Shown in pieces: positions 1 through 64,000 of a DNA stretch of 64,000 nucleotides. This stretch comes from Macrostomum lignano (taxonomy: Eukaryota), in NCBI GenBank assembly GCA_002269645.1, contig NIVC01001811.1:124001-188000 (forward strand), given 5' to 3'. Each line of letters starts with the position of its first letter. Position 1 is the stretch's first letter. A program made the position numbers and the translations under genes. Under the pieces are notes generated by a model. That model did no database searches. It saw only the letters and a program-made list of their open reading frames with translations, and had not been told where the DNA came from.

Positions 1-402
1 ATGGCCTTCTCCGGGCATGGCTGCTTCTCTCGCCACCGCTTCCTTCAGGGCCAAGTACCCGAGGAGCGGTGCCCCTTCCCCGCTCGCTGAGCATTTTATC
101 TGCCACTGCCCGGTTTTCACCAGGGCCAGGCTCACTCACCTCGGGCCAAACCCGGTTCTCTCCGACGTTTGCAGGCCCGAGAGCATCCCGCTGCTCGCCC
201 GGTACCTCAGGGACACGGGAGAGCTTATTTCTTCCCCACCGCCGGTGAGGAGGACCGCGCTGCAGGCGAGACCGACGGGTCCCCCTGAGCGACATCACTT
301 CGATGGAAGTCATGGTCTCCAGGGGCTAGCGGAATGGGCGGTCTCCTCCGCCTCCTCGCTGCATCCGCCGGACGCCCCCTGCAGCTAAATCAAGTTAAGT
401 CA
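1..402 (+). mobile_element. 3' end of a non-LTR retrotransposon (C-terminal zinc knuckle region plus 3' UTR), probably Loa/R1/I-like
   Basis: ORF 17..388 contains EHFICHCP..RARL, which is typical of the C-terminal CCHC knuckle of LINE ORF2. It ends in a short taaatcaagttaagtcaa tail-like repeat. Confidence 0.6.
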
Positions 403-914
403 ACCTCCCTGGCGATCAATTCACTTCTTGAAATCGGTCGCGCAGCGCCCGGATGTCGCTAGTGTACATGTGTACGTGTAGAACTCTGCCGATTGATTCT
501 CCAGCCACTGGTTGGCAAGGGGTTGGGTTCCTAGAGACTTATAGCTCTTCGTTAGACTCGAAATGGGGTCCGCGGAGCGGCCGCTTATTTACATGCAAAA
601 GTTGACAGAGCAGCTTACATGTAATTATAAAGTTAGAGGGTGCCAGGTCTGGTGAATTGGCCAGCGCCGCGTCGCCATGGATTTTATTGTGGGGGGGACA
701 AAGCCGGGAATTCTACATCTACATGTACATGACTGAAGTCGTACATGTACATTTTTTCAGAATCGGTGTTCTCATTGCTCATTTTTGGCGCCGCATGCAT
801 TCATTTTGGCTCCGCAGGCATTTAGTAACAGTAAAAGGTATCAAAACAACCGGTTTTAACCAAAAGTATCCGAACTACATGTACATCTATCAGCATCAAA
901 GCGTGGTATAGCCG

Positions 915-2170
915 CTGTAGCTTGACCTGGAGCTGCGGTCTTAGGTTCTCTGAGTCTAAAACCGTGGCTATTATGTTCCCCAGCCGCCGAAACTGGAGGA
1001 TCGAACCGCTCTCCCTCTATGGCAAACCCGTTGCCATGGAGAAACAAACCAGATGTCTGGGCATCACCCTCTCGACCACAGGTTGAATTGGACTCCACAC
1101 GTCCAAACCAAAGCCCGCAAAGCTCTCGCGACTCTCGCGCAGATCTGCAAAGCTTTTGGCGCTACCTGGGGCCTCACACCCCGTCGCCTCTGGTGGATTT
1201 ACTCTGCCATCGTGAGACCGGCCATCTCCTTCGCCGGCTTCATTTGGAACAGTTCCCTAGAGGTGAAAGGGGTTCTCGATGCTCTTAACAGGGTGGAAGG
1301 CCGAGCTTGTCGAGCTATCATGAGCACGGCTCCCTCTACACCCTGTACTGGTATGAACTCCTTCCTGGACATTCCCCCTTAACCTCTTTGTCAAAGGGCA
1401 GGCAAAGAAGACCAACTCGACCCGCCGTCTGCTTGACGCGGGTGTCCCCATCCAGAAGCAGTTCGCCTTCAGGAAGCGGAACCTCCGGCCGCACGGTGAC
1501 AGCCTGCGAGACCTGGAAGCAGTAGGAAGCCTGCTGACCCTCTCGGACGGAATTCCGTCCACGCTCTGCCCTCCGCTCAAATTCAAAACCAGCATTCCAC
1601 CACGCCATGAGGCTAGGGACAACCGGAAACCCCGTGAAATCCACTGCTTCACTGACGGGTCCCAAATCAACTCCGCCCCTGGCTACGGCTACTGCATCGT
1701 GTCTGGAGGGAGAACTGTGGTGGCCTTCTTTCCAGCACACCGGCACCTGCTCCACCGTCTTCCAGAACGAAGTTCTCGCATCAGCTCCTGCGCCATCAGC
1801 GCGTCTGGGGGAAGGAGATGATCCTCTCCACTCGGTCAAGCGGCGATCCACGCCCTTGAGCGCACACCATCACCTGCTATCGTACAGTCCTCGACTGCAT
1901 CAGGCAGCTAGCTCAACCGCTTAGTCGCATCTAACAAGGTGTCCCTATAAGGTGGATCCCCGGGCACTCGGGCCACCCTGGCAACGAGCTGGCCGATCGT
2001 CTGACCAAGGCTGGCTCGACCGGTTCTTTTACTGGTCCCCTTGCCCGTGGCCCCCTCCCCCAGATGCACGGAGCCCTGCTAAGTCTAAGTAAAAAATTCC
2101 CTCTAAGATGTACGTGTACACCATGGGAGAGCTCTAATCGGATCTTCACTTCCCCATCCCCATGCCGCTT
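915..2170 (+). mobile_element. Decayed RNase H-containing non-LTR retrotransposon fragment (RT end, thumb, RNase H)
   Basis: Read across frameshifts: KTVAIMF...RCLGIT/LDHRLNWTPHV..KARKAL...WGL..RRLWWIYSAIVRP (RT end and thumb), then IHCFTDGS...TVFQNEVLA (~1635-1790) and IRWIPGHSGHPGNELAD (~1947-2000). These are RNase H motifs of Loa/R1/I-group LINEs. Confidence 0.8.
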
Positions 2171-2609
2171 CGAATCTATCTAGGAGGAAAGACATTAATT
2201 TATAAAAATTCTATTTTAGAAATTTATTTATGCATGCGAATAACCGTCAGTTGGACTAAAAACGGTTTTTGTCAAACCGCTATAAACTGCGAATATTTCA
2301 GTACCAAATTTTTCACTGACTGACTTTATGTTTGCTAACAAACGTCGGCTGCTGAAAAACGTTGCTATGCCACGCTTTGGTGCTGCTGATGTAGTTTAGA
2401 CAGTCTTGGTTAGATGGGTTGCTTTGGTACCTGTTACTAAAAGAAGACGAAGAGGGTTTAGTGTGCAGTAATTTGTTAGTAACCTGTATTTAGTAGCAGT
2501 AGAAGGGAGCGATGTGGCATTATATTGGTGCTATGTCCGCAGTTTTCAAATGCAAGTACATGTAAGCCTAGAGAGGGCATAATTCTTCAACCCATTGCCG
2601 CATGCAAAT

Positions 2610-3200
2610 GTCCGGCTGGCAAACGTTGGCTGGCAAACGTCGGCTCACAAAATTCGGCTGGCGAACGTCGCTATCCTGGGTTTTTTTCGTCCATAACTTG
2701 GGTTCGATTTCGCACCCTGTGCTACATTTCAGGGTGCGATTTTCAAGACCAGGATGCACTGCACATCCATAACACTAAATTGTGAAATCCGCATCACCTT
2801 GTAAAAAATTCTGGTGCACTTTTTGCACCCTGAGTCAATTTTCAGGGTGCGATTTTTAAGACCAGGATGCTATTCGCACCCATTTGCACAAAAAAACCAG
2901 TCGCTATCCCTTCCATCGGAAATGTATTTAAAAAGGAAGAGTTAGCGTCGGCAAAAGTTTACGTCGGCAATGTATTAGAATATATAATTTATAGAAAAGT
3001 TAGCGTCGGCAAAATTTAAGTCGGCAATGTATTTTGAATAGGAAAAGTTAGCGTCGGCAACAGTTAACGTCGGCAATGTATTAGAATATTTAATTTATAG
3101 AAAAAGTTAGCGTCGGTAAAAGTTTAGCTACATCGGCAATATATTTTGAACGGGAAAAGTTAGCGTCGGCAAAAGTTTACGTCGCGGCAATGTATTTAAA
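2610..3200. repeat. Composite repeat: short CGTCGGC-containing tandem units plus two paired hairpin units
   Basis: aaaagttagcgtcggcaa..acgtcggcaatgtatt recurs about 5 times (2935-3200). (T)CGCACCCTG-spacer-CAGGGTGCGA occurs at 2710-2739 and again at ~2825-2852. Confidence 0.6.
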
Positions 3201-3445
3201 TGCAAACAGTTATACATGTATTTGCGCACAGAGACAGAGGTAAGGAGTGTCGAGTGAGTCATCAATGCAGAATCACGCCATTTGCTTAGTTTGCCTTGCT
3301 TTTCATTGGTATGCGCCTTGTGGTGGCCTTGGGGATTTCCCTGTCAGCCACCCCATTCTACTTGTCATCAGTGTGCAGCCACCCCACTCCCTCTATGTAC
3401 ATTTTAACGTCGGTTTAACGTCGGTAAAAACCGATCGGCCAAAGT

Positions 3446-3524
3446 TATATACATCCACGGGCTGCACAAAAAGGGCTCACGGGCTGCATGTGGCCCAGAG
3501 GCTGCAGGTTGAGGGACCCATGAT
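3446..3524 (-). mobile_element. Possible isolated hAT (Charlie-like) terminal sequence
   Basis: The minus strand reads catgggtccctcaacctgcagcctctgggccacatgcagccc, resembling the CAGGGGTC..AACCTGCGGCCCGCGGGCCGCATGCGGCCC end of hAT elements. No partner end was found. Confidence 0.35.
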
Positions 3525-3539
3525 CTAGAGATAGGCTAC

Positions 3540-3830
3540 TTATGCATATATAGGGCCTATAAGTATAGATTAGGCCTACAATATATTTATACTATATAAT
3601 TTAGTATAGGCCTAGTATAGATACGAGCCTGTATAGTGTATAGTATAGGCCTAGTATAGGGCCTAGGCCTAGCTACTAGCTAGCTAGCTACTAGCTTAAG
3701 CGGCTTAAGCCTAGCTACTAGCTAGCTAGGCCTACATTAAATATTTTTAATAATTGCTAGCTAGGCCTAGGCCTAAGCTAGGCCTAAGCTGTGTTCCGAT
3801 CTGAATTATAGGCCTATACTAATAATAAAA
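3540..3830. repeat. Low-complexity CTAG/AGGCCT palindrome-rich stretch
   Basis: Dense ctag, agct and aggcct motifs (e.g. ggcctaggcctagctactagctagctagc). Confidence 0.6.
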
Positions 3831-5107
3831 AACTAAGAAAGTATTTAAAGCAAAGGTAACTGAGTAATGACTATTCAACCATTGATCAGAGGAATTTTAC
3901 ATCATTCAAAATTTCGGGTGCTTACACACAAACATTACGAGTGTGCACGCAGTCTTATAATATTATTGTTCAGTCGATTCGGTTTTTGGTGTATTTTGAA
4001 TGTTGCATCAGCATTTAAGGAAAAAAAGGAAACAGAAAAATAGTATTTATAGAATGCAAGCCATGGGTTTGGGCTCTATATTTTAAATTTATAATTTCAT
4101 TGTCATTGTTTTTCCATTTAAACAAGCATATGATTAACTTATTTGTTAAAATGTTTTGCGTCGAATTGACTCGTACGGAGTCCAGATCCAGTGCCTGAAA
4201 GCGCGCGCAAATTTAACTAGGGCTTGACCATAATAGAGCTTAAATTTCCTAGATAGGCCACTTTGCATTGCGGCAGTAGGGAAAGTGCGACCGCTGTTTT
4301 TCGTCACTTGTGCGAAAAAAGCCGACATGGGTTGCTTACATTTTGAATTCAGTAGCTTAGGGACATAGACGCTATTTTTTAGATTTGAGTAAAACTTCTC
4401 ATGAATTAATTAAAAGCTACTCAATTGAACTAAGAATTATGAATTAACATGAATTCACTGCAGGGACTACTGACGAAATTGAGTTCAGTAGTTTATTTTC
4501 GCGCTGTCGCGAGATGCAAAATTTTTTAAATTAGCTATGTCCACATAAGAGGTTAATGAGTGGCCCATCTTGCATATATATGATCTTTGGGTTTGACTCA
4601 CTGTCGATCGAGGCTGTTGCCAGCTTTAGCGATGTCGAGGTCGATGCGTTAATTGATTAATAATGACTTAGCTCGTCATTTCATTGTTCAAAGAACAGGA
4701 AGGACTACAATAGGATCTATCTGGCCCATACATCATGAGAGTCGTGTCTTTTGATTTGAAATCCTACTTGATACATGTATATATCTTTAATTTACTTTGC
4801 TACTGTTTTACATAACTATTCATTATACTGATGAAAATGTTCTTGGAAATGTCAAGTAACAGTGTATTAATACTATTAAGTAATTAAGCCGAGCGAAGGA
4901 AAGGGGAATTACGGAATATAGAAACGAAAAGAAACGCGGCAGAAATTCTTGACTTGAGGGATCAACTCACCTGATGGAGCGACTGACCGAGGGCCAGGAG
5001 AGCGGCCCACTTTAAACGGCAGCATTGGCTGCGCCACCACCGGTTGCAACCATAGATACTATATAACTATTATATACTATTATATAGTATCTATGGTTGC
5101 AACTGTA

Positions 5108-5141
5108 CAACAACAACAACAACAACAACAACAACAGCAAT

Positions 5142-5185
<44 letters not shown>

Positions 5186-5186
5186 C
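5108..5186. repeat. (AAC)n microsatellite, which is the 3' tail of the adjacent minus-strand LINE
   Basis: About 26 aac units directly abut the 3' end of the LINE fragment. Confidence 0.9.
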
Positions 5187-5480
5187 TATAAATACGCGAC
5201 CCCGCATGCAAAGCCACAGTTAGAGCAGGTCGCGTCAGATGGCGCACCGCAGCTGAGCCCTGGGAGCGAACGAAGTCCGCTCCGTTGGCAGTGTCGGGCA
5301 CCCCAGCGTCGCACAGCAGGCAGTCCACATATCGACGGGTTCGGGAATGACCCCGCCTGAACGGGCCCTGCAAGGTGAGCAGCAGGACGTCCTGAACAGG
5401 TTGGGGGGCGCAGTAGCCCTCGGCCCGGATCACGTGGCCCGTCAGTTGAAGTCGCCGCCACGGTGCAGGATGGTGGATGA
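5187..5480 (-). mobile_element. 5'-truncated RTE-like LINE 3' fragment
   Basis: RRLQLTGHVIRAEGYCAPQPVQDVLLLTLQGPFRRGHSRTRRYVDCLL is clearly homologous to the C-terminus of the element at 22522-23330. Confidence 0.8.
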
Positions 5481-6135
5481 TGCAGCTCGTCAGCAACTGT
5501 ACATTTGTAGGTAAAAGTATACACATAAGAGCTTGATGTAGTAAATTAAGTATTGCTTTGGTTGTTGTCCGAACCAAATTAAAAGGGCCGGGGTAAATCG
5601 ATCGTATTTATTGAAAGAGACAATGATTAACCTTGTGCTTGCCGTAGAATTAAATGCAATCCAAAGCACATGGTCTCTACACGACCTTTTCAAATCGACC
5701 CGCAATCGCATATGACAAGAAAATCGGCAAATTTTAGTTCTAATTGTGACGCAGCAACTGCCATAGTTTTTTATCAGTTTTTTGTATCTGATAATATATG
5801 CGCCATGCATGCAGAGAAAACGCAGGGACTACACTAAATACTAAATAAGAGTATTTATTTGGTAAAACTTTTCAGCGCAGGTACTAAATTATAATTCGGT
5901 TAAATTGTTCACCAAACATGCATGTAACAAACATACGAAGTCAAAAGGTTTGGCTTGGTCCGCCGGCCCGCCCCCGCCTCCTCCCCGAGAAAAATTTAGT
6001 AGGGAGCCCGAGCAGCAGAAAATAATTTTTAGTTTGATCTTTTGTCATTATATTGCTTTAAAAGAGCTTCAATAAAGTTCAAAATGCAGTTCTAATCATT
6101 ATTATTATTTCATGTGCTATTGAAGTCCAGAAGCG

Positions 6136-8127
6136 GAGAGAGGAGAGAGGAAAGAGAGGAGCTGTGAGAGAAGAGAGGAGAGAGGAGGGGAAAAGAGAAG
6201 AGAGAAGAGAGAGGAGCTGTGAGAGGAGAGAGGAGAGAAGAGAGAGGAGAGAGAAGAGAGGAGAGAGAGGAGCTGTGAGAGGAGAGGGAAAAGAGAAGAG
6301 AGGAGAGAAGAGAGAGGAGAGAGAAGAGAGGACAGAGAGGAGCTGTGAGAGGAGAGGGAAAAGAGAAGAGAGGAGAGAAGAGAGAGGAGAGAGAAGAGAG
6401 GACAGAGAGGAGCTGTGAGAGGAGAGGGAAAAGAGAAGAGAGGAGAGAGAAGGAAGAGAGGACAGAGAGGAGCTGTGAGAGGAGAGGGAAAAGAGAAGAG
6501 AGGAGAGAAGAGAGAGGAGAGAGAAGAGAGGACAGAGAGGAGCTGTGAGAGGAGAGGGAAAAGAGAAGAGAGGAGAGAAGAGAGAGGAGAGAGAAGAGAG
6601 GACAGAGAGGAGCTGTGAGAGGAGAGGGAAAAGAGAAGAGAGGAGAGAGAAGGAAGAGAGGACAGAGAGGAGCTGTGAGAGGAGAGGGAAAAGAGAAGAG
6701 AGGAGAGAGAAGGAAGAGAGGACAGAGAGGAGCTGTGAGAGGAGAGAGGAGAGAGGAGGGGAAAAGAGAAGAGAGAAGAGAGGAGCTGTGAGAGGAGAGA
6801 GGAGAGAAGAGAGAGGAGAGAGAAGAGAGGAGAGAGAGGAGCTGTGAGAGGAGAGGGAAAAGAGAAGAGAGGAGAGAAGAGAGAGGAGAGAGAAGAGAGG
6901 ACAGAGAGGAGCTGTGAGAGGAGAGGGAAAAGAGAAGAGAGGAGAGAAGAGAGAGGAGAGAGAAGAGAGGACAGAGAGGAGCTGTGAGAGGAGAGGGAAA
7001 AGAGAAGAGAGGAGAGAGAAGGAAGAGAGGACAGAGAGGAGCTGTGAGAGGAGAGGGAAAAGAGAAGAGAGGAGAGAGAAGGAAGAGAGGACAGAGAGGA
7101 GCTGTGAGAGGAGAGGGAAAAGAGAAGAGAGGAGAGAGAAGGAAGAGAGGACAGAGAGGAGCTGTGAGAGGAGAGGGAAAAGGGAAGAGAGGAGAGAGAA
7201 GGAAGAGAGGACAGAGAGGAGCTGTGAGAGGAGAGGGAAAAGAGAAGAGAGGAGAGAGAAGGAAGAGAGGACAGAGAGGAGCTGTGAGAGGAGAGGGAAA
7301 AGAGAAGAGAGGAGAGAGAAGGAAGAGAGGACAGAGAGGAGCTGTGAGAGGAGAGGGAAAAGAGAAGAGAGAAGGGAGAAGGAAGAGAGGACAGAGAGGA
7401 GCTGTGAGAGGAGAGGGAAAAGAGAAGAGAGGAGAGAGAAGGAAGAGAGGACAGAGAGGAGCTGTGAGAGGAGAGGGAAAAGAGAAGAGAGGAGAGAGAA
7501 GGAAGAGAGGACAGAGAGGAGCTGTGAGAGGAGAGGGAAAAGAGAAGAGAGGAGAGAGAAGGAAGAGAGGACAGAGAGGAGCTGTGAGAGGAGAGGGAAA
7601 AGAGAAGAGAGGAGAGAGAAGGAAGAGAGGACAGAGAGGAGCTGTGAGAGGAGAGGGAAAAGGGAAGAGAGGAGAGAGAAGGAAGAGAGGACAGAGAGGA
7701 GCTGTGAGAGGAGAGGGAAAAGAGAAGAGAGGAGAGAGAAGGAAGAGAGGACAGAGAGGAGCTGTGAGAGGAGAGGGAAAAGAGAAGAGAGGAGAGAGAA
7801 GGAAGAGAGGACAGAGAGGAGCTGTGAGAGGAGAGGGAAAAGGGAAGAGAGGAGAGAGAAGGAAGAGAGGACAGAGAGGAGCTGTGAGAGGAGAGGGAAA
7901 AGAGAAGAGAGGAGAGAGAAGGAAGAGAGGACAGAGAGGAGCTGTGAGAGGAGAGGGAAAAGAGAAGAGAGGAGAGAGAAGGAAGAGAGGACAGAGAGGA
8001 GCTGTGAGAGGAGAGGGAAAAGAGAAGAGAGAAGGGAGAAGAGAGGAGAGAGGAGAGAAAAGAAAGAGAATAGAGGAGAGGGGAGAGAGAGGAGAGAAGA
8101 GAGGAGAGAAAAGAGAGGAGAGAGGAG
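6136..8127. repeat. Purine-rich 60-bp minisatellite array
   Basis: Unit gagaggagctgtgagaggagagggaaaagagaagagaggagagagaaggaagagaggaca repeats with an exact 60-bp period over ~6960-8030, with degenerate flanks. Confidence 0.95.
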
Positions 8128-8690
8128 TAGCTCTATGGAGCTGGCGCGCGTACAACTGCACATGCTAAAATTGCTCAGTTCATCCATCGAATAGACTCAA
8201 TAGACTCGAGTATCTCTCAGCTTATTAAACATACTTGCATCATCAGCAGTTTCAGCGCTTCAGACAGCACTAGACAATGTTTGTCCACTCGTCAATAGAG
8301 GCCCCGAAATCAATGAAAGTCCCATTGTCAACAATGGAACTCCTGCTGTTGTGTATTGTCTGAGAAGTTACTAACTACTGTATCTGAATTCATACAATTG
8401 CATTCCTACATGCATTCAATGATAGAGGAACCCGAATCATCAGAAACCATTGGGAAGCTGGCGAATAGCCTGGTCAAGAAGATTCTACTCTGTTTGTCGA
8501 GTGATATACTCGTGACAGTTTTTCTCCTCTGTCTTATGTTATACTCTCGTACTAAATACGTAAGCTTCATCTGTAGACAGCCAACATCAGGCTGAAGAGT
8601 GCTAGCTAGAAATCAAATAAGTGAAGAGTCTGAGAATATCTATAAAATGCTGACAAACATATCGATGCATCATGCTAGATTAGTTCCGCA

Positions 8691-9991
8691 ATGGCCGGGT
8701 GCATCTGTCTGCTGCAGCTGGTTGTCTTCTGCGGCGCAGTGACTGCCTGCCAGGATTGCACTGCCTTGTTTGAGCGACTGCACAGCAATTGTCCCAACGA
8801 ACTATTTGAAGCCAAGTTTGCGGTTGCACCATGCGACTTGAGTGCGTACTTCGTTGCACTCTGAGCAGTTCGTGTCTACTGTCTGTGTACAAGAAAGACA
8901 GCGCTGAATGCTACAGCCTTGCCGAAGCAATATCAACTGGCATATGCACATCCGGTACGATTGTGAGGCGAAAGCTTGCTGCGGCACCAACGCCAGCTGC
9001 CCTATCTGTGCCGTTTGCTTCGAAAATTGTGCTGTTCTACAATTTCAAAAAAGGCTATCAAAACCTCGCCGATCCGGCTAGAAACCCGGCTGAGCCAGTC
9101 AACATCCTGGAGCAAAGTCCGACCAATGGACTTCTACTAAAGAACTCTACGAGCTCGTTTGTAAGAGTCTCAACGCCTGGATTCTATCGCTACTTCATCT
9201 ACGGGCAGAAGTTCAGCTTCTTCTTTCAAGGAAAATTCGCAATGAGTTTCGTGTAGGTTTCGAAAATTTTGTTTATAATGAACTTTACAATGGCCAATTA
9301 TATAGTTAGAAGACGTGTTAAGGCCTGAAACGCATTGCAAAAGTCAAATGCATTGCCGGATATTTTTATGATTGTTAAAATGTTATAGTATGAATTTTTA
9401 AGTTACAGTTTGGAATTGCTTCATAGCCGTTTGCGATAAGTACCAAGAGAACTTGATTTAGATCACTCTCGATTTACATGTATAGTATAAAGTCAGTTTG
9501 TGCGCGATTAAAACCGCGACGAATAGAGTTCCATTTAAAGATCGTATGTATTTAATTTCCAAAACTTCAGCGAAAAGTGCATCAGCTCATTCACCGACGG
9601 CAGCGTGAACGCCAGTCCAATCTATATCAGATCCGATGGGGCCCTGGTTGTTGACACGTACTTTCCAAACGGAACCGTCCATCACAAGTCCTGGATAAGT
9701 GCCGTTCCACTTGTATCAAGTCCTACTCACCAGCTGGTCACCTTTGGAATCAACTTTGCTGGGAGTATATATGGTCAGGCCTACTTCAACGGAGGCTCCT
9801 TGAGCTCGATGGGCGGCGGAACCGGCTCTGGAGCTACGACTGTACTGCTGAACATGCACGACATCCTGTTCATTGGCAACTGTTTGAGCGGAATGGAACC
9901 GTTCGACGGCTGGCTGCAGTGCTGGGCTCTGATGAACGACAATATTGATTACGCTGAGTTCGACCAACTGCGCAACCTTTGCAACTCTTAA
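8691..9991 (+). CDS. Secreted PAN/Apple-like + LamG/ConA-like protein, paralogue A (two exons, apparent 1-bp frameshift near 8835)
   Basis: Exons 8691-9252 and 9571-9991, with a phase-2 intron GTAGGT..TTCAG. Hydrophobic N-terminus MAGCICLLQLVVFCGAVTA, then ECVLRCTLSSSCLLSVY..CY, and C-terminal QAYFNG..LFIG..FDGWLQCW. Colinear with paralogue B. The frame slips by one base between the ATG frame and ORF 8831..9256. Confidence 0.7.
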
Positions 9992-11154
9992 AGTGAAAGC
10001 TCTGCATGCACGCCTCACTGGAAAACGTTTAAAAAAAGTTTAAAAACGTTTGCAAACATCAAGATACTCTCTGCATTGGACAAACAAAGTTCTCAGTACA
10101 AAATCTCCAGCGAACTTAACGCGATTTCTTATTAGCCTAAAGTGGTTAAAGTTTAGCTGTTCAACAAGAAATAAATCCCAAAATGTGATTCAGTCAAATA
10201 AAAAACTCTTGAAATTTAATGTTCGTAAAGAGCATAAAAATCATTTTTTGTCGCTTTTAATCTTGGATAATTTACATTTGCAGTGAGAGAGTTAGAGACA
10301 GTGTTATGTTTTCAGGTTACTTAAAGTCTTCAATATACTTAAGGCATTAATTATTAGTGCTGATATCCTAGCAGACGTTTCCGCGGCTTCTCTTCTCTTC
10401 TCTTATTTCTCTTTATTTCACATTCACACAGCGGGCTTTTAACCCAAGCCTGTTTTGCAGCTTCATTTAGTCCATAGATAAAACAAAACGCGTCAAACTG
10501 CAAATGCAATTAAAATAATATCAATATTATAGTCACGTCATATCAGACAGTACTAAAAATAAAAAGTTTTAATAAACTACATGTTGAATTTGTTAATGTA
10601 CAGTCGCTATTGTTAGTGTTCTAAGAAAAAGGATGATTAAAACAAAAAATAATCAGCCCTGAAAGCAAGCTATCTATAGCCTATAAGATATCAGAATCCC
10701 CTGGGAGCTTTGAACCCTAACTCTTCCTTTGATCTGCCTTTGGTTTGGCCTATAAGCAACTTCCAATTGACCCTTGGCATCTCAGCAATGCCCCCCCCCA
10801 CGAGTTCGACAGCTAGATACCAAATTCGCATTTGTCACTGATGAAAATATCATGCATCTTTTTTTCAGTTTCATATTACTGTAGAATCAGAGTAAGATTC
10901 CAAAGTTTGATAAACAAACTTCTCCAAACATTCTAACGTATGTTTGGATTGTTGAGACTAGCTAGAAGCAATGAAAGAATTGATCCACTGACTCCTGGTT
11001 TGTTACTCCATCGCGACACTTCCGAGACGAAAATCTTCTTGCGGGAGGGACAACTTTGGCAAACGGCAAACACTGACTTCCTCCCGGTTTGGTTTTGCTA
11101 TCAATATATACATAGCAAAGAAGGCATCGAATTTGGTCAAATTCAAACGAAAAA

Positions 11155-12501
11155 ATGGCATTCTACTTCTTGTCGGGTTGCTTCTGCAGTGCTTTGCTAA
11201 TTGTCTGCTGCGAGGCTGCTGCCCCATGCATGAACTGCACCGCCGTGTACGATCTGGTGACCAGCGATTGTCCCAACGTATCGACTAAAGCTGCGGTATC
11301 AGTGGCCGCTCCCAGTGAACCAGAGTGCGTGCTCCGCTGCACTCTGAGTAGCGATTGCCGACTATCCGTGTACCTGAGAGACAGCCACACCTGCTACAAT
11401 CTGCCTGAATCGCCGTCAACGTCAATAACGACGAAATGTGCCTCGGGTATGATTGTCCGTCGCAAGAAAACTGGTTCATCGACTGTTCTGACAAGCCTAA
11501 GCTTTGCGTCGCAGATTGTGATGTTTTACGACTTCAGAAAGAGTTTTAATAACCTGGCTAGTCCATATCTGCCAACAGCCGAGCCGGTCAATATCCTGCA
11601 TAAAAACTCGGTTGACGGTGTTCGTTTGGAAGACACAATCGGCTCCTATGTGCAAGTGAAGACGCCTGGATTCTTTCGATACTTTTTCTACGGACAGAAG
11701 TTTAACATCTTCTTTCAGGGAAAATTTTCTTCCAACTCAGTGTTAGTAATGTTCGCTTTGTGTTAAAAGATTAATATGATTTTTTTTCTTATTGAAATTT
11801 ATGTTTGGATATATATCTACATTCCTTAGATATAGAGGGTTGGAACAAGCTAAAAAATATTGAGACTTTTCAGCTCCTTTCAGCCTCAGCGGCCAATACA
11901 GATTAGTGCTGCTGCAGTTAGCACAGTTGATTTACTCGTACCATAGACAGTGTCAGTGGGCTTGAAACCAGTTTCGAAACTTGGCACTGAATCCATGGAC
12001 TTTTGGCCATAGACTTTGGACGTTAGACATTCTGGAGGAAACAAGCGTCGTTCCCATTTTTTCAGAGACAAGTGCATCAGCAGCTTTACCGACAACCGCA
12101 CCGGAGCCTATGACAGCCGCATCTTTGCCAGATCGGATGGAGTGCTGGAGGCCAAGATCTACTTCCCTAACGGTACGGTCGACTACGCGTCTTGGTCGAG
12201 CGACAGTGTACTTCCACGCGACTCTGTGGAGCGTACGATCACTCTTGGCGTCAACTTTGAAGGCAACCGATTTGCCGGTCAGGCTTACTTCAATGGTACT
12301 GTGCTCAGCACCTCTGTGGACGGATACGGTAGTGGAGGCATGGGTAAACCCTTGCTAGACATCCATGACTACCTACTGCTGGGACGTTGCAAGAAGAATT
12401 TCACGAAACCTTTCAACGGTTGGCTGCGATGCTGGGGCTTTGCGACCGGTAACCTCGGCAACAGCCAGTTCGATCAGCTCAGAAGTCTCTGCAATGCTTA
12501 A
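11155..12501 (+). CDS. Secreted PAN/Apple-like + LamG/ConA-like protein, paralogue B (two exons, intact)
   Basis: Exons 11155-11741 and 12066-12501, with a phase-2 intron GTTAGT..TTCAG at the same position as in paralogue A. Signal-peptide-like start, ECVLRCTLSSDCRLSVY..CY, and QAYFNG..LLLG..FNGWLRCW. Confidence 0.8.
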
Positions 12502-13904
12502 TTGTAGCATCCAAAGACGGATTACAAGTTGAAATGAGCAATATAGTTTGTTCAGCTACAATACTTTTGTCAGTAGTATGCATGCAGCTTCTGAGAATTT
12601 TGAAGCGTTAAATTCCTGGCTGCTAGTTATCTTGGCACAAGGTAAATAGATGCATGACAGAACTACTTCGATTACATTTTTAGCATAGCAACAACGCAAA
12701 TAAAGCGAATAAGCTTCTGCTTTTCACCGGGGCAAATGTGGAGAACTCAGCCGCAAAAGTTCTCACGCTTGAGTAAACGAGCTACATGCATAAGCCTATT
12801 TTTATTATGTATAACTTTTAATACAATAATTATTTGTGGCATTCACATTTCTCAGGTTTGCAACCGTGAGACTATTGTATAACCGAGGACAGAAGCACTT
12901 TTAATAGGAACTCTTTTGATAACCAACAATTCATTACACACTATACAAACGTTAAAGCTTCTCAAAGCTTGTCAAAAAGCCATAAATGTGTTTTACTACC
13001 ATGATTAGATCAAATTAATAATAAATAAGCAAGGACCACTGCACTAAATAAGTTGACCGTTTCGACCGGAAAAAAAAACTGTTTTTGTCGTGCTCAACTT
13101 CCAAACGCGGGCGTGAAGTTTAGTCTTGCACGGATGCAGGACTACCAGTTACATGACCCCAGCTCAGGATGTTGGTGTAAAATATCCTCCTAATTAAATT
13201 TTCGAGCACTTAACTTATCGATGTACCTGATCCTCAGATGGTCTACTCAACGAGACATTCCATAAATGTACTGGTATACCGGTTTAGACTATACTGCTGA
13301 TTGAGTAGTTCTCATTTACTGTGGGAAGGAAAAGGCAGGGCAATGTTGAGAAGCAACCAGTGCAAGTCAAGTTCTCTGGAGTATAAAAAATAGTGTAAAG
13401 AAATCGCGATTCAGATGAAGACTGCGGTTTAGCCAGGTCTCTTTTGGAGTAAACAAGCATGATCGACCCTGAGTGACCCTGCAAGGCAGCTCAGAAGAGG
13501 CTTGAATAGAAGGATGGAAGCAAGTCATATGAGATAAGGGCTGCCCCCTACTTCTCAGCGCCTCAAGTAACACAACCCGCATGCATAATTAACAATGGAC
13601 TGCACAGGTTGAGAGTCTTCAGCCTTGATCGATAGATTAAAGGATGAGGCTATAAGTTGATTGTTCATTGCTATTTCGCATCGTCGGTGCAAATGTACTT
13701 AGCTAAAGTGTTTGTTAGACTCTAATTCGCAGCTGTAGCACATAGTACGTAGCTGTCGTAAACCCGTTAAACTTTTTATTAGAGGCAGGGGGCTGCGTGT
13801 ACCTTGGCGCACTTTAAGCGACATTGTCACACAACCGGTGAGAAGCATTGCTGCCCATTCCACCGACTTCCCTGAGCAGGCACACACTCACACAGGAGTG
13901 TACT

Positions 13905-14072
13905 GCGGCCCTAACTTTATTTATCGTTAGGCATGTCAGGCATCTTTAGGCAGACCCGAGAGCCGAGATTCCAATTGAGCCCAAAATCAATGCGACTGCG
14001 CAGTTGGAATCGAGCCTGGGCCGCTGGCACATCAGAGCGCCGCGCTAGACCGCTGGGCTACGACCAACCCGT
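13905..14072 (-). mobile_element. tRNA-derived SINE, family 1, copy 1
   Basis: The minus strand has an A-box-like gtcgtagcccagcggtctag, a B-box-like ggctcgattcc, and a 3' end cctaacgataaataaagtt. Homologous to 23845-24025. Confidence 0.7.
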
Positions 14073-14730
14073 TAAATTTTATAGTCAAGGATTCAATATG
14101 TATATTCCTACAATAATATACTGATAAATCCTTGATCCTACCCGTATGCACTAGTGCAGTGGAAGCATTAGAAGAGAAATAAGAATGAGGCAGAGCTACA
14201 CAGGTAAAGGCAATAAAACTTCAACAACCCATAAGGCCGATCCAGGGAAAGTGTGCGAAGACTATAAATTTCTCTTGTTGCTTCTGAACAGAAGAGAAAA
14301 CGAGAGAGAAACAGTGGGGGAATGAGAAGTGGGTGGCTTTTAGACACGCCCTGCAGCATAGGCGCAGAAGAAGTTAATGATTGGCTGCCCACACGACAGA
14401 CCATACAGCAGTTCTCTCCTTACACTGCTCACTCAACAATAAAGTAACATTTGCACCGCATAGACCTCACTGCACGCCAGCATATATGCCTATGCAGCCC
14501 CCGCGAGTACACCGAGAGAAATTGGATTCGCTCTCTCAACGCCACTCACTGCTCGCACAATAGACTGCATGGAATAAAAAATAGAGAATTTCAATACGTA
14601 CGCTGTGCAATTTAGCATGCTATCTAGAGCTCAGTTCGACTCAAAATTCTGCTAGCCACCTGGGTATTTCTACTGCAGATCTTCTTCTTGTTGATCCAAT
14701 ACCTTGTCCCAAATAGCTGTCGCTACACTC

Positions 14731-17700
14731 ATGATCAAAAAGTCATTGGCCAAATGTCAGCGCTGCGGCAGAGCTGTCTACCAGACGGAAAAAATTGGCC
14801 CAATAAATGACGCAGTGTTTCATCGGAACTGCTTCCGGTGCCAGACGTGCAACATATCGCTCAATGTTGGCACCTACTGCGCTAATCCAGCGGACAGCGC
14901 TGACCGAGGCGTCTACTGTGCGAGCCACCGACCGCAGCTGAAGAATACTCAAATGGACATGGAAGCGGTGAGTGTAGGTCAGGCCCGCCAATCCCCAGGT
15001 AGATGTCCGATTCCCTCTGCTCAGGTCTATAGCAGTCAATGCATGTATCAGTCTCTCCGCTCATCCTTCAAGACACTCCTGACATGAGCCATTAACACAG
15101 CTCATCTTTGAAGACACTCCTGACATGAGCCATTAACAAAGCTCATCTTTGAAGACACTCCTGACATGAGCCATTAACAAAGCTCATCTTTGAAGACACT
15201 CCTGACATGAGCCATTAACACAGCTCATCTTTGAAGACACTCCTGACATGAGCCATTAACACAGTTCATCCTCCAGGACACTCTGACATGAGCCATTAAC
15301 ACAGCTCATCTTTGAAGTATAACGGTCTCCGCAGACATCGTTGTTATAATTGAATATAATATTAGTATCATGTCGAAGACTTGTATCTTTCTATCGATCT
15401 GTTAACAAGTCTCAAAGTATTATTAGCCTTGAGTAATTTTACACTCCGATTCACCCAACCCAGCCAGATAGTGACGCTCGGCAATTTTTTAACACTTAAC
15501 AAATATTTGGCCCAGAAAACAGCTGCAAATTGGTTTGACTTATTTTTAGCACACAGTTTGTTGCATGCCTTACTCAAAATGGAGCTAGGAGATCAATTAA
15601 AACTAATGGCTTTAAAACTATTTAAAACTATAATTTTCTACCCGAAGGGCCATTTTAGGGTTTGAGAAGACTGTAATTGTTTTAAATTGAATCAATTATG
15701 GCTTGAAAATGATGTGCATGTAGCACTTATTTAAGCACTATCGGCTCACATTTAGTTTGCGACGCTAAATGTGATTGCCTGTGGCCCAGTCAGTTTGATG
15801 AGTAGATTAATTTGCAAATAAATCAATCATAACACGCGCCAGGTTGGCCTTCGCACCGCGGTGTCCGCTCAGAATTTCTACAACAAGACCAAAGATCGGG
15901 ACGCCGACATTCACCGCAAAAGCCAGGTGGACGCTCAGGCCATCAGCATCAAGCAGGCGGTCACGTGCACCCGGATGCGAAACGAAGACTTGGACGCGAA
16001 AGCGATTACGCGAAGTCAGGTGCCAACTGTTGAGTTGGAGTCTGTTGGAATTCAGGTATAATTAATTTTGATAATACATTGGAACCATCCATTGAATGTT
16101 CAAACTTTCGTTGAAACTTTTCGGTAGACTGTCGGTGTGGAATTTGGTTTTAATCAACCTTCCGTGAAATTGGGGAGTTTCGGTGGAAGTTAGGAAGTTT
16201 CGGTGAATTTGGAAGTTGGAAGTTGAAATTTCGGTGAAGTTGGGGAGTTTCGGTGGACGTTGGGGAGTTTCGGTGAAGTTAGGGAGTTTCGGTGGACGTT
16301 GGGGAGTTTCGTTGAAGTTGGGGAGTTTCGGTGGACGTTGGGGAGTTTCGTTGAAGTTGGGGAGTTTCGGTGGACGTTGGGGAGTTTCGGTGAAGTTAGG
16401 GAGTTTCGGTGGACGTTGGGGAGTTTCGTTGAAGTTAGGGAGTTTCGGTGAAGTTAGGGAGTTTCGGTGAAGTTAGGGAGTTTCGGTGAAGTTAGGGAGT
16501 TTCGGTGAAGTTAGGGAGTTTCGGTGAAGTTAGGGAGTTTCGGTGAAGTTGGGGAGTTTCGGTGAAGTTAGGGAGTTTCAGTGGACGTTGGATAATTTTG
16601 GAGAGTTTCAGTTCGGTGAATTTGGTTTACGTTCTGGGAGTTTTTGTGGTAGAATCATCCCATTATGAGGCCGATAAATGCAGGCAGGTTTACCAAATAT
16701 TTGTCCTAATCCAACCGCAGGGTCCGGTCCGAGCTCAGCGGATGCGGCGACAGAAGCGGGCCACCTACAGCCGGCACCACTTCTTTCCTCAGTTGGTGGC
16801 GCAGAGACGCAAGGAGATGCGTGAGGCTCAGGCCACGCTGGAGAGGCGGCATCGAGAAGAGGAGGACTCGCTGTTTCGCCGGCTCATGGAGGAGAGGGAG
16901 CTCAGGGAGAGGAAACTGGCCGCAGAGATGAAGGAGACCTGGGAGACCCGGCTGGAAGAGCTGACCCGGCGGCAAGCGCCCGAAGGTGAAAGAGAGGAGC
17001 TGCGACGCACCATCAGGTTCAAGGAGCAGGAGCAGCGGAGTCTGATTGAGTCGCAGATTCAGGAGCAGGCTCAGGAAAGAACGGCCGAATTGGTTGCTAG
17101 GCAGAGTCGGGAGATGCTGCAGCTGCTGGCCAAGAAGCAGCAGGAGATGGAGGTGAGGGCTAATGAGATCTCTGAATTCGTTTTATTCAGGAATGTACTT
17201 GTACCTAGACACTTCAAGGACCGTTGTATTAGAACGTAACACTTGTGCCGAACTTCTTTTTGAGCACTTAATTGCTTCCAGATCGCTTAAAGATGCATGC
17301 AACACGTGTTTGGTCCCAATTTTTAATCGACTTGAATTAACTTGGGAAAACTTTTATTTTCCCCACCCCGAACCAGCAGATTAAAAAAAATAGGATAAAA
17401 ACTTGTATATCATGAGAGGGGTTTTAGTGTAATGCAACAAACCAACTTCCCTCCACTGTGACGTCTGTTTTCCACGCTTCTAGTCCATGTCTTATTTCTA
17501 GAAGTCCATGATATGATGCAGTCAAAAGAATACAAGAAGTTACTAAGCAGCAAGTAGATGTCTATGGCTGAACTCTCTCAACAGTGAGTTGCTCTGCTAG
17601 GACCCGCTCTTTGTCTTCTCTCTCTGACTGTCTAAGTTCCGAGGCAAACAAAAAGCAAAGTTACTGGCAAGGCAAAAAGAGAGTTGTTGATAGCATTCAG

Positions 17701-20700
17701 TTATAGTTAACCTTTATTCCTAACAATGGCATTAGAAGAGTCCAATTCGGTAACAAATACTAACGATCCAAGCATGGGAGCCACTTCTAGTAACCATGAT
17801 GACGATGACAATGCCGACAATTTGCAGCAAGAACTGGAAGACCTGGAGGAGGGCGGCAGGCAGGGCGGCGGAGGAGGCAGCGGCGGGAGTCCCAATGTCC
17901 AGTCGATGGCGTCGATGACTTTGACGGCGAATTATGAGAATTCGAGCAGCTCGATAGCAACAGTAGACCAGCAGCAGCAGGACCAGGACCATCAAGAAGA
18001 CGATGCGAAAACTCAGCATCCGGCATCTGGCGATGATGCAGCAACATCGATTGACTCGGTGGAGCTGCCTCAGCCACAGGCGGCTGGCGACGAGGATCAG
18101 AGCGACGCGGTGCCAATCATTCCCGAACGGGTGCCGTCTCCCGTTGCCCCGACCAGGCGCAAGTCCGCCCTGTACACCGACGCCTCCATATTTCGTCAGC
18201 TAGACGAGCACGTGATCAACATTGCCGAGGGCGAGCAGTTGACGTTCACGGATTTGGCCGACCAGTTAACGACAATGTGCATGTCGGAGTTGGAGAAGGT
18301 GCGCGCGATATTCCGCTGGATAACGGTGAAAGATTTGTCAGCTCTGCGCATCGACAAGTGGAATCCGGACACGCCGATGGGCCTGCTGCGGGGCATTCAG
18401 TTCGGCACGGAGACCTACCATGTGCTGTTCATGCGGCTCTGCTCCTATGCTGGAATCCACGCCGTTGAGATCAAGGGTGAGTGCTTTTTTGAGTAGGTAG
18501 GTTCATTGCTCAAATTAGCATGCGTTGATTCTATGACTCAATGTGAGAGTTTCTGGATTCTATGACTCAATGTGAGAGTTTCTGGATTCTATGACTCAAT
18601 GTGAGAGTTTCTGGATTCTATGACTCAATGTGAGAGTTTCTGGATTCTATGACTCAATGTGAGAGTTTCTGGGATTCTATGACTCAATGTGAGAGTTTCT
18701 GGGATTCTATGACTCAATGTGAGAGTTTCTGAGGTTCTATGACTCAATGTGAGAGTTTCTGTGATTCTTTGACTCAATGTGAGAGTTTCTGGGATTCTAT
18801 GACTCAATGTGAGAGTTTCTGAGATTCTATGACTCAATGCGTGAGTTGCTGAGGTTCTATGACTCAATCTGAGAGTTGCTGAGCTGCCAAAGCTCAAGGG
18901 GTCGAGTTTCTGAGATGTAAAGGCTCAAAAAAAAGATGGCTGAAATATTAGGTTAGAAAGGCTTGATACTAGGATAATGCTTTCATGCTTAATTATCATT
19001 TATCTCTAAGAAGCTAGCAACAGACGTAACAAAACCAGGATTTTAAATGTAGTTTTTAAAATTCCTTTCTTTGGTTTGGTGCCTCACTAACAGGTGAGAC
19101 TAAAATAACTGCGTACGTGCCAAAGTCTCATTTTGACATCTGGAATTGTATAGAAAATGTTCTGCAAATGTAATAACTCGTTTACTCTTCGAAAATTTGT
19201 ACTCAGAACGAATATGAAGGTGTCTAAGTACCTAGCCGCAATACTCAGTACAAGCAAGTTCGTAGCAAAGCCCCACCATGCTTGTATCCATGCGAACATG
19301 AACTTCAGTTTTGTCTGTAAGAAGAGAATTTGCAATAATGTTACTAAATAACCACTCATCTGCTTTCAAAAAAATCTACACAAACTTGAGAGGCTTGTTT
19401 CTCGTCACCAAAGCTTGAATAGAGAGTAAAGAGAGGTCACTTGAATACCCTGCTAGCTAGTCGGGTGTCAGTCTATGCTGTGGGCTTGTGTCTAATTAAA
19501 AGTAGCACGTAGTACTACAGTATTGTGTAAATAATTTATAAATTTAATATTTGCAGTAATAAAACCCAAATTTTACAGTAGTTTTAAGAGCCAAAGGTAC
19601 CGAGCCACACGGCTCAATCATTCGTTCACCAAGACTATTAGCTGTTTACCACATTGTATTATTACCGCTAGGCTAGGGGTTGTAGCCTAGTGGTAAGACC
19701 GTCCGACTGACGACTGAAAGGTCGGGCGGTTCGATTCTCGACCCACTCGGAACAATTTGTGTCACTGAGCAAGACACTTAACTCTGCATTGCTTCAGTTC
19801 ACCCAGGCGTAAAATGGGTGCCAGCATTAGCTGGGGAAATTGAGAGTGCGTGTGGCCCCCCCCCCCAGTCCATGGACTGAACGGCAATAGCTGCGGCTGA
19901 GGCAGGTATAATAAAGGTATAATTGCACATGGTATAATTGCACATGGGCAGGTGTAATAAAAATATTGTATGAGCACCATTTAGAATGATGGATGTGTCT
20001 GAGTTTAAGTTGATTAATAAAGTTACTGTTAGTAGCGGCATTTATCTCCGAAAAGAAAATCTAACTTTGAAATCACCTCGGAACAAACGCAAGCTTCAGA
20101 ATTACAACAAATCCCGCAGGTTATTCAAAGTCGGTTGGCTACGAGCCCGGCATGAAGTTTCGTCAGGCTACTAAATTCAAGAACACGTGGAACGCTGTTT
20201 ACGTTGAAGGCGACTGGCGTTTGATCCAGTGCAACTGGGCCGCTAGACACCTCGTGTTCAACCGCACTACTGGCAGTAGCCAAGCTGCGTCGGCTGCTGC
20301 TGCTCCGGCCACTTCTCCATCAACCAGCAGTGGCACTAGCGGCGGCGGAGCCTCCGAGAACCTGCGCTACCACTACGACGAGCACTACTTCCTGACAGAT
20401 CCCGACCAGTTTATCTACGAATTCTATCCGCTGGACCCGAGGTGGCAGCTGTTGGAGAAGCCGATCAGTCTAGCCGAATTCGAAGAGTTGCCGTTTGTTC
20501 GATCGGCGTTCTTCCAGTACGGCATGCGCTTTCCGTCGGGCACGAAGGCTGTGCTGGAGACGGACACGACTGGCGGCGCGATACTGGAGCTGGGACTCCG
20601 GGATCCCGGCCTGCCGCTGGTCTGTCACTATCAGCTCCGCAACGCCGAAACAGGCGCCGCGCACTACAAAGGCACCAAACTCGATCGATTCGTGTTCTTC

Positions 20701-21717
20701 ACCGTCCGCTCGCCCGGTCGCCTAGTATTCGACGTGCACGTGCCGAACCTGGATGCCTATTTCCTGGAAATATTCGCCGCCCTAGTTGAGCCAAACAATC
20801 CGGCCACTTACGGCTATCAGGTGCGATTGAAATGCGTCGCCAAGCTGAAAGTGGTGGCGCCCGAGCTGCAGAAGCGAATGACTCCGCTGCCGCAGTCCAG
20901 CAGCAGCACCGGCGAATGGGGACCGTCCAAGGCCATGCGGCACTTCCTCATCCAGCCGATGAGTCATACGGCGGCCGGCATCAACTTCGACGGCAGCCTC
21001 TCCAGAGAGTTGTCCATCGATTTCCAGGTGCCCGCCAGCATCCTCAGCGAGAACTCGGCTTTCTCCGTTCTGCTGCACAAGAACGGCATCACGCCGCAGG
21101 CTCTGTCGCGTTACGCTCGAATCCAAATGGACGAACGTCGCAGCGTGCTTACTGTGCGCTTTCAACCACCCGAGTCTGGCGCCTACGCATTGGAGATCTT
21201 CCTCGAGAGGAAGAATAGCCAACCAACTCACGTATGCAAGTACCTGGTGCGCTGCTTGAATGTGCAATCTAATGCGGTCTTGACTCTGACTAAACCACCT
21301 GTACCGGACGAGTTCAAAGTCAAGTCCGGCGCCAACTCTCCGGTGGTGAAGCGCCTGGCGGTAGCTTACGCCTCCGACGTGCCGTTCAAGTCTTCGGTTG
21401 ATGGCAAATCCGTGTCGCTGAGATTCGCGTTTTCCGACGAGCAGCACCTCGAGTTCATAACTTCGTTGAGTCGCCTACCGTCCGATGGTAAGAAGCAGAA
21501 CTCAACGGACTCGTCGGCGGTGGAGGATCATTCAGATAATTGCGAGATTCGGGTGGTGGACCAGGTAGCCAAAGTGATCGCTCATTTCGTCACCGACGGC
21601 CGCTACAATTTGCACCTGTTGGCCAGACGAGCTCAATCGGATGCCCAGTTTGAGCTTTGTTACACTTTCAAGCTGGACGTCACCCTACCAAAGGCAGTGC
21701 CGTCACAGAGTGCTTGA
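14731..21717 (+). CDS. hil: Hillarin / kyphoscoliosis peptidase-like protein (N-terminal LIM domain, coiled coil, transglutaminase-like domain)
   Basis: Exons 14731-14967 (LIM: CQRC..H..CFRCQTC..YCASH), 15843-16019, 16721-17152 (coiled coil), ~17726/17828-18476 (ELEKVRAIFRWIT..YHVLFMRLCSYAGIHAVEIKG) and 20120-21717 (YSKSVGYEPG..NTWNAVYVEGDWRLIQCNWAARHL..YDEHYFLTDP). Phases are consistent at the GT-AG junctions. The 5' boundary of exon 4 is uncertain. Confidence 0.85.
15060..15320. repeat. Intronic ~41-bp minisatellite (hillarin intron 1)
   Basis: gaagacactcctgacatgagccattaacacagctcatcttt, about 6 copies. Confidence 0.9.
16165..16600. repeat. Intronic 20-bp G-rich minisatellite (hillarin intron 2)
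   Basis: gaagtt(a/g)gggagtttcggtg and ggacgttggggagtttc variants. Confidence 0.9.
18530..18900. repeat. Intronic 29-30-bp minisatellite (hillarin intron 4)
   Basis: ctatgactcaatgtgagagtttctg(g)gatt, about 12 copies. Confidence 0.9.
19673..19950 (+). mobile_element. tRNA-derived SINE with a CORE-like central domain (family 2)
   Basis: A box ttgtagcctagtggtaag, B box ggttcgattctc, then tgtgtcactgagcaagacacttaactctgcattgcttcagttcacccaggcgtaaaatggg (resembles the MIR/CORE consensus), and a tandem ggtataattgcacat tail. Confidence 0.7.
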
Positions 21718-22521
21718 TGTGCAGCTAGTTTTCTGTGAAGAACATTTACAGTACATACACGCAAAGATTAGTTAACCAAATGAAACTATAGGGAGATTTT
21801 ATTTCCATGAAATCTACAGTGCATACGAGTACATGTAAATGTAGAAACATTTTTTGCTAAGTTTCAGCAATAGGAAAAGCCTCGCAATGTGGGTGGTTGA
21901 AGTAGGGCCGCTTTTAATATTTTTATTTTAAAGAATGAGCTAAAATTTGACTAAAAATTTTGTTTATCGCGACATTCTAACAAAAAGCTAAACCAACGGA
22001 AGGTTCATTGATCGCAGATTAACAAAACGAGGCGCGACGTGCATCTAAAAAAATTTTACGTAATTAACCAGCGTTCCATGCCACATCGCTAAACTTCGCT
22101 CTTGCTGTAATCATTTTAAATTACCAAATTCTCATGCATGCCTACTGATTAGATTTTTATCAAAACTCTGTATTGATCACACTTCGATGCCTAAAAACAT
22201 CGCTGCTTCTATGCGTGTCGACACAATTAAAAAGAGCGAATAAAAATGGTAAAAAATATATTCTGAAGCGTCTGCACCAAAATGCGAATAAGTATTTCTT
22301 AGTAATGAAATTTTCAGTCTAAATAATAATCACTAATATTTTTTCTGCAGATGGCACATAGGGAGGGTGCATGCAGTGGCAGTTGGTGGTCATGTGCGGC
22401 TAGGCGGTGGTGTAGTGGATGCTTTCCATATATAAGATCCAAAATTAAGGATACTCTGCCCTGAAAAAGAATAATATTTGCCGGATGTAGGAACCCCTGA
22501 CACGTTGCGCTTTCATATCTC

Positions 22522-23330
22522 AGAAACAACACAACAACAGAATACGCAGTTAGCGTCACGAGGCGCGCTTGAAGGCCAGGTCGCGAATGAACGCCACGCC
22601 GCCAGCCGAATCCTGGCCGGCGTTAGCCAGCAGGCAGTCGACGAAACGCCGAGTGCGCGCCTGCTCCCGCCGGTAGGATGCCTGCAGCGTTAGCAGCAGC
22701 ACCTGCACCGGTTCTGGGCAATACGACTCGGCGCGGATGATGTGGCCTGCCAGCTGGAGTCGCCGATGGCGCGACAGGTCGCTTGGACGGACCAGGCCGG
22801 CGCGGCGATACAAAGTCGAGTTGGTCACTCGCTCGTAGCTGACCTTGAAGGCTGCGCACAGCAGGCTAGCGTGCGCCGCGTCAACTTGTTGCTCGAGCGA
22901 CTCCGTCAGGGTCCAGGTCTCGGCGTTGTACAGCAGGACGGTCTCGATCACTGCCTGGAACAACGCCACCCTCTGGCGGTCAGGTAAGGCCTCAGACTGC
23001 AAGACTGCCCTCACGGAACGAAAGGCAGCCCGAGCCCAGCCAAGCACGCGGCGACGCCGCAAATCCTCGCGAACGCCGGGAACCAGACCGCCGAGGTAGA
23101 CGAACTGCTGACAACGCGGAAGCTCTGTCGCCTGTTCATCAGCGCCTCGGCACAAAATTGCAGCCTCGATGTCGTCCGGCAGGCAGAGCACGACGGTCTT
23201 CTGCGTGTTGACCACCAGGCCGACACTCGTTGCAATAGCAACTAGCTTGTCCAGTTGTCGCTGGGCGCCCTCGACAGTTGACGACAGCAGGGCGAGGTCG
23301 TCGGCGTAGCCAAGCACACTGACCCACGCG
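22522..23330 (-). mobile_element. 5'-truncated RTE-like LINE (RT C-terminal half)
   Basis: ORF 22556..23317 contains LGYADDLALL (RT catalytic YADD), GLVVNTQKT, FVYLGG and VLLYNAETWTLT (RTE-type thumb). A gttgttgtgttgtt tail follows the stop. Confidence 0.9.
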
Positions 23331-23407
23331 TCGCCGCAACAGAAAGCCGTCGTCGTTGGTAAGGAAGAGCGGTCCGCAGCACCCAGTCAAGCACCATACA
23401 TGTATCT

Positions 23408-23840
23408 CCGAAAGCATCTATTTCATACATGTACATCCGAGAAGCCTAACCCTAACCCTGAAATATGAAGTTTTGGAGATGTGAAAGAGGCTGCTACATG
23501 TACATCCGAGAAGCCTAACCCTGAAATATGAAGTTTTGGAGCTGTGAAAGAGGCTGCTACATGTACATCCGAGAAGCCTAACCCTAACCCTGAAATATGA
23601 AGTTTTGGAGTTGTGAAAGAGGCTGCTACATGTACATCCGAGAAGCCTAACCCTAACCCTGAAATATGAAGTTTTGGAGCTGTGAAAGAGGCTGCTACAT
23701 GTACATCCGAGAAGCCTAACCCTGAAATATGAAGTTTTGGAGCTGTGAAAGAGGCTGCTACATGTACATCCGAGAAGCCTTAACCCTGAAATATGAAGTT
23801 TTGGAGCTGTGAAAGAGGCTGCTACATGTTCATCCGACAA
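23408..23840. repeat. 63/69-bp minisatellite with embedded TAACCC
   Basis: tacatgtacatccgagaagcctaaccct(aaccct)gaaatatgaagttttggagctgtgaaagaggctgc, about 6.5 copies. Confidence 0.9.
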
Positions 23841-23844
23841 CAGC

Positions 23845-24025
23845 AGCCCGAACTTTATTTATCGTTAGGCATGTACACTTTACTGTGCCTTGAGGGTTGG
23901 GCCTCAAGGTGAACGAGCAGAGCCAAGCCGAGATTAAAATTTAGCCCCAAATTAATGGGACTGCACTTGGAATCAAGCCTGGGCCGCTGGCACATCAGAG
24001 CTAGACCACTGGGCTACGGCAACCC
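23845..24025 (-). mobile_element. tRNA-derived SINE, family 1, copy 2
   Basis: Shares aactttatttatcgttaggcatgt, gccgagatt and ttggaatc(g/a)agcctgggccgctggcacatcagagc..ctgggctacg with 13905-14072. Confidence 0.75.
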
Positions 24026-24283
24026 TGCAGGTATAGTAAATCAAGACAATTAAAGATGGCTTTTAATAAATATTGCTCGCATAGAAATGATCAAATGAAC
24101 GTTAATTACTGCTGACAATTTATATTTAACACTACTACAACATAGTATAATTTATGACGGTAAAAATCTCAAAAAGCATGTGTTAAGTGCAACGTCTGCA
24201 ACACACCGACACGACAGCACAATGCAAGGCGATGAAATGCACGCACCGTACCGCGAATTGAAGCAAACATCAGTGCAAAAGAG

Positions 24284-25530
24284 CTACCACCACCGCCGAC
24301 CGTGCTTAATAGCATACGGGGTCAGGTGTCGTTCGACGTTGCACAGGTTGTGCTTGCGAACAAAGTCAAAATCGAACGGATTAACGTTCACCTCCGAGAC
24401 GTACTGGTCGTAACGTTGCTCAAAGTCGAGCATCTCCTGCGACACGAATCGAGCTTTGAAGGGCAGATAGCCAGCCATCTGGCGCAGCATTCGAAATGCC
24501 TCCTGCCAATCGAGATTGCCGCCCAATTCCAAAATGATTCGCTCGTCTTTTACTGGCGATTTGTAGAATTTCGGATCGCGTTTACCGCCGCCAAGGGTGA
24601 GGCCGGGCGGCCGCTTGTAGCCCGCCATCCAGGGGGCGTCAACGCGCCAGACTGCAAACATCCGGTCCAGGTCCAGCTTCCGGTTCAACGACATCCGGAT
24701 GGTTTCGAAGTGATTGTGTAACATCACACCAGCCTCTAGGGCCTGAAAGAGTCGGTGGTTTGGGGTTGGCAGTTATTTAATAAGGGCGATTCTGAAGGCT
24801 CAGGGGCGATTCTGAAAGCTCACGTAGGTGACTCAGGGGGCGATTCTAAAGGCTCACGTAGGTGACTCAGGGGGGGGCGATTCTAAAGGCCAACGTAGAT
24901 GGCTCAGGAACGATTCTAAAGGCTCATGTAGATAGCTCAGGGACAGGGACGATTTTAAAGGCTCAGGTAGATAGCTCAGGGACAGGAACGATTCTAAAGG
25001 CTCAGGTAGATAGCTCAGGGACAGGGACGATTCTAAAGGCCCAGGTAGATAGCTCAGGGACGATTCTAAAGGCTTAGGTAGATGGCTCAGGGCCGATTTC
25101 AAACAGATGACTCAGGAGCCATTCTAAATGCATGACTCAGGAGCCATTCTAAATGCATGACTCAGGAGCCATTCTAAATGCTTGACACAGGGACCATTCT
25201 AAATGCATGACTCAGGAGCCAATTTACCTGCACTCCAAACTGCTTATGGATAAGCTTATTATGCACGAGTTCCGGACCGCGAAAAATTGCCCGACTCTGC
25301 GTATAATGCCACTTGGCGCCTGGCGACACTAGCGAGCCAGCATTGGACGTTGGCACCTTGGGTCGGATTGGCAGTCGACGCTGATCTCGCGGCACTTCAG
25401 CCTCGGACAGGGCGGGCTTCGGCTTCCAGTTCACACGCCAATGCCACAGATAGGGTGCAGCCAGGCAGCGGCTGGGCTGGCGACCAAAATTATCAGCTAC
25501 TACAGCTGAGGATAGGCGCTGCCGCCACAT
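24284..25530 (-). CDS. MRPL16: Mitochondrial ribosomal protein L16 (uL16m)
   Basis: Exons 25530-25228 and 24742-24284, phase 0, GTAAAT..TTCAG. Motifs FRGPELVHN..FGVQ/ALEAG..HFETIRMSLNR..MFAVWRVDAPW..GGGK..PVKDERIILELGG..LPFKARFVS..NPF match uL16m. The start could be the Met at 25551. Confidence 0.92.
24770..25222. repeat. Intronic minisatellites filling the MRPL16 intron
   Basis: ctcaggg..cgattctaaaggct units and gactcaggagccattctaaatgcat units. Confidence 0.85.
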
Positions 25531-25899
25531 TATGCTACTTATAGTAGGCATGCATGAAAATTCAAGTAGCTTATTAAGCATTTATAAAGCTTCATTTGCC
25601 TCTGCTTTACTATCCAAAACATGGTGCTGAGTGATACCCTGGCTTCAAAACTTTAATTCCAGTGTCTCAGTGTCTTTTATGGTGCAACAGTGCTCTGAAT
25701 TGTGCCTCCTTGTGTGCAATCACATTGCAGTTTAGTGCAAGCAGTTACAAAAAATGTACAATTGTTGCTGCTTGCACAGGTGTGCAATTTTTATGTCAAA
25801 AATCTATACTGGCCTATATTATCATTGTCATTGATGCCAATGGTTTAGCATGCCATTTTAGTTAGATTTTAGTATACAAATTTAAAAGAAAATGTCAAA

Positions 25900-26517
25900 G
25901 GTCTGACTGTCAGTTCCTAGACATTTTGTCAACTATTATACCTTATATTGGTCACTTTGTCATCTATCAATCTTAATGAACTCACCATGTGAATAGGATT
26001 GTAAGATGAAAGTGAGGGGAGATGCGCATGGTCTAGATTCTATACAAAACAAGTAAATGTAAACTAACAAGAAATTATGGCTAGGCGCCCTGCAGCCATG
26101 AGAGCTAGGCTTGCCTAATCAATTGACGGTGAACAACTAGCTGCACTTTGTGGACCCTAACCACTTAGAACTTCCCTAGAAGTCTACACAAACACAGTGG
26201 AGGGCACATGGGCCTATGCTAAAGCCCATTTCAGGGCCATGCATGGCACTCCAAGGCCCTGTTCAACACCCACTTGGACGAATTTCTCTGGCATTGCTGC
26301 AACCTGCGCAACACCTTTGGGAATAGGCCTATCCTTTTCTGGGTGGCGCACTATAATGCCATCTGAGGCATAAAACATAAAACAAAACTGTCGTTACCTG
26401 TCATTTTAAAAACAGTTTGAATTAAATGTGCGAAACTAGGCCTAGAAGATTGCCAAAATTTGGGTGAATAGGCCCTACATTATTTAAGATGACAAAATGT
26501 CCAGGAGCCCAACTGCC
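25900..26517 (+). mobile_element. Internally deleted Merlin (IS1016/IS1595-like) DNA transposon remnant
   Basis: Read across frameshifts and stops: LTVNN*LHFVDP...VYTNTVEGTWAYAKAHFRAMHGT...LFNTHLDEFLW (Merlin transposase C-terminus). Imperfect TIRs: tcctagacattttgtca (~25915) versus the reverse complement of tgacaaaatgtccaggagcccaactgcc (26490-26517). Confidence 0.7.
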
Positions 26518-28754
26518 TTTCATTTAAAAATAAAATGTGATATATTATTAATATTATTATTAGGCATAACAAATGATCTGTAGACTATTTTAAAGTAGGC
26601 CCCTAGGCCTAGGCCTACTATATAAAAGTAGGCCTATAACAAATTTAAATAAAAAATAAATAAGAATGACTAATTTTCCAATACAACCTATTTTAAATAA
26701 GATTTTAATAATTAGGCTATGAAAACTTGGCCTATGCCCTATTTATATAAATATAATAGCTTAGCTATGCCTACACTATATAGGCTTATAGCTACAATTC
26801 CTTGACAATAATAACTAACACTAACAGGCTGACATGTCATAGGCCTAATGTCAACATTAAAACATGAGTTGTAGGCCTACTAATAAAAAATTCTAGCAAA
26901 GTTTAAATTAATTCTAGCAGAATGAACAAATTCTAGCAAAGTGTACTGCGTACAGTAATCTTGCGTCCATTTTCATATTGACACATTAACTTTTTCAATA
27001 ACTTTGTCAGACCCCAGACAGTATATTTTAATTAAGTCTAAATGCATGTATTTCTAAGAAATTTGTTATGAATTATTAACACCTCCAAAATAATTTTTAG
27101 TTACTGCTAGGCTTTTAAAGTGAATTATTATTTTAAAATTAAAGAAACCGAGCCTGAAATAACAGACATTTAGTTTTTTGTTTTACCTGATGTTTACTTT
27201 GTATATCTTGGAAATTTAGTTTTTTTAACTTGCAGAAAATAAAAATACAATTTCATGCAGAACGAGTAAAGACTGAAGTCCTGAAAAAAACTACAAATAA
27301 TTACGTCTACGTCTAACCAACCTATTATTTTAAGGTCCGGTCTAATTTTTTGTTTTTGAGCTGCATACTCTTTCGTTATTCTTACCCTTGTTGATAAGTA
27401 ACTTTCAGTTGATATTATAATCGGCCCCTACCTTACTTACTTGCGAGGATGCTTGTAAGTTATTTTTAAATATTTTTTTGCTTTTACAAGCCGCAAGGCA
27501 TTTTTTCTATTGCCGCATAAGTCTAGGCCTATCAATGTTAGCACTGATGCCACTTTTTGTTGTGGCGGCCATTCTTTCGTGATAAGCCTCATTGACTTCC
27601 TCTTTGCTGCTAAAACATTGGCCTTGCCAGACTCCAGAGGGTTAGGGGGCTTACATGTACGCCCATTCATGCCCAACTTCAAAATTTCACCTGTCTGGTG
27701 TGACATAGTTTTGTCCAGATTTGCAACTTAGTTTCTTCCAATTGTAACTTAGTTCCTCCCAATTGCAACTTAGTTCTTCCCAATTGCGACTTGATTTTCA
27801 TTTTGTATATGACTTTTCTTGCCTTTTTCCGATCTTTTCTTCTCTTTCTCTTTTTTTTTCCTCTTTCCATTCTCTCTCTTCTCCCTCCTTTCTTTTCCTT
27901 TTCTCTTCTTTTTTTCTTTTTTCCCCCAATTTTTCATTTTTTTTGTTTTTGATTTTGCAACTTACCTTGGCTAGCAGCCATTTCACCCATCTGGTTTGGA
28001 TGAGTTGCCATAGGCCCCTAGTCTGGATCATGGCAGGCATACGCCAGAATGAAAATTCATGTTTTTTTTAATTTTACGCCAACGTCGCCAATGTAAAATA
28101 ATTTTTTTTATACCAAGACTAAAATTGTTTATATTATAGGGATTCCAAAATCCCGACATTTTACAATCCTGGGATTGAATAGTTCAGAAATCCCGATGCT
28201 GTTGAAATCCCGGGATTCAAAATCCCGGAATCCCGGTGCTTTTGAAATCCTGGGATCCCATTTAAAAGTTTCAGAAATCCCGGGATCCCGACCCAAGGTC
28301 CGAGTCTGAATGACTTAAAAACAAAATTTCAAGTTCTGGTTAGCTGAGAACTCAGAGCCTGCAACAAAAGAGAAGTGCAAAATCATACAAATAATTGCAG
28401 TCTGTGCTAAAGGCTTGACCTTGACAGCAGAAAATACTACTTGTTGTCGAACAATTTCGGCCGAATGGCCCAGCGGGTCAGCCCGGGGGGGCTCTTCCGC
28501 ATGCAATTTATTTCGAAATTATTTGGTTAATTAATGATGCTGCAATTTTTACTTACAGTAGTGTAAGAAAATACTACTTATAGCATTGTTGCCATTCATG
28601 GAGTCGGGATGATAGAAATCGGGCTACTGGATTTCGCGAGACCTGGCTTTCGTGCAACTGGATTATGCACGAACAGGATGTGCCAAAGCAAGGTCGCGCA
28701 AAATCCAGTAGCGCAATTTCTATCATCCCATTGAGTCCAATGTGACAAGTCAGT

Positions 28755-31031
28755 TTAGGATGTTGACTGCTTCTGAAAATACGATCGAAGCATGCACAAT
28801 TTTGATAGTGTCTCATCAGCCAAGCGCGAACGGATCCGATTTATCAAGATAGCAGCAGCAGAAAAAGCTCTCTCTGCCTCAACGCTTGTAGGAGGAATGG
28901 ACAGAAGGGCACTGTTCATTGTCTGCAGCAGCTTGCCGAGTTGGCCAGTTAACCGCATGAATTCGATCTCACGACCGACTTCGCATTCAATATGAAGTCC
29001 TGTGCCTGACTGTAGGATGGCATGAGAAGACTCACTGTCCAGCTTCTCCAACTCTGCATTGAGCCGTTCCGCCATTGTGGTACTTGGCATTAACAGCAGG
29101 GATGCGTCAGTGTCACTGTAGGTGAGAATATAGCATGGAATTAAATTATTTGCAACACAGGGGAACCTGTGGTCATATTTTTACCGATTACAGGAAATTG
29201 AATCAATAAAATGTAGGATTCGGTGGAATTATCCAATAAAAATTATAGGAAAATTCTTGTTTTTAAATTATTTAAATTATCCCTCCCTTGTATGTAATAT
29301 ATAATACATCCACACAATTTAATTACCTGTTAGAAGGATTTCCAGATGCCTCTCTTTGGTCTTCAGTGGCAGTACTGGCAGACGCGGTTGCAGAGGCGGT
29401 TGCAGAGGCAGATACCAGTGAAAGGTTTTCAGCAATAGAAATTAGCGTATACTTTGCTGCATTCAGTTCTGAAGTACTATTGGCGATGTAACCCTTCCGC
29501 TTTAGAAACTGCAGTGCCAAAGCGGTGCTTCCCTGCCTTTGAAAAAATCGCTTCTTTAAAGCCACCAGCAACTTGTTGGCCAGCATGGTGTTCTGTGTCT
29601 GAAGCTCCTTCACAGCGAAACTAAATGTAGCACCAGCCTTGAGTAAGTTATAGCTGCGGCTTGAAAGCATGGTTATTGCAAGACTCAGAGGCTGGAGTGC
29701 AGCACACAATTCTCGAAGCTGCTGTACATCTCCTTGCTGAAGTGGCAAAACTAGTCCAAGATAAAGCATAGCATTGCACACAGATGCTTCCAACAGAACA
29801 AAATGCTGCACCATATCAAGCAAAGAGTTCCAGCGTGTTTTAACATCTAGAATGAGCTTCAGCTCTTTGCCATGCTGAGCTCGCACAAAGTTCTGAAGAA
29901 TGTCATTTCGTGTTGTGCTACGACAGAAAGTAAGAACCACTTCACGAAGACGACTCAGTGAGACTCGAATGTCACTACTGAACTCAATCAGAATCGCGGC
30001 CATCATCCTGATCCACAGCCCATTTGACACCATCAGCTTCCATGTCTTTATCATTGACAGCAAATTCTACATCTGGCACTTCGATTGCGCCACTGTCAAA
30101 CTCAGAGGCAATGGTCTGAGATGAACTTCGATCATAGACTACATCTGACACAGACAGGTGGATGCCATGGGCATGGCAAAGTTGGTGCTCGACCCTTAGC
30201 AGGCTGGCCAGTTTCACCATGACAGATGCACCATCTGTAATACAAGCAATTACATCTTGCGGAACAACTATGCCAAAATTCTCAAGCCGATTAGTTACTA
30301 GCTGCTGTAAGGCTTCAGCAGTTGCAGAGCCAGTAATGCGCGATCGCGACAGGCCAAGGTTGACGACAGTTGCTTCTAAGTTTGTAGCAGAAGCTGAGTT
30401 TTCTAATCCTGAAGCAGCATGATATTCTGTGTGCAGGTTAATGTTCAGGAAGCGCCGGTTGTTTACAGATGTCCATTCATCTAGTGAAATGGAGAAGTGT
30501 TCTCCACGGGATTTTCGAAGAGCCACTTCCTCACGAATTTTATTTTCCAATGTAGTAGCAACTCCCATGACTTGGTTGCGAATTGTTGTAGTTGATTTGG
30601 GCACTGAAACTCTCCGTGCTTGCAAGGCCAACCTGAGGTCCTTGGATTTTGTGAATATCCTGAAGGACATGCCATCCTTGGCTACCATATGAGCCAGAAC
30701 AGTAGCTGAGTCATTGTCAGATTGGTAGAAGAGTAATTTTCATGATTTTAGAAGGGACTACAGATAAAGTTACTGACTGTTACATAGCAACCTCCTGATC
30801 CTCAGACACTGAACTGTCTGAACTTAAGTTAGGAGCCAAACTTGCAGAAGAGCAAGCACTGCCAGGCTGTGGCTGCTGGCCAAGGACTGATGCATGCTTT
30901 GCCTGAAGATGAGTCAGGAGGCCTTTTGTAAAACCACCAGCAGTCGAAATTGATCCTTCACACAGAGTACAAATGGCACGGGAATTGTCACGTTTTTTGA
31001 AGAACTGCCATGCTTCAGATTTCTGTGCCAT
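28755..31031 (-). pseudogene. hAT transposase (BED finger, DDE core, hATC dimerisation domain), intron-containing and frameshifted
   Basis: BED finger AWQFF..AICTLC..GLLTHLQAKH (31031-30792). Core motifs SLDEWTS, CITDGASVM, LCHAHGIHL and LDVKTRWNSLLDM. Last exon LLSIPPTSVEAERAFSAA..RIRSRL (29115-28755). Frame breaks near 30735 and 29990. Confidence 0.85.
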
Positions 31032-31236
31032 TTTTGAATCACTTCTGAAATTTGAAAAGAAGATGTATATGTAGCTATAGTACTATATTTCATGATGTGT
31101 CACTTATTATCATGGCATCAATTATTTAGACTAAGATACATCATCATGCAACTGGCATGATGAAATTTGGGCTATCATGGCTGCCAGAACAAGGTTTTAT
31201 AGTTGAAAAAGTTCTGCCAGAAGAGCAACTTAAAAT

Positions 31237-32607
31237 CAAGGACTTCTAGACTAACAGGACGTAAAACTCAAAGATCGTGCAATTTTTTAGAGGCCACGAT
31301 TTCCTGGAAAAAATACACTGCGGAGATAGGAAAAAATCAGTTTTTTGTCACAAAAACAGTGATTGTATTTGATCTGGGGCAGTGAAGACTACCATTCTTT
31401 TAATTTAACATGCGCAACATGTTACTCTATTATATTTTCATATAGCTGTGTATTGAAGTTTTCATTTTCATGTTGTTTTTACTTCATTTCATAAGCCCAA
31501 AGTTGCAAATACTCACAAGTGGCATTAGCCAAACTTTTTGTGCTGTTCCTTTTTTGAATCAAGTATATTTGTAATAAAACTATGCATATAGGTACTCTTA
31601 ATCTTTTATTGTACGGTTAGTAACTATACTAGGCCTACTAGTATTAGTTATACCTGTCTACTATTACTACTAGGTATAATGTCTAAGAGTTATGAGTCTA
31701 AGACCTATCAAAGATTCTTGAAAATTAGGCTTTATATATGGAATCACACATCCTTTTATTGGTAAAATAGGCCCTAACTAAAATGACTGAATACAAGGCA
31801 TGTTTGTCTTATTCATTTTCTTGCCTAATGAATAATGATATTTGATCTATGGATTCCAAAATCTTCTTAATAAGTGGGGCATACTTACATTTACAATTTA
31901 TAGGCCTAATTTATTTAAGTTTTTTAATTTTTTAAACATGATTCTAGCTAAAGAGAAGAAAGAAGAGAGAGAAATAAAAATGGTAATATCTATCTGTCTA
32001 AACTCTAAATCATTAATATAATAATAATATGCAATTATGATTTTTATAAATGAAGGACTTTTATTGACCTTATAGTTTAACTTATTAAATCTATACCTCC
32101 TATAGTAAATAAAAACTAATTGAGCTATTAACTATAATAGTAACTCTTATATCATATTATATATTGGAATATATATCTAGGAATTAAATAGTTACTAGGC
32201 CTAATATATGCATTAAAATGGAACTATATCTACAATAAAAGATTAAGAGTACCTATATGCACAGTTTTATTACAAATATACTTGATTCAAAAAAGGAACA
32301 GCACAAAAAGTTTGGCTAAAGCCACTTGTGAGTATTTGCAACTTTGGGCTTATGAAATGAAGTAAAAACAACATGAAAATGAAAACTTCAATACACAGCT
32401 ATATGAAAATATAATAGAGTAACATGTTGTGCATGTTAAATTAAAAGAATGGTAGTCTTCACTGCCCCAGATCAAATACAATCACTGTTTTTGTGACAAA
32501 AAACTGATTTTTTCCTATCTCCGCAGTGTATTTTTTCCAGGAAATCGTGGCCTCTAAAAAATTGCACGATCTTTGAGTTTTACGTCCTGTTAGTCTAGAA
32601 GTCCTTG
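31237..32607. mobile_element. Non-autonomous foldback element with ~377-bp TIRs, nested in the hAT element
   Basis: 31237-31613 is the near-perfect reverse complement of 32231-32607. Termini CAAGG...CCTTG; 8-bp TSD CTTAAAAT at 31229-31236 and 32608-32615; AT-rich non-coding core. Confidence 0.9.
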
Positions 32608-34737
32608 CTTAAAATATACAGTGATTCAAAATGTTGACCAGAAAGCAGAAAAGCTATCTAAATATCTGTTCTAGGAGAAAGTGAACTAATGTAGTTATTT
32701 AATAACATTTATCATTGAGTAATTTGAGTATTAAATGATCCAAAGACCAAAATCAATAAAAACTTTTTTCTATAAAATACAGCCTGACTTTGTGAAATTC
32801 AAAAGTTTTGGCCAGGTTGCAGAATTTGGGCATTCAGGCCAGTTTTTTTCATTTTAGGGCCAAGCCCAAATCTGGGTCAGAGTAGGAGCACTGAATAGGG
32901 GGGGGGCAATTTAAATAATATCTATATATAGTTCTAAATATGTATAGAATAGTAATTGTCTAATGACATTGAATAACTAGATAATTTTTAATATAACTTG
33001 TTTAGACCATGCTTATTAAATAATAAATAATAAAGAAATCAATAATACTATAGGCATAAGAAAAAATAGGCTAATATGAAAGTGATCCACCTTCTTGTTC
33101 AGTTGATGATGTTTTACCCTATCCAATTAAAGAAAAGTACAAGGGCTTCTTGAAGTTTAGGTATATAAAATATTTCCAATTGGTTTTTGACAATAAATCA
33201 TGTCAAAAGGGTTTTCAGGGGTCTTGATTCTAAATTTAAAAGCTTATTTTAAATTCCAATACATTTTTAAGTTATAAAATACTCAACTTTACAAAGCCAA
33301 TGGGACAATGTCAATGAGAATCAAAGGTTTTGGGTGAGGATGATATTGAAGTTAATATTGAGGAATTAATATACCTAAACTTCAATAGGGCTTCATAGGT
33401 GTCTTGAAGATTAGGTATATAGCTAAATTTTGTAAGTTTTTATTGTTGACTTTTGTTACTGTATCCTAGAAAGATGTCTCTGTGCAATCTCATGATTTTT
33501 GCACAATTTGGAATATTTTAAATACCTAAACTTTAAGATGCCCGAGTACAAGACTAATTAACAACTAACAAGAGTAAAATCTTTGTAGGTAATTGTCAAA
33601 ATATTAAAATTTAAATTATAATACATGATGGACTGTCTCAGTCTCGTCTCTTGGTCGTGGACACGTGGTGGAAAATGAAAAAAAGTTTAAATTATCTATC
33701 ATTTACAGTTCACATTAACAATTTTTAGCTCAATTAGGACAGGAGCTTTGCAAATGTTTTTAACGTTTCATTGAGAAACAGCAAAAACAAATAAATAATT
33801 TTTTTATTCAAATAAACGTTTAGACTTTAAACTATCTAATTTAGGCATTGAAAGGTTGTTCTAATCCCGGACCAATCCCTGGGATTAAGGCCTTGAAATC
33901 CCGGGATCCCGATCCCGGACTTTTGCAATCCCGGGATTAAAAAATCGGGGATTGGAATCCCTACCTATTTATACACCATTTTTTCAAAGCATATATATAT
34001 TTAGGAATCCAAAACTTTTACTTAGGGCCTAACTTTAAAATGGCTGTTTTTTTGCTAAAAACTGATATTCTTTGTTTTAATTTGGACTTTCTTATAATTT
34101 TGTGTTATTATTTTCTATTTTAGTTTCTGATTATTTTTAAAGAGCTTTAGACTTGGTTGATATTCAACTGCACAATTATATTAGCCTTGAACTTGGCTAT
34201 TTTTTTGTATGCCGACTGTACACTTCATGTCAAACCTGAAAATTCTATATGCCAAGTGTATGCCAAGATTGTTAGCGAGACCAAAAATATGCCAGAATTT
34301 TCTGGCGTAAAGGCCACCTTCTGGACTATAGATGGGTTGGATAGGTATTATGCATGTATAAATTGTATGTGTACACTAGAAAATTCTGGCATATAAATGA
34401 CCTTTTCAAAGTTGGCATTCCAATTTTGGTGCACAAATTGATGCCAATTTTTTGGTATACCAATTTTGGTAAATAAATTCATGCCATGCATGAAAATTGT
34501 ATTGTAAATTGATATTTTTATATAAAATAAAGGAAATTTTATATAGTCTAGAAAGTCAGTGATAAACTTTTTGCTTCTTTAAAATTAACAATGAATAAAA
34601 TAAGTATAAATGATTGCTAAGAATATTTGCTAAAAAAATTTTGCATAGGCCGAATTATTTATATAGGTTTAATTTTAGTTTGTTTTAAATAAAAATATTT
34701 ATAATATTTAAAAAATACTTTTTGTACAAAAGCCTTA

Positions 34738-35746
34738 TGAGGTGGGGGTGGAGAAGAACTTTTCTGGACGGTTGTTTTTGAATTTGCAGGCACCAGTGAG
34801 GTGGGGTGGATTCCTCGTTTGAATTGCCGCCGGCGTTGAGTTCGCACGAATAAAACCAGAAAAATGTGCAGACGAATCACAACAAAATTTCTTCTCCTGT
34901 TTTACTCTGACAGCCGGGTTCTCAAGTCCGGGGGGAGGGTAGTCGTAATTGTAGCAGAGTGGTCGTTAGCGGCGCGGTCATTCAAAGCGGTGAAACACCG
35001 GAGATACAGACACCGTAAATTAATGTGTCGATTTGCTGAGCTTGTTACTTTCAGTAGGGTAGAGCTGCCACCACCGTAATTTACGTATTACGGAACGAAT
35101 CAGTCTCTGAGCTTTCTTTGAGCTGAGAAAACTTGGTTATTTAACGCCCCACGGGCAAAAGACTCAAGATAGGCTATGGCTTAATGTCAACGAATGAATA
35201 TTAATAAATTGGCGGAATATTAATTTTATTTATCGGTTTGAGCAGGATAACTGATAGATTATTTAATTATTGATGGAGATGGATTCGGCGTGCCGCGGTG
35301 TGACGACTAATTAACTGGCGAATTGACCAAAACTTATACCACTAAAACACAAAAACATAAAACACACAAAACACGCCTAGAAAACCAAAACACAAAAACA
35401 AAACAAAACAAAACTAAACAAAACTTTTGGAAACAATCATGTAAACCATCGTTTTAAATAGAGGGGAGTGATCGGTCACATAGTGGGGACAGAGGCTGGG
35501 CATGCACAGTGGGAGAAGAAAACACGTAAAAGGGGCGGCTTGAACATATAGCAAAAAAAACAAAATTATGATACACATCCAGCAACGTGTAAGCAGTACA
35601 CGTTGCAGGTAAAGACAAACCAACATCGGGAGTGATGTCACTCCAATGAAGGGAAACGCAACGGTTCGCCATGCACATGCAAAAAAGAAAAAATTAAACC
35701 TGCCAAATTTCAGTCTTTGCATCTTCGTGGCAACCCGCCTGCCACA
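34738..35746 (-). repeat. 3' LTR (1009 bp)
   Basis: Near-identical to 42533-43546, with TG/CA termini. Confidence 0.95.
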
Positions 35747-35764
35747 TGCGTTGGGGGGCCGGTA

Positions 35765-36364
35765 TTACTGGCGAGAATTGGCAGCTCCCGCTGTCGTTGT
35801 ACGCCCTTGGCCGCGTCCGGTTGGGCAAGGGTCGCGCGGTTGATCCTCAGTTGGGGCGCGCTGGGGCGGTTGGGGTGCCAAGTTGACGACTGGGGGCCAT
35901 CCTTGGATGGTTATGCGACCGTTGATAATGTGGAGCCTCTCCGGGTACTTCTCGACGGCCGCGTCCCAAAAGGCTCTCAGACGCTCGTCCCAGCCGGCCT
36001 CCAGATGTCCGGCTTCAAAATATGCCAGCGCAAGAAAGAACGCTAGGGCCGGACGGGGCTGGCCTTTCTGCCGGAGGTGTTCTTCTGCTCGGCCTAACTG
36101 TTCGTCGAGAAGGTCGCGGGTGGATGCCGGAGGCATGATGCTACAGAGTTGCCGCCAAGGGGCATCAATTTGCACCCAGCCCTTCTTGACGGCTTGGGTG
36201 AAGGCGTGAAACAGTGCCTGTCGTAGGCGGATGCGCGCCGGTGCTGCTCCGGTCGCAGCTGCGTTGTACACTCGGAGAGTTGACGCGTCCTCCTGACTGA
36301 GCCACGGTGCCCGGTGCAGGGTAGCCTCCAGGTCAGACGCGCGAAGGGCAGGGTCGCTGGACAT
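35765..36364 (-). CDS. ORF3 of the Gypsy element, 199-aa protein of unknown function in the env position
   Basis: Uninterrupted ORF between pol and the 3' LTR. ATG at 36364 in a caacaacATG context; stop 18 bp before the LTR. No signal peptide and no long transmembrane segment. Confidence 0.65.
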   Translation of the reverse strand: MSSDPALRASDLEATLHRAPWLSQEDASTLRVYNAAATGAAPARIRLRQALFHAFTQAVKKGWVQIDAPWRQLCSIMPPASTRDLLDEQLGRAEEHLRQKGQPRPALAFFLALAYFEAGHLEAGWDERLRAFWDAAVEKYPERLHIINGRITIQGWPPVVNLAPQPPQRAPTEDQPRDPCPTGRGQGRTTTAGAANSRQ

Positions 36365-36531
36365 GTTGTTGCAGTGGTACACAAAATAGATAAAACAAGA
36401 CTAAAGGGGTAAGCAAAATATTTACAGGAGGATCTAATTACAAGTGGACGATGGGGATAGCGCAGTCGAAATAATAGTAGCCGAAGGAGATGATAGCACG
36501 GAGGCAAATTACAATTTGAGAAAAATTTGGA

Positions 36532-39500
36532 CTAGAGATAGATCGCGGCCCATACCGATGTCAGGCAGATCCGGGTCGCCTTCGGGCAGCACTTCCGGAT
36601 GGCGGAGGCTCGGCTCGAACAATTGGCTGCCGCGCAGATCAGGCTGAGCTGCGGCTGGCTGTTCTGGAGCGGACTGATCGGCTGGTTCGACTTCGCTTTC
36701 ATCACTCGACTCGCAGGGCAGCATTGGCTGTTGGCCATCATCTGTGGCACCTTGATGATGTTGTTGCGGTGTACAAGCATTTCGGCGGGGCGTCCACGTC
36801 GGGCTGTCGCAGGCTGGATCCAATAGGCTACTTCGCCGACCTTTCTGTTAACCTTGTACATACTCTTGTACGGCCGGTGGAACTTTGGCAATTCGCCCAA
36901 CTCGAGCTTCGGGTTGGCTAAGCAGACCAGATCTCCGGGCTGCAGTTCCACGGGCTTGGGTCGGTTCTCGTAATACTCTTCGCGACGTTGGATCTCAGCT
37001 CGCAATCGCTGTCGCACAATCCTCTCGGTCTCGGCCAGTCTGCGCTGATGCTTCGCGATGTACTCGGGGAGGTCCGGCGATACGTCCAAGCGGTCTAGGG
37101 TGTTATCGATTGGGTACCGATAAGGCACTCCGTAAACAACGTAATGCGGCGAGAATCCCGTCGTACGATTGACAGCTGATCGCAGGGCTGTCAAAGCGGC
37201 TGGCAGCATCTTGTCCCACTGTTGATGATCTTCGAGAAGACAAGTGAGCACCTTCTTGATGTTTTTGTTGCACAATTCAGCTTGACCGTTTGCCCAGGGC
37301 GAGTATGGCGGCGTCATTGTCTGCCGGATGCCATAGACTTCGCAGAAATGTCGAAACTCGTGCCCTGTGAACTGTTTGCCTTGGTCCGAATGGATCCACG
37401 CGGGGATTCCGGTGATCGGGAAGACTTGTTCCTGCAGCAGAGTTATGATCGTCTTGGCCCGCTGATTCTTCATGGCGAAGGCGAATGGATATTTCGACGT
37501 AGTGTCGACATAGGTGAGGATGTACTTGTTGCCTCGGTCTGTCGGGTCGCCAGTAGGGCCCATGATGTCGATCGCACATTGCCCATAGATTTCGCAGACC
37601 GGAAATGATTGTACATGCGCCGGGATGCGTCGCCATCCTTTGCTCTGAGTGAAGGTCTGGCAGGAAGCGACATAGTCGGACACGGCCTTGGCCAGGGCCG
37701 GCCGCCAGAACCTCTCGCGCACCTTCGCGATGGTGAGATCTCGGCCCATGTGTCCGCAATAGGGCAAACCATGCAGGTCGGCGAACACCGTGGCATCGAG
37801 ACTCTTCGGCAGGACGATCCTTGTTTTATCCTCTTCGCCAACATCGTCGAGATGGATAACTAATAGTCCGTCGTCTCGGACTTCCAATTGCTCGTAGAAT
37901 GCTAGGAGATTTCTCTCGTCTCTCGTCAGGTTTAATCGCTGATTCAGCGGCGGCTTCGGTTGTCGACTTTCGATTAAGTTAATCAGCATCGCGATAGCAG
38001 AGTCAGCTCGCTGATGGGTCTGGAGCTCCTCGCAAGTGACTGGCCTCGGAATGTGATCCGTTAAATTCAAAGTTTGGCGTCGGTTAGTCGGATTAGTCGG
38101 CGCGGCTTCGGCTGTGGCGGCGTGGTTCGGGGTCGGGAGCTCCCTCCGCACGATCGCTACGCTGGCCTGTTGCCGTGTCGTTGAAGAATTTGAAGGCCAA
38201 TCCTCGTCGGTCATGTCAGCATCGGCTACGTCAGCATTAGATTCGTCAGCAGATGAGAGTGAGTCAGCGGAACTGTCGGTATCAAGGCTGAATCTCACCT
38301 TCTTGAACACAGGACGGCGAGCGGGTTGGCAGCGGTCTTCGCTGGCTGCGCTGTGGTCGCTATCCTCGTCGCCTTCAGCTAGTAGCCGGCGGCTCCTTGA
38401 CGGGCAACATGTTGTGCTGCTGAAGCTGGTGGGCGACCTCTGTGAGTCCCGATAACGACTGGCAGATGGCCTCGACTTCGTCGCCGGTGGATGCAGCTCT
38501 GTCAGCGGCTTGCTGTCGGCTGTCAGTGTTGCGGGCGGCGTAGTCTCGCCGTTGGACTCAGTTGATTTCGTCGGCGGCTTTCGTCGGTGACGGCGGGTCG
38601 GTCGCTTCTTGCTCGGTGGAGGACTAGGGTGGCTGCTGTCGTGGACCTTCAGCGCCGCTGCGCCAGTTATCGCGGCTGGCTGCTTACTTTGGTCCTCGAC
38701 TGCAGCCTCTCGCTGAGCCTCTTCCAAACATTCAGCGTCGTCCTCAGGCCGTCTTGAGAGACCGTCGGCGTTCTGGTGCTGACTTGATTTTCGATGCTGG
38801 ATCTCGAACTCGAATTCACTTAGGCGCTGTAACCATCGTCCAAAAATTCCTTCTTGCTGAGTTCGTCGGAGAATCCAGGTTAACGCGGCATGATCGGTTT
38901 GGCAGATAAACTTCTTGGCCAGCAGGTAGAATCTGAAGTGTCGCATTCCATCTACGACTGCCAAGAGCTCTTGCTTTGTAATTGGATAACGGGCTTCGGC
39001 TGGTTTGAGTCGCCGGGAGAAATAGCCAATTGGTCGCTCAACTCCATCAGCTTGGCGTTGGCTCAGGCAGGCTCCGATTCTGGTCGCAGAAGCATCCGTG
39101 TCCAGGATAAACATTACACTAGGATCCTCGCTGAACTGCGGATACGCGAGCACTGATGTCGAAGTCAAGGCTGCTTTGAGCTGGTCAAACGCGTCTTGCT
39201 GGGCTTTTCCCCATAGACAATTGAAATTTCGGATTTTCTTCTCTTTGATTAAATCGTGGAGCGGAGCAGCAAGTTCTGCGTAGCCAGGTATGAATTTAGC
39301 ATAGTAAGCGCACGTGCAGACAAAACTTTTAAGTTGTCGCGCTGTTCTTGGTCTTGGCCAGGTTTGAATTGCCTCAATCTTCGCCGGATCGGTCTTGATT
39401 CCGTCCTTCGTTACCACATGTCCCAGATAGTTTAGACTTTCCCGAAATAGATGGCACTTTTTGCCTTTGAACTTTAAGTTAGCTTCTTGGACTCGCCTAA

Positions 39501-41103
39501 ATACCTCTTCCATATGCTGCAGATGGTCCTTAAATTTCTTAGAATAGATGATTACATCATCCAGGTAGGCGATAGCACTTTTATAGGCAATCCCGTTGAG
39601 CACAGCGTTCATGAGGCGCATGAAGCTGGCTGGTGCTGAGCTGAGTCCCATTGGCATAACATTGTAGGCGAATTGTCCGCGGTGCAGCGTGGCAAAGGCA
39701 GTCAGATCTTGATCCTCTGGACGCAGCGGAATCTGATAGTAGCCGCTATTGAGGTCGAACGTACTGAATAGCTGGCTTCCTTCGAGGCTGGCGAATGCTT
39801 CTTGGATATTAGGAATCGGGTACGGAAAGTACTCGCACTTTTGGTTCAGACTCCTGAAATCTTGTACAATTCTTAGGCTGCCGTCCTTCTTCGGGATGAT
39901 CACCAGCGGGGTGTTGTAGCTGGAGAAGCTCAGTCGAATCACGCCTTTGGCAAGTAGATCGTCGAGTAGCTGATCCACTTTGGGCAGCAGATGCGGCGGG
40001 ATCCTTCGCGTCGGGAGATGCACCGGATTAGTGTCCTTTAGCACAATACTGTGGGTGACCAGATGAGTTTGGCCGAGGTCGTGTGGCCCCTGAGAAAAGA
40101 TGTTCTTGTACTTCTTTAGCAGCTCGATGACCTGAGCGCGCTGGTCACTGGACAGGTCCTCGCTGATGTCGATCTCCTTGATCCACGCGTCAGGATCCTC
40201 GTCTTGGATTTGGTTGACCGAATCTTCTGACTTCAATGGAAAGAAATGTAGCTCAGGCAGTCTGATGGGTCTCGCAATCCCGACTAGGGCATTCGCTCGC
40301 ACTTTGATGGCTGTAGTGCCTCGGTTAATCATCTCGATGGCGCCTTCTCCATTAGCCATAGAAATCAGGGCAGGCGCGGCGTCCAGATGCTGCACATCTT
40401 CTTCGCGCTGAGCCGGTTTCAGCGGCTCGATCACAGCAGGTGTACCCTGGTTTTCCTCGCGTCCTTTAGCTAGCTTGATTTTAATCCGGGCTGATGATAG
40501 CGGCGGCACAGTTGTGCTCTCAGCCGTGTAGATTCTGCGCGTGGTGGCTTCAGTTCGCGTATAGCGGAGTGGTGCGGCAGTGCCGTCCTTAAAGAACAGC
40601 ATCCCGGCGGCAAGATCCAGGGAGGTGCTGTACTTCTCAAGGAACTCGAAGCCCAAGATGTTGTCATGCGATCCTTTCGCTAGCAGAAACTTGACGGTAG
40701 GCTCGAAATTTCCGATCTTCACTTTGATAGTTAATTCTCCTGCCATCTGGATAGGTTCACCATTGTAGGTCACAATGCGCTGCAGGCAGGGCTTGATTTG
40801 GCCACGCAGGGTCGGGTCGTCGGTACATAGACGGTGCCAGGTGCTGAAGCCTAGGACTTCGCATTTGGAACCGGTGTCAAGCAAGAAAGCAAAATAACGG
40901 CCTTGAATCTCACCAGTTAAAAATGGATCCCTTCGAGGTCGCTTAGGTGCAGAGTTCTGTACAGGTGCGGTGGAGGCGGTCTCAGCAGTGGCCTGCTGAG
41001 CGACTAAAGTCCTCGGCGGGGACTTTAGTGCTGGCTCAGCTGCTGGATGGCGCTGCCCCCGATGGCGCTGCCCCCGATGGCGCGTCCAGCCGTCCCGTTT
41101 CCC
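36532..41103 (-). CDS. pol: Gypsy Pol polyprotein (protease, RT, RNase H, integrase)
   Basis: FLLDTGS (protease), YNTPLVIIPKKDGSLR..YLDDVII (RT), ILDTDAS..NADGLSR (RNase H), H..PYCGHMG, IDIMGP..HSDQGKQF..AELCNK (integrase), PKFHRPYK (GPY/F-like). Confidence 0.95.
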   Translation of the reverse strand, partial: GKRDGWTRHRGQRHRGQRHPAAEPALKSPPRTLVAQQATAETASTAPVQNSAPKRPRRDPFLTGEIQGRYFAFLLDTGSKCEVLGFSTWHRLCTDDPTLRGQIKPCLQRIVTYNGEPIQMAGELTIKVKIGNFEPTVKFLLAKGSHDNILGFEFLEKYSTSLDLAAGMLFFKDGTAAPLRYTRTEATTRRIYTAESTTVPPLSSARIKIKLAKGREENQGTPAVIEPLKPAQREEDVQHLDAAPALISMANGEGAIEMINRGTTAIKVRANALVGIARPIRLPELHFFPLKSEDSVNQIQDEDPDAWIKEIDISEDLSSDQRAQVIELLKKYKNIFSQGPHDLGQTHLVTHSIVLKDTNPVHLPTRRIPPHLLPKVDQLLDDLLAKGVIRLSFSSYNTPLVIIPKKDGSLRIVQDFRSLNQKCEYFPYPIPNIQEAFASLEGSQLFSTFDLNSGYYQIPLRPEDQDLTAFATLHRGQFAYNVMPMGLSSAPASFMRLMNAVLNGIAYKSAIAYLDDVIIYSKKFKDHLQHMEEVFRRVQEANLKFKGKKCHLFRESLNYLGHVVTKDGIKTDPAKIEAIQTWPRPRTARQLKSFVCTCAYYAKFIPGYAELAAPLHDLIKEKKIRNFNCLWGKAQQDAFDQLKAALTSTSVLAYPQFSEDPSVMFILDTDASATRIGACLSQRQADGVERPIGYFSRRLKPAEARYPITKQELLAVVDGMRHFRFYLLAKKFICQTDHAALTWILRRTQQEGIFGRWLQRLSEFEFEIQHRKSSQHQNADGLSRRPEDDAECLEEAQREAAVEDQSKQPAAITGAAALKVHDSSHPSPPPSKKRPTRRHRRKPPTKSTESNGETTPPATLTADSKPLTELHPPATKSRPSASRYRDSQRSPTSFSSTTCCPSRSRRLLAEGDEDSDHSAASEDRCQPARRPVFKKVRFSLDTDSSADSLSSADESNADVADADMTDEDWPSNSSTTRQQASVAIVRRELPTPNHAATAEAAPTNPTNRRQTLNLTDHIPRPVTCEELQTHQRADSAIAMLINLIESRQPKPPLNQRLNLTRDERNLLAFYEQLEVRDDGLLVIHLDDVGEEDKTRIVLPKSLDATVFADLHGLPYCGHMGRDLTIAKVRERFWRPALAKAVSDYVASCQTFTQSKGWRRIPAHVQSFPVCEIYGQCAIDIMGPTGDPTDRGNKYILTYVDTTSKYPFAFAMKNQRAKTIITLLQEQVFPITGIPAWIHSDQGKQFTGHEFRHFCEVYGIRQTMTPPYSPWANGQAELCNKNIKKVLTCLLEDHQQWDKMLPAALTALRSAVNRTTGFSPHYVVYGVPYRYPIDNTLDRLDVSPDLPEYIAKHQRRLAETERIVRQRLRAEIQRREEYYENRPKPVELQPGDLVCLANPKLELGELPKFHRPYKSMYKVNRKVGEVAYWIQPATARRGRPAEMLVHRNNIIKVPQMMANSQCCPASRVMKAKSNQPISPLQNSQPQLSLICAAANCSSRASAIRKCCPKATRICLTSVWAAIYL

Positions 41104-42464
41104 GAGCTGCCGTTGCGCTGGGACGCGGTGCTGGCCGACCGTCGGTGCGGGCATTCGTCGGCGCGATGCTCGCGGTTGCACCTGTAGCACATTGCACTTT
41201 GCCGTCGCAACTGATAAGGCGGCGGCCTCGAACTCGATTGTTGCTGCTGTGGCCGCTGCTGCTGCGGCTGCTGCGGCTGTTGCAGCTGCTGATGTCGACG
41301 TTGACCTCCTGCTGGCGGCGTTCTCGGCGGCGGGTTGCTGCCGTTGCGTGGTTGCTGAAGTGGATGGAACTGGTCATGTTGCACAATTCGTGTGCCGGGC
41401 GTCGTAAACTGGACGCTTCCGTCGGCGCTGCGGCGAGGAGTCGATGGTACCAAACATCTGGAGCGTTGGCCCCACGAGTCCCGCGGCTGGTGACGAGGTT
41501 CCCATGGCTCCGGGGCGTCGTTATCGCGCGATCCCCGCGAGTAGAACTCTCGCATCTCATTGCTCAATGTCTCTAATAGGCGTCGCTGCTCTTGCAGAGT
41601 CTCGGCTTGTTGTTCCATGACCTCACGCAACCAGTTCTCCTCGGGCCGAGATGACTTGTCGTCGTGTTGCGCCACAGTGGGCGGCTGACTGTTGTCATCC
41701 TCGAGGACCCGGACGTGTCTCGCTGCTGGCGGCGGTGCTACTCGCTGAGCCAGACTAGCTGCTGTCTCCAAGCGTAGCACGGCCCGTCTTGCTGCGGTCA
41801 GATTCTGCGGTCGCACCAGGATTAGCTGTTCTCTCGCCGACTGAGCAATCCGCACTCCCACTGTGAACTGATCTACCAGTTCAGCCTGCTTCTGAACTGG
41901 GGTAAAATGCGGAAATGCTCTATCAGCCAGAGCAATTAGTCGATCGCCATAGTCGTCAACGCTCTCGTTCTTGCCTTGCTGGCAGCTTCGGAACTGCTCC
42001 CGGTACTCCAGCGTGTCGGCGACATGCGTAAAACGTTCAGACAATCGTTGTTTGAACTCCCCAAACGTCAGATTGTCTGGCAGCTCCATCCTGACGACTG
42101 CGGGATAGGTTGTGGCGATGTCCAAATTCACTAGGACCTCCGCCTTCTTGTGTCTGTCGTCTGTGATCCCGTTGAGCTCACAACGCTCTTCCAGCGCCTG
42201 GATCCAGACGTCGAATTCCTGGTTCTGCGTGTACCGCTGAATCTTGACCGGTTTCAGCGCCGGAGCTCGATCCTGCTGCTGGGGCTGCTGGTACACATGA
42301 TGATGGTGTTGCGGCTGGCCCAGGCTGGTCTGCTCCAGTCGCCGGCGCACCTCTTCGGTCACCGCGCGAATCATCTCGTCGTAGGTCGGTCTTGTCGTTG
42401 AGTTGTCGGGGCCCGCGGCGTCGGCTGTCGCGTCCGCGGCCGTTGGATCAGTAGTTGAAGCCAT
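41025..42464 (-). CDS. gag: Gypsy Gag with CCHC zinc knuckle
   Basis: 479-aa ORF with a capsid-like region (FDVWIQALEERCELNG..FRSCQQGKNESVDDYGDRL..QFTVG) and CYRCNREHRADEC. Confidence 0.92.
   Translation of the reverse strand: MASTTDPTAADATADAAGPDNSTTRPTYDEMIRAVTEEVRRRLEQTSLGQPQHHHHVYQQPQQQDRAPALKPVKIQRYTQNQEFDVWIQALEERCELNGITDDRHKKAEVLVNLDIATTYPAVVRMELPDNLTFGEFKQRLSERFTHVADTLEYREQFRSCQQGKNESVDDYGDRLIALADRAFPHFTPVQKQAELVDQFTVGVRIAQSAREQLILVRPQNLTAARRAVLRLETAASLAQRVAPPPAARHVRVLEDDNSQPPTVAQHDDKSSRPEENWLREVMEQQAETLQEQRRLLETLSNEMREFYSRGSRDNDAPEPWEPRHQPRDSWGQRSRCLVPSTPRRSADGSVQFTTPGTRIVQHDQFHPLQQPRNGSNPPPRTPPAGGQRRHQQLQQPQQPQQQRPQQQQSSSRPPPYQLRRQSAMCYRCNREHRADECPHRRSASTASQRNGSSGNGTAGRAIGGSAIGGSAIQQLSQH
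41097..41103 (-). promoter_or_regulatory. Candidate -1 ribosomal frameshift slippery site G GGA AAC
   Basis: The gag-frame codons tcG GGA AAC lie in the gag/pol overlap, and pol is in the -1 frame relative to gag. Confidence 0.7.
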
Positions 42465-42510
42465 AGTATAGCGTTTGAACGACTCGTTGAAAAGGTTTCG
42501 GCGTTTCGTT

Positions 42511-42531
42511 ATCCCACTTAGCTGACCACCA
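42511..42531 (-). other. Primer-binding site, tRNA-Leu(CAA)-like with insertions
   Basis: TGGTGGTCAGCTAAGTGGGAT lies 1 nt after the 5' LTR. Compare the canonical Leu PBS TGGTGTCAGAAGTGGGAT. Confidence 0.65.
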
Positions 42532-42532
42532 G

Positions 42533-43546
42533 TGAGGTGGGGGTGGAGAAGAACTTTTCTAGACAGTTGTTTTTGAATTTGCAGGCACCAGTGAGGTGGG
42601 GTGGATTCCTCGTTTGAATTGCCGCCGGCGTTGAGTTCGCACGAATAAAACCAGAAAAATGTGCAGACGAATCACAACAAAATTTCTTCTCCTGTTTTAC
42701 TCTGACAGCCGGGTTCTCAAGTCCGGGGGGAGGGTAGTCGTAATTGTAGCAGAGTGGTCGTTAGCGGCGCGGTCATTCAAAGCGGTGAAACACCGGAGAT
42801 ACAGACACCGTAAATTAATGTGTCGATTTGCTGAGCTTGTTACTTTCAGTAGGGTAGAGCTGCCACCACCGTAATTTACGTATTACGGAACGAATCAGTC
42901 TCTGAGCTTTCTTTGAGCTGAGAAAACTTGGTTATTTAACGCCCCACGGGCAAAAGACTCAAGATAGGCTATGGCTTAATGTCAACGAATGAATATTAAT
43001 AAATTGGCGGAATATTAATTTTATTTATCGGTTTGAGCAGGATAACTGATAGATTATTTAATTATTGATGGAGATGGATTCGGCGTGCCGCGGTGTGACG
43101 ACTAATTAACTGGCGAATTGACCAAAACTTATACCACTAAAACACAAAAACATAAAACACACAAAACACGCCTAGAAAACCAAAACACAAAAACAAAACA
43201 AAACTAAACAAAACTAAACAAAACTTTTGGAAACAATCATGTAAACCATCGTTTTAAATAGAGGGGAGTGATCGGTCACGTAGTGGGGACAGAGGCTGGG
43301 CATGCACAGTGGGAGAGGAAAACACGTCAAAGGGGCGGCTTGAACATATAGCAAAAAAAACAAAATTATGATACACATCTAGCAACGTGTAAGCAGTACA
43401 CGTTGCAGGTAAAGACAAACCAACATCGGGAGTGATGTCACTCCAATGAAGGGAAATGCAACGGTTCGCCATGCACATGCAAAAAAGAAAAAATTAAACC
43501 TGCCAAATTTCAGTCTTCGCATCTTCGTGGCAACCCGCCTGCCACA
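42533..43546 (-). repeat. 5' LTR (1014 bp)
   Basis: Near-identical to 34738-35746. The minus strand has a TATTTAAA-like box (~43253-43261) and AATAAA (~43020). Confidence 0.95.
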
Positions 43547-43769
43547 CTTACTTAAGAAACTCTACTTGTGGAAACCAAATGACCTTTTTAGGCAGAATTT
43601 TTTGTGTACATTGGCATACATTTAGCTAAGATAGAATTCTTGTTCTAACATACACTACTACACAATCGGGACCCTGGTGGCCTTGCATTTTCTCCTTGAT
43701 ACTAGGAAAGAGGAAAAAGGTACATAGGCTAAGATCTAGCAAATAAGGTAGGTATAAAAGAATTTCCAA

Positions 43770-44060
43770 GCCTTATAAGGAGTTGGCTTCAATCATTGAT
43801 TTCTTGCAATGCAGAGCAATGTTGTCTTGCAGTAGAGTATCTATAGGCCCTAGGCATGTAAGCTTGGCCTTTTGTTGCAAATGGCTCTGCACCTTGCGCA
43901 GCATTTCCAAATAATAGTCACCATTGACTATTCGGCTGAGAAGAATAGCCTGATTGAAGATGATGCCCTTGCAATCAAAGAATGTCACATGCATGGTTTT
44001 CTGCTAAGCAATGCTCTTTGCAGCCTTTATTGGCCTTGGAAAACCAGGCTGGCACCAAGA
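43770..44060 (-). mobile_element. Mariner (DD34D-type) transposase remnant
   Basis: WCQPGFPRPIKA..*QKTMHVTFFDCKGII..VNGDYYLEMLRK..LLQDNIALH matches the mariner KxMxxVFWDxxG..NGxYY..LLQDNA motifs. Confidence 0.75.
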
Positions 44061-45397
44061 TATGCTCTGCCCTTTCAGTTTAGCCTTCTACAAAAAAGTC
44101 TAATTCTTATTATAAGCTACAATTCTCTGAAAAAAACTAAATCCTCTTGCGCCTGTGTCTTTGCAGATAAGCTACACTAAGAGTTGTGCAGCAGAGCTTC
44201 TACTCATTTTATAGGAAATAAACAACAAATTTGAGAGAATCTTCAAGACTCCAAGATCTTCAGTTAGCAATATATAGATTGTGTTTAGAGATATGCAAGT
44301 AGACTCAGCCAGCTGACAAGAGGTGACATGGTGATCCTCTTATAAAGCAGCTTCTACCTTCTGCACCAACTATGTTGTTCTCGTTAAACAAGGCCTACTT
44401 TGAGGTTTATCTTGAATGTCTTCTTTGCTGTCAAGAACATTTGCCATCTAGCGACAAACAGTGTCATATGATAAACAAGAGTCTGCCTTGGCTTGATGCA
44501 TGATTTTGTATGTCTCTTTTGGAGATAGCCAAAGCAAGGCATGGAACTTGATACAGATACCTCCACTGCACATTTGCTTTTAACTACATCAGTCGAGAAT
44601 GAATCTCCGCACCATGTTCATCCAGAGAGAATTTGTCTTAGAGATTGCTTCTTCTTAGCGTTTTGGTACACTGATGAGCAGTTCCTCTGTCCAGGCGTGA
44701 ATGGCAGTGCTGGCAGATTGTCACGGGTTGTCATCACTGGTAGGTAGGTGGCTTGCCATGGGGATGCACGCTGACCCTCCACAATCCAAGACCCTGGCCA
44801 ATTGGAATCGACTTGGCAATCCAGCATTGGCTGCACTTGCATGGTGGCAATGACCAAGTAAGGTTTGTTATCTGGATGGTTAAGGAGTTAAAGAAAGCAT
44901 CATCTTTGAAGCCTATTGGTGACACTGTTCTGGAGTGCATCAGAAAGTTCTATCTTCCCGATTGTGACCGCAATTATGAGCGACTACCTGTAGCACTGTG
45001 TGCATTGCCAAGTTCTGTTAAAAATTTCTTGGGTACAGTTTTGAAATGCTTATAACTTTTGGTAGATGGTATTGCTGTGAAATTTTATGCCTATATGAAA
45101 CAAAGCTAAAAGAGAAGAGATTTTAGGTATAGTTTCAGTGATCACAGTTTAGAAATGTTTTGCAACACTCATATTATATTTATACTAGTTTATTTGCCAA
45201 AATATAGACTTGCCAAAATACAGAATTTTAGTTCATATTTGCCAATTGAAAATATCCCTGTAAGCAATGGATAGCATATTATAGTCTGTGAGAATATGCC
45301 TAATGATAAGTGTGAGAGAAGTAGACTTAGAATACAGCACAATCATTTAGAATCCGACACTACAAGGCCAGATTTCTGGTTATATTCTGTCCCTCAG

Positions 45398-48300
45398 GAG
45401 GAAGTGGATCACCAAGTGGACCTATCGGATGGTCCCAGCGACAATGGCGCCAGCAAAGACCAACGCTCCGACACAGTAGACCTGAACGGCACCGACCTGA
45501 GAGTGGACATTTCCGACGCATTAAGCGAAAAAGAGCGAGTGAAATTCACTGTGAGAACTGTCACTACTCTGGTGCCGAGATTTGCTCAGCCGGAGTTCTC
45601 CGTAGTTCGAACTCACGAAGAATTCGTCTGGCTAGCCGACCGACTGGCTGAGAATGTCGACTATGCTGGGATAATTATCCCACCGGTGCCGCCTACTCCG
45701 GATTTTTCCACTTCCCGCGAGAAACTGGCTCGGTTGGGTGATGGCGAGGGCACAATGACTAGGGAGGAGTACGACAAGATGAAGTCGGAGCTTGAAGCGT
45801 GAGTTGAATGCAGTGTACTGAGCTTCTTGTATTTAGAATCTTAGACGCTAGTTTTTAGCGCTCCTGCGGTTGAATATCGCGTTTTCGTGTTTTTCGGCGT
45901 CTTTGGCGTTATTTGGCGCCAATATTGGTGTCATTTAGCGCGTTATTGGTGTGATTTGGCGTTATTATTGGTGTAATTTAGCGCCATAATTGGTGTCATT
46001 TAGCTCCACTATTGGCATAATTTAGCGCCATAATTGGTTTAATTTGGCGCCACTATTGGTGCCATTTAGCGCCACTATTTGTGTCATTTAGCGCCATTAT
46101 TGGTGTTATTTATTTAGCGCCATTATTGGTGTTATTTAGCGCCATTATTGGTGTTATTTATTTAGCGCCATTATTGGTGTTATTTATTTAGCGCCAGTAT
46201 TGGTGTTATTTATTTAGCGCCAGTATTGGTGTTATTTATTTAGCGCCAGTATTGGTGTTATTTATTTAGTGCCAGTATTGGTGTTATTTATTTAGCGCCA
46301 GTATTGGTGTCATTTATTTAGCGCCAGTATTGGTGTTATTTATTTAGCGCCAGTATTGGTGTTATTTATTTAGCGCCAGTATTGGTGTTATTTATTTAGC
46401 GCCAGTATTGGTGTTATTTATTTAGCGCCAGTATTGGTGTTATTTATTTAGCGCCAGTATTGGTGTTATTTATTTAGCGCCACTATTGGTGTCATTTATC
46501 TCCACTATTGGTGTCATTTAGCGCCATTATTGGTGTCATTTAGCGCCATTATTGGTGTTATTTTGCGCCACTATTGGTGTCATTTTGCGCCAATATTGGT
46601 GTCATTTAGCGCCACTATTGGTGTAATTTATTTAGCGCCATTATTGGTGTTACTTATTTAGCGCCACTATTGGTGTTATTTATTTAGCGCCACTATTGGT
46701 GTTATTTATTTAGCGCCACTATTGGTGTCATTTAGCGCCATCATTGGTGTTATTTATTTAGCGCCACTATTGGTGTTATTTATTTAGCGCCACTATTGGT
46801 GTCATTTAGCGCCAATATTGGTGTTATTTATTTAGCGCCACTATTGGTGTCATTTTGCGCCACTATTGGTGTCATTTAGCGCCAATATTGGTGTCATTTT
46901 GCGCCAATATTGGTGTCATATAGCGCCATTATTGGTGTTATTTATTTAGCGCCACTATTGGTGTCATTTAGCGCCATTTTTGGTGTGATTTATCGCCATT
47001 ATTACTGTTATTAGACTCCAGCAATTTCATTTTGCGAATTTTTACCCCTAAAAGCGACTTTGCTTTTTTGCATTAACTTTATAATTATGCAAATTTATTT
47101 TAATCAAATTCAGGTAAAGTGAAAACGTTATATATCCAATTTCGTAAAGTTTTACGCAAACCTTCAAGTTACCTTATTAGCCTACAATCTGCAGTTTCGT
47201 ACGAAGGACTAAATGGATAGGGCCAGTCTGAAGTGTTTTTTAATTAAAATATTCCTATTAGTAAAGTTATTTACACAGCATATCGTCGTCAAGTTACTTC
47301 GACTAATATGATTAAAGTTAATACATGTAGTCAATTTATAATGAGTTATTTTAAGTATGGAAATTTGTTGATATAAAACTACTGTTAGTAGACTGTGCGA
47401 ATTTCAAAACCTTTAATTATTCTCTTTAATTTTTTAGAGAGTACTTGGCCACATTCAAAAAGACAGTTGCTATGCACGAAGTTTTCCTTCGTCGAATTGC
47501 CGAACATCCAAAGTTACGCGAGGATGAAATTTTTAAAGTGTTCCTTGAGTACAAGGAAGATGTGAGTTGACGCCAATATTCCAGCTATCGTCTAATTGCT
47601 ATATTTGACAAATATATCTTGATAATTACCCTTGGCCTTATCTAGCTTAGCCGTTGGAGCCCTTTAAGTTCCAACGTACACACCGCCTGACAGACCGACC
47701 CCAATGTACACACAGCCTCAGACACCAACCCCAATGTACACAAACAGCCTCAGACACCAACCCCAATGTACACAAACAGCCTCAGACACCAACCCCAATG
47801 TACACACAGCCTCAGACACCAACCCCAATATACACACAGCCTCAGCCACCAACCCCAATCTACACAAACAGCCTCAGACACCAACCCCAATGTACACACA
47901 GCCTCAGACACCAACCTCAATGTACACAGCCTCACAGACCAACCCCAATGTACACTCAGCCTCACAGACCAACCCCAATGTACACACAGCCTCAGACACC
48001 AACCCCAATGTACACTCAGCCTCAGACACCAACCCCAATGTACACTCAGCCTCACAGACCAACCCCAATGTACACTCAGCCTCACAGACCAACCCCAATG
48101 TACACTCAGCCTCACAGACCAACCGTAATGTACCCTCGCTAACCCATCGATCATCGGTTATCTTTCAGCTTAACGTCCGCGGCAAGAACAAGAAAGAAAA
48201 AGTTCAAGGCTTCCTCAAAAGCGGCTGGAAAACTGTCGATGACGTCATACTGTCAGCTCAAAAAGAGAAAGACGAATTTTTCGAGGGCCAGAAAAAGTTC

Positions 48301-50544
48301 ATCACGTCCTATTATAGTCACCTGAAAACCACTCTGGCCGATGCGGACAGAATGAACAGATTTCATAAAAGTGAGATGTCATTTTAATTTTGCCTAATTT
48401 AACTGATTAATGCGTGATACAAATAACATTTTGAGATGATTCTCTCTGACTTTGCAGACACGGCCGATGCTTATATTCGAGTTTCCAGCACAGTTCAGGA
48501 CTGCTCAAGAATGGAACGGGACAAATGTCTTGCTGAGTGAGTTTAAATCATGCTTGGGCGCAACCTTGGGATTCACCCGGCCGTTTCTATTGGCAACACA
48601 CATGTATGTCGCTATTGCACAGAATAGTAGTCACGTGACTGCTCTCAGCCAATAGCGACTTACATGTGTGTTGCCAATAGAAACGGCCGAGTGAATCCCA
48701 AGGTTGCGCACGTATGGTTTAAATGGGTACCCAAATGAATGCAGAATTTACCCAGATGGGTGTGCAGAATCTACCCAGATAGGTGTTCAGAATCTACTCA
48801 GATGGGTGAAGAATCTACCCAGATGAATGCAGTATCTACCCAGATGAATGCAGTATCTACCCAGATAAATGCAGAATCTACCCAGATAAATGCAGAATCT
48901 ACCCAGATGAATGCAGTATCTACCCAGATAAATGCAGAATCTACCCAGATGAATGCAGTATCTACCCAGATAAATGCAGAATCTACCCAGATAAATGCAG
49001 AATCTACACAGATAAATGCAGAATCTACCCAGATAAATGCAGAATCTACTCAGATGAATGCAGTATCTACTCAGATGAATGCAGTATCTACTCAGATAAA
49101 TGCAGAATCTACCCAGATGGGTGTTCAGAATCTACCCAGATAAATGCAGAATCTACCCAGATAAATGCAGAATCTACCCAGATAAATGCAGAATCTACCC
49201 AGATAAATGCATAATCTACCCAGATAAATGCAGAATCTACCCAGATGAATGCAGTATCTACCCAGATGAATGCAGTATCTACCCAGATAAATGCAGAATC
49301 TACCCAGATAAATGCAGAATCTACCCAGATGAATGCAGTATCTACCCAGATAAATGCAGAATCTACCCAGATGAATGCAGTATCTACCCAGATGAATGCA
49401 GAATCTACCCAGATAAATGCAGAATCTACCCAGATAAATGCATAATCTACCCAGATAAATGCAGAATCTACCCAGATGAATGCAGTATCTACTCAGATAA
49501 ATGCAGAATCTACCCAGATGGGTGTTCAGAATCTACCCAGATAAATTCAGTATCTACCCAGATAAATGCAGAATCTACCCAGATGAATGCAGTATCTACC
49601 CAGATAAATGCAGAATCTACCCAGATGGGTGTTCAGAATCTACCCAGATAAATGCAGAATCTACCCAGATAAATGCAGAATCTACCCAGATAAATGCAGA
49701 ATCTACCCAGATAAATGCAGAATCTACCCAGATAAATGCAGAATCTACCCAGATAAATGCAGAATCTACCCAGATGAATGCAGAATCTACCCAGATAAAT
49801 GCAGAATCTACCCAGATAAATGCAGAATCTACCCAGATAAATGCAGAATCTACCCAGATAAATGCAGAATCTACCCAGATAAATGCAGAATCTACCCAGA
49901 TAAATGCAGAATCTACCCAGATAAATGCAGAATCTACCCAGATAAATGCAGAATCTACCCAGATAAATGCAGAATCTACCCAGATAAATGCAGAATCTAC
50001 CCAGATGAATGCAGAATCTGCCCAGATGAATGCAGAATCTGCCCAGATGAATGCAGAATCTGCCTTGATTAATCGCCAGCCTATTTAACTTTAAATACTG
50101 GAGCGACACTTCCTATCTTCTTCCTTCCAGTTTTCTATTTCACTACGGCGAATTCTGCGAGAAGTACCGCAAACTGGAGGGCCGACAGGCCTCCGACAGC
50201 GACCTGAAGCTGGCGGACACTCTGCACTATTACGTGTCGGACTGCACCAGCGCCAAGGACCTCATGTACCGTCGTTCTCGCGCCCTAGCCGACTACGAGA
50301 CCGCTAACAAGGAGCTGGAGAAGGCTCGAACCAAGAATAAAGCAGTGAAGAAGGCCGAGGATGACCAGGAGGCCGCCTACGCCAGGTTCACCGCCATCTC
50401 CGAGTCCGGCCGGGCCGAGCTCACCGAGTTTAAGAAGCGCTGGGTGGCTTATTTTCATCGGAGCCTAGTTGAGCACACCGAGCTGCAGATTAAACACGCC
50501 AAGGTGAGTATGCTGTCTGTCTGTCTGTATGTATGTCTGTCTGC

Positions 50545-50607
<63 letters not shown>

Positions 50608-50631
50608 GTGTCTCTGTCTGTCTGTCTGTCA

Positions 50632-50692
<61 letters not shown>

Positions 50693-50710
50693 CCTTAGTG
50701 TCTGTCTGTC

Positions 50711-50750
<40 letters not shown>

Positions 50751-50768
50751 CCTTAGTGTTTGTCTGTC

Positions 50769-50808
<40 letters not shown>

Positions 50809-50814
50809 CCTTAG

Positions 50815-50868
<54 letters not shown>

Positions 50869-50874
50869 CCTTAG

Positions 50875-50928
<54 letters not shown>

Positions 50929-51111
50929 CCTTAGTGTCTGTCTGTCTTTGTCTGTCTGTGATTTCGTGTATCCTTTTACATTTTTGTGTTCAGTTGTCTT
51001 ATAACTTGAATGTTCTTACTTTATCGTTTGTGCTCTCCGCAATTGGCACACAAATTTCAGAACCAAGCCCAACTGCTTCGCCAAAGCATTGAGCAGCTCA
51101 AGCGTCTCTGA
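45398..51111 (+). CDS. SNX6: Sorting nexin 5/6/32 family (PX-BAR)
   Basis: Exons 45398-45798, 47438-47561, 48169-48370, 48458-48536, 50131-50503 and 51061-51111, all phase-compatible. Motifs [83 protein letters not shown]. The initiating exon was not located. Confidence 0.92.
45900..47010. repeat. Intronic 22/26-bp minisatellite (SNX6 intron)
   Basis: tttagcgcca(c/t/g)tattggtgt(t/c)att(tatt), more than 40 copies. Confidence 0.92.
47690..48125. repeat. Intronic ~30-bp AC-rich minisatellite
   Basis: acacacagcctcagacaccaaccccaatgt units. Confidence 0.9.
48558..48709. mobile_element. MITE-like 152-bp hairpin
   Basis: About 60-bp near-perfect inverted arms gcgcaaccttgggattcac..gtcgctattg / caatagcgac..gtgaatcccaaggttgcgc. 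Confidence 0.7.
48735..50065. repeat. Intronic 21-bp minisatellite
   Basis: aatgcagaatctacccagat(a/g), about 60 copies. Confidence 0.95.
50512..50960. repeat. (TCTG)n microsatellite in the last SNX6 intron
   Basis: A tctg array with periodic tttgtctgccttagtg interruptions. Confidence 0.95.
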
Positions 51112-52049
51112 GCTGAGTCGGTAGTGTGTTTTCACTTATAACTATTGGCACTTTTAAATTTATAAAATAATAAATTTGTTAATAAAACTGAACTCCACGA
51201 AATAGGAATAATCAAAAAGCGATTCAACATTCTATGATTAGACTTCACTCTGTCATGTATTTCTGTCAAGTAGCGTATACCTATATTGAATTTATTATTG
51301 ATTGTAGTCAGTTCGATGATAAATATGCTATTTCTTGATATTAATTTTTTTCTTCATTATTATGATTTCTAAACGAATCTGTGTCTCTTCATCTTGCCTT
51401 GTTGGCCAACTATTTTATTCGATCATAAATGTCTACAATCTATATTTGTGACCTCTATATCTCACCTATTCATTCTGTGCAGTTCTTTCTATTTTGTATT
51501 TTATTGCTAACCGCTTTTCAATCTTGCTCGCGATTTCAATAAATATAACATTCATTCTATTGTTTAGCTACATCAGCATAACTATGCAGGCAATGTGCAA
51601 TATTTACTGGATGCGTTCACGATGCAGCCATTGTGGGCTGTGAATTATTGCTCTGCTGTTAATTATAATGATACCTTATACTTGATTTCGTGCTTTTTCA
51701 GTTCTGTCACAGATCGGTTTCACGTTTAAGAGCCATTAGATTTGTATTATTGTCTTTAGTCAAGCGTTGTCCTTACCGCGTTGTCACGGCGTTATTTGTT
51801 TTGCTTACAAAAGAAGTAAATTCAGTTCTCACTTTGGCAGTATGCTGTTTAATTTCAAGCATAATCAATTTTATACCTAATTCTCGATTCGTCACCTATA
51901 CACATTTTGAAGAACCCTTGCTGATTGTTTTATTAACATTTTTCTAATATTTTCTACTAGTTGCTACTTATTTAGCAATAAGTAGTGCTATGTGCTTATG
52001 CGTTACTTTTTTCTATATTATAATGATTCTTTTTTGCGTGAATGTCATA

Positions 52050-52480
52050 CAACTGGAGCTGCAACCGTCTCCCATCCAGGGTAATAAAAGTGGAGCTGCA
52101 ACCCTCTCCCATCCAGGGTAATAAAACTGGAGCTGCAACCCTCTCCCATCCAGGGTAATAAAACTGGAGCTGCAACCCTCTCCCATCCAGGGTAATAAAA
52201 CTGGAGTTGCAATTCCTCCCTCCCATCCAGGGTAATAAAACTGGAGCTACAGCCCCCTCTCATCCAGGGTAATAAAACTGGAGCTGCAACCCCCTCCTAT
52301 TCAGGGTAATAAAACTGGAGCTGCAACCCCCTATTCAGGGTAATTAAACTAGAGCTGCAGCGTCCTCCTATCCAGGGTAATAAAACTGGAGCTGCAACCC
52401 CCTCCCTCCCATCCAGGGTGATAAAATTGGAGCTGCAGCCACCCTCCCATCCAAGGCAATATAACTGTAGCTGCAGCCTT
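52050..52480. repeat. ~38-bp minisatellite
   Basis: taataaaactggagctgcaaccctctcccatccaggg units. Confidence 0.9.
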
Positions 52481-53149
52481 CGGAATGAAACGAACTTGAT
52501 ATACTTATGTGATCCCAGTCAGCTTAGTAGGCGTTGGATCCCGTCCTAGTACATCGTGCTATTAAGTAAAGTTCTATAAGATTCGTCAGTTCATATAAGG
52601 CCAACAAATCGACTGTGCAATCCACAGTCTCCGTGATTATAGATGCCTGGTTTATGTTAATAATGATTGTCAGTTTATTGTATTATAACCGTATTTAGAA
52701 CTGTGTTGCAGAGTAAATTGCTTTGTACAAGATGTTCGATTTTTGCCGTTCATGGTGGATATTTATTTGAATCACTCTAATTTTTTCCAATAACTTTTCT
52801 AACTTAGTAAGCTTAGTAATATTTCATAAATCAGTTCCTTAATTGACTCCTATAGTCAAGCTATCAATAGCTATCAAGAGTGATATTGTCTGCAATTATT
52901 TGTCCTATTTTGTATTTGATTGCTTTCTTAAATTAAATATTGTTGCAAAATTTTTGGTCATAAAAATTATACACTATATCAAAGCTTTTTAAGTTACAAA
53001 TTATAAAATAATTTCGAAGATTGTATCACAAAATTGCAGATCCGTTCTTTCGATTTTGTTTTTTTCACTGGTTCAACGCCAACTGAATTAGAAACTAAAA
53101 TCCCCACATCCTACAGCTGTTTCCCATCTCGCACCACTATTTCGCCACC

Positions 53150-53790
53150 AATCACTCCCCATCTCTCATCTATTTCCCCATCCCTCACTCACATTTCCCC
53201 ATCCATCACCCCATTTCCCCATCCCTCACTCACATTTCCCCATCCATCACCCATTTCCCCATCCATCACTCACATTTCCCCATCCATCACCCATTTCCCC
53301 ATCCCTCACTCACATTTCCCCATCCATCACCCCATTTCCCCATCCCTCACTCACATTTCCCCATCCATCACCCCATTTCCCCATCCCTCACTCACATTTC
53401 CCCATCCCTCACTCACATTTCCCCATCCATCACCCCATTTCCCCATCCCTCACTCACATTTCCCCATCCCTCACTCACATTTCCCCATCCCTCACTCATT
53501 TCCCCATCCCTCACTCATTTCCCCATCCCTCACTCACATTACCCCATCCATCACTCACATTTCCCCATCCATCACCCCATTTCCCCATCCCTCACTCACA
53601 TTTCCCCATCCATCACCCCATTTCCCCATCCCTCACTCACATTTCCCCATCCCTCACTCATTTCCCCATCCCTCACTCACATTTCCCCATCCCTCACTCC
53701 CATTTCCCCATCCCTCACTCACATTTCCCCATCCCTCATTCACATTTCCCCATCCCTCACTCACATTTCCCCATCCCTCCCCATCTGTTT
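53150..53790. repeat. 20/21-bp C-rich minisatellite upstream of MCMBP
   Basis: ccccatccctcactcacattt and ccccatccatcaccccattt units. Confidence 0.92.
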
Positions 53791-53919
53791 CGCGTTGCGT
53801 TAATCCGCACAGCACCACTGTAGCGACTTGATATCTGATTTGTTTTTTTTTCAGTTGCAGTCCTCATTTTTTCTATAATTTATCCAGCTCGAAAACTGAA
53901 GAGCCAGCCCAGCATCGTC

Positions 53920-54359
53920 ATGAACCAGGCCATGATTAGTCAACCGCTGCAGCATTTGGATGAAATTTGCGCTGCAGAATTCTCATCAAGTACTGCTGCT
54001 AAGCCCTGTGATGTAGCCCAGTGCTTTCTTGACCGTCTGTGCAGCCAGGATGAGCAGCTGCTGTTTGGCACCGACGCGAGCCCGGTGAAGAACCCGGCCG
54101 GCGCCAGCGGCTCTGCCCCGTCTGCTGGTGCCCGGCTGCCGTGTCTGAACGAGCTGCCACCTGCGGCGGGGGTCCGGTCAGAGACTCTGGTCAAGTTCCG
54201 CGGAATGGTCCAGGTGCTGAGCTGAAGCTTGTCTGTCTGTGTGTGTCTGTCTGTCTGTCTGTCTGTCTGTCTGACTTTCTGTCTGTCTGTCTGTCTGTCT
54301 GTCTGACTGTCTGTCTGTCTGTCTGTCTGTCTGACTGTCTGTCTGTCTGTCTGTCTGAC

Positions 54360-54416
<57 letters not shown>

Positions 54417-54419
54417 GAC

Positions 54420-54484
<65 letters not shown>

Positions 54485-54485
54485 T

Positions 54486-54556
<71 letters not shown>

Positions 54557-54583
54557 GCCTGTCTGTCTGTCTGTCTGTCTGAC

Positions 54584-54616
<33 letters not shown>

Positions 54617-54686
54617 GCCTGTCTGTCTGCCTGTCTGTCTGTCTGTCTGTCTGTCTGCCTGTCTGTCTGTCTGTCTGTCTGTCTGC

Positions 54687-54721
<35 letters not shown>

Positions 54722-54722
54722 C

Positions 54723-54754
<32 letters not shown>

Positions 54755-57700
54755 GTGTCTGTCTGTCTGTCTGTCTGTGACTGTCTATCTATCTATCCAT
54801 CCATCTATCTATCTATCATCTATCTATCTAACCATCAATCAACGCACCCACCCGCAGGCCACCCTGGAGCCAGAGCTGTACCACAGATCAGCCGGTTTAT
54901 TCCGCGACCGCCCCCCAGCCAGCCAGGCGGAATGCCAGCTCACCGATGCCGAGGTGGCGGCCGCAGGAGGCTGGGCCAGCCTGCTTGGCGAACGCCAGCG
55001 CTGCCTCTGCGTCCCGGTGCCGCACGAGACCGGCTGGCTTCGCTCAGAGCTGGCGCAGCGCGATCGCCTTGAGGAGTCGGAGCTGGCCAGCCTGTGCGCC
55101 GGCCTCAGCGTGGCCGACAGCGAAGTCCCCGACGGCGCTGGCAAGCCGACGCAGGCTAAGAAGGCTCGACTGGCTGGCGACGGAGTGCACAGCTGGAATG
55201 GCGACTCTGTTGAACTGCTGGTCTATGCGGACGAGTGCGGCTTGAAAGTGCACGATCTGGTTGAAACGGTTGGTTACTGTTGGTATCTCCCAGTCTCCCG
55301 AATCTCCCATTTCCCCATCTCCCATTCTCCCCAATCTCCCATTCTCCCGAATCTCCCATTTCCCCATCTCCCATTCTCCCCAATCTCCCATTCTCCCTAA
55401 TCTCCTATTTTCACAATCTCCCATTCTCGCTTGTCTCATTCTCCCCAATTTCTCATTCTCCCGAATCTCCCATTCTCCTTAATCTCAGTCTTCCTAATCT
55501 CCAATTTTTCCGTATCTCCCTTTCTCCCCAATCTCCTATTTTCCCAATCTCCCATTCCCGCTTGTGTCATTCTCCCCAATTTCTCATTTTCCCTAATCTC
55601 CCATTCTCCCAAATCTCCCATTCTCCCAAATCTCCCATTCTCCCCAATCTCCCATTCTCCCTAATCTCCCATTCTCCCTAATCTCCCATTCTCCCTAATC
55701 TCCCATTCTCCCTAATCTCCTGTTCTCCTTAATCTCATCAGCCAGCTACACGCATTGTCAACCAGTTCTCACACGCAGACTTGCACCGCATCAGTAAGCG
55801 TCCTTCTCCCCCCCCCTCACCCGCAGATCGCCATCCTATCCGTAGGTCCTGTCCCATCTAGCGACGCCCCAGACGATGAGAACACCGAGCAGCAGCAGCA
55901 GGATCCCGACGCTCCGCCGCCGCCTTCGGTGTTTCGACTGCACTCTCTGTCCCATCGCCGTCTGGCCAACCAAGTCCTGGGCTCCTTCGTCCCAGCCGCC
56001 AGCGGCCTTCTAGAAGCGGAAGACAAGCAGCCAGAAGAAGAGCAACAAGACGATCCGAAATGGAGTTTCCTTCGCAACGCCCTGCTAGGCGTATTTACCG
56101 ATGCCCTACATGGGGACAGTCTGGCCGCTGAGTACCTGCTGCTGCACCTGATCTCGGCTGTCTACCTGCGCGGTCTGGACGATCCGACGCCGGACGACAA
56201 TTCCGCCGTCTCCGCCGGTTTAGTAGCTGTGGGCAAACTGTCGCTCAATTTGACCTGCTGTCGGGCCCAGTTAGTTCGGCATGTTGCCAGACTGCTGGAC
56301 CTGCTAGTGCCGCGGCTGTGCCGGCTGCCGCTGAGTCTGGGCTGTCTGAACTCCGGCCAGCTGACTCCGAAGCTGGACTGCGACACTTGCCGTTTGCGTC
56401 CGGGGCTGCTGCAGATGCCGGCGCATACGCAGCTGGTGCTGGACGAGACCGCTCTGGAGGCCGGACGGTTGAGCGAGACTGGACTGGCCAATGTGCGAGC
56501 TCTCAGCCGGCTGGTTAGCCGCCAAGCTGTGGAATTCGACCTGCAGATGTATAGGAAGGATTTTGCCTCGGATCTGAGGGTTCTGGTGGTGTCCGAGGTG
56601 AGTTCCGGGATGTTTTGTGTATGGGATCAGATTGTTGTGTATGGGATCAGATTGTCTAAGTATGGGATCAGATTGTTGAGCATAGGATCAGATTGTAAGT
56701 ATGGGATCAGATTGTCAAGCATGGGATCATATTGTTAAGGATGGGATCGGATTGTCAAGTATGGGATTAGATTGTCAAGTATGGGATCAGATTGTTAAGA
56801 TTGGGATCAGATTGTTGAGTATGGGGTCAGATTGTCAAGTATGGGATCAGATTGTTAAATATGGGATCAGATTGTTGAGTATGGGGTCAGATTGTCAAGT
56901 ATGGGATCAGATTGTTAAGATTGGGATCAGATTGTTGTGTATGGGATCAGATTGTTGAGCATGGGATCATATTGTCAAGCATGGGATCATATTGTTAAGG
57001 ATGGGATCAGATTGTCAAGTATGGGATCAGATTGTTAAGGATGGGATCAGATTGTCAAGTATGGGATTAGATTGTCAAGTATGGGATTAGATTGTCAAGT
57101 ATGGGATCAGATTGTTAAGGATGGAATCAGATTATTAAGGATGGAATCAGATTGTCAAGTATGGGATCAGATTGTCAAGTATGGGATCAGATTGTTAAGT
57201 ATGGGATCAGATTGTTAAGGATGGAATCAGATTGTTAAGGATGGGATCAGATTGTCAAGTATGGGATCAGATTGTTAAGGATGGGATCAGATTGTCAAGT
57301 ATGGGATCAGATTGTTAAGGATGGGATCAGATTGTTAAGGATGGGATCAGATTGTTAAGGATGGAATCAGATTGTTAAAGAATTTAGAAATTTATGTGTA
57401 AGTTAGGAAGAATCAAAGTGAGAATTCTGATGAGGATTCGGCTATTAATCTCCCATTCATTCCTAATCCCCACTCCCTGTCCACTTAATCCGCAGGGCAA
57501 ATCCGTTCTCCCCTGCGACGTTTTGCTGCCCCTGGAAGCCAAGAACTTCGTCTCGCAGGCCGCCGCGGAGAAGGACTTCAATCTTCTGCTAGAAAAAGTG
57601 ACCCTCGATGCGCCGTTTCTGCGCGAGGCTCGGCGCTACCTAGCCGGCGCCGGGCAGCTGGCGGCAGATTCTGGCACCTACGAGATCGGCGCCGAGCAGC

Positions 57701-57969
57701 AGGCCTGGATTGAGGCCGACTTTGTCAGGCGGAGGCAGGCGGCCAGATCAAAGGAGAATGCCGATAAAATTATTAATAATTCGGCTGGCGACGATGAGGC
57801 TGAGGGCGCCACTGCCGAGGACCTGGCGCTGCGGCTGGTGCTGTGCCGCCTGCTCACCATCTCTCTGGGTCGGCGCCGGCCTACGCGCGCCATTTGGGAC
57901 CGGGTGGCGCGCATGGAGGCTGAGAGAAAAAGGCGCATATTGATGGCCAGCAAGAATGCGCCCGCTTGA
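53920..57969 (+). CDS. MCMBP: Mini-chromosome maintenance complex-binding protein
   Basis: Exons 53920-54213, 54858-55268, 55827-56597 and 57496-57969, all phase 0. Motifs [88 protein letters not shown]. Confidence 0.9.
54229..54835. repeat. (TCTG)n followed by (TATC)n microsatellite in MCMBP intron 1
   Basis: Directly visible tetranucleotide arrays. Confidence 0.95.
55285..55735. repeat. 17-bp pyrimidine-rich minisatellite in MCMBP intron 2
   Basis: aatctcccattctccc(c/t) units. Confidence 0.9.
56620..57380. repeat. 20-bp minisatellite in MCMBP intron 3
   Basis: atgggatcagattgt(t/c)aag(t/g), about 38 copies. Confidence 0.95.
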
Positions 57970-58029
57970 TGCTGGGCTGCGCTGGGGCCTCGCCTGACAC
58001 TCTAATCTCATGATTGTTCGGTATTCTCT

Positions 58030-58490
58030 TAGCCTGTCTTATCTCTAATCTCTCCCTGTCTCATCTTTTATAATCTCCCTGTCTCATCTCTAATCTCCCT
58101 GTCTCATATCTAATCCCCCTGTTTCATATCTAATCACACTGTCTCATATCTAATCACACTGTCTCATCTCTAATCTTTCTCCTATCTCATATCTAATCTC
58201 CACCTGTCTCATCTCTTATCTCCACCAATGCCATCTCTAATCCCCTTTGTCTAATCTCTAATCTTTCTCCTGTCTAATCTATAATCTCCCTGTCAAATAT
58301 AGTCTCCACCTTTTCATCTCTAATCTCCCTGTGTCATCTAATCTCCTTGTTTCATATCTGATCTCTCTGTCTCATATCTAATCTCCCTGTCTCATATCTA
58401 TTCTCCCTGTCAAATATAAATCTTCACATTTCTCATATCTAGTCTCACTGTCTCATCTATAATCTCCCGTCTGTCTCATCTCTTTTATCA
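58030..58490. repeat. Degenerate ~20-bp minisatellite downstream of MCMBP
   Basis: ctaatctccctgtctcatat-like units. Confidence 0.8.
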
Positions 58491-59024
58491 CTTATTTCCT
58501 TCGCATTATGCCTCCTACATTGCAAAGTAAAATGTCGCTCTTACTTTTATTAAATTAAATAGCCGAATGCTTTTATTGCCCTGTCACAAATTATCGCTGT
58601 TCACACGATTGCTGTGTTCTTAATATTTTTTGGAAAAGCCAAAAACAAAGCGACTGCATACTGATCATTTCTATTTTAGTCCCAAATTCATAAGGTTTAC
58701 TGCATTAATCAGCGTTTTCGGTTATACTAAACTTTTATTATTATTTTTTGCATTTTTCTTTTTTAGTTTGCTTTTGACCGGTACTACTTCATCAATTGGG
58801 TTTTGCAAATATTAGACTCTCGCAAAATATAAATAATGCCACGTAGCTTTGAAGTGTCTTGGCATACACATTTTTAAGAAGGTCTTTAAGTAATAAACTG
58901 GTTAAATTATTATTGTCGGTTTTTTAAACCTTGACTGGATGCTTCAAAGAGCTCAACTGCCTTAATATAACTTCATTCTTATATGCCTTACTGTGTAGCT
59001 TTCAACTGAAATGTTGTTGGACCT

Positions 59025-61850
59025 TAGAGGGCAGCGGGATTCACTGAGGGGTCTGTAAAGAGGGTAGCGGGATTCACTGAGGGATCTGTAAAGAGGGTAG
59101 CGGGATTCACTGAGGGATCTGTAAAGAGGGCAGCGGGATTCACTGAGGGATCTGTAAAGAGGGCAGCGGGATTCACTGAGGGATCTGTAAAGAGGGTAGC
59201 GGGATTCACTGAGGGATCTGTAAAGAGGGTAGCGGGATTCACTGAGGGATCTGTAAAGAGGGCAGCGGGATTCACTGAGGGATCTGTAAAGAGGGCAGCG
59301 GGATTCACTGAGGGATCTGTAAAGAGGGTAGCGGGATTCACTGAGGGATCTGTAAAGAGGGCAGCGGGATTCACTGAGGGGTCTGTAAAGAGGGTAGCGG
59401 GATTCACTGAGGGGTCTGTAAAGAGGGTAGCGGGATTCACTGAGGGATCTGTAAAGAGGGTAGCGGGATTCACTGAGGGGTCTGTAAAGAGGGTAGCGGG
59501 ATTCACTGAGGGGTCTGTAAAGAGGGCAGCGGGATTCACTGAGGGATCTGTAAAGAGGGTAGCGGGATTCACTGAGGGGTCTGTAAAGAGGGTAGCGGGA
59601 TTCACTGAGGGATCTGTAAAGAGGGTAGCGGGATTCACTGATGGGTCTGTAAAGAGGGCAGCGGGATTCACTGAGGGGTCTGTAAAGAGGGTAGCGGGAT
59701 TCACTGAGGGGTCTGTAAAGAGGGTAGCGGGATTCACTGAGGGATCTGTAAAGAGGGCAGCGGGATTCACTGAGGGGTCTGTAAAGAAGGTAGCGGGATT
59801 CACTGAGGGGTCTGTAAAGAAGGTAGCGGGATTCACTGAGGGATCTGTAAAGAAGGTAGCGGGATTCACTGAGGGATCTGTAAAGAAGGCAGCGGGATTC
59901 ACTGAGGGGTCTGTAAAGAAGGTAGCGGGATTCACTGATGGGTCTGTGAAGAGGATAGCGGGATTCACTGAGGGATCTGTAAAGAAGGTAGCGGGATTCA
60001 CTGAGGGATCTGTAAAGAAGGTAGCGGGATTCACTGAGGGATCTGTAAAGAAGGTAGCGGGATTCACTGAGGGATCTGTAAAGAAGGCAGCGGGATTCAC
60101 TGAGGGATCTGTAAAGAAGGTAGCGGGATTCACTGATGGGTCTGTGAAGAGGATAGCGGGATTCACTGAGGGATCTGTAAAGAAGGTAGCGGGATTCACT
60201 GAGGGATCTGTAAAGAAGGTAGCGGGATTCACTGAGGGGTCTGTAAAGAAGGTAGCGGGATTCACTGAGGGATCTGTAAAGAAGGTAGCGGGATTCACTG
60301 AGGGGTCTGTAAAGAAGGCAGCGGGATTCACTGAGGGATCTGTAAAGAAGGTAGCGGGATTCACTGAGGGATCTGTAAAGAAGGTAGCGGGATTCACTGA
60401 GGGATCTGTAAAGAAGGCAGCGGGATTCACTGAGGGATCTGTAAAGAAGGTAGCGGGATTCACTGATGGGTCTGTGAAGAGGATAGCGGGATTCACTGAT
60501 GGGTCTGTGAAGAGGATAGCGGGATTCACTGATGGGTCTGTGAAGAGGATAGCGGGATTCACTGATGGGTCTGTGAAGAGGATAGCGGGATTCACTGAGG
60601 GATCTGTAAAGAGGGCAGCGGGATTCACTGAGGGATCTGTAAAGAAGGTAGCGGGATTCACTGAGGGATCTGTAAAGAGGGCAGCGGGATTCACTGAGGG
60701 ATCTGTAAAGAAGGTAGCGGGATTCACTGAGGGATCTGTAAAGAGGGCAGCGGGATTCACTGAGGGATCTGTAAAGAAGGTAGCGGGATTCACTGAGGGA
60801 TCTGTAAAGAGGGCAGCGGGATTCACTGAGGGATCTGTAAAGAAGGCAGCGGGATTCACTGATGGGTCTGTGAAGAGGATAGCGGGATTCACTGAGGGAT
60901 CTGTAAAGAAGGTAGCGGGATTCACTGAGGGATCTGTAAAGAGGGCAGCGGGATTCACTGAGGGATCTGTAAAGAAGGCAGCGGGATTCACTGATGGGTC
61001 TGTGAAGAGGATAGCGGGATTCACTGAGGGGTCTGTAAAGAAGGTAGCGGGATTCACTGAGGGGTCTGTAAAGAGGGTAGCGGGATTCACTGAAGGGTTT
61101 GTAAAGAGGGTAGCGGGATTCACTGAGGGGTCTGTAAAGAGGGTAGCGGGATTCACTGAGGGGTCTGTAAAGAAGGTAGCGGGATTCACTGAGGGGTCTG
61201 TGAAGAGGATAGCGGGATTCACTGATGGGTCTGTGAAGAGGGTAGCGGGATTCACTGAGGGATCTGTAAAGAAGGTAGCGGGATTCACTGAGGAATCTGT
61301 AAAGAAGGTAGCGGGATTCACTGAGGGATCTGTAGAGAGGGTAGCGGGATTCACTGAGGGATCTGTAGAGAGGGTAGCGGGATTCACTGAGGGATCTGTA
61401 AAGAAGGTAGCGGGATTCACTGAGGGGTCTGTAAAGAGGGTAGCGGGATTCACTGAAGGGTTTGTAAAGAGGGTAGCGGGATTCACTGAGGGGTCTGTAA
61501 AGAGGGTAGCGGGATTCACTGAGGGGTCTGTAAAGAGGGTAGCGGGATTCACTGAGGGATCTGTAAAGAGGGTAGCGGGATTCACTGAGGGGTCTGTAAA
61601 GAGGGTAGCGGGATTCACTGAAGGGTTTGTAAAGAAGGTAGCGGGATTCACTGAGGGATCTGTAGAGAGGGTAGCGGGATTCACTGAGGGATCTGTAGAG
61701 AGGGTAGCGGGATTCACTGAGGGATCTGTAGAGAGGGTAGCGGGATTCACTGAGGGATCTGTAAAGAAGGTAGCGGGATTCACTGAGGGGTCTGTAAAGA
61801 GGGTAGCAGGATTCACTGAGGGATCTGTAAAGAGGGCAGCGGGATTCACT
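59025..61850. repeat. 33-bp minisatellite array (~85 copies)
   Basis: Unit agcgggattcactgagggatctgtaaagagggt with a few recurring variants. The long repetitive ORFs here are by-products of a unit length divisible by 3. Confidence 0.97.
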
Positions 61851-61949
61851 CTTATAAATCTTCCATTTAAATACTTGCTTCACATAATTTCAGTAAATCA
61901 TACATAAATATCGAAAACTTGAAACGATATTTTGTCAGTCAGTGTCAGC

Positions 61950-63694
61950 ATGAATCAGGTGCTGCATCACCTAAGCGGCTGTCATATCCAGCTAGTCAGG
62001 GAGAGTTCAGGTTTAAACCCGGCAGCTGAAGATGCCGAAGATTCTGGGAACTTGATCGTTCAGCTGGGCGCCAATCGGCACAGCGTTGCCCAACGAATCG
62101 AAGCTAATTTGAATAAACGCGGCAGTGCCGCCGCACAAGCTCTGCTCGATGATGTACAGGTGAGGTAATTTTTTATTAGTTCCCTAATAGCCAAAATTTC
62201 CTTGGTACTGTACTTGCAGTAGGAATAGCAGAATATTGCATGTTTAAAATTATAATTAAAATTCTTTGACAAACTACTGATAGTAGGAAAAAGGCAAAAT
62301 ATTTTAAATATAAAAATGCCAATAAATTCGTATTCAATAGTACTTCTGATTTATAATTCATAATTAATAATTATTTGCAAAAACAGACGGCCACGGAGTC
62401 CGAGCGCAATCTCTACGCTATGCTCACCCCTGCCGAGCTCCTGTCCTGCGGCAGTTCGAATTCAGCTGCTGGGCCAGCCGATGTGGTGTCGGACTTTGGC
62501 CTGCCTGTGTCCCTGATGCGCTGCCTGCTGGAGGTGCCGCCTCTGCAGGCTGGACTGGCTGAGATGCTGGCGGAGCTGCTGGTGGCCATCGATAAGAGTG
62601 ACTACCCTGTGTGCCTGCAGGTGAGCGGACTGCCGGCCTCCCAGGTCCTCAGCTGCTGGGCCACCAGCCTCCCAGGTCCTCAGCTGCTGGGCCACCAGCC
62701 TCCCAGATCCTCAGTTGCTGGGCCACCAGCCTCCCAGATCCTCAGTTGCTGGGCCACCAGCCTCCCAGATCCTCAGTTGCTGGGCCACCAGCCTCCCAGA
62801 TCCTCAGTTGCTGGGCCACCAGCCTCCCAGATCCTCAGTTGCTGGGCCAGCCTCCCAGATGCTCAGTTGCTGGGCCAGCCTCCCAGATCCTCAGTTGCTG
62901 GGCCAGCCTCCCAGATCCCCAGTTGCTATGGCACAACAACCTAAAGAATAACCCTTCATCCGGCAGGTGAACTACACCAAGCTCATACTCAGCCAGTTCC
63001 GCTACCTGCCCCTTGCCCGCGAGGCAGCCTCCCGAATCGAGGCCATTCTATTCGACATCATCGAGGCTTCATCCTTGGACGCCAAACGCGATACGATCGC
63101 CCTGCTGCCCGAGCTGTTCACCCAGGCCACCGATAGCCTGTGCGAGAAGCTCAGAAGTCTGCTAGTATCTGCTACAGAACTAGACGACACTAGCGGTAGC
63201 CATGGCAACGCGAGTTCAACGCCGCTAACACCGGCCCTATTCGATTGTCTCACCTTGTTGCCATTAAGCGAATCGCAATTGGGCGAATTTCGCCGGCTCG
63301 CCATGCAACTGCTGGCATCCGTCCGCAGCTGCCTATCAATCCCCGTGCTGCTGCGCTTCCTGCTGGACAACCCGCCATCCGAACCGGACGCTGTCATCGA
63401 GTTCCTGATGGAGATTCGATCTCGGCTAGACATGTTTGCCGTGCCCGTGTTGGAGCAGCAAAAGCAGCAGACTCAGGTGCAACAGGTGCAAATTAAACAG
63501 CAGCCGAAATGGCTGACCAGCACGCAACAGCCGGGAGACACGGGCGGCAGCTGGGCCAGCTTAAATATCAGCGGCATCCAGCCGATGGCGCCGAATGCTG
63601 CTTCATCTGCAGCTAACTTGGCCGCTTCTGCGGCGGCTACTGAAACTGCCGAGACTCTGGTCTGCGAGTTGGTGCAACGGAAATTAGCAGCGAA
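61950..63694 (+). CDS. FANCD2: Fanconi anemia group D2 protein, 5' exons (gene continues beyond the window)
   Basis: Exons 61950-62159, 62387-62620 and 62967-63694. SLMRCLLEVPPLQAGLAEML, KLILSQFRYL, DTIALLPEL, LTPALFDCLTLL, IPVLLRFLL and EIRSRLD parallel the FANCD2 N-terminal solenoid motifs (SLIKLLL..LQ, LIVSQLKWL, IITSLPEI, LPVIIKFIL, ELREKLD). Confidence 0.8.
62636..62930. repeat. ~31-bp minisatellite filling FANCD2 intron 2
   Basis: cctcccagatcctcagttgctgggccaccag, about 10 copies. Confidence 0.9.
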
Positions 63695-63749
63695 GTGAGT
63701 AGCTAGTTAAGTGTAAGATAATGTATGAGATGATAGTTATGTCCACTGT

Positions 63750-64000
63750 ACATTGCGTCCCCTCTCTCCCTGCAGCCAATCAGGCATTGCGTCCCCTCTC
63801 TTCCTGCAGCCAATCAGACATTGTGTCCCCTCTCTCCCTGCCAGCCAATCAGACATTGCGTCCCCTCTCTCCCTGCCAGCCAATCAGACATTGCGTCCCC
63901 TCTCTCCCTGCCAGCCAATCAGGCATTGCGTCCCCTCTCTCCCTGCAGCCAATCAGACATTGCGTCCCCTCTCTCCCTGCCAGCCAATCAGACATTGCGT
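63750..64000. repeat. ~35-bp CCAAT-containing minisatellite in FANCD2 intron 3
   Basis: cagccaatcagacattgcgtcccctctctccctgc units. Confidence 0.9.

Follow-up and report, generated by a model that had tools for sequence, protein, structure and literature searches.

Between pol and the 3′ LTR, a family of Ty3/Gypsy elements of Macrostomum lignano very probably carries one of two alternative genes under selection, type A or type B, together with an internal promoter. The window, the whole stretch of 64,000 nucleotides that was analysed, contains on its minus strand a complete Ty3/Gypsy LTR retrotransposon, in which gag and pol lie on the same strand as a third ORF (ORF3) of type A. Its parts, in the direction of the element, are the following:

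42533..43546, minus strand: 5′ LTR (from comparison of the LTR pair)
42511..42531, minus strand: primer binding site, which we take to be tRNA-Leu-like
41025..42464, minus strand: gag (ORF list and Pfam)
36532..41154, minus strand: pol (protease, RT, RNase H, integrase), the last ~60 codons being off the siblings' frame
36539..36550, minus strand: junction left by the loss of about 1.4 kb in this copy alone (sibling comparison; the junction occurs once in the genome)
36365..36538, minus strand: remnant of the ORF3 leader, holding CCCTTTAG at 36401-36408 (sibling alignment)
35765..36364, minus strand: ORF3 type A, 199 aa, MSSDPALRASDLE...GAANSRQ (ORF list, genome matches, dN/dS)
35891..36313, minus strand: helical core conserved in type A (about residues 18-158; alignment and model)
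35768..35890, minus strand: disordered Pro/Gln/Arg-rich tail of ORF3 (model and alignments)
35747..35764, minus strand: C/G-rich tract at the expected position of the polypurine tract
34738..35746, minus strand: 3′ LTR, the first ~550 nt subfamily-specific and the last ~450 nt common to the family

The LTRs are 98.7% identical and run from TG to CA; a 4-bp target duplication (CTTA) and a primer binding site are present, and gag followed by protease, RT, RNase H and integrase is the order of Ty3/Gypsy. A polypurine tract is absent from the window element and 12 relatives, that is, from 13 of the 15 loci with a located LTR start, which have a conserved C/G-rich tract instead. Since the other Ty3/Gypsy hallmarks are present, the missing polypurine tract is an oddity of this family, and plus-strand priming may be unusual as a consequence. 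Beyond a break near 36730, the pol frame of the window copy differs from that of its siblings. Among the proteins compared, the nearest RTs are those of other M. lignano proteins (56-63% identity).

Elsewhere in the window, broken transposase-like ORFs at 29323-31031 (minus strand), which we take to have a BED-finger-like start and a resemblance to hAT, adjoin a 380-nt inverted repeat at 31234-32610. An exon-like ORF at 45296-45802 (plus strand), presumably resembling the PX domain of a sorting nexin, has the retrotransposon upstream of it on the opposite strand, and a 33-nt unit is repeated over 58894-62000 in a long array (86 overlapping register copies).

The preliminary description of ORF3 as an intact 199-aa ORF in gag-pol orientation, ending 18 nt before the 3′ LTR, agrees with the present coordinates, as do the start context, the CCCTTTAG stretch, the six Trp residues and the 11-aa hydrophobic run reported there. 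The helical core and P/Q/R-rich tail that it proposed reappear in a structure model as a confident helical bundle and a disordered tail (mean pLDDT 78.6, most of residues 41-130 above 90); in sister subfamilies, this tail is common to type A and type B genes. The hydrophobic run is predicted to form one helix of the bundle. That description had seen neither a signal peptide nor a hydrophobic run long enough for a transmembrane helix, and the highest 19-residue hydropathy is indeed low, with 1.16 for the window ORF3 and 0.6-1.6 for 22 members. Together with the missing furin site (R-x-K/R-R) in the window protein and the missing match to any Pfam env family, this supports the claim that ORF3 is not env. 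A chromodomain is not indicated either, as there is no Pfam chromo match and the model is helical and not beta-rich. ORF3 is, as modelled, a conserved, soluble helical protein.

Type A is represented by at least 113 six-frame matches across the genome, fragments included. For 60 of them, 10-kb stretches were sampled, with stronger matches favoured and some near-duplicates skipped, and at 50 of these 60 loci a gag/pol piece of at least 75% identity lies upstream. Including the window, the type A core is unbroken at 27 of 61 loci, contains stops at 24 and is partial or frameshifted at 10. Although 34 of the 61 loci are broken, comparison of copies shows purifying selection, with dN/dS values well below 1: 0.14 between the window ORF3 and its nearest intact relative, and a median of 0.23 for the unsaturated pairs among 153 from 18 selected elements (37 of the 153 pairs are saturated). 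The broken copies would suit a reading of ORF3 as neutral passenger, as remnant of env or as host DNA that was captured, but purifying selection at saturated dS, 11 invariant columns in the type A alignment and the confident fold speak against it, and the only database homologues are themselves element-derived. This reading is largely refuted and hardly credible. What stands is the original proposal of an accessory, non-env ORF in an undescribed Gypsy family: it is selected, has no Pfam env family or chromodomain and lacks the hydropathy of env.

Among the 18 selected elements, RT shows a median identity of 94% and a dS of 0.97, against 51% and 2.2 for ORF3; in one pair (L049 and L057) RT dS is 0.04 and ORF3 dS is saturated. 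The integrase and type A trees are incongruent (19 elements), each rejecting the other with an AU p below 1e-48. The variable block comprises the promoter region, the ORF and the first ~550 nt of the LTR, and this promoter-ORF-U3 block evidently recombines against gag-pol. At L091 and L099, a tandem duplication of about 1.4 kb has a type A gene inside.

The preliminary description missed that A and B are alternatives in this slot. A search with the integrase end gave 150 scored matches, from which 40 without a nearby A match were fetched. At 31 of these loci a different ORF of about 200-280 aa is found (17 unbroken, 14 broken), and 9 have neither type. This second gene, type B, has 75 matches across the genome and a median dN/dS of 0.34 (unsaturated pairs among 91). 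Its predicted layout is an acidic, proline-rich N-half of ~110 residues, with 14-22 acidic versus 0-8 basic residues, followed by a five-helix domain and an Arg/Gly tail. Young A copies at seven loci have LTR pairs that are 99.2-100% identical where they overlap; at 12 type B loci, five pairs are at 100%, three at 99.6-99.8%, one at 98.5% and one at 93.7%, and two loci have no pair. A third gene type considered at L107/L108 was rejected, being seen only there and having no promoter motifs, and a divergent pol adjoining L082 belongs to another element.

A and B elements of one subfamily have a common promoter region, tail and LTR, and their middles are unalignable. When the flanks of 91 loci are clustered, both types occur in 8 of the 26 clusters on the promoter side and in 8 of the 36 on the downstream side. 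Ten A/B pairs matched by hand have flanks of 81-97% identity on both sides: one stretch reaches approximately to the start codon, and the other extends from the tail across the LTR. The A/B breakpoints differ between the subfamilies of these pairs, and the boundaries were for this reason rejected as splice sites. For the U3 of the window, there is no B element among 29 matches, which include five A-type 3′ ends; the B relatives nearest to this U3 type have only the tail and the LTR start in common with it (82%).

Within one element A and B are mutually exclusive, except at three fused relic loci. According to a comparison of two match lists by eye, C616, C1020 and C2108 are the only places where matches to A and B adjoin; at these loci the A core forms an in-frame fusion with the B helical domain, the acidic half being missing. 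Across the 10 matched pairs, A distances correlate with B distances (Mantel r 0.64, p 0.0002). In tree tests the B tree is compatible with the A alignment (p 0.17), but the A tree is rejected by the B alignment (p 0.0002), so co-divergence is imperfect; linkage to common flanks likewise predicts a correlation of A and B distances. Comparison of the A and B profiles reaches significance with the common tail (88%) but loses it when the tail is left out (0.7%). The models of A and B have similar helix patterns, 15 entries are common to both top-50 fold lists, and residues 21-128 of 9e5c align by eye to A 42-141 and B 114-214 in a consistent register. A common fold of A and B, as judged from these models, is plausible.

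A and B could be counter-defence proteins that act independently and without mutual contact, for example in anti-silencing, in a VANC-like manner or as host-factor decoys, with frequency-dependent selection keeping both. The fast and old diversification of ORF3 against near-identical gag-pol, as in L049/L057, fits such a role, and the non-coding repeat array of the spacer (described below) resembles the VANC arrangement as far as the available parts of PMC5735166 and PMC10398659 describe it. The explanation is nevertheless improbable: overall dN/dS is well below 1, and independent genes need neither co-divergence nor fusion.

The only database homologues of type A are Mlig017912 and Mlig013834, both annotated as host hypothetical proteins. 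Mlig017912 (L070-L072) consists of A only, and Mlig013834 (L076, L079, L080) is the fusion of A with the B domain that lacks the acidic half; an attempt to read the extra domain of Mlig013834 as a duplicate of the A core failed. At three loci each, the frames of these relic genes are intact and transcribed-looking and gag-pol is decayed or missing, which suggests host capture and makes both genes candidates for domestication. The three loci are near-identical (4-9 differences for Mlig013834, 1-4 for Mlig017912) and therefore too alike for dN/dS to show host selection or domestication. Neither identifier occurs in the literature found or in the supplements of PMC12801592, PMC5816591 and PMC5730564, to the extent that these are available. 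Some 3 kb away from the three Mlig017912 loci, the opposite strand carries LTR pieces of the window's U3 type (L164, L166, L167). Intact, transcribed-looking relics at three loci each, left over where gag-pol is decayed or absent, would also be compatible with A and B as an exclusion or poison-antidote pair that controls copy number, the host keeping the relics as restriction factors. With relic loci that are near-identical and too few to show host selection, such a putative toxic or restricting role is quite improbable.

The start of ORF3 does lie 167 nt past the stop of the pol frame, as first described, but this short distance is private to the window copy and does not hold as a design of the family. 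In full siblings pol and ORF3 are 1.4-1.6 kb apart; the window copy has privately lost about 1.4 kb, and its short pol-ORF3 distance is thus not the family's design. At the deleted spot, siblings have a tandem motif array and a TATA-type internal promoter, and the deletion ends at the position of the TATA. In another young A-type copy (L057:1220-1804) the whole spacer is deleted, with a junction unlike that of the window.

A TATA-like box is present upstream of ORF3 at 70 of 91 loci, compared with 6.1 expected from resampled sequence, and mostly lies 67-93 nt after a conserved box. The latter was also considered as an RNA hairpin, gave weak z-scores (0.5 to -3.4) and is kept as a DNA promoter element. 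Among subfamily-specific 10-mers common to the internal promoter and U3, none stood out. Expression of the type A or B ORF probably starts at an internal promoter of the element; this promoter is lost in the window copy, and the window ORF3 is therefore probably not expressed that way. A weak hint of internal-promoter transcripts comes from contigs at the relic locus L071, where the TATA is at 2016. Three presumed-RNA runs, each from a different study, gave contigs that end at 1964, 1941 and 1960 (52-75 nt beyond the TATA); those of a fourth run, whose kind is not recorded, reach 2517, and one low-depth contig lies upstream of the TATA. The 3′ ends are at about 777-905, near AATAAA, no splice joints are listed for these contigs, and the sole loose end presumably represents sequencing adapter.

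In the preliminary description, ORF3 was proposed to be expressed through a subgenomic mRNA that begins in the 5′ LTR and is spliced into an acceptor in CCCTTTAG. A pyrimidine tract with TTAG does precede ORF3 in the window and in four of six close relatives, and splicing would be the sole route in the window copy, which has no internal TATA. The AG, however, is missing in two of seven alignable close relatives (L045, L050), relatives have the TATA-type internal promoter, and the acceptor is not evident in the other subfamilies. No matching joint is found among the 15 joints listed of 30. Given also the TATA enrichment upstream of ORF3 and the lack of joints in the contigs at L071, the splice route is very unlikely.

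The spacer array, 1.0-1.4 kb upstream of ORF3, is built from 1-16 tandem copies per locus of a ~24-nt motif, an inverted repeat with a GG-containing loop. In total, 234 copies (60 variants) are present in 61 loci, among them L049, L053, L055, L064 and L069, and the array is deleted in the window. It is possible that it serves as a packaging, export or insulator element.

For the window ORF3, word search and searches of ESM Atlas, Pfam, viral contigs and PDB sequences (best E 0.85) gave no homologue; a type A profile search matches M. lignano proteins only. Fold searches with both types return generic helical bundles only. None of the sequence or fold matches points to a function, type B having been compared with the two large protein libraries by exact look-up. 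The best fold match of type B is the translin/C3PO family (Z 9.8, rmsd 2.8, 97 aligned residues, 7% identity); for type A, a translin/TRAX (C3PO) fold is not among the best 50 fold matches listed.

The array and this fold match bear on the idea that A and B are Rev- or CERV-like RNA-handling factors, which would bind the spacer array for export or packaging of genomic RNA. The inverted repeat, with its variable loop and its 60 variants, would suit such a role, a double change in one lineage preserves the pairing, the Arg/Gly tails fit RNA handling, the translin/C3PO family is RNA-binding, and the available part of PMC10309623 provides CERV as a precedent. Conversely, A and B have diverged to 39-51% identity, but the array is kept across subfamilies; the folds of its common variants are weak (-2 to -6 kcal/mol) and not unique, and a match between helical bundles needs a Z of ~13, more than the 9.8 obtained. 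As two alternative genes and the acidic half would also be left unexplained, a function in RNA handling is unlikely.

The reading that is preferred here, with a probability of roughly 40%, is that A and B form a two-partner regulator, working together or against each other on the LTR of their own subfamily. It draws on the position of the genes, the internal promoter, the subfamily-specific linkage to U3, the acidic half of B, the parallel divergence and the fusion. According to this proposal, the internal promoter of an element would produce either A or B. B, with its acidic, proline-rich N-half of ~110 residues, may be the activating subunit, and A, without the acidic half, may be a partner or dampener of B; the Arg-rich tail could provide nuclear entry or contact with nucleic acid. 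If A and B genomes were co-expressed and co-packaged, their flanks would stay alike. A more far-reaching, and doubtful, version is mating-type-like: each LTR subfamily would exist as autonomous A and B forms whose products must meet for switch-on, which would favour co-packaging and recombination of unlike genomes, and the A-only gene and the A-B fusion gene, the latter without the activation half, would have been captured by the host as brakes.

Two old, selected alternative genes held in parallel across about ten LTR subfamilies are an architecture that was not found described. If A and B cooperate or compete, transposon lineages of one genome can depend on each other, and two-partner self-regulation, if true, would be novel among the means by which jumping genes control themselves. 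To our knowledge, accessory genes are uncommon in animal Gypsy elements, and for most of them no explanation has been given. Fungal mating-type idiomorphs are dissimilar sequences that occupy one locus between common flanks and are kept through lineage splits. A and B are likewise unalignable alternatives between common flanks, here in a retrotransposon; the likeness is one of architecture only.

No published description of ORF3 or of alternative paired ORFs was found, repeat databases, the earlier M. lignano LTR classification and bioRxiv supplements being outside the scope of the search; the term 'ORF' is absent from the main text of PMC12801592 in its available part. The same source reports transgenesis and LTR reporters for M. 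lignano, in which the A/B question, including the two candidate host-captured copies, is directly testable.

Several known systems share single features with A and B. In the LTR retrotransposons Tor3b/4b of Oikopleura, an internal promoter situated within pol or after it drives the third ORF, according to the available part of PMC4402516; this ORF encodes a membrane glycoprotein (env), unlike A and B, which are soluble alternatives to each other. LTR retrotransposons of bdelloids contain non-env third ORFs as exchangeable modules, which are described in the accessible portion of PMC5408684 as recognisable enzymes across unrelated elements, while no family matches A or B, which form pairs inside each LTR subfamily. 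CERV of the C. elegans element Cer1 is a novel accessory protein of an animal Gypsy with a demonstrated role in RNA export (PMC10309623, in part); it is a single gene made from a spliced mRNA, in contrast to the alternative A and B genes, for which an export role would be an analogy. The region between pol and the 3′ LTR of the plant element Retand combines tandem arrays with an extra ORF of presumed regulatory role (PMC11963269); its ORFs are antisense and have a TRP28 domain, and the abstract of that source does not describe an alternative pair.

In foamy viruses, two accessory proteins, Tas and Bet, are encoded before the 3′ LTR with an internal promoter, and one activates and the other suppresses (PMC13220597, in the part available). 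Tas and Bet come from one genome by splicing, whereas A and B lie on different element copies; neither Tas nor Bet is among the matches listed for A and B in the Pfam, profile and fold searches, no similarity in sequence or fold having been found, and an activity of A and B would be an analogy. With an accessory ORF beside the 3′ LTR in both systems, and an internal promoter that is indicated here by motif statistics and a weak contig hint, foamy virus Tas/Bet is the nearest working analogy for A and B.
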